Shown here: positions 1 to 64,000 of the stretch, one piece after another
How positions within the stretch are numbered: position 1 is the first letter of the stretch
Layout: every line of letters begins with the position of its first letter
Origin: Hormiphora californensis
Lineage: Eukaryota; Animalia; Ctenophora
Direction of reading: 5' to 3'
Assembly (NCBI GenBank): GCA_020137815.1
Contig: CM035359.1
Location: 1-64,000 of the forward strand
Length of the DNA stretch: 64,000 bases
The notes under the pieces: generated by a model
Databases searched by the model: none
What the model saw: only the letters and a program-made list of their open reading frames with translations
Told to the model about the DNA's origin: nothing
Program-made: the position numbers and the translations under genes

Positions 1-64
1 GAGAGACAGGCTAAGTTTGCGTTAGCGAGATGAGTGAAGAGGGACAGAGAGAAGAGTGAGAGCA

Positions 65-232
<168 letters not shown>

Positions 233-988
233 AGAAGAAAGAGAAAGATAGGGATAGGAGGAGAGAGAGAGCTAATGGGACTCAGCTGAGTTTGGGAATC
301 GGGGGAGAGGACCGTTTATTGTCATGGATGTAGAGAATTGAAAAAATATACTGGTCCGGTTATTCCCGAAAGATTGAAATTCAAACAAAATTCTCCATGG
401 GTGAAGAACTGACATTTCTGTTTGAGCCAGCAAAACACAAGGAAGGATTGTCATGTCTCTGTAGTGTGGTTTTTTTGCAATGTCCGCTATATTGGGAGAG
501 GTGGGTGGGGCAGGGTGGGTGGGGGTGGGGCGGGGGGAAATATTGGACAAAAATGTAGCTTTAATTTAGTGATGAGACCAGGCCAGGCCCGAGAGACAGT
601 TCAGTGGTAACTGGGAGGTCATGCGTGATGGAAATTTGGTCACATTGATACCTGAGTGAGATCGAGGTCGCGCAGCGACCGAGATCGATCTCACATACAT
701 ATTATTCGCGGAGCGGGAATAGGATGCGATGGATCCAAGATGGAAATGAGAACTAGAGACAGATTTGAGTTGTATTTTATTGAGGAAAACAGTCCTTTTT
801 GGTGTCTGATCAGACAAGCAAAAGTGAAACGAAATGCAACGTAACGAACGAGAATTCTGCTCTGTGACTTGTTAGTGCTCCTTTATAAAACACGCAATGG
901 CAAAGTACAAAGTTTCCCAAATTTAATTTAATGCGAAATTCCAAAGTTTTGGTCGATTTTGACCAAAATTGCTACCTTAAACTAACTA

Positions 989-1161
989 CAATCGGACCCC
1001 GATTTAACGGCCTCCGATTTAGCGGCACCCCGATTTAACGGCAGCATAATCTTCCCCCGATATAAAAAATGAACCATATTTGATCCCGATTTAGCCGACA
1101 CCCCGATTTATCGGACAAAACCCTTTCCCCCCGAGGGTGCCGTTAAATCGGGGTCCGACTG
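989..1161. mobile_element. Tc1/mariner-pogo-type MITE
   Basis: TA|CAATCGGACCCCGATTTAA...TTAAATCGGGGTCCGACTG|TA terminal inverted repeats with TA duplication. Sister copy at 23101-23271; partial copies near 24959, 52795 and 55325. Confidence 0.8.
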
Positions 1162-1217
1162 TATTCAGTATTGGACTGTGCGTTGGCGGATTACGGGGGC
1201 CCGGATGAATCCTGTTT

Positions 1218-2470
1218 GGCACCGCGACCCATCTGAGTGCACTTTGAGAATCAAATGGGGTATGGCGCCGCCATACAGGATGAATCGGATGAAATCGGAT
1301 GAAACTGTCTGTCAATGGCAGGCCAACCTGAGAGGATAGGGTCAGGCCAATTAACTGCATATACGGCTACCCGTTTTGGCCCAGACGGGCTTGAGACGGA
1401 ATCAGACGAATTGAAACGAATCCAGACTTGCTCGAGACTTGGTGACATTGACACCTAGTGCGTGCGAGATCGAGGTCGCGCAGCGACCGAGATCGACCCC
1501 CGCACATAGGTGTCCGCTCCGCCCCCTAAAAAAGGGTCGTGTCTTTCAAGCCAAATTGCACTTGATCCACTGGACCGATTTGCATCCGGTTTGTCGCAAA
1601 AGACTACAAATTGGTCCTAGTTTACTGGAAAATACCCGAGAAGTTTGTCTGTCAACAGGAAGTGGGTCAAAATTGACACTGAAGTCAATTCTATAATCTG
1701 GCTTCCGAGCCTTTTTGCACCACTCCCAGACGGTGTAGAATGAATCTGAGGGTATCAGAAGATAGGTTGAACTCTTGTGAGTACTGGAAAATACCCGGCA
1801 TTAATAGCATTAGCTGATGCTAATTGCATCAACATATCTCCCAATATCTTCTAAATCGCATGGGCGTAGTGCAGAAACTCTCGGAAGCCAGATTATAGGT
1901 TTGACTTCAGTGTCAATTTTGACCCACTTCCTGTTGACAGACAAACTTCTCGGGTATTTTCCAGTATATTAGGATCATTTGTAGTCTTTTGCGACAAACC
2001 GGATGCAAATCGGTCCAGTGGATCGCGTGCAACATCCCTTGAAAGAAACGACCCTTTTTGAGGCGGAGCAGACACCTGTGTGTGAGCTCAATCTTGGTCG
2101 CGCACGATGTCTATGTCACCAAGCTCGAGACGGGTTTGGTTTCCGTCTGATTTCATACAACTCCGTCCAAACGCGAACGGGTTGTATCCATTGCAACCTA
2201 TTCTCGCTTCGCGAGATAATATGTGACTGTGAGACTGAGATCGATCTCAGTCGCGCGCGACGTCGATCTCACTCAGGTATCAATGTGGCCAACCAAACGG
2301 GTAGATATATTTTAATTTACCCGTTTGGTTGACGTGCGTCTGAAGCCAATATATTTACATACTGGCTTCAGACGCGACGCACGTCTCAAACCCGTCTGAC
2401 TCCTGTAGGCTGTTATATGGCGGCGCCATACCCCGACAGTGCGCTCAGATGGGTTCGGCGGCGCCAGACA
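1218..2470. mobile_element. Foldback non-autonomous DNA element
   Basis: Nested inverted repeats (about 1570-1696 vs 1894-2022; 1218-1280 vs 2410-2465). Related motifs at 637-695, 2245-2293 and 45872-45934. Confidence 0.55.
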
Positions 2471-2912
2471 GTCTGACTCCGTCTAGACGCCATCTGGAGC
2501 AAAACCCGTCTACTAGAAGACGCCTGCGGGACCAGCTTACAAAAATGAACCCTGGCATGTTTTGTTACTCAACATGAAGGTATGTTATGAGTAGGTTTGC
2601 CCTGCGCTGCCTGCCCGCGAGTTGATTTTTTATTGGCGCCACCGTCAAACAGGCCCTGGCACAATTAGGCACAATTAAGAACCAGGAATTTCCTTGCCAG
2701 TTCCGACCAACGCCACCAGAGTTAGGGCAAACCTAAATAGACAACTACTAAACACGATATTTTTCAATCATTTGAAAATGGTAGAATATAACACTACACA
2801 CAAGATGAATTAACGAAGACCAGCTTCAAAATATACTCTCTCTTACTTCACATTGTACCATAACCATACTCTCTCTCTCAAGAAAAACACACAGAAATAT
2901 TGTACACGGTTC

Positions 2913-3250
2913 CCAATTGAGGGAGTGATTATATAATCAATTAACCAATTGAGGGAGTGATTATATAATCAATTAACCAATTAACCAATTGAGGGAGTGA
3001 TTATATAATCAATTAACCAATTGAGGGAGTGATTATATAATCAATTAACCAATTGAGGGAGTGATTATATAATCAATTAACCAATTAACCAATTGAGGGA
3101 GTGATTATATAATCAATTAACCAATTAACCAATTGAGGGAGTGATTATATAATCAATTAACCAATTAACCAATTGAGGGAGTGATTATATAATCAATTAA
3201 CCAATTGAGGGAGTGATTATATAATCAATTAACCAATTAACCAATTGAGG
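2913..3250. repeat. 32/40-bp minisatellite downstream of the V-ATPase A stop
   Basis: Unit CCAATTGAGGGAGTGATTATATAATCAATTAA, with an optional extra CCAATTAA; contains the palindrome TGATTATATAATCA. Confidence 0.95.
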
Positions 3251-3369
3251 AACGTGACAGAGCAGTCTAGAAAAATTATATAATAGAAACCAAGCTCTTA
3301 AAAGTAGTTAATTGTCCTCAAAGTGTTTCTATTATCTCTCTCTCTTTCTCCCAAAAAAAAAAGAATAAT

Positions 3370-8630
<5,261 letters not shown>

Positions 8631-9348
8631 AATGCACCTAGCTACTGGAGATAGAAACATTTTTAGTTATAGAATCTAGTTATGTACTATAGATATGGCC
8701 ATCCATTGATTGAGAAATATTAATATTTTTCCCAGCCCGGGTGAAGGCCGAAGGGTGATGGGAAAAAAATCCCCCTAAACTAAGCTTGTTCTAACCCTCC
8801 TTTCATCTTTCAATGTGTAATAGTATGTATAAAGGAAGGGCGGAGCTCGCGAAAAGAGGGTCGAGCTAGGCAAAGACTATCATGATTTCCAATATCGTAG
8901 AACGCTAAAACTTGGCACAGTTACTCTATGCTATGGGACAAATAAATAGGTTGACCAAGATTTGAGACTTTTAGCTCAAAGCTCATTTTAGTAACTGGAA
9001 TGAACTTTGTCTTATCTCTCAAACGAAATTTCGATTCATTTCAGAAGTTAGCCAAATGGTTTTTGCTGTCGATTTTCTTTAAAATGCAACCAAGAAAACT
9101 CAAATCAGACAACCAAAAGGGCAAAGGCACAAAGTGGGCATGTTTCTCGCTCGTCAGGTCATGTGATCCCCACTAAATCCCCACTAAATCGTGGACTACT
9201 CTGAATTGCTAATCAGACTTGGTGGAGAAGAATCAATCACTCACAAGTCACAGCCGCTAATAAGGAATGTATCCGACATCGAAAAAGTGACACGTGATTC
9301 GAGAGCAATTGGATAAACAGGCCATGGTCATAAATCTGATTCTCCTAT

Positions 9349-9594
9349 TAAAGAGAAACAACGATTTTGCAGTACTAATATTCAATTAAGAACAGGAGCT
9401 TTCGACTGATCTATGTCAGACGTCTTCAGCTAAAGAGAAACAACGATTTTGCAGTACTAATATTCAATTAAGAACAGGAGCTTTCGACTGATCTATGTCA
9501 GACGTCTTCAGCTAAAGAGAAACAACGATTTTGCAGTTCTAATATTCAATTAAGAACAGGAGCTTTCGACTGATCTATGTCAGACGTCTTCAGC
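9349..9594. repeat. 82-bp unit, three tandem copies
   Basis: Near-identical units start at 9349, 9431 and 9513. Confidence 0.95.
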
Positions 9595-11095
9595 TATGAT
9601 TCTCCTGGCTGGGTGTTCGTTGATCGCCGAATAAGCAAAAAAAAATGAGTTTATTTAAAAGCCCATATAATTGAAGAGCATGTTCTTTCAGAGTGGAGGA
9701 ACAAATTCCGAGGAGATCAGGTCTTGGAGAAAATCTACAGAAACCAGGGCGCTAGGAGGAGTGAGGAGGGTGGCACCAGTCCTTTCTGTTCTGTAGGATT
9801 TTATTATGCCTATAAGTTGTACCTGAAAACTTATAACACGAGACCGAAGGTCGAGTGTTATAAGTACAACAATAATGATCCGAGACCACAGGTCGAGGCA
9901 GATTCTTGTACTTTAGTGCACGAGCCTGCGAGTGCCACTAAGTCTAACTACCTCACGAGCCTGCGAGTGATGTAGTTTTACTTTTTGACCGAGCCTGCGA
10001 GGTCTAAAAGTGTAAGAATCTGGGACATTATTGTTGACGTCAGGTACAACGAAAATAGGCATAATAAAATTGCATTGTAAAATTTTCAAAACAAGAGTGA
10101 GAGACACTTTAGGGCGTAACAATAGAACGAATTCATGATAAGTAGTAGCAGGCAGTATAAGATAAGATAACGCCTGAGATAGGTAAAGAGAGTGAGAGAT
10201 TAGTGAGAGTGAGAGAGATAAAGAATGTGTGGGTCCGGGAGTTCGTAACTGTTATCTTGATCTCGGTGCTGCAACGGCGTGAGAGTGTGACATAAAGAAA
10301 GAGAGAGAGGGAGGGAGTTCGTACACGCTTATCTTTCCAACGGTTTTTAAGTGTGACAGAAACAGTGGAGCAAGGAGTTCTAAGTGCAGCAGTGTTATAA
10401 GTTTTCATGTATCACTGGGGGGTGTTATAAGTGAAAACTTATAACACTGGGGGGTGTTATAAGTGAAAACTTATAACACTGGGGGGTGTTATAAGTTGTA
10501 CAAGCAGTGCTACCTAAAGAATTATATTATATCTCAAAATTTTACAATGGTATCGTGTATCATTACACGAGTGGCATTCAGCGGGGACTAGAAGTAGATT
10601 GGGACGGTGGTAAGTGTATGTTTAATTCCTCTTCATCACATTCACTGTTCCGTCTTGTAGCTGCACAGGTATGACGTATGTATATAATATAATATAATAT
10701 ATATACATTTGATATACCGCTTTTATGCGTTATAAATGGAGGAAACAACTAAAGAACCTAATGGCTAGTGTTGTATGAACATCTCTCCACCGCGACTAAA
10801 GCGGTGTGTTCAGCACCTCCCGTCATTCCTCCCACTTGGCTGTCCAATATCGGCCAACAACAGACCTCTCTTTGGAACTCGCCACAGGTCCCCACACAAA
10901 TAGGACAAGTGACGGTGTTATCCAGCTCGATTCCAGGCTCACCTGGAAGACCACGCAACAGCTGTGTCAGCTACTCCCTCCTTACCGGATGCCCTGGATA
11001 TTGTTCCAACATTTGTTTTTTAGCAACATGAATGTTTAACTAGACCATTGGGGAGTTTCAGTAAATGCAGATGAAGTAAAGGAGGGAGTCAATCT

Positions 11096-11930
11096 TTGGC
11101 ATACGTTGCAGGCCCCTTATAATATAATATAAGGGGCCTGGAGGGAATACCGCGCTAGGGGGGAATACATAATCAATCATATCTCCGGTTCCAGATAAGG
11201 TACAGAAATCGTTTTGGTAGCGTTGGAAAGAGGAAGATAACAGCTTTCAAATGCAACCGGTTTCAGGTCTCTATCTTATCAGCAACAGGAGATATGAACC
11301 AAACTCCGCAAAATCGAGTGCGGTAAAATCAAAATTTGAATGAAATTTTAAAAAAGGTGTCCCTGCAAGAATCTGTGACGTCACTTTTTGAAAACAACCC
11401 ATCTTTCAACGGCTAATGTCCATTTTTTTTCAACTGTTCACCCCCCAAAGTCGTGCGCGGAATTGTTTTGCGCGTTTATCACATGTTAACGTGTAGCGCG
11501 CGCAGCGTAAATTAAAATATCGCACGCGCACGAGTTGAGGGGTGAACAGTTGAATAAAAATGGACTTTATTGCTCAGCCTCCTTAAGTCCAATTAACTTC
11601 TCTCAAAAACAGCAAGGTAGATAATCTTCAGATCTAACAACTGGTGAAAGAATCAAGTCAAACGGACTTCAGGAGCCAAAGTTATAAGCACCGCCGTTTT
11701 TTCGACCGCAAAGTTATCTTCGACCCAGCCGGGATCAGGCCAAACGCGCGCGCGGCATTCCCTCCAGTCCCCTCGTTGCGGGGGTGCGCGCATGAGGGGG
11801 CTGCAGCGCATTCCAAAGTCAATCTAAAATCGGAGGCTACAGCAGTCAAAAAGTTGGCATACGTTGCAGGCCCCTTATAATATAATATAAGGGGGTGCGC
11901 GCATGAGGGGGCTGCAGCGCATTCCAAGTC
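11096..11930. mobile_element. Unclassified repeat element with direct repeats and internal hairpins
   Basis: TTGGCATACGTTGCAGGCCCCTTATAATATAATATAAGGGG at 11096 and 11854; 11780-11820 is repeated at 11892-11930. Confidence 0.45.
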
Positions 11931-12659
11931 AAAAAGGCACTGAAAACCCAAAATAAAGTGTGAGCGAAACAACAACGAACTGGCTGCGCGTTCCGCAACG
12001 TTGCGCATGTGAATCTCTCCGGTGAGATCGTTATGCGCAACGAATGCGCGACGCGCAGCCAGTTCGTTGTTGTTTCGCTTTCACTTTAAAGCGAGTTTTT
12101 TTTTAAAACAGACCAAAATTCTGAAAACTTTTTTTTAAATCTGATCTGCCTCTTGTTGTTCAGCGGCGCCGCGCGGGAAATTAAAAGGAACGCGCGAACA
12201 ATTTTTAAATTACGCCGCATCATTTTTGGAAACAAACAAAATAAAAAAGTGGATAATTTTCAAATCGATTTTTGCTCTTTTTTAATTTTTTTTGGAAACA
12301 AACAAAATAAAAAAGTGGATAATTTTCAAATCGATTTTTTGCTCTTTTTTAATTTAAAAAAAAAGGTTAAACTTCTCTGTTATACCGTATGCGTTGTATC
12401 GCCAAGCACTCTTTTCCGGACCCCTGACATCAGCACTCAATCATGACTTGGCACTCCACTTCCTTGTATTGCAGTTTTGACTTTTGTCCTCTGCGCCCCG
12501 TGGCCACCCCGGTCGCTGACTCACTGCTCACTGCCCACATCTCATAAGTTCATATTCATTTTCATAACCGCTAATCTTTTTGTCATTACCGCTAATCTTT
12601 TTGGATATTCATTTCTATATTTATTTAACCAACAATTCCAATTTTTGCAGCTGGAGAAG

Positions 12660-13406
12660 ATGACAACTGCAACGAAATTGTTCCACTTTTTTGCTGGTCT
12701 CTACCATCTCTACTTTATCAGCTATGCCACCATTCATGAAATAGCCCACCCTAATTACGTTTCCTTCGCTGGACGATGGAAAACCCTGACATTTCTGTCA
12801 TGTATGATCAACTGCTGGTACTTCCTTGCGGTGTTCTGCCACGACTTTGTCTTATCATTCGTGCTACCTGAGAGCATCAACAAGAAAATCAAGAAAGTTC
12901 TCGACGGATTATTTGACGGGATTGTGTGTCCTGCAGCTATCTTGGTAGTAGTCGCATTCTGGGGATTATTTTACTTCTACAACAGAGCAGCTATCTGGCC
13001 ACTGAAGATGGATGCTATCATCCCGCCTCTCTACAACCACATGATGCACACCCTCCTTGCTCCCATTGCGCTGATTGAGCTGGTCCTATATCGTCACCAT
13101 TACCTATCCCTCGGAGGAGGACTGTTCCTCTGTACTGCCTACACCGGGGGCTATGTCGCCTGGCTGCATGTTGTCCGGAATATCGGTGGAATTTGGGCTT
13201 ACCCCATCTTCTACAAGCTTGATTTCAATGGAAGGGTAAAGTTTATCGGTGTCATCGTGGCAGCAATGTATGTGATCTTCTTTGCCCAGCACTTCCTGCA
13301 TCAATTGGTACATGGTGGAGAAGTTGAGGAGACCCCGAGCAGAAAGCAGATACAAACTGGAAAAGTTACTAAAGGAAAGAAAGGAAAATCCAGGAAAGCA
13401 GACTAA
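12660..13406 (+). CDS. AIG1/ADTRP (FAR-17a) family multipass membrane hydrolase, paralog 1
   Basis: Intronless 248-aa ORF from ATG 12660 (preceded by TTTTGCAG); about 6 hydrophobic helices; motifs GRWKTLTF, NHMMHT and WAYP. Confidence 0.9.
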   Translation: MTTATKLFHFFAGLYHLYFISYATIHEIAHPNYVSFAGRWKTLTFLSCMINCWYFLAVFCHDFVLSFVLPESINKKIKKVLDGLFDGIVCPAAILVVVAFWGLFYFYNRAAIWPLKMDAIIPPLYNHMMHTLLAPIALIELVLYRHHYLSLGGGLFLCTAYTGGYVAWLHVVRNIGGIWAYPIFYKLDFNGRVKFIGVIVAAMYVIFFAQHFLHQLVHGGEVEETPSRKQIQTGKVTKGKKGKSRKAD

Positions 13407-13734
13407 ATACTGGTGAAAACTTTTTGGTTGGTCTATATTTTTACATTCTAAACTGTTAAGTAACTTGAACTATCTTACTACATAATTGCTAACATCGAGT
13501 GAGTTTTTTTGTGACAAGATTTTGTTTTTTGGAAGGGTTTAAACTTGCTTTGACATTTGATACTTGATTTATTCCTATTATATTATTATGACTTTATTTG
13601 CTTTAATTTTTGTGTCTCATTTATGACTTGCCTTGCTCGACCCTGATTCGCCCCCTCCCCTCCCAAAGGGTTTGAACAAAACAATATAATACCTAATTTC
13701 CAGACCTACACAACATTCTTCTTCTCTAGGGTAA

Positions 13735-14454
13735 ATGGGTGTGGTTACTAAGTTGTTCCACTTTTTGGCGGGAATTTACCATGTCTACTTCCTGCTCTAT
13801 CCCACAATCAACCAACTAAAAAGCCTTCCTACTGCATCTACTTTTGGTGGTAAATGGAAATACCTCACTTTCATAACGAACATGATCAACTGTTGGTATT
13901 TCATCACCGTTTTCTGCCAAGATTTCATCTTCTTCTTCGTTTTGAGCGAGGAACGCAACAAGAAAATCAAACGGACTCTAGATGCCTTGTTTGGTGGTAT
14001 AGTGTGTCCAGCAGCCATTGTGGTTGGTACCGCATTCTGGGGGATATACCACACCAAGAAAGCTGCCATCTGGTCTGATAAATTGGATGAACTAATACCC
14101 CCGATGTACAATCACATGATGCATACCTTCCTCATCCCAATCGCGCTGATTGAGCTGATCCTATACCGACACGATTATCTCAACGTTAAAGGAGGACTAA
14201 TGCTCTGTACCTCCTACACAGTAGGCTACATTATCTGGCTGCACGTGGTGAAGTATGTGGGTGGTGTTTGGGCCTACCCCATCTTCAACATGTTAAATTC
14301 TCGTGGTCAGGCTATTTTTCTGGGGATCATGGTCATAGCAATGTATATGATATTCTTCCTTCAGCATTTCTTACATCATTTGGTACATGGTCAGTTGATT
14401 GTCACCAATACAGCTAGTAAGGGGAAGAGGGCTAAAACTAGGAAAGTCGAGTAA
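13735..14454 (+). CDS. AIG1/ADTRP (FAR-17a) family hydrolase, paralog 2
   Basis: 239 aa; FGGKWKYLTF, NHMMHT and WAYP motifs; colinear with the upstream paralog. Confidence 0.9.
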   Translation: MGVVTKLFHFLAGIYHVYFLLYPTINQLKSLPTASTFGGKWKYLTFITNMINCWYFITVFCQDFIFFFVLSEERNKKIKRTLDALFGGIVCPAAIVVGTAFWGIYHTKKAAIWSDKLDELIPPMYNHMMHTFLIPIALIELILYRHDYLNVKGGLMLCTSYTVGYIIWLHVVKYVGGVWAYPIFNMLNSRGQAIFLGIMVIAMYMIFFLQHFLHHLVHGQLIVTNTASKGKRAKTRKVE

Positions 14455-14775
14455 TCGCGACAACGCAAGATATGTTACTGTTGCAATGTTACTGTTAATT
14501 GATACAGCTTTTATTATACAGTGTTTAGTACATAATATAGTGTTTAGTGCGTTTATACGGATAGATTTATTGATACCGCCTGTGATTTTGATTTTTTCTG
14601 TTATCTCTGGAAATTTATGTTTTGTGTTTTTATAAGGGAGATGTTTCGAAATTGTGTTTTTAATTGTTTAAAATGATCTATACAGCTGCAACCCTATTGT
14701 ACATCCAAAGAACCTAGTCTACCCAAAACTTCCCAAAACCCCTCAAAACTACCCCATTGTACCTTTTATCACAGT

Positions 14776-17700
14776 ATGGGGGATGTTAACGAGAAGCATA
14801 TTCGGAGCGTTCTAAACCAACAGCTCATTGCCACTGGTGAAAAGGAGAAACTTCTGGATCTTCTCAAGGTCAAACTCATCGAGTGTGGCTGGCGGAATGA
14901 GGTACGTCATAAGCATTTGTGACATCATCAAAATTGGGGGGGGGGGGGTTCAACCCAAAAAATTTCCATTGATACCCACTTTTTTGGCAAATGGAAATTT
15001 TATATTGGAAATTTTTAGAAATTTTTAGAATTTTTTGGAAATTTTTAGAAATTTTTAGAATTTTTTGGAAATTTTTAGAAATTTTTAGAAATTTTTAGAA
15101 ATTTTTAGAAATTTATGGACAATGGAAATTTTTAGAAGTTTTTAGTAAATGGAAATTTTTAGAAGTTTTTAGAAATTTTTAGAAATTTTTAGGATTTTTT
15201 AGAAGTTTTTAGAAATTTTTAGAAGTTTGTCGGTAACCCAATTCCAAGCTAATGACAGGTAATCTTTGCATGTTTTCGACAGTAAGTTAGTTATCCACGC
15301 TACATCCATGATCTACAGTGATCTAGCTTAAAAAAGAGTTTAAAGTTTCTATATTGTATGCTAAGAAACCTGATCTACTACGGTATTAGGCATTCCGTCT
15401 GAAGGAATGTAAGGTATCTTGTGCTATTTGGTAACTTACTTTTCAATAAGTTTTCGAGACGCCCTTAGTTGGCCTTAGTTGGCCAATGAATCTATGATTT
15501 CTGAAGACCAATTAGCAATCCCGGATACTCAACGATTCGGTGAGGATCACATGACCTGACTAACTTTAAGAAACATGACACTGTATCTCTTGTGGTGGTC
15601 CAATTTAACTGATCTCGGTCACATTGAAAAGCTAATCGATAGCCAAACATAATTGGTTAAATTTTGGACCGGAAAATATTTTTTTCTGGAATGAATGACC
15701 ATGTTCATTCCGATCAAAAAAATGAATTTTGAGCTAGAGGTCTGAAATTTTGGTCAAGTTATTTATTTGTCTCATAGAGTAGCTGTACCAAATTTTAGCA
15801 CTCCGCGATATCTAGAACTATGGTAGACTTAGGGGGGATTTTTTATTGCCCCACACTGTATAATTAAATGATTTATTGATGCCCACTGGCATTGCCCAGT
15901 GCTCGCAAGAGGTAAGGAAAAGGAACCAGTTCTGAGACAACTGCGTTTGTATATTTTCAAGTTTTTGTTAATTTTTCTTTTCTTGGTCAATGGAAATTTT
16001 TGGAAATTTTTGGAAATTTTTAGAAATTTTTGGAAGTTTTTAGTACTAAAAACTTCTAAAAACTTCTAAAAAATTCTAAAAATTTCTAAAAATTTCCATC
16101 GATACCCGGATTTTGGCAAATGGAAATGGAAATTTTTAGGTTGAACCCCCCCCCCAAAATTTGTTTCTGGCCAAACTAGAATTTGCATTTTGTAATCTAG
16201 CCAAACTTAAATGTGTAATCCATGTTTCAGATGAAACAGCATTGCCGAGAGGCTCTCAGACGAAATAAGGCCAAAGCCAATGTCGAGGAACTAATCGAGG
16301 AACTGACCCCTAAAGCACGTGCAAGGTAGTATTATATTGGTGATCTGGCCCATGATATTAGTTCACGGAGCTAAACCTTTCTGAAACATAGATCTTCGAT
16401 TCTTAGGAGTAATTAATTAAAATTAAAATTTTCAAACTTATAAGATTCAATGAGATTTCCATCGTTCAATACAGACATCGTTGTTATCATAGTTATAGAA
16501 AGTTAAGCGTTATTTTTTGAAAAATAAAAATGAGAGGTTTCTTCAAATAATACTGTCTTCGCCCAACAAACGCTTCTAAAATAGTCATACAGATTCCGAT
16601 CTTATCTCGGGCACAGAAGTTTCCGTTGCAAAAAATGGTTGTCTGGAGCTATTATACCGCCTTGCTGAAATTCGGGTGAGTTGTTGTTGCACACAGCATC
16701 CGCCTCCTTCTCCGGATAAGATAACGACTGGGTTTACCACCGAGTTGAGTGAAATTATAAAGGGCCACGCCTTGGCACACGAGACGTAGAGATGGAATGT
16801 CCCCGGAAAGAGGTAGAATAATGGAACAATGAATCCGAAGCTGTTAGTAATTAAAAACAGTATGGCGATAATCAGGATAATTACGGTAGCTTTCCGTTTA
16901 GCTCTCTCCGTTTCACTCACAAAACTGCCCCTCCGGAGACTAACACAAGTCCAGATGGTGATGATGAGAATCACCACTAGATTGATCCCCGAAAGCACGA
17001 TGAGAGCGTAGACATATTTGAGGAAAGTTAGCCAGGAGAAAATGGTAGTTCCTGCGGTAACTAATAAGGAGACGACCCACAGTATTCGCTGATTTATCCT
17101 GTAGAAGGGTGTGGAAACCACGATTAGCCGAGTAGCGCTGATCACACATGTCCATACAGCTGAAGCTTGATTGGCATACAGCACATAGTTCATACACGAT
17201 TGATGTTCATCGCCACGACAAAACCCTGCCGGTTCGAACACCATAAGCAGACAGGTTATTATGTCGATTAGCCCGAGAACCACGTAGAGTCTGGAAGCAA
17301 GTCCGTTCGTTTTCCAGCGATATCCAACGGCCGCAATATTGGCGATGAATCCCAAAACACCAAATATGGCAATGGCAATCTTTTCTTCGTGCGTGTATTC
17401 AAGGGACATATTTTCTAGGGCGTGGGAATACATGTGGATTAGTTGTAGAGGAAATATATAATACAAACATCGATATTGCATACTAACTGCTGTTATATAT
17501 GAATGTTATGGAAATGCTAGCTACAAACAACAATTACGCATCTACAGAATATAGATATTAGTGAGAATTAGTATGGGAATCCAATATTATATATAGATAG
17601 TGCCAATGTGATACCAATGCCAGCAATAGTTTCTTGATCTGAAAAGGGGCGTGTACTATGTTCATCGTTTTTACTGTGTATCTGTCTAACAAAGGCAGCG

Positions 17701-20700
17701 ATAATTCCCGGCTGCTGTAATTAGCTATTTTATAACTTATCATAATATCAAAGCATAATATTTAACTAGGGCCAGAGTTCTTTTGAAGAGGGCTCTAGCT
17801 CCTTAGCCCTTCTAGCTCTTCCTCTAGTAGAGAAAGCTCCATAATAAATAAGAAATATGTGCATAACAGAAACCTCTACAAGAGGGACAACAACGCGACA
17901 TCCACGTGCAAGACTGTTATTTTTTGAGACGCCGCCCCCCCCCCCCCCCCCCGACGACAGTCAAACCTCGATTTACCGGGCTCCTCGGGGGAAGGATGCA
18001 CGGTGAATCGAGGGATGACTGAATCATGTGCCGAATGCTACATAGCCTCCAGTTGGTGACGTAGTCACCCCTCCACTACCAGCCGAGTGAAGCGTGGCAA
18101 TCAAAGTCCACACAGCCGAGTGAAGCGTGGCAATCAAAGTCCACGAAGAGGGTTTGCCAACGGGTAACAACTGCAAGAAATCTGTTAGCAGTGTGTGCAG
18201 CACATGTATGTTTCAAACAAAACAGTCTCTACATACTTATATAAGAGGTGCAACTCATTTCGCCCTGCTCGCCAATGTATAGATCGTTAAACTTTATTGC
18301 TATCTGAGATAGGGGCTCTGAATAATGGATAGCCGACTAATGATCAACATGACCTCCTTAGTGAAGTGTGCCAGACTTCTTTATGTAGATCATGCAAGTC
18401 TACTAGTAGCATCATGTGAGAGGGAGCACGTATTAAGGGTACACCTGGCGTTTTTCATCATCGAGTGCCCAACCAAATGACTTCACCAGGGTTTAGGCCA
18501 TACAAAATGGACCTCAAATATGCAATTTTAGCCCTAAAGTCGAATTCATATTTTTCCTACAGCCTATTTTCAAAGTGGCGTTTTTTCAATTTTTGTTGAA
18601 ATTTTTAACCTCAGGACCACTTTTTTTGAGATAGAAACATTAAATTCTTGGAATTTGAAGAGAATATAAAGGTGAATAAGCCCAAAGAAGGATTTTTGAA
18701 ATGGAGCTTATTTCTGGCCATGAGAACGGTTTACTTTTTTGCTTCTTTGACACGCTGGCTGAGAATGTTCCCATGCTTCATTAGAGATGAAAATCTGGAA
18801 ATAGTTGCTCAAAACGATTATCTATGTGGCCCAAAAATTTTGGAACTTTCCCGCCAAAGATGTGGTGTACAGAGCTTTTTTTGTGAAACCCGTCTTTTTG
18901 AAAAAGAGGGAAATTCCCTGTATCTCAAAAACGGATGATCGTAGAGACCTGGGACCAAACTTAATCGATTCAGAAGGTCCGATTTTGGGGGGGTCTTCTG
19001 AGAGACATTTTGCTCCTACTCCAACCGATTTTGCTGTAAATGCAAAAAACCAATTCTATGAAAAGGGGAAACAACTCTATTCCAGTAGCCTGCTTCGGGC
19101 TGATTTCCCCCTTACTTGCTGATACCTTTTTCGCAATTACAGCAAAAACGGTTGGAGTAGGAGCAAAATGTCTCTCAGAAGACCCCCCCAAAATCGGACC
19201 TTCTGAATCGATTAAGCTTGGTCGCAGGTCTCTACGATCATCCGTTTTTGAGATACAGGGAATTTCCCTCTTTTTCAAAAAGACAGGTTTCACAAAAAAA
19301 GCTCTGTACACCACATCTTTGGCGGGAAAGTTCCAAAATTTTTGGGCCACATAGATAATCGTTTTGAGCAACTATTTCCAGATTTTCATCTCTAATGAAG
19401 CATGGGAACATTCTCAGCCAGCGTGTCAAAGAAGCAAAAAAGTAAACCGTTCTCATGGCCAGAAATAAGCTCCATTTCAAAAATCCTTCTTTGGGCTTAT
19501 TCACCTTTATATTCTCTTGAAATTCCAAGAATTTAATGTTTCTATCTCAAAAAAAGTGGTCCTGAGGTTAAAAATTTCAACAAAAATTGAAAAAACGCCA
19601 CTTTGAAAATAGGCTGTAGGAAAAATATGAATTCGACTTTAGGGCTAAAATTGCATATTTGAGGTCCATTTTGTATGGCCTAAACCCTGGTGAAGTCATT
19701 TGGTTGGGCACTCGATGATGAAAAACGCCAGGTGTACCCTTAAGGGTACGCTAACCAAAAATTTTTTTCGAGTGCAGGGAAATCTCTCACCGTAGGGTTG
19801 TAGGCCATGCCAAGGAGACCTCAAATATGCAATTTGAGCTCTCAAGTCGAATTCATATTTTTGCTACAGCTGCTTGAAAAATGAACTGAAAATAAGTTTT
19901 TGGCATCTTAAAAAATTTTTTTAAAAGATAGAAGCATGAAAATTTGGGGATTTGAAGAGGACATGAAGGGGAATAACCACAAAAAATTTTTTTGCAATCC
20001 GAGCTGATTTCCGGTCCTGAGATGGATTTCTTTTTTTCCACTTTAACGCCCTATTTGGCAAAGTTCCGAAAATATGTGAAAGCTGTAAATTTGTGAAAAG
20101 TTGCGTCTAACGATTATCTAAGTGGCCATAAATTTTGGGCGTGTCCTTATTTGAAATAAGATGTACAGAGTTTTTTTTGTGAAAGCCGTCATTTCAGAAA
20201 TAGATAAATTCCCTGTATCTCAAAAACGGCTGATCGTAGAGACCTGAGACTATGCTTAAACGATTCAGAAGGTCCGATTTTGGGGGGGGTCTTCTGAGAG
20301 ACATTTTGCTCCTACTTCAACGGTTTTTGCTGTAATTGCGAAAAACAAATTCTATGGAAAGGGCAAAAGCTAAACTCCAATATCCTGTAATTAGGGAATT
20401 TTGGCTAAGAAAGGACCGAAACTATGGAAAAATGTGTAACAAGCTAATTCCTTCATTATTTGGTCCATATGGGTCCCTATAATCATCAAAAACAAAATCA
20501 CAAAAAATCCACGATGGCGAAGATGGGTTTTTGTTTTTCGCAATTACAGCAAAAACCGTTGAAGTAGGAGCAAAATGTCTCTCAGAAGACCCCCCCAAAA
20601 TCGGACCTTCTGAATCGTTTAAGCATAGTCTCAGGTCTCTACGATCAGCCGTTTTTGAGATACAGGGAATTTATCTATTTCTGAAATGACGGCTTTCACA

Positions 20701-23442
20701 AAAAAAACTCTGTACATCTTATTTCAAATAAGGACACGCCCAAAATTTATGGCCACTTAGATAATCGTTAGACGCAACTTTTCACAAATTTACAGCTTTC
20801 ACATATTTTCGGAACTTTGCCAAATAGGGCGTTAAAGTGGAAAAAAAGAAATCCATCTCAGGACCGGAAATCAGCTCGGATTGCAAAAAAATTTTTTGTG
20901 GTTATTCCCCTTCATGTCCTCTTCAAATCCCCAAATTTTCATGCTTCTATCTTTTAAAAAAATTTTTTAAGATGCCAAAAACTTATTTTCAGTTCATTTT
21001 TCAAGCAGCTGTAGCAAAAATATGAATTCGACTTGAGAGCTCAAATTGCATATTTGAGGTCTCCTTGGCATGGCCTACAACCCTACGGTGAGAGATTTCC
21101 CTGCACTCGAAAAAAAATTTTGGTTAGCGTACCCTTAAAAGAGGGAAAGAAAGGTCAAGGACATTTAACAATGAGAGCTAGGAGCGGTACTGTGTGCAGC
21201 GTGCCCTAATAAACTAGATAAATAATGAGCTGATGAAAGATGGATGTTGATTAATAGGAGGCCGTATAATATTTTTAGTTTTTATAGAGGACCAAGAAGA
21301 ATAGAGCAGGTATTGATATAATATTATGTCAAACAAGGTCTTCTCTGAATATCCACTGGATATTATCCAGTCGCCATGGCTACAACAAATCGATTGATTT
21401 CTCGTGTGAAAATACGAGACCTTGGTACGCAATATTTAAGTACTACAGTAGGTCATTAGCATAGTAGAGGGCCTTTTTTGCAGGCGACGCAATTTTCCAA
21501 ACAGCACGTTGGTGCCGAAACTATAAAAGTGCCATTTCTACTCTTTTCAAACGAATTCTATGTTCTCAAGGACTCTCTCCCTCTCTCCGTTTCAGCTGAA
21601 CTATCTGTTACTAATAACGCCCGATTCCTGGCCTATTTAAGCCCAGTGTTGACATACACAGTCATTTGTCGCAGTTAGGTTGAACAGATAGAAATGGAGA
21701 GAGGTTTAAATCTGGAACTTGCTCGACCCTGTTTTCCCACTCCCCAATAAGATGGGTTTGAACTTTGAACAAAACAAGAACTTGATACAAGGCATGGTAA
21801 TGAAAAAGAATCAAATGTGTAGCTTTTTCAGTAGTTAGTCGTGCCCCCATGAGGTCCAAAGAAGATATTTTATGCAATATACCGACTACCGTAATAAGAG
21901 GAGAACACTGCCAAATAGTCGCATAGAAACAACGGCGAATTAAAGTGTATCATAAATTTTGTCCAGATCTTAATTAAAAGATGCAAATGAGTGGCGTGGT
22001 GATGTCCTATCATCACGTGCAAATAGTGGGGGGTTGCCAAGGAGGTGCCATAGCCCAGCTACGCAGCGGGTGATTGAAGGCTGCACGTGCGGGTTGGTGC
22101 AGCGGGTGAGAGGGGCGCTCCTGGGTGAGGGAGAGCGTGGGGATTCGGGCCAACGGGCGCTTTACTCCATAAACTCTGTAAATGAACGTGCACTGTAAAT
22201 ATAGTTAGCCGTTACGCCAGAAAGGGTTCATTCCGTTTTCATACCGTTTATAAAAAACGATTTAGAGGGATTTCCGATTTTAAATGGGCTATGCATAGCT
22301 ATGGCTCTAATTAAAGTTAGGGATCAAGACATTATCTACCAATTACCATCTAAGGACTAAGACATATAATGATACCTAGATAGACATTTGAACTCTGAAG
22401 TATAAAGCTGTGTAAAGACTAAAGAGATCCCTTCGGCTATATTATAGGTAACCAGTTAATTTAGTGGGTAATTAGTTTATCAAGGAATACGGCCTGATAA
22501 AGGGATTCAGTAAATTAGAAGAAGACAGCTGGTTAGCAAGAATTAGAAGATACAATTTTCTTTGTCATCAACAATCACCGAGTTTCCTCCCAGTTTCCTG
22601 CAACTGCCAATCAATTCTTCAGTATCTCTAATGAACTCTACTGTGCTCTTCCTTCCTATATCTTTCTCATGTGTCTCTATATATCTTTATTTCTCTCTCT
22701 ATCGGCTATCGCTGTCTTTCTCATAAAATAGCAAGGAGGAAAGAAAAGTAACAGTGCATAGCATACAGTTGGTGCAAACAATTCCCGCGAGTTGCAACTT
22801 AGAATGAGTATTTTTAGTATCCAGAGAAAGAGAGAGCATTAAAGAATTCAGTATTATATATTATACAACAGCGCTTTATGCAGAATACAGGCTTCATAAT
22901 TATCACTAGAATTATATGAGCTGTCTGTCCTCGGGTACATACAGCGAGTGATATACGTAATATGTGATTATTATAATTATATGTATTACGCTAGAGACAT
23001 AATTGGTTACAGTTTATGCTGATGATCAAGATAATAATTTATCTGTCTTTTATTGCAAAAAATATTTCCGGGAGAAAAATACGAGTTTTAAAGTATGCTA
23101 CAGTCGGACCACGATTTAGGGCCCCCCGATTTAGTGGCACCCCGATTTAGGGACAGGATTTTTTTCCCCGATATAGGAAATTTACCTTATTTGACCCCGA
23201 TTTAGTGGACACCCCGATTTAGTGGACAAGAGCCTTTCCCCCGAGGGTGTCCCTAAATCGGGGTCCGACTGTATACTGTAACTCCAATAAAAGATACAGT
23301 GCTGATTTAATTGCTTAAAAAGTCAAATTCATAATTTTCTAACCCAACATTTTTCAGTGTCCCTGATGATGTAAAGAAAGAGCTTCTGTTACGGCTGAGA
23401 ACATTTGTTGACAATAACTCTGATCGATTCCTCAGCGACTGA
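14776..23442 (+). CDS. ENY2: Transcription and mRNA export factor ENY2/Sus1, 3 exons, 101 aa
   Basis: Exons 14776-14901, 16231-16325 and 23358-23442 with GT-AG ends and matching phases: ...[38 protein letters not shown]...VEELIEELTPKARAS|VPDDVKKELLLRLRTF. Confidence 0.93.
14936..16155. mobile_element. Non-autonomous TIR element with poly-G/poly-C ends in ENY2 intron 1
   Basis: G(n)TTCAACC...GGTTGAAC(C)n, flanked by AAAATT on both sides; subterminal (AGAAATTTTT)n arrays. Confidence 0.75.
16585..17409 (-). CDS. Rhodopsin-like (class A) orphan GPCR, intronless, nested antisense in ENY2 intron 2
   Basis: Seven hydrophobic segments, TM2 Asp (LGLID), ISATRL at the DRY position, NSVVNPVV in TM7. 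Probable start MSLEY at 17409, after CTAAT...CCCTAG. Confidence 0.85.
   Translation of the reverse strand: MSLEYTHEEKIAIAIFGVLGFIANIAAVGYRWKTNGLASRLYVVLGLIDIITCLLMVFEPAGFCRGDEHQSCMNYVLYANQASAVWTCVISATRLIVVSTPFYRINQRILWVVSLLVTAGTTIFSWLTFLKYVYALIVLSGINLVVILIITIWTCVSLRRGSFVSETERAKRKATVIILIIAILFLITNSFGFIVPLFYLFPGTFHLYVSCAKAWPFIISLNSVVNPVVILSGEGGGCCVQQQLTRISARRYNSSRQPFFATETSVPEIRSESV
18437..19739. mobile_element. Kolobok-like foldback element 1
   Basis: TTAA|GGGTACACC...GGTGTACCC|TTAA with about 610-bp near-perfect inverted arms. Purine termini plus TTAA fit Kolobok rather than piggyBac (CCY). Confidence 0.8.
19744..21134. mobile_element. Kolobok-like foldback element 2
   Basis: TTAA|GGGTACGCT...AGCGTACCC|TTAA with about 600-bp arms; related to element 1 and sharing its TTAA at 19740-19743. 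Confidence 0.8.
23101..23271. mobile_element. Tc1/mariner-pogo-type MITE
   Basis: TA|CAGTCGGACC...GGTCCGACTG|TA; same family as 989-1161. Confidence 0.85.
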
Positions 23443-23868
23443 TTCCACAAACAAGACGAAATACAAATTATATCCTTTAACCAATAACAGTGTCGATATT
23501 AAAGAGCGATAATTTGATATAATATTATGTTTTGAGGACAAACGGCAGATGAAAATGATGCGGGTCATAACTAGTGTTTTAGAAAGCCGAGAGAGATAGC
23601 CGGAGAGAGAGAGAAATAAACCGATTTTACTTCCTTTTTAGCCTAATAAATATGTCAGTTTTTATTGAGCAGAGATCATATCTCACCCAATCCACACGTG
23701 AATTATATAATTGTGTAAAATATGTTTTGACACTTTTTGTGTGAAGATTTTCTTGTTTTTTTCCAAACTGCCTCCTCCAAAGACCAAAACCCTCCCCCTC
23801 CTTGACCCATTATTATAACCTAACATTCTCTTCCATGACTGACAACTATCCATCTCCCTCTTTATAGA

Positions 23869-24864
23869 ATGCCACACGTATGGGTTGCCACCGATCTCGG
23901 CTCACTACGGGGTGTCGACTTCAAGACTGAACAAAACACAGTCGTCACATACGATGAACTATCGCCCCGGTACGACATAGCATCACTCCGTTATTCAGCC
24001 TCAGGGGGAGAGCTCTACTGTACACTCCGGCAAGATCTGGTCAATGTGTTTGATGTAAATGAGGGGATTTATGTGAATCAGTACGAGGTGGAGGGTAAAC
24101 TTGTCACAGCGTTTGATGTTGGTGAGGCCTTGTTGACGTGTACCAGAACTGGCCAGGTTCTGCTATGGAAGGATGATGAAATTGCTGATAAACTAAAAGT
24201 TGGGAGCGAGGATTTGGAGTGCTGTGAAAAGGTTTCCGATACTTTGATAGCAACCGCTGGAAAGGAACAGGAACTCAAACTCTGGGATTTAGAGACACAA
24301 AAATCAGTGTGGCAAGCAAAAAACGTTCCCCGTGACGAACTAGATTTACGGATTCCAGTTTGGGCCCGATCACTATGTGAGATAGGAGAGAGTGGTGGAA
24401 ATGTGTTTTGTGTCGGCACTCAGTATCATCAACTGAGATTATACGACAGGAGAACAAAACGGAGACCCGTCCAAGAGTTAAACTGGGGCGAACTACCCAT
24501 AACATGTATCACATCTCGGGGAGATAACGTGTTTTTTGGAAACGGCAAAGGTGACCTGACACGAGTTGATGTCCGTGCAATAACGCGAGATGTGGTGAAG
24601 TACAAGGGTGCATCGGGGGGATTGAGGGGTGTGGCTGTTCACCGAACTGAACCATTCCTTGCATCTGTTGGACTTGACCGACACTTGAGAGTCCATGATA
24701 TCAACACCAGAGAGATGGTCCACAAGTTTTATTTGAAGCACAAGTTGAACTGTGCAGTGTTTACTAGCGAGAGAGTGAGAGAGAAGGAGGAGGATGATGA
24801 GGAGGATGTGTGGGAGATTTTGGATGGTGTGAAACGAAGAAAGATCGAGGATAATGAGGGATGA
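23869..24864 (+). CDS. WDR74: WD repeat-containing protein 74 / Nsa1 (60S biogenesis)
   Basis: Intronless 331-aa WD40 ORF with family motifs AKNVPRDELDLRIPVW, LRLYDRR..RRPV, SVGLDRHLRVH, YLK..LN and an acidic tail with VWE. Confidence 0.92.
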   Translation: MPHVWVATDLGSLRGVDFKTEQNTVVTYDELSPRYDIASLRYSASGGELYCTLRQDLVNVFDVNEGIYVNQYEVEGKLVTAFDVGEALLTCTRTGQVLLWKDDEIADKLKVGSEDLECCEKVSDTLIATAGKEQELKLWDLETQKSVWQAKNVPRDELDLRIPVWARSLCEIGESGGNVFCVGTQYHQLRLYDRRTKRRPVQELNWGELPITCITSRGDNVFFGNGKGDLTRVDVRAITRDVVKYKGASGGLRGVAVHRTEPFLASVGLDRHLRVHDINTREMVHKFYLKHKLNCAVFTSERVREKEEDDEEDVWEILDGVKRRKIEDNEG

Positions 24865-25788
24865 GGGAGAGATATATCTGTTTTATCGTGTTTTAACTTT
24901 TAATTTATTATCTTCACCCCTGCACTAATATATCGTGTTGTTCAATGTTTGGGTAATACAGTCGGACCCCCGTTCGAATTTTGGTCCTATTTATAGTATT
25001 AAACTGGCAGCATCGTGAACTTAAAATCAGCATATTTTTCAGCATTCTCATCTATTTTTCAGTATTTTTCTTCTGACTTCGGACCCCGATTTACCGGCCA
25101 CCGAGATGCCGCGAGATAAGAATGAATTCCCCCTATACTTGTAGAAAATTAACGGTATTTAATCCCGATGTACCGGACAAAACCGTTTCCCTCGAGAACG
25201 CCGGTATATCGTTTTGGTTTAACAATTTCGACCGCTTTAATTAAAATATATAGCTATTAGCTAAATAGCTTCTAAAGCGATGTTTGATCGATTTAAATCG
25301 ATTTTTAGCGCTTTAAAACCCATAGCGAGTGAATAAACGCCCACTATGAAAACGGTACACACACACACACACACCAAGTACCCATACCACATGCAGCAAC
25401 CAATAAAATGTGCATTCACTCTCACTGTGACAGAAAGGGCCACAGAAAAATGAATTGATTATCTGAGATATCAAAAAAATATTCCCCCCTTACTCAACGG
25501 GAAAATAAGTGCTGTATAATTGAGAAAGATAACTGAGATATATATGTGTGGAGACATTATTCATTCTGGGATCTGATATACAACGATATATAATGGTACT
25601 TAACCACTAAATAGTATAATGTTACTGGCATACAGTGCAGCTTGGGAGGGTGATGGTCACATTTGCGCTTGTCAGGGCATTGACTGTACAAAGTTAAACG
25701 TCATGTTTTTGTATCACAAAACTTTTCTCAAATAAATAGCATCTTCCCGTGTCTTCACTCAGCAAATGTTTCTTATTATTATATATAG

Positions 25789-28700
25789 TCACACAGCGTC
25801 CGATTTAATCTCGGGCACAGAAATTTCAGCCACATTAATTTCTTGTCTTGTTGTAGAGCTGCTGAGTTGCCCACAGCACCGGACTTCTTCGCAGCCGTGT
25901 GATAAGATAACGACTGGGTTTACCTGGGGTGGAAATGGGTGTATGATGTTTGCTGTAGCGATTACGCAACACATCCCTCTCATACATCAAGTCCAAAAAG
26001 TCTACCTTCTCGCCGGTCCACCCTGATTTCGACTAAAGACTGAGGACGCTGCGGTTTTTCGGGTTGGCAACCCGTCTGACTTTAATAACTTGCTACGAAT
26101 CTCTCGGCATCCTCAAATTTGGCGTCGGCGAATGCTGGCAAGCACCTTACTCCGGACAGCGAGGTTAGGGTGACCAGAGGACGGGAGGAGGGTAAAGCTG
26201 ATTCAGGTGTTTCGGGGCCCTCCGACCTGATGGGAGTCTCGGATCTGGTGTCATTTAATCGCAGAGTCATTTCTGGCCAACACGTCCCTGGTGTGGCCGC
26301 CCCTGGTTCTTTTAGTTCCTTTAGTTCTTTTAAGCCGATTAATGCAGTCCGTAATTATTTTCATCTGGCAACTTGGAATGTCTTATCGTTACAGTCATCA
26401 TCTTCCAAACTTTTTGAATTATCTAACGCAGTTTCATCTTTCCGTCTCGACGTTTTGCTCCTCACAGAGACGCACTGGCCTGGCGTGGAGACGAGTACCC
26501 TAGACAACGGGTCTCTATTTATTAACTCTGGCAGGGCAGATGGTCTGAGACGGCAGGGCGTCGGGATTGTTTTATCTAAATCTGCTAAGAAGTCCTTAAT
26601 TTCCTACAGCCCTTTCTCTGAACGGATTTTAGGAGCCCGACTACACACCAAGCACGTGAACATCTCTATTGTTGTTGCGTATGCTCCCACCAATGACAAG
26701 GATGACGCGGTTAAGGAGGAGTTCTATAACCAGCTTTCATCGGTTCTGGATAGGCTTCCCCGACAGGACGTGGTTTTCCTTGGTGGTGACTTTAACGCCA
26801 GGGTTGGTGGTGGACATTCTCTTCATACGGTGTCCAATGATAACGGTCAGCGGCTGGAGGATTTGTGTGGTACCTATCAGCTCTCTGTTGGTGGAAGGAT
26901 GTTCCCTCATAAGGATCATCATAAAGGAACCTGGAAGTCCCCTGATGGTAAAACTGTTACACAGATCGACCACATCTGTATTGGTAACAAGTGGCGCAGT
27001 TCACTGCTTGATGTGAGGGTGATGCGGAGTGCGGACATTGGGTCCGATCACTACCTGGTTCGTGGGAAGGTCCGTATTAAGCTCAGTTCAGCTAAGAACT
27101 GTAAGAAATCAGTTAGGGAGGTTCCTGCTGTCGAGAATCTGAGAAAGGGGTGCGCTGAGACACGCACGAAATATAATGTCTCTCTCCAGAACAGGTTTGA
27201 CGCCTTAGAACCTGAGGAAAGTCTGGAGGGTCAGTGGGGGCAACTTAAGGAGGTAATCGGCGAGGTTTCACTTGAGGTTCTGGGAGCTCGGCCGAAGCGG
27301 ATCCGTCAGCAGCACTTGTCTCTCGAGACTCGAGACCTCATCGCACAGCGTGCTGAGCTGAAGAAGAATGATCCCGAGGGTGGATCTGAGTATTCTAAGC
27401 TGAACAAGCTGGTCAAGAAAGCAGCACGGTTGGACGATGAAAGGTGGGCGGATGGTTTGGCATCGGATTTGGAGGATGCTGCGGTGCATGGGCGGCAGAG
27501 GGAGCTTTGGCAGCACATGAAAGATCTTTCGGGTGTGAGGAAACGTGGTGGTGCTGCTGTTCGCGATAGGAATGGTGAACTCATCGCTGATCCTGTTCAA
27601 CAGCGGGACCGCTGGGCGGAGCACTTCTCTGAGCTGTTAAACCCCCCTGTAACTACATCACAGCTCTCGGATCTGGATGGTCTGGATGTGGACCCGTGTT
27701 TTGAGGACCTTGGTGAGGATGATCCTCCACCTTCTCGTGTAGAAGTATTGACAGCACTGAAAAGGCTCAAAAACCATAAGAGTCCCGGCGTCGATGGGAT
27801 CACGAACGAACAACTACGGTATGGTTCGTCCGGTCTCGTTGGCCCCCTTGTGGATCTGTTTCGGGGAGTCTGGAGGGAGGAGAAGGTCCCGGAGGAGTGG
27901 TTAAAGGGTGTCATCTCGGTGATTCCCAAGAAGGGTGACGCCAGTGTGTGCTCAAATAATAGGGGCATCACTCTGCGATCTACCACTTCCAAGCTGTTCC
28001 AGATAATTATGCTGAACAGGTTGTCTTCTGGTCTTGAATTGGCACTTCGAGAGAATCAGTGTGGATTCAGACGTAACCGGTCTTGTGTGGATCAGATTTA
28101 TTCCCTCCGTACCATCATCCACCAGTGTATCGATTATAATTTACCGTTGTATATAAACTTTATTGATTTCAAATCCGCTTTCGATTGTATAAACAGGGAT
28201 TTCGTCTGGGCCGCATTTCGCCATTACGGTCTTCCAGAGAAGTATGTCCGGATAATTCGAGCATTCTTTGACGGTACTATGAGTGCAGTGAGACATGGTG
28301 GGGAGCTCTCCAGCTGGTTCAGTGTTCTCAGTGGTACTGGTCAAGGCGACATCCAGGGTCCTCCAGTCTTTAACATCGTGATTAACTGGGCGGCTCAGCT
28401 TGCTGAGTCCAACAAGACTGTCTCCAGGGGTCTCACTCTTCACGGCGCTGAGAGTGATGAGGGTGGGGAATGGATCATGGACCTCGACTATGCTGATGAC
28501 ATGGCTGTTATGGATGATACTGAGGAAGGTCTCCAGGAGTCTACGGATTTGCTGGTAAAATACGCAGGGTATGCTGGCTTGAAGATTAACGCGAAGAAGA
28601 CCAAAGTTGTAGCTTTTTCAAAGGGTCTTAGCCAGCGCCCATTTTCCGAGGCGGATACGGTCAGCATTTCTGTGGAGGGTAATCCGGTTGAGCAGGTTTC

Positions 28701-30005
28701 CAGTTTTACCTATCTCGGATCGGCTTTGTCCTCTGATGGTACCATCGACAAGGAGCTGGGTATCAGGATAGGGAAAGCTTACAGTGCATTCAGTATGCTT
28801 TGTCGGATCTGGTACAATCGTAACATCAGGACCTGTACCAAGATCAGGATATACAGAGCTGCTGTTCTGACGGTGCTTCTCTATGGTTGTGAGGCCTGGA
28901 CAACAACCCAGGTGCAAGATCGCCGCGTGGAGGCATTCCACCAACGGTGCCTGCGGAGAATCCTGAGAATACAATGGTATAAGCGGGTGTCTAACAGGGA
29001 GGTATTGGAGAGAGCTGGGATAGAACCATTATCTGCGTTCATTGGCAATGGGAGACTCCGATGGTTTGGGCACATGATTAGAATGCCTGAGGATAGGGTT
29101 CCCAACAGACTTTATCATTGGGTGCCTAGTCATGGAAAACGATCCAGAGGAAGACCACGTAAAACTTGGTCCTCCTGTGTGTTAAATGATTATCGAGACG
29201 CTACAGGAAAATCCCAGTCTATCCGTACAATTACTACGACTGCAATGAACCGTAACGAATGGCGACAGCTTACGACGCTAAGAGTGAGGATACCGGAAGC
29301 CGGCCACTCGAATGATTGAGGAGACCGTTCCAAGTATCAAGTAAGTACCACCGAGTTGAGGGAAATTACGAAGGGCCACGCCTTGCCACACGAAACATAG
29401 AGATGGAGTGTCGCCGGAAAGAGGTAGAATAATGGAACAATGAATCCGAAGCTGTTAGTAATTAAAAACAGTATGGCGATAATCAGGATAATTATGGTAG
29501 CTTTCCGCTTTGCTCTATCCGTTTCACTCACAAAACTGCCCCTCCGAAGACTAACACAAGTCCAGATGGTGATGATGAGAATCACCACTAGATTGATCCC
29601 TGAAAGCACGATGAGAGCGTAGAAATATTTGAGGAAAGTTAGCCAGGAGAAAATGGTAGTTCCTGCGGTAACTATCAAGGACACAACCCACAGTAGTCGC
29701 TGATTGATCCTGTAGAAGGGTGTGGAAACCACGATTAGCCGAGTAGCGCTGATCACACATGTCCATACAGCTGAAGCTTGATTGGCATACAGCACATAGT
29801 TCATACACTTAATCCCCGACAGTTGAAACATCATAATCAGACAGGTTATTATGTCGATTAGTCCGAGAACCACGTAGAGTCTTGATGCGAGTCCGGGGGT
29901 TTTCCAGCGGTGGCCAATAGCTGCAATGTTGGTGATGAGACCAGAAAAACCAAATACGGCGATGGCAATTTTTTCTTCACTCGTGTATTTAACATTATCG
30001 GACAT
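25789..30005 (-). CDS. Orphan class A GPCR paralog interrupted in TM7 by an RTE LINE (spliced gene or recent pseudogene)
   Basis: 5' part 30005-29349 (...ISLNSV) and 3' part 25923-25789 (VNPVVILS...SVPEIKSDAV*) join to a protein colinear with the GPCR at 16585-17409. Confidence 0.85.
25925..29345 (+). mobile_element. Apparently full-length RTE-clade non-LTR retrotransposon
   Basis: Single EN-RT ORF; very short 3' UTR ending in CAAGTA-type short repeats; TACC duplicated at 25921-25924 and 29346-29349. Confidence 0.93.
26119..29319 (+). CDS. LINE AP-endonuclease / reverse transcriptase (first ATG at 26230)
   Basis: ATWNV, LTETHW, GDFNA, IDHI, SDHY (endonuclease); KSPGVDGI, NRGITL, QCGFR, FIDFKSAFD, GTGQG, YADD, FTYLGS and RLRWFGH (RT, RTE-type C-terminus). 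Confidence 0.97.
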   Translation: MASANAGKHLTPDSEVRVTRGREEGKADSGVSGPSDLMGVSDLVSFNRRVISGQHVPGVAAPGSFSSFSSFKPINAVRNYFHLATWNVLSLQSSSSKLFELSNAVSSFRLDVLLLTETHWPGVETSTLDNGSLFINSGRADGLRRQGVGIVLSKSAKKSLISYSPFSERILGARLHTKHVNISIVVAYAPTNDKDDAVKEEFYNQLSSVLDRLPRQDVVFLGGDFNARVGGGHSLHTVSNDNGQRLEDLCGTYQLSVGGRMFPHKDHHKGTWKSPDGKTVTQIDHICIGNKWRSSLLDVRVMRSADIGSDHYLVRGKVRIKLSSAKNCKKSVREVPAVENLRKGCAETRTKYNVSLQNRFDALEPEESLEGQWGQLKEVIGEVSLEVLGARPKRIRQQHLSLETRDLIAQRAELKKNDPEGGSEYSKLNKLVKKAARLDDERWADGLASDLEDAAVHGRQRELWQHMKDLSGVRKRGGAAVRDRNGELIADPVQQRDRWAEHFSELLNPPVTTSQLSDLDGLDVDPCFEDLGEDDPPPSRVEVLTALKRLKNHKSPGVDGITNEQLRYGSSGLVGPLVDLFRGVWREEKVPEEWLKGVISVIPKKGDASVCSNNRGITLRSTTSKLFQIIMLNRLSSGLELALRENQCGFRRNRSCVDQIYSLRTIIHQCIDYNLPLYINFIDFKSAFDCINRDFVWAAFRHYGLPEKYVRIIRAFFDGTMSAVRHGGELSSWFSVLSGTGQGDIQGPPVFNIVINWAAQLAESNKTVSRGLTLHGAESDEGGEWIMDLDYADDMAVMDDTEEGLQESTDLLVKYAGYAGLKINAKKTKVVAFSKGLSQRPFSEADTVSISVEGNPVEQVSSFTYLGSALSSDGTIDKELGIRIGKAYSAFSMLCRIWYNRNIRTCTKIRIYRAAVLTVLLYGCEAWTTTQVQDRRVEAFHQRCLRRILRIQWYKRVSNREVLERAGIEPLSAFIGNGRLRWFGHMIRMPEDRVPNRLYHWVPSHGKRSRGRPRKTWSSCVLNDYRDATGKSQSIRTITTTAMNRNEWRQLTTLRVRIPEAGHSND

Positions 30006-31587
30006 TTCTAGTGTGTGGGAATGTCTGGGTTAGTTTTCAAGTAGATAGAAAGTCTGATGTTTTGAAGTTGTGACCCCCAAATGCACACCACGGCGTGCCT
30101 GGTGAAACTTCAACACGACCTAGCATGCTACAGGAAACCACTACTTGTACGTGGTAGCTGAGGGTCTACAGAGTGGTGCTACAGTGCGGGAAAACATTGT
30201 CACGGTTAGGATTATTTATTTTCACATTTTAGTGATTAGGGCCAAAATTGGGTATATGAAACGTGGTCCCGAAAAATCCATAATGACAGGCCAACGCACA
30301 CTCAATTAGATAACTGGTTCCTGATAAGATAACGACTTGATCCTGGTTGCGTTGGAAAGATAAATTTTTTAATCTTTCCAATGGCATCAAGAAAAAGTCG
30401 CTAGCTTATCAGGAACCGGAAATCGATTTCAAGCCCTGCATTTTGATGCATAGCGGCCTGTCGCTTAAATAAAAAAATTGGACTTTAGTTATGACGTATG
30501 TAATATGTTCATTATTGTAGGATTTTATAACTGCTCTACAGCAAAATTTGTGCATTTTGGATATATTACGTCATAACTCCTTCTGAGTGCACATTCCGAG
30601 TGCATTCTATTGACACTGGGGACCAAAAATTTTTACAGGAACAATCAGTATGGACAGTTTTGGAACCCATCGACCATGTTTGAAGTTCAGAATGGTTTTA
30701 CGGAACCGGTGACCGGAGAATTCCTAAAGTTAGGCTTTTTGCGGTTTACGTGCACAAAATTCTGGTTCCAATTATATTAGCCTTGTAGAAGCAGATACAG
30801 ATCGACTACGCTCTCTCTCTCTCCTCTTTTACAGCAGAAAAAACAGTACTAAAAGAGACATGCTACATAACAATGCTGCCCAGTTATAATGCTATGAATA
30901 AAGGAGCAAGATTCGTGTTCAGCGTCTCTCTCTCTTGTTGCTCTCCCTCCCCGGCCCCCTAACTAACGTCTAACTCATCTCACCAAAATATATGTGTGAG
31001 AGTTGACCGAATCAGAATTGGACAAGTTTGTTGTATGTAGTAGAGATTAGTTAGCTTTATGAGCATTTTGCGTTTTTGCCGCTAAAAATCGACCCACCCA
31101 TCACTGAGGTATTTTTGTCATGTTGGGAGAACTCCTGTTTAATCAGTATGTATAAAACAGAATAGAAACAATCGTGTTGTTTTACTTTTACATTCTGAAT
31201 ATAAGCAGTGAGGTTGACTTGTTATGTTCTAACCCTCCCTTTACATTTGTAAAGGAAGGTGTGTTTCGGGGGCGGGGCGCCCGAAACACAGTCTAGCCAG
31301 GCAAAGGTTGACATGTCCATGCACAGAAGTTTAGTGTTATTCATCGTGTATGACATGATAATTCAGACTTTCGCACACAGGTCTACAAACTGAACGAATG
31401 AATAGAATAGTATAAACGTATGATTACTGATCTAAGCTATAGCATACATGCTAGGTCGTGTTAAAAGGCGGCCAACGTCACGTGATATAAGGCTGCTTCT
31501 AGTGAGAATACGGTATCGGTTAAACACGGTAAGAAGACCAAGCGTGACCAATCAGAACGCCAGAGAGTGAAGCTCTCACGCCCTATA

Positions 31588-32730
31588 CAGGGTGTCCCTG
31601 GTCCCACTGTCTTTGCGTGACCTGCGATTTTGTGTCATGACCGGGCTCCATTAAATTAATCAAAACTCATCGAAAAATAGGTCAAAATGGTTCTAGAGAA
31701 TTGTTAGGCGAACATTTTGGTTGCAAGATTGACGTTCCAAGTTTTACCAATCGTCAGATATATATTGTCTTAAAGTCAAAAATACGTGTTCATGAAATCC
31801 GATCGGGGTTCACGTTTTGTAAAATTCACAAATGCAAAGTTGCTCGGATCACGTTGCATCCCTCATAAGAGTTGTAGGAAATTGTCTGGCGGTCATTTTG
31901 GTACCCGGGTTTTTGTCCTAGCTCAATGTTTAAGGCTTCTTATGACTGTCTAAAGACGAAATTCAACCAACAGGGGATCACGTGTCATCAACAAATGGGT
32001 AAAATTATTTGAAATTTATAAGAACTTGGTTGGAATCGTCTAAGGTTCATTTTGATACCATGATTTTTTCCTTAGCTCTACGTTTTAGTTGCGTTATGAC
32101 TGTAGGAACATGAAGATTTTTCTATGCTGAGCCTTAGATGGTATCAGCTCACAACCCCTAATTAGGTCGCTCGGTGTCGTGTGTAATCCCATGATAATTA
32201 GCACACATCGTCTCAATTTCATTTAGACACTTGACAGGGTTTTTATGACGATTTGGCAAGGCCCCTGTTAATGTGTAGGACACGCTAGTGGTCTATCCCA
32301 ACCCTATAATAATGCACTGAGATGATATTCAAGCATCTTCATCAATGAGCTCCATACTTAGGCAAAAAGAAATGCGATGCCTGAGTCAATTTTTGGAAAA
32401 ATTCCAGTTATGACAGTCATAAGACACTCTAAACATTGAGCTAGGACAAAAACCCGGGTACCAAAATGATCGCCAGACAATTTCCTGCAACTCTTATGAG
32501 GGATGCAATGTGATCCGAGCAATTTCATGAACACGTATTTTTGACTTTAAGACAATATATCTGACGATTGCTAAGAGCGTCAATCTTGCAACCAAAATAT
32601 TCGCCTGAAAATTCTCTAGAACACTGGTTTTTGTTAGAACCATTTTGACCTATTTTTCGATGAGATTTTATTAATGGAGCCCGGTCATGACCCAAAATCG
32701 CAGGTCACGCATAGACAGTGGGACACCCTG
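31588..32730. mobile_element. Tc1/mariner-type non-autonomous element with long imperfect inverted arms
   Basis: TA|CAGGGTGTCCC...GGGACACCCTG|TA; arms about 31600-31950 vs 32410-32725. Confidence 0.75.
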
Positions 32731-33554
32731 TACTACCTACAACAAACTTTTCCAATTCTGATTCGGTCCACTCTCACTTTAAGCTACCCTCGGGCACACG
32801 GTACTTTCGTCCAAAATCCATTCTTAACCTCATTTATTCATGAACCACATTTTTCATTGAGTCGGTAATACATATACCTCAATACGTCTAATTAGTAGAG
32901 TCGATAACTACATCGACCTCTCCCAATTGTTCCAGTTTTTGTCACATCTGTTTGGAGCCTCGACACGACCTCTAAACAGGTGTTACTTTTTCACAAACTG
33001 TTTTCATCTTGGTGTAATCAGCAGTTGAAATGTTGCTGATCATAACAAAAACCTAACTATTTTTTTTCAACTTGGGGTAAAACCATGGGTGTCAAAAGTT
33101 AGCTCTAGGTCCCCTGAGTAACCATCCGGAGACTCTAAGAGATATTTCAAGCCGTTCTCCCGTAATCATTAATCCCGGTGGAGAAAAAAACACAATGCGG
33201 ACGTACGTGAGCGCTGGCAGGCTGTTTACATGTTATTGTATGTCTCTCACTCTCTCTGGAGAGATAACTCTTTCTCAAGGGGGAGAAAAGAGAGAGACGC
33301 ACATTAACGGGGGGGGTTCCAACCTATTTCGTGTACGTTTGTACGGAAAAAAACACGGGTTTCCTCAAACAAAAAAATACAAAAAAATACAAAAAAATAC
33401 AAAAAAGTACAAAAAAATACAAAAAAATAAAAACAGTTTTATATGGTAATTTACCATTATTGTTCGAACTTTTACTGTTTTTAAAATTCTTCCACGCTAT
33501 TTCACGCAATTTAGCACAAAATATATACATATTTTACATATGTAGCATGCCAAA

Positions 33555-35460
33555 ATCGCGAGAGAAATTTCCCCGAATCGCAATTTCTTACCGAGAAAAT
33601 TTTCTCGAATCGTATTTTCTAAGCGAGAAATTTCCCCGAATCGCAATTTTTTACCGAGAAAATTTTCTCGAATCGTATTTTCTAAGCGAGAAATTTCCCC
33701 GAATCGCAATTTCTTACCGAGAAAATTTTCTCGAATCGTATTTTCTAAGCGAGAAATTTCCCCGAATCGCAATTTCTTACCGAGAAAATTTTCTCGAATC
33801 GTATTTTCTAAGCCAGAAATTTCCCCAAATCGCAATTTCTTACCGAGAAAATTTTCTCGAATCGTATTTTCTAAGCCAGAAATTTCCCCGAATCGCAATT
33901 TCTTACCGAGAAAATTTTCTCGAATCGTATTTTCTAAGCGAGAAATTTCCCCGAATCGCAATTTTTTACCGAGAAAATTTTCTCGAATCGTATTTTCTAA
34001 GCGAGAAATTTCCCCGAATCGCAATTTCTTACCGAGAAAATTTTCTCGAATCGTATTTTCTAAGCGAGAAATTTCCCCGAATCGCAATTTCTTACCGAGA
34101 AAATTTTCTCGAATCGTATTTTCTAAGCCAGAAATTTCCCCGAATCGCAATTTCTTACCGAGAAAATTTTCTCGAATCGTATTTTCTAAGCGAGAAATTT
34201 CCCCGAATCGCAATTTTTTTACCGAGAAAATTTTCTCGAATCGTATTTTCTAAGCGAGAAATTTCCCCGAATCGCAATTTCTTACCGAGAAAATTTTCTC
34301 GAATCGTTTTTCTAAGCGAGAAATTTCCCCGAATCGCAATTTCTTACCGAGAAAATTTTCTCGAATCGTATTTTCTAAGCCAGAAATTTCCCCGAATCGC
34401 AATTTCTTACCGAGAAAATTTTCTCGAATCGTATTTTCTAAGCCAGAAATTTCCCCGAATCGCAATTTCTTACCGAGAAAATTTTCCCGAATCGTATTTT
34501 CTAAGCGAGAAATTTCTCCGAATCGCAATTTTTTACCGAGAAAATTTTCTCGAATCGCATTTTCTAAGCGAGAAATTTCCTCGAATCGCAATTTCTTACC
34601 GAGAAAATTTTCCCGAATCGTATTTTCTAAGCGAGAAATTTCTCCGAATCGCAATTTTTTACCGAGAAAATTTTCTCGAATCGTATTTTCTTAGGCTATA
34701 AGCATACTGATCGTGATGATCATAATCAGGTCAGTGTGCGGACGTTTTGATGGTCACCATCAAAGGAGCGCACACACTGATGGTTATCATCATGATGGAT
34801 GCTTGATGCATCATGATGTTCTCAAACCATAGTGTGTTCACGTTTGATCATCATGAACCATAGTGTGCTCACGTTTGATCATCATAAACCATGCTCAACT
34901 TACTGGAACTTGCCTTTTGATCATGATCATCATGACCAGTGTGCTCAGCATGATGATGCTATCTCCCGGGAGCTCCCCCTTGCCTAGTCGCGCGCTCTGA
35001 GAGGCTGTTGCATATCACGTGACCTGTACAACAGCCTCTCGCACGCGCGAAGTCGTACCACGTGGTACATATCACATGACTACAGTGCAGCCCTCCACAA
35101 GAATAAGATCAAAACCTGCGCACACTAGGTGTTGATGATCATCATCCAACTTAAGAGACGGCTCCAGGGCCAGCTCTTACGTGATGATCATAATGTTCCG
35201 CACACTGTAGTTTTTTGCAGATGATGATGATCAAAACCATGAGCACACTTCATCTTTTTAACTGATTATGATCATCACGATCAGTATGCTTATAGCCTAA
35301 GCGAGAAATTTCCTCGAATCGCAATTTCTTACCGAGAAAATTTTCTCGAATCGTATTTTCTAAGCCAGAAATTTTCCCGAATCGCAATTTCTTACCGAGA
35401 AAATTTTCTCGAATCGTATTTTCTAAGCGAGAAATTTTCCCGAATCGCAATTTCTTACCG
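33555..35460. repeat. 63-bp tandem repeat made of two related 31-32-bp halves, about 20 copies, split by a MITE
   Basis: Unit CTAAGCGAGAAATTTCCCCGAATCGCAATTTCTTACCGAGAAAATTTTCTCGAATCGTATTTT; produces the 21-aa periodicity in spurious ORFs. Confidence 0.95.
34694..35297. mobile_element. PIF/Harbinger-like MITE inserted in the 63-bp array
   Basis: TTA|GGCTATAAGCATACTGATCGTGATGATCATAATCAG...CTGATTATGATCATCACGATCAGTATGCTTATAGCC|TAA. Confidence 0.8.
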
Positions 35461-36152
35461 TTTATGTATAGCTGGGTTCCGTTTATGTTCATGTACATGT
35501 ATTATTTATACTTTTTTCACGCATCCACATCCTTCATTATTTTTTTGTATTTTTTTGTATTTTTTTGTATTGTTTGTATGGAAAAAAACAGGAATTTTGG
35601 ATACATTTATGTATGGTCCGTACAAAAAAATACAAAAAAATACAAAAAAATAGGTTGGAACCCCCCCCATTAACGTTATACATTAAAGTTGAGGTTGTAG
35701 GCAATTGCACGTACGTCCATACTCAAATATGTGCTCTACCGGGATTAATGATTACAGGAGAACGGCTTGAAATATCTCTTAGAGTCTCCGGATGGTTACT
35801 CAGGGGACCTAGAGCTAACTTTTGACACCCATGGTTTTACCCCAAGTTGAAAAAAAATAGTTCGGTTTTTGTTATGATCAGCAACATTTCAACTGCTAAT
35901 TACACCAAGATGAAAACAGTTTGTGAAAAAGTAACACCTCTTTAGAGGTCGTGTCGAGGCTCCAAACAGATGTGACAAAAACTGGAACAATTGGGAGAGT
36001 TCGATGTAGTTATCGACTCTACTAAATTGAGTGAGTTGTAAGGGAGAGCAAAACGATTGAAAGTGAGTTACACCGTCTAGATCTGTAATCTGGACCTCCC
36101 CTCCCCTCTTATTGCTACACCCCTGGTGAATATTAACAATTATATATTCCAA

Positions 36153-39100
36153 CTAGCGCACCCATTGGGTGCGCCTCAAGTAAGGGTTTTTTGATATCCC
36201 ACCCGGCTTCGCCGGGTGGTCCTTTTCGTCCCTTTTCAACATCAATAACACGGTTGCCATGGCAACTGGAGTGGTAACTATGGGGACTGAATTGTTGAAA
36301 TTCATTCGAAAATATCAACAAACTTCCTACTGGAAGTTCCAAAAGTGTGAATGACAGCTTTACAGCTTTGGGCACATAAAGTGTTTTGATGAAGGAGCAC
36401 TGTCGCGTAGAAACGCACTGAACGAACGACCACTTCGACGTTCATTTCCAAATTATAATATAGACTAGCGCACCCATTGGGTGCGCCGTGCGCCTCAAGT
36501 AAGGGCTTTTTGATAACCCACCCGGCTTCGCCGGGTGGTTCTTTTCTCCCCTTTCACCGTCAAAAACACGGTTGCCATAGCAACTGAATTGGTAACTATG
36601 GGGACTGGCATCTTTAAAGTCATTCGAAAATATTAACAAACTTCCTCTGGGAGTTCCAAAAGTGTGAACAGCAGCTTTACAGCTTTGGTCATATAAAGTG
36701 TTTTATGAAGGAGCACTGTCGCTGAGAAACGCACTGAACGAACGACCACCACGACGTTCATCTCCAACTTATAATAGAGACTAGAATGCATAAAAGGATG
36801 ATTTTTTCCCTGCCCGGGTGAATGCCTTTTTGTAAAAAGGCATAGCAGGGTTAGAATTCGAAAACGACATTTTGGTATACTAACTAAATTGGTAGAGGGA
36901 CCATTTTGGTCACACTTGCGTTGCGAGGGGCAACGGTGTAGCAACTAGAGCCGCGCGCACAGTGACGAGCTACTCCTTCATCAAACAACTCATTGACACA
37001 GTTTGATGGACGTGTGTGCGTGCGCCACTCAACAAAACATGAAATGCTCTGCCGCGTGTTTCGCGTGTTACATACACATTGTCATCTTGCGAGTCGAGTG
37101 TGAGATGTTAGATAAGTAGTTAAGTTGGAATGTCAAAAGCTGGTTAGCAAGTGTCATGTGATTGGGAGTTAGCTAACTCTAAGCTATGTGAGAAGTATAC
37201 TGACAGCTAGATCGTATGCATCTCACATTACATTATGACCAAGCCTTGCACTTGATCCTGTTGGCAGTGACAATGTCACTGACATGTGATACGGTAGGGC
37301 AGGGAAACTCAGCATTATGAACACATAATGCAATAATTCTTGTTAAAGGGGAAGATTGTAAAGGAATGACTCCAGTAGTAGAAAAAGAGAGAAAGACAAT
37401 GTATGAGGATATGAGGAGAAAAGGAATATTTGACTGTCTTTAGTCTCCCAAAGGAGAAAGCACAAAATAGAGCTGCATTTCGCACGAAATAGCTGCATTT
37501 TGGTGGTGGCAGATGGTCATCCGTTGCTAAAAGATCTGTTATAAGGGTAAGGGGGTTGGACAATGGATAAGAAGGGCGGGGTATTAGCATTAGGGGGGTG
37601 TCATAGAGGCTTGTCCAGGCATTGTTGGAAAGGTTTTGTATAGAACTGCAATACAGTATACTTCTATAGCTCATTATGTATCACATAAGAATTATAAGCT
37701 ACTAGCGCACCCATTGGGTGCGCCTCAAGTAAGGGCTTTCTAATAACCCACCCGGCTTCGCCGGGTGGTTTTTTCGCCCCTTTCAACGTCAATAACACGG
37801 TTGCCATGGCAACTGAATTGGTAACTATGGGGACTGGCATGTCAAAAGTCATTCGAAAATATTAATTAACTTCCACTGGAAGTTCCAAAAGTGTGAATGA
37901 CAGCTTTACAGCTTTGGTCACATAAAGTATTTTATGAAGGAGCACTGTCGCGTAGATACCGCCTAACGAACGGCTTCGACGACGTTCATCTCCAAATTAT
38001 AATAGAGACTAGAGAGCCCAGGCAAAAGAACAAAAAACTCTCACACCCTATTGACTCCTCTCAATCCCGATCCCTGGCTCCCTCAATATTGGACAGGGTA
38101 CATACAAGCTAAACGCCCACGCCAATATACACCCGTGTCCGGTTGATGCTGGTGGTTGATTCGAATCTCAAAATCATTACACCGCCTGGAAAGGTTAAGG
38201 TTTTGCGTAACGCGCGAGTTGTTCCTAACGTGAAAAGAACAACCGAGTGCGCTAAAACAATGCGCGCCGAGAACGCACTGTTTCTGTCCGCACGGCAGAC
38301 TGATCGGGTTTGTTGGTCACACTTGCGTTGTGAGGGGCAACGGTGTAGCAACTAGAGCCGCGCGCACAGTGACGAGCTACTCCTTCATCAAACAACTCAT
38401 TGACACAGTTTGATGGACGTGTGTGCGCGCCACTCAACAAAACATGAAATGCTCTGCCGCGTGTTACATACACATTGTCATCTTGTGAGTCGAGTGTGAG
38501 ATGTTAGATAAGTAGTTAAGTTGGAATGTCAAAAGCTGGTTAGCAAGTGTCATGTGATTGGGAGTTAGCTAACTCTAAGCTATGTGAGAAGTATACTGAC
38601 AGCTAGATCGTATGCATCTCACATTACATTATGACCAAGCCTTGCACTTGATCCTGTTGGCAGTGACAATGTCACTGACATGTGATACGGTAGGGCAGGG
38701 AAACTCAGCATTATGAACACATAATGCAATAATTCTTGTTAAAGGGGAAGATTGTAAAGGAATGACTCCAGTAGTAGAAAAAGAGAGAAAGACAATGTAT
38801 GAGGATATGAGGAGAAAAGGAAGATTTGACTGTCTTTAGTCTCCCAAAGGAGAAAGCACAAAATAGAGCTGCATTTCGCACGAAATAGCTGCATTTTGGT
38901 GGTGGCAGATGGTCATCCGTTGCTAAAAGATCTGTTATAAGGGTAAGGGGGTTGGAAAATGGATAAGAGGGACGGGGTATTAGCATTAGGGGGGATTATA
39001 GGGGCTTGTCCAGGCATTGTTGGAAAGGTTTTGTATAGAACTGCAATACAGTATAATTCTATAGCTCATTATGTATCACATAAGAATTATAAGCTACTAT

Positions 39101-39988
39101 CGCACCCATTGGGTGCGCCTCGAGTAAGGGCTTTCTAATAACCCACCCGGCTTCGCCGGGTGGTTTTTTTGCCCCTTTCAACGTCAATAACACGGTTGCC
39201 ATGGCAACTGAATTGGTAACTATGGGGACTGGCATGTCAAAAGTCATTCGAACATATTAACAAAGTGTGAATGACAGCTTTACAGCTTTGGTCACATAAA
39301 GTATTTTATGAAGGAGCACTGTCGCGTAGATACCGCCTAACGAACGGCTTCGAGAGACTAGAGAGCCCAGGCAAAAGAACAAAAAACTCTCACACCCTAT
39401 TGACTCCTCTCAATCCCGATCCCTGGCTCATGCCTACTTTGCTCCCTACGGCGCCGCTTCGCGGCACCTCCGGTCGCGAGATCATACTGCATAAATAAAA
39501 AAATTATCATACTGCACGCCCCCTTACCCCTGTTGACTCCCCTCATTCCTCACCCCTCTTGACTCCCCTCTGCCCCTATTGAATCATATCGTCCCCTATT
39601 CACTCCATCTCACCCTCTATTCACTCCCCTATAACGCCATAAGGAACACTTCCCTAACCCCTCTCTCAATCTGTGATCTGAAGCAGTTCAGAACCCCACA
39701 TTTTCCTTCTTTTTTCACCATTTCCCCCATTACTCAGTCATTTCTCAACCAATTTCCAAAATCTTGCACTCATTAGAAAGATAATCTCAAGCTCTTTCCA
39801 AAGAGCTATTTTCCCCCAAGATTAGAATAGCTTTACACACGCACGTGCACTCCCCAAACCCCACCAAACATTTTTTTTTTTTGGGGGGGGAGAGCGCTCC
39901 CGTATTAAAACCTTGGTTCCGAGAGTACTCGGATGTACATGATGCATGCGCTCTCTGGCGCCAAAGGAACTCTGTGCTATAATATAGA
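36153..39988 (-). mobile_element. Head-to-tail array of non-autonomous Helitron-like elements
   Basis: Minus strand: GC hairpins followed by CTAG|T at 36153 and 37702; CTAG|TC(TA/TC)TATTATAA junctions at 36464/5, 36780/1 and 38008/9; A|TCTATATTATA 5' end at 39988. About 36905-37860 is duplicated at 38312-39250. Confidence 0.7.
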
Positions 39989-40259
39989 TAACCCCGGTTA
40001 GTAGAGGGATGAAATCTGATATACCAGCCTATTAGGCTGGTATATCAATACGATATCCACGAGGAACGGAGTGACGAGGGGAATATCGTGTGATAATCCC
40101 CGTAGGGGATTATCAAATTTCATCACTTTACTAGCCGTGGTTATTTCTTATAAAACGACCCCGGGAATTATGAAAGGTGTGAAAACAGAGGGAGGGAATT
40201 ATTTGATATACCACAGTAGACTGCGGGAAATATCAGCAGGGGGGGTGGTTTATAATATA

Positions 40260-43200
40260 CAGGGTGTGAACTGCATGTCGTGTTTGCTAGTCGCGAGCGC
40301 GCTTGCGAGACAAGTAAACACGTCAAGGTTCATTAACAAGCATGCTGCTCAGTCATTTTAGATTTAATACACAATGTAAGGATACCATGTTATAGGTGAG
40401 ACTCTTGCCGTCACCCTCGTTCAAGTCCCGTGAAAAACGGAGCAGTACACGCAAACTGATGCCCATTTTCTTCGCGTGACCCCGATTCAGCAGTTTGAGA
40501 CACCAACTCTTTAGGGGGCCATATCTCAGGAACCAGACAAGATAGGAAAAATCGCCGTCTAATGAGGCGTACAGTTTTTAATCTAGTTTACCACTGTACC
40601 GGCCGTTTCACTCTCCGACCTAAAACAAAAATCGCAACCCCACAAAACTCCAAAATAATGAAATTCGCATCTCGCATGTCGTGTTGCATGTCGTGTCATG
40701 TTATTGACGCGCTCGCGTTCAACTCTCACACAGCAGCTGCAGAACATGGCGGGAAACATCGAGGAGTAGAGAGAGGGTCGGTGCCGAATCAAATATTTCT
40801 TGATCTTGATCTACTCCATCTCTCAGCTATCCTACCCCTCATCAACTCGATCTCTCAGCTACCCTACCCCTCATCTACTCCATCTTTCAGCTACCCTACC
40901 CCTCATCTACTCCATCTTTCAGCTACTCTACCCCTTATCTAGTCCATCTCTCAGCTACCCTACTCCTCATCTACTCCATCTCTCAGCTTCCCTATTAGGG
41001 AAGCATAAAGATGGAAACGATTAGGGGTAGGGAATCCCTATCCATAATCGTTTCCATCTCTATGCTTCCCTAGCCCTCATCAACTCCATCTTTCAGCTAC
41101 CCTACCCCTAATCTAGTCCATCTCTCCGCTACCCTACTCCTCATCTACTCCATCTCTCAGCTACCCTACCTCCCATTTACTCCATCTCTCAGCTTCCCTA
41201 CCTCCCATTTACTCCATCTCTCAGCTTCCCTACCTCCCATTTACTCCATCTCTCAGCTTCCCTACCTCCCATTTACTCCATCTCTCAGCTTCCCTACCTC
41301 TCATTTACTCCATCTCTCAGCTTCCCTACCTCCCATTTACTCCATCTCTCAGCTACCCAACCTCCCATTCACTCCATCTCTCAGCTTCCCTACCTCCCAT
41401 TTACTCCATCTCTTAGCTTCCCTACCTCTCATTTAGTACTCCATCTCTCAGCTACCCTACCTCCCATTTACTCCATCTCTCAGCTTCCCTACCTCCCATT
41501 TACTCCATCTCTCAGCTTCCCTACCTCCCATTTACTCCATCTCACAGCTACCTTACCTTCCATTTACTCCATCTCTGAGCTTCCCTTCCTCCCATTTACT
41601 CCATCTCTCAGCTACCCTACCTCCCATTTACTCCATCTCTCAGCTTCCCTACCTCCCATTTACTCCATCCCTGCCTCCCATTTACTCCATCTCTCAGCTA
41701 CCCTACCTCCCATTCACTCCATCTCTCAGCTACCCTACCACCCATTTACTCCATCTCTCAGCTTCCCTACCTCCCATTTACTCCATCTCTCAGCTTCCCT
41801 ACCTCCCATTTACTCCATCCCTCAGCTTCCCTACCTCCCATTTACTCCATCTCTCAACTTCCCTACCTCCCATTTACTCCATCTCTCAGCTACCCTACCT
41901 CCCATTTACTCCATCTCTCAGCTTCCCTACCTCCCATTTACTCCATCTTTCAGCTTCCCTTCCTCCCATTTACTCCATCGCTTACCTTCCCTACCTCCCA
42001 TTTACTCCATCTCTCAGCTTCCCTACCTCCCATTTACTCCCTCTCTCAGCTTCCCTACCTCCCATTTACTCCATCTCTCATTTATCCTAACATTCCTACC
42101 CCTGAGAGATGGAGTAAATGGGAGGTAGGGAAGCTGAGAGATGGAGTAAATGGGAGGTAGGGAAGCTGAGAGATGGAGTAAATGGGAGGTAGGGTAGCTG
42201 AGAGATGGAGTAAATGGGAGGAAGGGAAGCTGAGAGATGGAGTAAATGGAAGGTAAGGTAGCTGAGAGATGGAGTAAATGGGAGGTAGGGAAGCTGAGAG
42301 ATGGAGTAAATGGGAGGTAGGGAAGCTGAGAGATGGAGTAAATGGGAGGTAGGGTAGCTGAGAGATGGAGTACTAAATGAGAGGTAGGGTAGCTGAGAGA
42401 TGGAGTAAGTAAATGAGAGGTAGGGAAGCTGAGAAATGGAGTAAATGGGAGGTAGGGAAGCTGAGAGATGGATCAAATGGGAGGTAGGGTAGCTGAGGGA
42501 TAGAGTAAATGGGAGGTAGGGAAGCTGAGAGATGGAGTAAATGGAAGGTAGGTAAGCTGAGAGATGGAGTAAATGGGAGGTAGGGTATCTGAGAGATGGA
42601 GTAAATGGGAGGTAGGGAAGCTGAGATATGGAGTAAATGGGAGGTAGGTAAGCTAAGAGATGGAGTAAATGGGAGGTAGGGAAGCTGAGAGATGGAGTAA
42701 ATGGGAGGTAGGGTAGCTGATAGATGGAGTGAATGGGAGGTTGGGTAGCTGAGAGATGGAGTAAATGGGAGGTAGGGAAGCTGTGAGATGGAGTAAATGG
42801 GAGGTAGGGAAGCTGAGAGATGGAGTAAATGGGAGGTAGGTAAGCTGAGAGATGGAGTAAATGGGAGGTAGGGTATCTGAGAGATGGAGTAAATGGGAGG
42901 TAGGGAAGCTGAGATATGGAGTAAATGGGAGGTAGGTAAGCTAAGAGATGGAGTAAATGGGAGGTAGGGAAGCTGAGAGATGGAGTAAATGGGAGGTTGG
43001 GTAGCTGAAAGATGGAGTAGATGAGGGGTAGGGTAGCTGAAAGATGGAGTAGATGAGGGGTAGGGTAGCTGAGAGATCGAGTTGATGAGGGGTAGGATAG
43101 CTGAGAGATGGAGTAGATCAAGATCAAGAAATATTTGATTCGGCACCGACCCTCTCTCTACTCCTCGATGTTTCCCGCCATGTTCTGCAGCTGCTGTGTG

Positions 43201-43667
43201 AGAGTTGAACGCGAGCGCGTCAATAACATGACACGACATGCAACACGACATGCGAGATGCGAATTTCATTATTTTGGAGTTTTGTGGGGTTGCGATTTTT
43301 GTTTTAGGTCGGAGAGTGAAACGGCCGGTACAGTGGTAAACTAGATTAAAAACTGTACGCCTCATTAGACGGCGATTTTTCCTATCTTGTCTGGTTCCTG
43401 AGATATGGCCCCCTAAAGAGTTGGTGTCTCAAACTGCTGAATCGGGGTCACGCGAGGAAAATGGGCATCAGTTTGCGTGTACTGCTCCGTTTTTCACGGG
43501 ACTTGAACGAGGGTGACGGCAAGAGTCTCACCTATAACATGGTATCCTTACATTGTGTATTAAATCTAAAATGACTGAGCAGCATGCTTGTTAATGAACC
43601 TTGACGTGTTTACTTGTCTCGCAAGCGCGCTCGCGACTAGCAAACACGACATGCAGTTCACACCCTG
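40260..43667. mobile_element. 3.4-kb palindromic CAGGGTG-ended (Tc1/mariner-like) foldback element with inverted 32-bp satellite arrays
   Basis: 40260-40900 mirrors 43020-43667. Unit TCCCATTTACTCCATCTCTCAGCTTCCCTACC runs forward to about 42080 and reversed from about 42103. Confidence 0.85.
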
Positions 43668-45081
43668 ATATAGATAACCCCGGTTAGTAGAGGGATGAAA
43701 TCTGATATACCAGCCTATTAGGCTGGTATATCAATACGATATCCACGAGGAACGGAGTGACGAGGGGAATATCGTGTGATAATCCCCGTAGGGGATTATC
43801 AAATTTCATCACTTTACTAGCCGTGGTTATTTCTTATAAAACGACCCCGGGAATTATGAAAGGTGTGAAAACAGAGGGAGGGAATTATTTGATATACCAC
43901 AGTAGACTGCGGGAAATATCAGCAGGGGGGGTGGTTTATAAGGCACTACAACAATCAATTACATCAGATATAAATCTTCAGTAGTGTCCTCTCTCAGTCT
44001 TCCTCTGAACCCTCGAAGTGAAAGAGTGACACTCCTCACCATCGAGAAGGACAATCTTAGGCGAATATACCCCACCAAACACCCCTAACAACACGCCAAT
44101 TTTCCACGTGCAAGCCCTACCCCCCCCCCCCCCCCCCCCCCAAAACCAATTATAATATAGATGCTTGTGTTTTTAAAGTTGAAACAGGAGGCCCACGCAT
44201 ACATATGAAACCCTCAATATTGGACAGGGTACATACAAGCTAAACGCCCACGCCAATATACACCCGTGTCCGGTTGCTGTTTGTGGATTCGAATCTCAAA
44301 ATCATTACACCGCCTGAAAAGGTCAAGGTTTTGCGTAACGCGCGAGTTGTTCCTAACGTGAAAAGAACAACCGAGTGCGCTAAAACAAATGCGCGCCGAG
44401 AACGCACTGTTTCTGTCCGCGCGGCAGACTGATCGGGTTTGTTTGTTCGTCTCCCTGGCACTGGCTGTTGCCAGCACCTGACAAACGAAACCTGTCCGTA
44501 CTCTTTTCAACTGTTCTGCCCCTTTATACGTTTTTAACGATAACTCCTTACTCCTGTAGAGAAATCATCCCTGTTACATTTGAAAGGTCTTAAAATTCTC
44601 TTAATAATGCATGTTGAGGGGGTGATCCCTGTATTGATCTCACGTGGTTCGAAGTTTGGTCAGGCATAGAAGACTCTTAATAATGCACCCGGAATGAATT
44701 CTGTTGCAGAAATAAGTTTTGCGAAAACCAGGGGGTGAGAATAGTTGAAAAAAAGGACTTGACTCCACTTGCAAACTAAAAACACGATATTGTTAATTTT
44801 ACCAAATAAAATTACGCTACACGGTCATTTAGGATAAAGTTCATTCGGGTAATTTATCACGGACGGACGACGGCTAAATGTCAAAAACTAAGTGTATAAT
44901 CATGATTCAGAAAATTTAAGCAGACTGAAGAATCACATAAATTGTACTTCACCAGTCTCAAAAAGTTCCCCTAAATACACGCATACAAAAACCCTGCTTG
45001 CGTCAGTTTCAAGCCTCTTCAAGTTCAACTTCATGTTCACATCTAATCTTTCGATACCCTGTTCCCCCCACTGCACCACTG

Positions 45082-45200
45082 ACAGTGATTCACTGTACTG
45101 TGATTCACTGTACTGTGATTCACTGTACTGTGATTCACTGTACTGTGATTCTCTGTACTGTGATTCACTGTACTGTGATTCTCTGCACAGTGATTCACTG
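45082..45200. repeat. 15-bp tandem repeat GTGATTCACTGTACT
   Basis: About 8 visible copies. Confidence 0.95.
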
Positions 45201-45768
45201 CACCCTACCAGATCAGATAAAGGGTGTATAAGCAGACGCTAATTTAACTGCACAAATATACGTCATTACCCCACCGAGGGGATAATATTGTTTATACGTC
45301 TAAAAGTAAAATAAATAGTTAGAGCTAGAAAATCAACAGATGATACAAAAATACCCCTCGAAAGAAAGAAAAAACGGCTCACAGATAAATAAACAGGAAT
45401 ATATATGTGGAAGTTCCTGTGTTTAAAATATGTTAATAACTAAATACTGTAAAACAATGTTAATATCTAGTCTGGTGGCACCGACACCATTTTGCTAAGG
45501 TTGGGTCGGCCCCACCAGACAGGGCCCTACAGGGATAGAGATAAGGCGAGTGGCAGGGAAATTCACCCTACTAATATATTATAAGAAAACGGTTAATTTT
45601 TACCCCCCAAAAATGAAAATGTAGGGGTCGAAAATAAAGCCTGTCGTATCAAAATAAAGTGTCTCTTTTTATCATAAAAGTGTCTTTAAAAAACCTGCAA
45701 TTGAGAATGATTCACAATATCGGGCATCTCAAATTAGGGACGGGTCGGATAAATTAAAGCATACTACG

Positions 45769-47356
45769 TCAGACTATCTCAACGTCTTGTTCTTGGTTAA
45801 AAACATCGTTCGTACTTTGGACCACCTGTGGAAATCAGTATGAAAAAGTTGTTGTAAGAAGTTATATGTTCTGGCGCCGCGACCCCATCTGACCGCACTG
45901 TTAAAATCAAATGGGGTATGGCGTCGCCATACAGTGTTCTGGTCGAATAAAACCGGTCTCTATGACGGAGGGAAGTACTCGATCAGTATTGACAGTGAGT
46001 TTTAGTACACCATGACATGTATTGCACAGTGGACACAAAGGAGGGGAGGATAAGGTCTGTAATAACCTGACACGTGCTAATAATGTTGTCTGTAAATTTG
46101 TTAAGATCTGCTACCAGCCTCGCGTCTAACTCCTCGGTAGTGCTACTGACAGCAGGAACGGGTTTGCCACTAGAAGTATTCCCTGAATCACCTCTGAAAG
46201 AAAGTGAGGATTAGGGGAGCTGTTTAATTTTAACAAAACACGTGGTTGACGGCAGATAACAAGTGCCAAGGGCAGGGTTGTTAGAGGGGATGGTAAACTG
46301 TGTTGCGTGTTTACAAAAGGAAGGGTGATCAGATCAGATCGTGGAAAAACAAGCCCAAGATGATTGATCTGCTCGATGTTTCTCGCGCCCTTCCAGATAC
46401 ATGCTTGATGGTAGGAGGACAACGTGCGCGCCGCGACACTACGCTGAAACGAACAACTTTCGGTACTTGACATTCAATGGCGCGCTACGTCTCGAGGACA
46501 CCCGTTATCTCCCTCTTCCCACACCCTTGCGATAGATTTGTTTATCTTAGCTCTGCTATGCGATAGCCTCGCGTGCTGTGATAGCAGAACACTCAATACT
46601 AAGAGATAGAGATAGAGAAAGAGGGAGAGAAGAGTGCGTGAGAGAGCTAAAAGAAAGCAAGACAGAAAGAAATAGTGAGATCAAATCTTATCTCCCACAC
46701 ACAACACAGACAAAGCAACTATTAATGTTTACCTAAGCAGGCAGTTTGCTTCGTGCTCCCGAGATTTGAGAGGGGAGGAAAACACCTCAAAACATCCTTC
46801 AACCTCGCAGAAGATGTATTTGTGTTTTACAAGATGAAGTTTTAGATGGTGTCCTTGTGGTAATGTCTGCTGGCAGTGGGGGCACGGTACACAGTCCTGA
46901 AATAAATTTAGTTTTTAGAGGTGGAGAAAGTTTTGGAGTTTCAAAATAAAAGTAGTTAAATAGAGAGAGATGACTTTTTTCTTTCATTAGTTGGTCAACA
47001 AATATCTGGGTACTGTGCGGAGAGGACAGTTTTATACGAGACAATATAACAGGTACATGTGTGCATGTGACAAGCTACCCTCTTTGTGTGTGTGTAATTG
47101 TGTTCACAGAAAGAAATGTGTGTGGCTAGGGGTACAAAGATAATGAAAGAGAGATAGAGAGATAGAGAGATAGAGAGAAACAGGAAAGATAGCGAGAAAG
47201 AAAGAGGGTGGGATGTTAGAGAGGGGGAGTGAAACAGTACAGAGAGAGGGGGCCACCTGCTAATAAGGAAAGAGAGAGATAAATAGACCTTGTGTGTAGT
47301 TTTCATTGTTTGTGAAATGTTGATAATATATATTTGGAGAGGAAGATAGATAAAGG

Positions 47357-47388
<32 letters not shown>

Positions 47389-47555
47389 AAAGATAAAGAA
47401 TGAGGGATGGAAAGACAAAGAAGAGAGACGGAAAGAAAATGTAGGTGTGCATGTATGTACTCGACACAAACAGGAAAAAAAATTAGCGGGCTGATAAGAT
47501 AAAAGCTAATTGAATTTGCTTCTCTCATTCTCCCAGCCTCTCTTCTCTTCCTTCC

Positions 47556-47588
<33 letters not shown>

Positions 47589-50035
47589 ACACACACACAT
47601 GACTCCCTCAAAATTGTACCCTCTCTCTATTTCTCTCTCTCTCTATTTCTCTCTCTCTATATTTCTCTCTCTCTATTTCTCTCTCTCTCTCACACAATTG
47701 AATTCTTCAGCACTACACTATGTCTCGTCACTTATACACACCGCTACTGTTATACTGTAGAGAGCCAAATAGACGGAAGGACGTTAGCTTGAGAAGTGAG
47801 CGGAATGTGTTTTATAGAGAGAAAATTAAACAGAGAATTATATTGAGAAATCTGATAAATTGGTAGATCTTTATTATAGATTAGGGGTAAATAGAAGGGG
47901 GGGGGGGGGTAAATAGGAGAGAAAATACAGAGTGATAAATTGATAGATCTCAAATTGAGAGGGGGTTCTTTGTTTTAGTTATCCCTTTGGAGACGATTGG
48001 GTCACAGGTGACCCAATACTTTGAACCCATTTAGCGTCTTTCTAGACCACGTTTGAAAGTTTTAAATTGTTTCCAGGGTTGAAACATACATTTTTCTACC
48101 ATTTTGAGGTCGTTTTGAGCCTCTGAAGTCGTCGACTTCGGAAAACAGGGCTAAAACAGTACATTTGGTGGGCAAAATGGGTAGTTTAATGGCCATATCT
48201 CAAAATTGGTACGAGTATGCTTAAAATGGACTTGGAAAATGCAAGAAAAGTGTATATTTTACTCCGGGTGATATTGCAAATTTTGTGCCTCTCAGAGGCC
48301 TTCAAAGTGCTGGGTCACCTGTGACCCAATCGTCCCCTAACGCTAAAACAGAAATTTGCATTTTACGAGCATTTCTAAAGGAATGGCCGCCGATATAAGT
48401 CCAAAACGGCATTTTTTAAACAGGTGCTAGAGACTAACCGACTCCATCATTGTTATCTCAACATCCAAGGGAGTCGATAAATTTTTTTTTGAGATCCCTG
48501 CTCCTTCAGAAAATTTTTCATCTCGGCCAATTTTGAAATTCTAAAATCGGCTACGGATGAGATAGAGAGGGCCATAGGGTGTGCAAAATGTGCAGAACGG
48601 CCGGGTTTATATAAGTGTTATGAAGAAACATAGTGCCTAAAATGAACGGTTTTCGAGTTATGGGGCAAAATAGCTGCGAAATCTCAATTCCTGTTTTAGC
48701 GTTAGGGGACGATTGGGTCACAGGTGACCCAATAGAAATACAGGTGGTAGAACCAAAATTCCTTTTCCTACGTTTAAGTAGGTTCAAAGTAAGTTTTAGA
48801 GAATTCTGTCGACAGGGGGCTTATCGTCCCCAAAGGGTTATACAGTGGTTTACAGATCTGTTAGGTCTACTTTAGCCACCACGGTCGTAGACAAAGGGGG
48901 TATAGTGATAACACAATAGTAGTCGAGGGAGTGTAGGGGGTGAAAGATGATATGATAATAGGGAATCTATCTCTCTTTCTTTTTCTCTCTCTCTCTTTCT
49001 CTCTCTCTCTTTCTCTCTCTCCCTCCCTCTCTCTATCTCTCCCTTCCCCACATCAGATAACCATATCATATATGCTGATGTGTATAATCATGAGAGGAGG
49101 AGGGAGGGCTGAGATAATTCAACAAGAGATAAAACCTCATGATTAAAATTCAAATACCCACCTCCCCCTCCCCTAACATTTAACAATTAATTAACGCCAT
49201 ATAACAAGAAATGGAAACATCATCGGAATCTCCTGCATTCCAATCATTTTATAGTACTCATCGCAAACAGACAAACTTTCATAATGCTCCATTCCAAAAC
49301 ACTAACAACCTACCCCCCCCCCCCCCCCCCCAGCAGCCCCAACATACCATTTCATAATGGTAATGCTCCATTCCAAAACACTAACAACCTACCTCCCCCC
49401 CACCTACAAAACATCCTGACCCCCTCCCTCCACACAACTACCTACCATTTCATGGTGCTGAATGATGTGTTCCGTTAAGTTGAATTTACTGGTAAATACT
49501 GTTCCATCGGGACAGTTGGGGCAATTTGACAGGGAGCGATGGGTCAACTTCGTCAAACTAGAGTGAGCTGATAAGGAGATAGTAAATCAGAAATTGACAA
49601 TCAAAACATGGGGGATATAATAATTGGACAAAATTCAGTTTGTTAAAAAGTAATTACATAACTTACATAGCTTGTTATTATTATTTGCAGCTAAAAACAG
49701 TCTTCTCCACGACTTGGATGAACCTTTCGATGCTGTTACACCTGTTGTTTCGCCCTAAAAACATGACATTATCATACTATTAGTAGGAGACACTAGCGTG
49801 GTACGCGCAAAAAAATGCGTGCCACATACATAAAATAACAGGTGTGTGGCGCACATTTTTTTGCGCGTACCACGCTAGTTTCTCCTACTATATAGTATAT
49901 GATATAAAACTGATAATTAAAATCGGTAAACTAGTGGTGAAATAACAGCAGCCCGGGGGGGGGGGGCGGGAGTAATGCAACCTGTACCTGTTCTGTTGAG
50001 GGGGTGCTGCTTGACGTATCAATAACCTCTGAATC
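45769..50035 (-). CDS. C2H2 zinc-finger protein, 5' exons not found
   Basis: Phase-compatible GT-AG exons 50035-49988, 49754-49667, 49567-49446, 46896-46733, 46193-46067 and 45825-45769 (stop). Fingers: CPNCPDGTVFTSKFNLTEHIIQHH, CPHCQQTLPQGHHLKLHLVKH and CEVEGCFEVFSSPLKSREHEANC. Confidence 0.75.
47983..48837. mobile_element. piggyBac-like MITE with TTAT target duplication
   Basis: TTAT|CCCTTTGGAGACGAT...ATCGTCCCCAAAGGG|TTAT; internal copies of the palindrome ATTGGGTCACAGGTGACCCAAT. Confidence 0.7.
49771..49903. repeat. Short hairpin MITE-like inverted repeat
   Basis: TAGTAGGAGACACTAGCGTGGTACGCGCAAAAAAATG mirrored by CATTTTTTTGCGCGTACCACGCTAGTTTCTCCTACTA. Confidence 0.75.
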
Positions 50036-52360
50036 CTGATTTGAGGGGCAATAATTAGTAATGATAATGATTGGGGGGGGGGGGTTTGAAAATAATTAGT
50101 CTTTGAGATATACTAGCCTGACTGATTAAACCCAATCTCAAATAACTTCATTTAACGGGGGGGGGAGAACAAAACAATAGATAGAAAGAAGGAGAGATAA
50201 TAGAGAAGAGAGAGATAGCAAATGAGGTTACTTTTTCTCTCCCTGTATATTATACTAGAGAGAGAGAGAGGTAGAATTGTATAAAGGCAGGATAAAGGCC
50301 CTAAGGGTGGTCTATGACTGTTAACAGTATTGCTCTCTCATCAGTTTGACCCTCAGGGCTCTACAACCCCCTCTCTCACACCGGGGTGTTATAACAACTT
50401 AACATCCTATGGTTTTAGAGTTAATTAATAAAGGGGAAGGAAATGAGAACGAGAGAGAACGAGAGGAAGAAAAAAACTCCCTTTTCTTCCCCCCCCCTTC
50501 CTCACCTCTCTCTTTCTCTCTCCTCCCCTCTTCCCTTTTCCTCTCTCTTTAATGAGCCAAAAATCTGATAGAATAAGCACAAATGACCTTATTCGAATTA
50601 AACTGCAACCCCATAGTTCTTAAAGGGGTTAAAAGAATTTTGTTTTAAGAAAAAGAAAAGTGAAGGGGGAAAAGAAGAAAGCCCGGTCTCTGTCCTCCGC
50701 TCCTCTTCACCGTTTTCCCTGTGTTCAATAAAATGGGAGGGAAGATAAGGATTTTCCAGATACAGATCAAGAATTTTCCCCCTTTCCTCTTCCCAACTTT
50801 CTCTCTCAATAACGGCCCCTCCTTCTCTCGGATAGCGGTTACCTTTCTCTTAGCTCTTTACTATCCTCTCCCTCTTTCTCTTTCCCTCTCTCTACATATC
50901 TTTGCTCCCTCTCTCATCCCTTCTTCTCTCTCCTCTTTTCCTCTCCCTCTCTCCTCTCTTTCTCTTCTCCTCTTCCTCTCTCCCTGTTTCCCTCTTTCCT
51001 CCCTTTCTCCCCCCTCTCTTTTTTCTCACTTGTTTCCCCCTCTCTCCTTCTCGGCTTGTTCTCCCTTTATTCTCTTCACTCTTTGGTCTCTTTCCCTTCT
51101 CTCGTCCATTTTCTCTACCCTTTTCTTTTTTTTCTGTCCTGTCCTTTCCTGTTTTCCCTTTCCTGTTCATTCTTCTTTCCCCCTCGTTCCTTCCTTCGCC
51201 CTTCTTCTCTTTTCTCTTTCCTCTCTCTTTCTCTTTCCTTCTTTCCCTCTCTCCCTCTCCCTTCCCCTTCTTTCCCCCCTTTCTCACTCTTTCTCTCCCC
51301 CTCTTTTTTACTGACTTCCATCTCTCTATCTTGTCTTGGAACTATCATCACCTATTTTATCTCACGATTGGCGGCGTTATCTCTGATTTTCATAAGCATT
51401 TTGCGTGTTCAAGAGAGAGAAAGTAAGAGAAGGAGTCGAAAACTAGACATTTAAAATGCAGCAACAAGAATCATTATCACTGCGCTGGCAAGCGCAAAGG
51501 TTGCCATTCCCCCCCCCCCCCCCCCAAAAAGCGCTGCCAGAAACGCAGTTATACGTTTTATGGGTGTTTCGCTGAAAAAACCAGATTTCAGAAGGCTATA
51601 GCGTGGCTCTCTTTCATCCGTTTGACTTGAAATTTGGAATGCATACCCGGCTTGGGGTCTTTGACTCATGTTAAAAATTTCAAGTCTCTATCTCATCTGG
51701 ATCCGGAGTTACAGACTGGTCCCATTTGCTATAGATTCAGTGTAACGGACACGCGCGCGCGCGTACGCGCATAGGAGAGACGCTTTTTCTGAGCACAGTT
51801 CTGAACAAACGGAAAGAGATAGAGACTTGTCGTTTTCACTAGCTTGTAAATCTACTCAATTATTGTGTTATTAGCGGGGTGAGGTTTTCCATCATCCCCA
51901 GGAACGTCCTACAGAACGTCTTAAGATCGTCATTTTTCAGACTCTGACCAAAATTCTTTAAGCTCAATTTACACCCTGAAGACGGATTCAAATCGAAAAA
52001 CGAAGACTATATCATGGAAAGAGATTTGTCTGAACTTTCAGAAACTATATTGCGAATTTTCAAAACCAGATGTATAAGGGTCTTAAAACGCGTCTAAAGT
52101 GTTATGACTGCTTAAAATTAGATATGACGATATGGGGTTTTTCGCCATAGCGGACTCAAATCTCATCTAATCAATCTCAAACTTGGTCAGTATCTTTATC
52201 TAGGTGGGCCGATAATATGACGTCATAATTTTGACGTTACAACGTCGTGACGTCGCGTTATGACGTCAAAAATGAAAATTTCGCAATTTCACGATTATAA
52301 CCTCTCTGTACCTGTTTTACTACATCTACATGGATAAAAAAGCCCAAAAATGATGCATAT

Positions 52361-52555
52361 TATACCAAAACTAATTGAAATTAGTGGGCCGGAAAGGTTG
52401 CCCTACTATTTGAGCTACCTTTGGCACCGGTACATTCCCCTGTGAAGATGGACGAAGCTTCTGTACCCAGTACCCTGTGAATGTTAAGGTGGGAAAGGTA
52501 GCTCAAATAGTAGGGGAACCTTTCCGGCCCACTAATTTCAATTAGTTTTGGTATA
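52361..52555. repeat. Hairpin MITE-like inverted repeat (about 60-bp arms)
   Basis: TATACCAAAACTAATTGAAATTAGTGGGCCGGAAAGGTT is mirrored at 52517-52555. Confidence 0.8.
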
Positions 52556-52617
52556 ATTTAATAATACAAGAACTCTGACTGGAATGTTCACATCTGAAAT
52601 TCCAATAACAGCCATTT

Positions 52618-54890
52618 TCAGAATTCTAATTGGGACATTCCTAACATTTCGGAGGGATAAGATATAGTGCAGTATTCAGGCAGGTCATTCGGGACACAGG
52701 AAGAAAGGGGTGGAAGGTCGGTGAAGTAAGGTGTCCTCCGGCCTTCCACACTCTCGAGAGGTCGAAACTATACCGGATTTAATAAAATACAGACAGTCGG
52801 ACCCCGATTTGTCGGACCCAAATTTACCAGGAGGATAATCTTTCCCCGAAAAAGACGTTCCAAACGTACTTGGGCAGCGATAAGGCTTTCACGGGCGTGG
52901 CTACAACATTTTTCTTCAACTTTCTATCTATTATAATATCTCCCTCTCTCTCTCTCTCTTTCTTCCTTTTTCTATCTGTCTTTAACTCCATCTCTCTCAC
53001 CTTTCCATAGCGCTTCAGAGTACCTAGGATGACACTTTCTAGTTACCTTCCGAGGTCTACCTCTCTTTCACTCTCCACCTCTCTCTCTTTCACTCACTCC
53101 CTCTCTCACTAACACACTTTCTCTCTCTCCCTCTCCCCTCTCTCTCTGTCTATCTCAGTTTTAACAGTTAGAAAGGCCCTTGTCAACACACAGATAATAA
53201 ACTCACGAGAAAGATGTTTGATAACAACGGCTTAGCTTCCCTCTCTCCATCTCTCTCTTTCCCTCAGTGGTATACCCTACTATCGCTCTCGCATCATTCT
53301 CTATCCATGTATAGTTATCTCACTTTAACTTCACTTGAACAAGTGCGTCAAAAGAAAACAAGGCACCGATAAGGAAAAGCCGTGTGATAGTGCTAGCTAT
53401 AGTACACACTAGGATCTCTCTCTGCGAACAAACATAGCGCGATACTGCGCCACCAAAAAGAGAGAGCAGAGCCAAAAAAGACGAAGAGAGAGAAAAAAAG
53501 AGAGAGAGAGCGAGACAAGCACGCGAGCGAGAGCGCGAAAAAAAGAGAGCGAAGCAGAGGCAAAATAAAGAAGGAAAAAAGAGCTAGAGAGAAGGAGTAG
53601 AAAAAGAGAGGAAAGGGTTGGAGGAGGGGAGGAGAGGAAGAGAGAGGAGGAGGGGGAAGAGAAGAGAGAGGGAAGAAAAGGGTAGTAGGAGGGGAGGGGG
53701 AAGAGGAGAAGAGGAGAGAAGGGGAGGAGGGAGAGAGAGACAGAAGAAGAGAAGGGAAAGAAAAAAGAGGTCAGAGAGGGAGAGGAAAGAAAGAGAAAAA
53801 GAGAGAGAGAAGAGAGAAGGCAAAAAAAGAGAAGAGGAGAAGAGGAGAAGAAAAGAAATGGGGAGAAAAAAAAGAAAAAGAAAGAGAAGAGAAAAAAAAG
53901 CCAGAGGAATAAGAAAAAGAAAGTGGGGGGGAAGAGAAAAAGAGAGAAAAGAGAGAAAAAGAAAGGAAAAGAAGGAAGAGAAGAAATGAGGAAAGGAGAG
54001 GAGGAGGAGAGAAGAGGAAAACAAGAGAAAGAAAGAGGAGAGAAGAGAAGGAAAGAAAAAGAAAAAGAAGACAGAGAGGGAGAGAGAAGAAGAAAGGGGG
54101 AAAAAGAAGAAAGAAGGAAAGAGGAAAGGGAAATAAAAGAGAAAGGAAGGAAAAAAGGGAGTGGAGAAAGGGGCGAGGAAAAAAAGAAGAAAAAAGAGGG
54201 AGAAAGAAACAGAAGACGGAGCGAAGAGGAGGAAGGAAGGGAGGAAGAAGGAAAAAAAAAGAGAGAGGAGAAGAAAAGAAAAAAAGAGGGAGGAAGAGAA
54301 AAAAGAAGAAAAGAAAGGATTGGAACAGGAGAAGGAGGAAGGCAGAAGAAGAGAAGAAGGAGAGAGAGGGAAAGGAGAGGGAAAGAAGAGAGGAAAAAAA
54401 AAGGAAAAGGAGAAGGAAGAGAGCCCCCGATCCCAATTAACTACTCCTCATCACTACTACTCCTCCTCCTCTATTCACCGAATATTCCTCTCGCCCCTTT
54501 CCTCTCCCAACCACTTATCTCTCTCTCTCCCAACCCGTATCTCTCTCTATCCCACCACACCTTGATTATTATATCTCATATCTCCCAACCCAGAATTCTC
54601 TCTCTCTCCTCTCACACCCCTTATCTATTCGCCCACCACTTATCTCTCTGCCCTAGTCCCTCCTTAGTCCCTTGGTAATGAAATTACTCCTCTCCACTGA
54701 CAAGCAATAATAGGGGTGAATTCGTCACCAACTCCCTACCTAACCGTACAAAATAGCACCAACCTGTGTCCACTGAACACCGCACTTAGTGGATGTTTTC
54801 AGATGGTTGCGGAGAGTCCACGAAGTCAGGAATTTAGATCCGCACGAGGAACAGAGAAAAAAGGGCCGCTTTACACTTGTACACGATTTC
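52618..54890 (-). CDS. Probable second zinc-finger gene, 3' exons only
   Basis: Exon ending at 54764 encodes CSSCGSKFLTSWTLRNHLKTSTKC...WTQ followed by GT. In-phase terminal exon 52767-52618 encodes FRPLESVEG...MSQLEF*. Upstream sequence is garbled. Confidence 0.5.
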
Positions 54891-56103
54891 TGAGAGAGGT
54901 AGGATGAACCGGAACAGCTCGGGGAGAGAGAGAAAGGAGGGGAGGAGAGAGAGAAGGAGAGAGAGAGACTCTCGACAGCTCGACCGAGAGAAGGAGATGC
55001 AGGGAGAGGAGAGAGATGAGAAGAACGAGAGAGGCGAGAGACCGAGAGACACTCGAGACGACCGCACACGGCGGCCACGAGAGTAGGCAACTTATGGCGG
55101 GAGGAATTAGCGAGACAACGAGGCAGAAGCTACGAGGACCTCGACACATAGGAGACCCCGACGGCCGAGAGCAGAGAGTAGGACGGCGTAGGTGAGAGAC
55201 GAGATCCGAAGCATAGCACGACGACACGCCGAGACGACGATGTCCAACCAACGAGGTAGAGAGAGTGAGAGCATTCAGAGGCAAGACCGCGAGAGAGCCC
55301 ATGGCACTGAGAGACGAGATGGAACGACCCCGATTTAACGCGGAGCAAGCGAATGGAGGAGAGACGACTGACCCGACGGAGAGGAGGCAGAGAGAGGCGA
55401 CGAAGAGAGAGAGAGACAGCAGCCGACAGGAGACGAAGAGGCAGAGCAGATCGAGACCAGAGGAACCGATCAGAAGAGATTCAGACCGATGGAGCGCACC
55501 GGATGAGAAAGAGAGAATCCTCGCGGAGGGCTTGAGACGAGAGAACCCCGACGACGGAGAGAGAGAGACGAGGAGAGACGATAGACTGAGCCCCAATCTC
55601 CATTCTCCACACCACCCTCTTGAGAGGACGAGAGTGAAGAGAGAAGAGAACGCAGAGCCGAGAGTATTTAAGCCAGAGAGAGGACAGGAGAGATCAGAGC
55701 AGAGCCGCAGAGGCCGACGAGGAGGACTGATACGCAGAGAGGGGATAATATACCACGCGTCATCCAGAGGAGGGCTGAACATCGAAGGAGGGAGACGCCA
55801 GAAGTCCCCGCCAACTGCCACGGGCAGACACTCATTGAGCCATTTGTTCGAGAGTGAGCTGAGAGACGAATCTGTGAGAGAGGAACGAGGGAGCACCTGA
55901 GAATGAGCAGATGAGAAGAGCTGGAGGAGAGAGGAGAGAGAGAGAGCCCCACCCCACTCCCCCCTACCGTACACGCGAAGAGACAGAGAGAACGAGAGAG
56001 AGGGGGAGGAGCGAAGAGAGGACGGAGAGAGAAGCAGAGAGACGAGAGAGAGGAGAGAGAGAGCGAGAGAGAGAGAGGGCGAGGGAAGGAGGAGATGAGG
56101 GAC

Positions 56104-56145
<42 letters not shown>

Positions 56146-56295
56146 GGAGAGAGCCTAGGGGAGAGAGAGAGAGAGAGTGGAGATGAGGAGAGAGAGAGAG
56201 AGGAGAGAGAGGAGGAGAGAGAGCAGAGAGAGAGAGAGAGAGACGAGAGAGAAGGACGAAAGAGAGAGGGAGAGAGAGAGAGAGGAGAGAGAAAT
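53450..56295. other. Purine-rich low-complexity sequence, probably low-accuracy consensus
   Basis: Irregular GA-only runs and a corrupted MITE terminus at about 55325; a CT-rich counterpart lies at 50780-51310. Confidence 0.6.
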
Positions 56296-56337
56296 CAAAG
56301 AAGTGATGACGTATATCATGACGTCATTATATTTACC

Positions 56338-57164
56338 GGGGGGGACGACATGTTAATTGTTAATAAATCACCTCTTTTTTTCGATTTTGTTAATTAACGT
56401 TAATTAACGTTAATTAACAAAATTAACAAATGCTAAAAGACTGTTCTTATTGGTTGATAATACGACTTTAACTGGTTTAATTTTATAGTTTAACGACTTA
56501 TATAACACATTTATACCCAAACAAGGCCTCCCCCGATAACCGAAGTCTGCCATACAGGTTTTTTGGCTCAAAATCGATAAAACTCCAAAAGTTACAAATA
56601 TTTCAATTTAGCGTATAAAATCTAACTTAAGCGGAAATTTTTCATTGATAATAGATTCTTTGAACTTAAGAAGATGATGTACAACGTTTCTGTTGGAAAA
56701 AGAAATACAATTTTTCCAAAATCAATTTTTTGGTCAAAGATTGAAAATTTGCTTCGCTACAAATCCTTGTGTTTTTTTAGAAAAATTGATTTTTGGGATA
56801 TTTTTCGTTTTAAGGTAAATTCATAAATCTTATTTTGTTTTTAGGGTTGGAAAATGTGGATTAGGGTCATTTGACTTTAATTGCGGTTTAGTTTGGCTAG
56901 TTTTTATCAAAATTTACACAATGGAACAAATCGCTGTAGAAAATCCGTAGTAGAAGTAGTAGGCCTATACAAATCGTGCAGAAGGAACAACTTTGCTTGC
57001 AGAACAAGTGTTAAATACCAAAAACACGTACTAAAAGGGATTTAGATCGTATAAATGGCATTTGTTAACGTTTTGTTAACTTTTTGTTAATTTTGTTAAT
57101 AAATCACCTGTTTTCTCGATGTTAATATTAACAAAGTTAACAAAATTAACATGTCGCACCCCCC
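56338..57164. mobile_element. Non-autonomous TIR element with 8-bp target duplication
   Basis: TATTTACC|GGGGGGGACGACATGTTAATT...AATTAACATGTCGCACCCCCC|TATTTACC. Confidence 0.8.
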
Positions 57165-57392
57165 TATTTACCTCATGATGTGCGCTGGTGGCAGCACTGG
57201 CGAATATCCTATCACATTTGCTGCAGGAGTACTGTGATTTACTTTGTTCAGCAGTTTTTTCCGATCTGGACGGGGATTACAAAATATCAAAAGTAGAAAA
57301 ATGGCTGATACACCACGATAAAATATTTTATAAGGTAGAAATACATATAAAGTTGCATGATCGTTAGTTTTTTATTTAGGAACTTTTTCTAC

Positions 57393-60310
57393 TTACTGCC
57401 CATCCAAGACCCCATTTTCTTTTTCAGTGTTCTCATCATCAATTATGTTGACGGAATCCCCCATAACCACTTCTTCCGATCCTTCCAATTTTATCTGACA
57501 AAATGGAGGGGTTAACTCTCAGTTAACTTGGGGAGGAGTTAACTCTCAGTTAATTTGGGGAGGAGTTAACTCTCAGTTAACTTGGGGAGGAGTTAAAAAA
57601 ATCATAGCGCTGGCAAGCGCCCGGGGCCCAATCCTCCCTCCCCCCAACCATCCTTCCCTTAAAAATGTCAATTTTCCAAGCATTCTTGCTTCCAGTGAAT
57701 GGAAAATCGAAAAAGCGAAAAAAAAAAATTTGAAAATTTTTGAAAATTTTGACAGCGCTACTATACTTATTGTCTGAAATCGGCAATTTCAACTTTGTTT
57801 TAGACAACCTTCCCGTTGTCCTACGAACTTGCCGCTTGGTAGTTCGTGTTGCCTTGACACCTAGAGCACACGTTTAAAATTTCATGCAAATCGGAGTTAC
57901 GGTTTTTACGTTACAGAGGGTCGTATTTTAGACAAAATGTCCGTTTTTCGCGTCACGAACCACCGTAAAATAACCACTTTTTTGCGTACACAATAGAGGC
58001 CACAGTTTTAAAGCTATCACCATTAAACTTTGGGAGTCGGTAGGTCTAGTGGTGTACCTTGTATTAAAGCTTGGACAGAGGAAACGGACAGTCATAACAA
58101 AAATTATGACTGTCTTAAGTTTTCTTTGGCGTCTAAGACAGCCTTCCCGTCGTTCTACGAATACGCCGCTTGGTACGTGGTGTTGCCTTGACATCTTGAA
58201 CACACGTTCAAAATTTCAAGCAAATCCGAGTTACGGTTCTTCAGTTACGGACATCTGACTGTATTAAGATTTAAGACGATTTTCAAGAAACCTAGAAAAG
58301 AGCAAATTAAACTATAAATCATGATTTTATCACATATATTTTGCCAACGTAGGTCAACTGCTGTATTTTCATATATAATTGGTAGTCATATCTAGATTTA
58401 TGACTGTCTTAAATTTAAGACGATTTTAAAAACACCTAGAAAAAAGCGATTCAGAGTCTAAATTGTAATTGAAACAAATTTATTTTATAAAATTAGGTTA
58501 ACTGCCGCATTTTCAATTATAATCGGTAGTCATATCTAGAGTTATGACTGTCTTAAATATATGACGATTTTAAAAACCACCGATAAAAGAGCGATTTAGC
58601 ATCTAGAAGCTGATTGTATCAGATATATCTTATTACCAATGCTTATCCGTGATCATTATCCGTGAATGATAATCAAAATCATAGAAGAATCGTCAATCGC
58701 GGATAGCTAACCACGATAACTTATCGCGAATAAGTAATATATTAGTAACCAATTGCAGATAGCTAATCGCAGATAGCTAATCGCGATAGCTAATCGCAGA
58801 TAGCTAATCGCGATAGCTAATGATCGCGATAACTTAAACTAATCGCGATAACTTATAACGGAGTTGTGATCAGCTATCCGTGATTGGTTGTCTGCGATTA
58901 CTAACATATTAGTTATTCGCAATTGATAACCGAGATTAGATATCTGCGATTATTATGAGGCTACCTACGATCGAAAATGGCCGTGAATCCCCAATCCGCA
59001 CGTTTATTAAATTCAGCTAGTATTACAAAATGCATGTCATAGTATAACAAAATGCCTGATACTAGATCCAAAAACCAAACAAGTTTGGTGGATAGCCGGG
59101 GCCGCAGAAATTAAAAAACGTGCGAAAGTTTTGATACATGAACTTTCGGGGCCTGGGGTGCTGTTAAATTCGCGTTTCCATGATAATCAGCCGTTCTTTC
59201 AAAACACACTATTATAATATTATTCTGTAAAACAGACTCTGAAACGACCCACTGTGCACACTGCACTATATGTGACATGTGTGGATCTGTATGTATGATA
59301 ATGTGGAATTAAAAAAAAGATAATTTGATCATTGCGATAGTTTTCCTGGCGTATAGTTTGAAAATGTTGCTGGTTATAATCATGGAAACGCGAATTTAAC
59401 AGCACCCCAGGCCCCGAAAGTTCATGTATCAAAACTTTCGCACGTTTTTTAATTTCTGCGGCCCCGGCTATCCACCAAACTTGTTTGGTTTTTGGATCTA
59501 GTAATATACAATCCAGTATTATATTGGGGTCATAATAGTGGCAGAAGTGGTTATTAGCCGAGGACGTTTCGAATGGCTGACTATTTACCTGTTTTGATGG
59601 TGGCTCAGTATTTTCAACATCAGATGAGGGACCAGCGCTCTGCAAATGAAACGCATTTTAGTAACGTATATTACAGAGATATTATATGTCTCGGGCTAAG
59701 TACTTCGGGCCAAGTATTTCGGGCCACCCTGTTAATAAAATAACAAGAACTCACCTCTTTTAAGTCGTTAGTAATTTCATCAACTTTTGTTTTTAAGTTT
59801 TCAATCGCCTTGTCCAGCTCATCTTCGTTCAAAATCCCCGAATCAATCAGGTCTGCTTCAACTAGGAAACAAGAGTTAACAAAATGAAATTACTAGATAA
59901 TATCTTTCCCAAAAAATAGAACCTTGTTACTTGACTTTATAATTTTTATAATAAAATAGAACCTTGTTACTTGACTTGACCATTTCTTACCTCGTTCCCA
60001 GTTGCTTCGTTTTGGTTTGTGTTGTTCCTGGACGGTAGGTAGCATGGTGTAAGGGCCTAGCACCTCGTAGTAAGGTTTATTGGATGAAGGAGGTGTGCTG
60101 TTTTTGTTCATCTGTTTCTCCTCGATCGCCTGGAGAAGATGATTTCTGTGTGATGATAATGATTACAAAGGACATGCTACCTACCAGGAACCGACCGAAT
60201 TAAGTAAACAACCAATCAGAACTCGTTATTTAGGTCATGTGACTGGTTATCAGCCAATCAGGGACCAGTATTTCCTGATTCGGCCGGTTCCTGCTACATA
60301 CGGGTAGCAT
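57393..60310 (-). CDS. Small acidic hypothetical protein, 5 exons, about 135 aa
   Basis: Phase-consistent GT-AG exons 60310-60302 (MLP, start uncertain), 60129-59991, 59861-59755, 59639-59589 and 57494-57393 (stop); coiled-coil-like EDELDKAIENLKTKVDEITNDLKE. Confidence 0.6.
59060..59502. repeat. Inverted repeat with about 125-bp arms (MITE-like)
   Basis: 59060-59183 is the reverse complement of 59380-59502. Confidence 0.8.
60185..60293. mobile_element. Short hAT-like MITE (copy 2, complete TIRs)
   Basis: CAGGAACCGACCGAA...TTCGGCCGGTTCCTG flanked by CTACCTAC / CTACATAC. Confidence 0.85.
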
Positions 60311-60634
60311 GTCCGTTGACTGTTCCGTTTGTTGTTCAAATTCTTTATGTTTTGTCCAAGTTTAAAACAACGAATTCATAAAGGGAGAAAATTATAAAAC
60401 ATGTAATGTACAAACTTTTTCGAGTTACAAAATAAAAAAAAGTTCTAAACAAATCGGTTAACTTCACAGTCTTTATGGTCAAAGTCAAATCAAGATTTTT
60501 CAGTTTTTTAGTCCTTTTCCAGTTTATCACTTCAAAATGTCTATTGTTCATTGTGTGGCATCACACCGCGTTTTCGGTAGATCAAATTGTTCAAACTCTC
60601 TTTTTATTTGGAGCTGCCAAATGAAACAGTCAAC

Positions 60635-62155
60635 TCAGAATAGCTCCCTAATAGTTGTATACGTTCCTTGAATGTTTCTATCTTCCCCATCTCTTAGTGA
60701 TGCCGTGAATGCCGAGGTATTACCGAAAAACTCCAACGACGCATAACCTGGTTCCTCCTCCTCATTTTTCCACGCAGCGCCACTACTAGGAGATCCCCCT
60801 GGGGTACTTTGCCACTCGCTCGTTGAATCCATTATAAGAGTGTGCTCAATAGGGAGCCCTCTGTGCATCTCAAATTCTTGTCTTGGTAGTGTCGTCACTT
60901 GGGAAATCTGTACGTCTGGTGATACCAAAGCAGTCTCGGTCTTCCGCCTTGTTCTACGGATGATCAGAATAGCGGCGATCAAAATAGCTGTCACTGCGAG
61001 TGTTAGCACCACTAATAGGATAGGTACCAGAGGGAATGAAGATTTACTCTCTACCATAGTAATCTCTCCAAAGGTAGAGTTACATGTTATCATATCACGA
61101 CCAGTCACGAAAGTGACTTCAACTTGGAGCTTGTCGGACCCCTCTTCCTTCTTCAAAAAGTAGCCATCGGGTAGGGGGCACTTTATGGTATGATTGTAGA
61201 TCGGATAACCCTCAATCACCCACGTGAGTTGTTGAACCTCCCCTACAGTATACTCAAGGCTTGTTGGAGGCGTGACAACACCAGGGATTGTGAGCATGGT
61301 GTCTGCTGTGTAGCATCCCAGAAAAGGGTGACACGCTCCACACGTGTACTGCCCTGAGCTACTCTCCTTGTAATCAACCATAGCTACCGCAGTGGCGTGC
61401 TGGCTGGATGCCACTGGAATACCGAATTGTGGTAGATTGTTGTATTCTGGAAGGGCATGGTTGGGGTTGTCGTGCAGTTCATTGGAAATGTGTTACCCAC
61501 GAAGGGAGGCAGTTGGTTTATCGTCGGAGTGAGTGAATCAGGAACTCGACAATGCCATGCTTCAATTTCTCTGATGGATAAAACATCAATTCGATTATTG
61601 CAGAGTTTTTCCGAATCAAAGAGTCTAAGGTGACTTGATGAGTTTGTAATAGCAAGCTTTGTTGAGGACAAACAGGTCAACTGAAGAGTGGGCAAAGTTT
61701 TAGATTCCGATATTTTGGTTTCCACTCCTCTCTCTGGATAGTCAGTTACGTAGGCTTCGAAATAATCTAAAACTTTATTAACCGACAATTTCATGCCATA
61801 GTTTCTGCCAGTCTCTTCTAGATAGTAGTAGAAGTAGACGTAGTTCTGCCATTCCGAGACTATATCGATCGAAAGAACAGATCCAAGCATGGAAATTTTT
61901 CGGTAAATCCAAGATCCACCTCTTTTTGCAATACATTCCTCGCTACCAACCAGAGGCAGCCGGCTATTGATCTCAGTTGGATCAACAACATAATGATCCT
62001 TTGTTGTCACCTTCTTTGTCATGTGTATTTTGTTTGGGACTTCCACGGTTTGAGATGAGCTAAGCTTTAACTCCGTGTTTTCCACCCGACAAGTAACGTT
62101 CCCCGGCTGAACCTCCTGCCTCAACTTTACAAGAGCGCTATCTTGATTTGTTGTG
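60635..62155 (-). pseudogene. 5'-truncated, frameshifted tandem duplicate of the Ig-like receptor, retaining the longer C-terminus
   Basis: ORFs 61384-62124 and 60635-61414 match the 597-aa ORF. Frameshift near 61425 (CACAATTCGGT vs CACAGCGGT); the VTTQP repeats are absent. Confidence 0.75.
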
Positions 62156-64000
62156 ATCTGTTAGTGATGCCGTGAATGCCGAGGTATTACCGAAAAACTC
62201 CAACAACGCATAACCTGGTTCCTCCTCCTCATTTTTCCACGCAGCGCCACTACTAGGAGATCCCCCTGGGGTACTTTGCCACTCGCTCGTTGAATCCATT
62301 ATAAGAGTGTGCTCAATAGGGAGCCCTCTGTGCATCTCAAATTCTTGTCTTGGTAGTGTCGTCACTTGGGAAATCTGTACGTCTGGTGATACCAAAGCAG
62401 TCTCGGTCTTCCGCCTTGTTCTACGGATGATCAGAATAGCGGCGATCAAAATAGCTGTCACTGCGAGTGTTAGCACCACTAATAGGATAGGTACCAGAGG
62501 GAATGAAGATTTACTCTCTACCATAGTAATCTCTCCAAAGGTAGAGTTACATGTTATCATATCACGACCAGTCACGAAAGTGACTTCAACTTGGAGCTTG
62601 TCGGACCCCTCTTCCTTCTTCAAAAAGTAGCCATCGGGCAGGGGGCACTTTATGGTATGATTGTAGATCGGATAACCCTCAATCACCCACGTGAGTTGTT
62701 GAACCTCCCCTACAGTATACTCAAGGCTTGTTGGAGGCGTGACAACACCAGGGATTGTGAGCATGGTGTCTGCTGTGTAGCATCCCAGAAAAGGGTGACA
62801 CGCTCCACACGTGTACTGCCCTGAGCTACTCTCCTTGTAATCAACCATAGCTACCGCAGTGGCGTGCTGGCTGGATGCCACTGGAATACCGCTGTGGTAG
62901 ATTGTTGTATTCTGGAAGGGCATGGTTGGGGTTGTCGTGCAGTTCATTGGGAATCTGTTACCCACGAAGGGAGGCAGTTGGTTTATCGTCGGAGTGAGTG
63001 AATCAGGAACTCGACAATGCCATGCTTCAGTTTTGCTGCTGTAATAAACATCAATTCGATTATTGCAAAGTTCTTCCGAATCAAAGAGTCTCAGGTGACT
63101 TGATGAGTTTGTAATAGCAAGCTTTGTTGAGGACAAACAGGTCAACTGAAGAGTGGGCAAAGATTTAGATTCCGATATTTTGGTTTCCACTCCTCTCTCT
63201 GGATAGTCAGTTACGTAGGCTTCGAAATAATCTAAAACTTTATTAACCGACAATTTCATGCCATAGTTTCTGCCAGTCTCTTCTAGATAGTAGTAGTCTA
63301 AGTAGACGTTCTGCCATCCCGAGACTATATCGATCGAAAGAACGGATCCAAGAAGGGAAATTTTTTGGTAAATCCAAGATCCACCTCTTTTTGCAATACA
63401 TTCCTCGCTACCAACCAGAGGCAGCCGGCTATTGATCTCAGTTGGATCAACAACATAATGATCCTTTGTTGTCACCTTGTTTGGTTGAGTTGTCACATTG
63501 TTCGGTTGAGTTGTCACCTTGTTCGGTTGAGTTGTCACCTTCTTTGGAGGTTGAGTTGTCACCTTTTTTGGAGGTTGAGTTGTCACCTTTTTTGTCACTT
63601 TTCTTGTCGTTATTACTGGAGGTTCTGTTGTCATGTGTATTTTGTTTGGGATTTCCACGGTTTGAGATGAGCTAAGCTTTAACTCCGTGTTTTCCACCTG
63701 ACAAGTAACGTTCCCCGGCTGAACCTCCTGCCTCAACTTTACAAGAGCGCTATCTTGATTTGTTGTGTTGTCTCCAATAGTAATTGTAAGAGGCGGTATT
63801 CCTTCGCCAGTACACTCCACAGTAGCAACTCCGTCATTTGTGAGAATGACAAAATTGGTCACCTGAACAAATGGTGCTGAGCATTTTGTTATTTTTTCCG
63901 CTCCTCTCCAGGATATGGTGTCTACTTTCAAGTCAGTGAACTTGGTACAGGGATATTGATAATAATACCCGTTAATTCGATAGTTGACAATCCACTCTCC
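62138..64000 (-). CDS. Single-pass type I membrane protein with Ig-like domains, T/P-rich repeats and a tyrosine-motif tail; 5' end beyond the window
   Basis: Frame is open to the window edge. Ig-like signatures VECTGEGIPP...VTCQVEN, MNC...SSGQYTCGA and IEGYP; (K)KVTTQP repeats; TM LVPILLVVLTLAVTAILIAAILII followed by RRTRRK. Confidence 0.8.
   Translation of the reverse strand, partial: GEWIVNYRINGYYYQYPCTKFTDLKVDTISWRGAEKITKCSAPFVQVTNFVILTNDGVATVECTGEGIPPLTITIGDNTTNQDSALVKLRQEVQPGNVTCQVENTELKLSSSQTVEIPNKIHMTTEPPVITTRKVTKKVTTQPPKKVTTQPPKKVTTQPNKVTTQPNNVTTQPNKVTTKDHYVVDPTEINSRLPLVGSEECIAKRGGSWIYQKISLLGSVLSIDIVSGWQNVYLDYYYLEETGRNYGMKLSVNKVLDYFEAYVTDYPERGVETKISESKSLPTLQLTCLSSTKLAITNSSSHLRLFDSEELCNNRIDVYYSSKTEAWHCRVPDSLTPTINQLPPFVGNRFPMNCTTTPTMPFQNTTIYHSGIPVASSQHATAVAMVDYKESSSGQYTCGACHPFLGCYTADTMLTIPGVVTPPTSLEYTVGEVQQLTWVIEGYPIYNHTIKCPLPDGYFLKKEEGSDKLQVEVTFVTGRDMITCNSTFGEITMVESKSSFPLVPILLVVLTLAVTAILIAAILIIRRTRRKTETALVSPDVQISQVTTLPRQEFEMHRGLPIEHTLIMDSTSEWQSTPGGSPSSGAAWKNEEEEPGYALLEFFGNTSAFTASLTDHNKSR

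Follow-up and report, generated by a model that had tools for sequence, protein, structure and literature searches.

We identified a full-length RTE-type non-LTR retrotransposon (LINE) that lies antisense within the coding sequence of a GPCR gene of Hormiphora californensis and whose ends (25925-29345) coincide with those of a predicted, frame-restoring GT-AG intron (25924-29348). We think it likely, with some reserve, that a recent RTE insertion on one chromosome copy came to carry GT-AG ends by chance and is a one-off segregating proto-intron, predicted to be spliced. The locus belongs to the window, the whole stretch of 64,000 nucleotides that was analyzed (assembly GCA_020137815.1, contig CM035359.1, positions 1 to 64,000), in which the following features bear on this reading:

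29349..30005, minus strand: 5' part of the GPCR, 219 codons that cover helices 1-6 and the greater part of helix 7
25789..25923, minus strand: 3' part of the GPCR, 44 codons and stop; starts at V-N-P of helix 7
25924..29348, minus strand: putative GT-AG intron, predicted, 3,425 nt
25925..25953, minus strand: C-rich AG-free tract and A of the acceptor; reverse complement of the G-rich 5' end of the LINE
27055..27211, minus strand: competing pseudo-exon, predicted, 157 nt, within the LINE; scores of 13.2 bits (acceptor) and 8.1 bits (donor)
29337..29339, minus strand: TGA met by unspliced read-through; precedes N-P of helix 7
25925..29345, plus strand: RTE-type non-LTR retrotransposon, full-length (3,421 bp), in antisense orientation relative to the GPCR
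26089..29319, plus strand: single open frame of the LINE, 1,076 codons from stop to stop; first ATG at 26230
29320..29345, plus strand: LINE 3' UTR with AAGTA-like repeats at its end; on the minus strand, the donor from position +4 derives from it
25921..25924, plus strand: target-site duplication, copy next to the 5' end of the LINE; the acceptor AG takes its G from 25924
29346..29349, plus strand: target-site duplication, copy next to the 3' end of the LINE; contains the donor GT (29348-29347)
16585..17409, minus strand: paralogous GPCR, intronless, 274 aa; nested antisense within a 7,032-nt intron

Taking out the 3,425 nt from 29348 to 25924 joins exon 1 (30005-29349, 657 nt, phase 0) to exon 2 (25923-25789) in a frame of 263 aa. 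The rejoined frame is colinear with the intronless paralog (17409-16585) and matches its helix-7 codons; the earlier note had claimed that both halves are free of stops and that this removal restores those codons, and both points hold. The rejoined protein is 86.6% identical (227/262) to the uninterrupted P0122, and the interrupted GPCR is 81.5% identical to the window paralog. The paralog lies 9 kb from the insertion.

The structural model of the paralog has seven helices (mean pLDDT 83) and matches the class A GPCR fold, and the best 50 Foldseek matches listed for it are all GPCR structures; the fold was modeled on the paralog, and the interrupted copy is assigned to class A via its identity to it. 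Rhodopsin-family (class A) GPCRs have the seven helices in common with this model, whereas the window proteins differ from them in very short loops and in missing Pfam 7tm_1, which matches 9 of the 29 aligned relatives and neither of the two window GPCR proteins. On the modeled fold, the interrupted gene is a ctenophore rhodopsin-class GPCR, split in helix 7.

The single ORF of the LINE encodes an AP endonuclease (PF03372, E 3e-12) and a reverse transcriptase (PF00078, E 1.7e-26). It has no separate ORF1, and 305 nt precede the first in-frame ATG. The 3' UTR extends 26 nt past the stop and ends in AAGTA-like tandem repeats with no poly(A). The repeat would continue with TA, and the 4-bp duplication (GGTA in the gene sense) opens with these two letters on the plus strand; the overlap may reflect priming microhomology, since overlap of the tail with the target is described as an insertion signature of RTE-type elements in the available text of PMC6007223. 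All coordinates hold for the 3.4-kb antisense RTE with a GGTA duplication that had been reported from the letters. Contig depth indicates that the LINE is multi-copy. The nearest named relatives of its protein are ctenophore proteins (57-59%), and the relatives returned include no named RTE reference, so the element is assigned to its clade on structural grounds. When metagenome contigs were scanned with the LINE protein, six loci at 28-35% identity emerged, none from the family of this LINE. As far as the available text of PMC5850137 and PMC6007223 goes, the element resembles RTE-clade LINEs such as AdLINE3 (about 3.2-3.4 kb, a single ORF with AP endonuclease and reverse transcriptase; PMC5850137) in its length and coding content, in a tandem-repeat tail that replaces poly(A), in the overlap of this tail with one or a few target bases, and in a duplication that starts with T. 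It differs in the length of the duplication, 4 bp versus 8-20 bp for plant RTEs (PMC5850137), and, unlike the RTE insertion signature, has no T stretch about 10 nt upstream.

It is very improbable that the LINE was mis-joined into the gene during assembly. The consensus is probably wrong in at least one place in the window, V-ATPase exon 6, which shows a +1 shift, and sequencing run X1, the best-matching sample, may be the source of the window sequence and hence not independent. However, a short-read contig crosses the 5' junction (25895-25948) with 0 differences, the 3' junction being unspanned by contigs, and the clean duplication and tail overlap are marks of retrotransposition.

We next consider the splice signals. 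On the minus strand the donor GT stands at 29348 and the acceptor AG at 25925-25924; the next AG upstream begins at -31. As the earlier note had located them, the donor GT and the final G come from the duplication, and the A and the 27-nt C-rich, AG-free pyrimidine tract come from the 5' end of the LINE, with the frame kept. Sites were scored with a model built from 16 introns of the window, whose boundaries were set by visual inspection and translation. Leave-one-out scoring was applied to the natural sites, and the full model to the candidate sites. The candidate acceptor (12.8 bits) ranks 2 among 276 AGs and exceeds 13 of the 16 natural acceptors. The candidate donor (6.0 bits) exceeds 5 of the 16 natural donors and is the best GT between the ATG and 29250. 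The precedents cited earlier are all real, namely weak natural donors at 7376 (GTACAC) and 14902 (GTACGT) and a C-rich acceptor at 3463 (CTCCCACCAG), and GTA follows 5 of 14 V-ATPase acceptors. The 14 V-ATPase introns span 113-457 nt; the ENY2 introns measure 1,329 and 7,032 nt, and the latter uses the donor GTAGTA. An objection that 3.4 kb is too long for introns of this genome was rejected because of these two ENY2 introns. Splicing is thus feasible, given the acceptor rank, the donor strength and the nearby 7-kb intron, and we predict that the 3,425-nt GT-AG interval is excised at some level.

The same signals bear on a substantial, though less probable, alternative, namely a plain disruptive insertion with no meaningful exact splicing; the filled allele would then be a rare null in a redundant receptor gene. 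Disruption could follow from truncation at the TGA at 29339, poly(A) addition inside the LINE, inclusion of a pseudo-exon, or silence. Read-through would meet the TGA located, as stated earlier, at 29337-29339 on the minus strand and would lose the helix-7 N and P, which are at least 90% conserved among 29 aligned relatives. Three AATAAA motifs lie in the gene sense inside the LINE (28164, 28102 and 26523), and the candidate donor ranks only 11 among 245 GTs across the 4.5-kb transcript. Moreover, an acceptor at 27212 (13.2 bits) outscores the candidate and pairs with a donor at 27054; inclusion of this pseudo-exon would shift the frame and give a 251-aa product lacking N-P. The intron had been called perfect, which describes its exact frame-restoring geometry but not its competition with this frameshifting pseudo-exon. 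In contrast, both candidate sites fall within the natural range (the acceptor close to the upper limit), the host gene shows no other damage and has the 86.6% identity to P0122 given above, and long introns with weak donors occur in the window.

How often such a fit would arise by chance was estimated by simulated insertion of the LINE, its ends unchanged, into 6,556 nt of coding sequence from the window. With a 4-bp duplication, exact GT-AG introns arose at 100 of 5,842 sites (1.7%), and with a duplication starting TA at 22 of 298 (7.4%). Duplication lengths of 2-15 gave 1,922 of 80,466 cases (2.4%). A looser criterion, under which a GT-AG pair need only preserve the frame and lie no more than 12 nt from the junctions, regardless of stops and site strength, was satisfied at 1,267 of 5,842 sites (22%). 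The splice fit therefore exceeds chance only modestly, in line with the earlier caveat that it could be fortuitous. Because the chance rate is 1.7-7.4% per antisense coding insertion, selection is unnecessary; a fit expected at a few percent also agrees with plain disruption.

The insertion was compared with six of the 22 listed sequencing runs (X1, X5, X6, X22, X13 and X10). In X1 the filled junction (25895-25948) has a depth of 25.4 versus 49.1 for a 955-bp flank contig that stops exactly at 25924, and the bin sums require one unlisted record, 25895-25924, with a depth of about 32. We infer from depth and contig ends that X1 also carries an empty allele, and the insertion is apparently heterozygous in this sample. 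The paralog contig ends 6 letters beyond the site in X1 and X5, probably where a 35-bp stretch common to the empty site begins merging. In X5 a 326-bp record aligns over 320 letters up to 25924 with 6 left over, and the contig records show no depth at the filled junction, the X5/X6 depth being too uneven for zygosity. In X13, a related organism, two records have a loose end that matches 29350-29375 in 24 of 26 letters, a length below the 31-letter bridging rule. These records suggest an empty site in X5, a second sample, and in X13. A reading of X5 as homozygous empty was dropped, since X5 and X6 are one sample yet differ in letters and depth ratios.

Thus, the search for an empty site proposed in the earlier note gave a half-depth filled junction in X1 and empty sites elsewhere, and the insertion is not present on all alleles of the species. 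Since it appears heterozygous in X1 and is unseen in X5 and X13, the insertion segregates and does not represent a species-level intron gain, and the proposal of intron gain fails when read at that level. Heterozygosity and absence elsewhere are also what a young, mildly harmful allele would display if the insertion were merely disruptive. The empty allele yields identical junction reads; therefore, unphased junction reads with paralog-specific SNPs cannot decide splicing. Two RNA-type runs are uninformative on expression: X22 has one record, of 41 letters within the LINE, with the GPCR and a WD40 gene control uncovered, and X10 has one record, at the paralog 3' end only, with the interrupted GPCR uncovered.

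Taken together, under the favored reading of a chance-derived proto-intron, target-primed reverse transcription would have started with the AAGTA-like tail pairing with TA at the nick, and this pairing would fix TA at the donor end. The G|GT donor and the final G derive from the target letters CC; on the opposite strand, the A derives from the first base T of the LINE and the pyrimidine tract from its G-rich 5' end. These letters are observed, and their roles as splice signals are predicted. Joining of 29349 to 25923 by the spliceosome would then restore the ancestral mRNA, with competition from the pseudo-exon, from poly(A)-like sites within the LINE and from LINE transcription in the opposite direction. 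The empty second allele and the close paralog may shelter the insertion at any splicing efficiency.

To our knowledge, intron gains have nearly always been deduced afterwards from fixed, annotated introns, and the intron-generating elements known so far are mostly short, non-autonomous DNA transposons, as the earlier note also held for their class. Here, an intact heterozygous LINE can be set against an apparent empty allele of the same animal and against an intronless paralog, which makes a clean natural experiment. The locus allows a direct measure of the splicing efficiency of a brand-new 3.4-kb intron, and allows asking whether splice-compatible insertions persist longer. If the filled allele is unspliced, it is an ordinary polymorphic knock-out.

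Two of the six other 5' junction classes, which are known from 5' ends alone, also follow TACC, an observation that counts against the term one-off. It raises the unlikely alternative that a TACC preference, a 4-bp stagger and a T start would recurrently make antisense exonic copies exact introns, cheaper for the host; an active autonomous ctenophore RTE family, through pairing of its tail with the target and its G-rich 5' end, would then be an introner in the making, with the GPCR allele caught segregating and the empty allele as control, a reading to which we give as little weight. TACC makes up 5.9% of TA-starting tetramers in the window (485/8,178), so that two matches have a P of 0.02-0.03 among 4-5 classes and, calculated by hand, about 0.045 among six. 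One match would be a second copy with the same six flank letters and T, which the graph and depth of X1 imply, where the record 25919-25954 has a depth of 55 versus 25.4 for the GPCR junction; a third GPCR paralog with the same insertion was rejected as its source, as X1 has no 95-99% record. The T at 25925 also occurs in an X5 record of depth 2,164. However, TACC and T occur together in only one of the six classes. The other TACC flank, in X5, lacks the T and therefore cannot yield the AG. In the deepest X5 class, the letter preceding the T is not C; the view that it could form no AG was softened, since an unseen first-base T would form one (22/298). Simulated 5' ends lacking T, or starting with A or G, gave exact introns at 0 of 298 sites. 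The suggested check of other copies for GGTA-like targets thus gave a hint of recurrence, with the T present in half of the matching classes. If the target bias is genuine, it would link the priming chemistry of RTEs to the origin of introns, and ctenophores would join the lineages that bear introners.

Ctenophores are unmentioned in the main texts of PMC9860276 and PMC12130899 and in 12 of the 14 supplements of PMC12130899, and a literature search that excluded most subscription journals found no report of a LINE spliced from a coding exon. According to the available parts of the two papers, introners recruit splice sites wholly or partly from a short duplication and leave mRNA length unchanged, with 4-bp duplications in Symbiodinium and Chrysochromulina, and the vast majority are non-autonomous and short. 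The methods of PMC9860276 define them as families with at least four annotated introns that are similar end to end in unrelated genes, whereas here there is one site, with compatible 5' letters in one of six other junction classes. Non-LTR elements make up about 5% of classified introner families (PMC9860276, PMC12130899); the suggested novelty of a LINE case does not stand, because an autonomous non-LTR introner, Strongylocentrotus purpuratus fam1 (LINE/I-Jockey), is already listed (PMC12130899, supplement file 8, row 7). As given there, fam1 and the window LINE are both animal non-LTR elements with reverse transcriptase and endonuclease (PF00078 and PF14529 in fam1), and fam1 has splice sites recorded as "co-opt both", a 5-bp duplication and mostly GT/AG ends, like the present case with its 4 bp. 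Fam1 comprises four annotated introns with coordinates to about 7.1 kb and is an I-Jockey element with RNase H; the window case, by contrast, is RTE-type, 3.4 kb long and a predicted intron at one unannotated segregating site, and the A of its AG comes from the element.

The earlier note's minus-strand reading of the GPCR/LINE junctions was reproduced letter for letter on re-reading. Exon 1 of the interrupted GPCR starts with an ATG at 30005 and is open for 219 codons to 29349; exon 2 comprises 44 codons with a stop at 25789 (both minus strand). The intervening 3,425 nt (29348-25924) begin with GT and end with AG, and their removal restores the frame, as had been claimed, giving a 263-aa protein without stops. 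The features needed for the argument are as follows; V-ATPase A, ENY2 and WDR74-like (for the WD40 gene) are presumptive names.

25925-29345, plus strand: LINE of 3,421 bp, one 1,076-codon frame with endonuclease and RT domains
14776-23441, plus strand: ENY2-like gene, three exons, introns of 1,329 and 7,032 nt
6997-6821, minus strand: V-ATPase A exon with a one-base frame shift at about 6975, gene otherwise intact
23839-24864, plus strand: intronless WD40 gene, immediately downstream of the interrupted GPCR and convergent

The host gene is a GPCR, because 9 of 29 aligned relatives match Pfam 7tm_1 (neither window protein does), the predicted structure of the intronless paralog (17409-16585, minus strand) has seven long helices plus a C-terminal helix (mean pLDDT 83), and its PDB structure matches, among those listed, are GPCRs throughout. 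The rejoined protein shares 81.5% identity with this paralog (211/259) and 86.6% (227/262) with P0122, an uninterrupted database protein. P0122, whose 'sb/' identifier presumably denotes a Pleurobrachia gene model, has the short first outer loop and C-tail in common with the interrupted GPCR; further along, its gene model includes a segment that matches the last ENY2 exon in antisense (about 23360-23450). Judged on sequence, P0122 is therefore the orthologue, and likely so by position. In the core, the two window GPCRs are alike at 150/160 residues and each matches its own orthologue at 144/160, whereas their ends follow the respective orthologues, suggesting gene conversion between the paralogs (16585-17409, 29349-30005). 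One 172-bp contig (depth 4.8) of X10, an oligo-dT metatranscriptome, matches the paralog 3' end (16581-16750), a weak hint of expression. The RNA run X22 covers neither the interrupted GPCR nor the adjoining WD40 gene.

The LINE ends in 26 nt of AAGTA-like repeats and is flanked by a 4-bp target-site duplication. Together with the frame and its domains, this structure agrees with what PMC5850137 describes for RTE elements, the class resting on structural features. Among named relatives, its protein is closest to those of Mnemiopsis leidyi (57%) and Bolinopsis microptera, which makes the host a ctenophore. In X1 and X5, two sequencing runs, the LINE 5' end (25925-26180) is far deeper than single-copy flanks and its first bases differ from copy to copy, and thus the data are consistent with an active family. 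The LINE is intact and multi-copy; its insertion was probably recent and tail-primed.

Splice sites were scored with a rough matrix from 16 window introns, 14 of V-ATPase (113-457 nt) and the two of ENY2, natural sites being scored leave-one-out. These introns have degenerate donors and C-rich acceptors. At 6.0 bits (natural range -0.5 to 9.9), the candidate donor beats 5 of 16 natural donors; no GT from the ATG to 29250 scores higher, and among all 245 GTs of the 4.5 kb read gene-sense it ranks 11th. The acceptor (12.8 bits) beats 13 of 16 and ranks second of 276; GTA also directly follows the acceptor in 5/14 V-ATPase introns. Exact splicing is predicted at some level. The ancestral site in the paralog (16737, minus strand) is, at 6.8 bits, the best donor-like GT of its coding sequence. 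Its duplicated counterpart just past the candidate acceptor (25923, minus strand) is the best such GT of the 4.5-kb stretch (9.6 bits).

Set against these scores is a plain null allele of the GPCR, a reading we hold possible but doubtful. Without splicing, translation halts three codons into the LINE, which enters immediately ahead of the helix-7 N-P, at least 90% conserved across 29 aligned relatives. Moreover, the top-ranked acceptor, at 27212, pairs with a donor of 8.1 bits at 27054 to delimit a predicted pseudo-exon of 157 nt; a transcript that includes it would encode a 251-aa protein lacking N-P. AATAAA occurs on the gene-sense strand at 28164, 28102 and 26523, and LINE transcription would meet GPCR transcription head-on.

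Alleles were examined in six runs (X1, X5, X6, X13, X10, X22) of 22 candidates. In X1, the best-matching DNA run, from which the window may itself derive, single-copy contigs have a depth of about 50. A 955-bp flank contig of depth 49.1 terminates precisely at position 25924; the filled junction (25895-25948) stands at half depth, 25.4. Eight of 11 X1 records were displayed; the depth bins were fitted to 0.1 only with added records 25895-25924 (depth about 32) and 25925-25954 (32.6). The paralog and the empty site have 35 bp in common, 24 to the left and 11 to the right. Given an empty allele, a 31-mer graph would force the two contigs to break off six letters beyond the insertion point, and in both X1 and X5 the paralog contig breaks off there. 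In X5 (one sample with X6), 320 letters of a 326-bp record align up to 25924, and no extra depth over 25887-25899, hence no filled junction, was seen, in contigs that drop variants and do not allow zygosity calls. In X13, a related organism, two records run beyond 25924 into letters matching 29350-29375 (24/26), a continuation shorter than the 31-letter bridging rule though in agreement with P0122. The insertion is probably heterozygous in the X1 sample, does not show in the X5 and X13 records examined, and thus is apparently not fixed. Such polymorphism makes intron birth directly testable; heterozygosity matters for splicing tests because the empty allele gives the same mRNA as the spliced filled allele.

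With the present LINE ends, exact excision needs a duplication starting GGT gene-sense, or AG then GT inside it. Simulated insertions into the window coding sequence gave exact GT-AG at 100/5,842 sites for 4-bp duplications, 22/298 if the duplication starts TA on the element strand, and 1,922/80,466 over lengths 2-15. The TA-anchored rate is more apt because, according to PMC6007223, one to a few bases of an RTE tail overlap the target. The pyrimidine tract comes with the G-rich LINE 5' end whatever the target site. At a rate of a few percent per antisense exonic insertion, a large scan can meet such a fit without selection. Six other 5' junction classes (forms of flank plus first bases) were distinguishable in X1 and X5 contigs:

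i: X1 record 25919-25954, depth 55, implying a second copy with identical six flank letters and T (inferred, flank record unseen)
ii: X5 flank ending TACC, without T
iii: X5 flank ending GTATGT, then a shorter G run
iv: X1 record from 25925 (deduced from depth), no C before
v: X5 record, depth 2,164, T plus one further non-C letter, no C before
vi: divergent X1 copy from 25925, no C before

The bias towards GGTA-like targets that the earlier note predicted finds a hint, short of a demonstration, in the TACC ends of 2/6 classes: TACC makes up 5.9% of the window tetramers that start with TA (P 0.02-0.03 with four to five classes, about 0.045 with six, by hand). The candidate acceptor would recur in 1/6 classes, the compatible form being a minority by depth.

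To count as introners, a family must comprise four or more similar annotated introns, and splice sites recruited from 4-bp duplications have been described (PMC9860276). According to PMC12130899, non-LTR elements account for about 5% of classified families, and introners are mostly non-autonomous. Its supplement file 8 lists 14 non-LTR rows, none with RTE as final class. One of these rows, a sea-urchin LINE/I-Jockey family of four introns that carries RT and endonuclease domains, co-opts both splice sites, so the LINE introner mechanism is already known from an animal as well. No ctenophore term occurs in the main texts of either paper or in 12 of 14 supplements of PMC12130899. A literature search turned up no relevant case of a LINE removed by splicing from a coding exon. 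On paper, the GPCR insertion would resemble an introner insertion and is a candidate for membership; a family-level RTE introner is unlikely, and an assembly artefact is exceedingly improbable. Taken together, we lean towards a chance, still-segregating proto-intron whose splicing is predicted.

Within the 7,032-nt ENY2 intron lie two large inverted-repeat elements and, antisense, the paralogous GPCR; according to PMC8527503, genes nested inside long introns are common in a ctenophore genome. The tandem-repeated membrane protein below has no Pfam match. The V-ATPase A frame shift is likely an assembly consensus error. The remaining features are:

18433-19743 and 19740-21138: adjacent fold-back elements, inverted arms of 617 nt (99%) and 549 nt (100%)
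12661-13406 and 13735-14454, plus strand: two tandem FAR-17a/AIG1-like genes, a single open frame each
60635-63900, minus strand: tandem near-identical gene repeats at about 1,466 bp spacing, predicted membrane protein, frame breaks
33426-35466: 63-bp tandem array
40260-43667: 32-bp arrays in opposite orientations within 735-nt inverted arms
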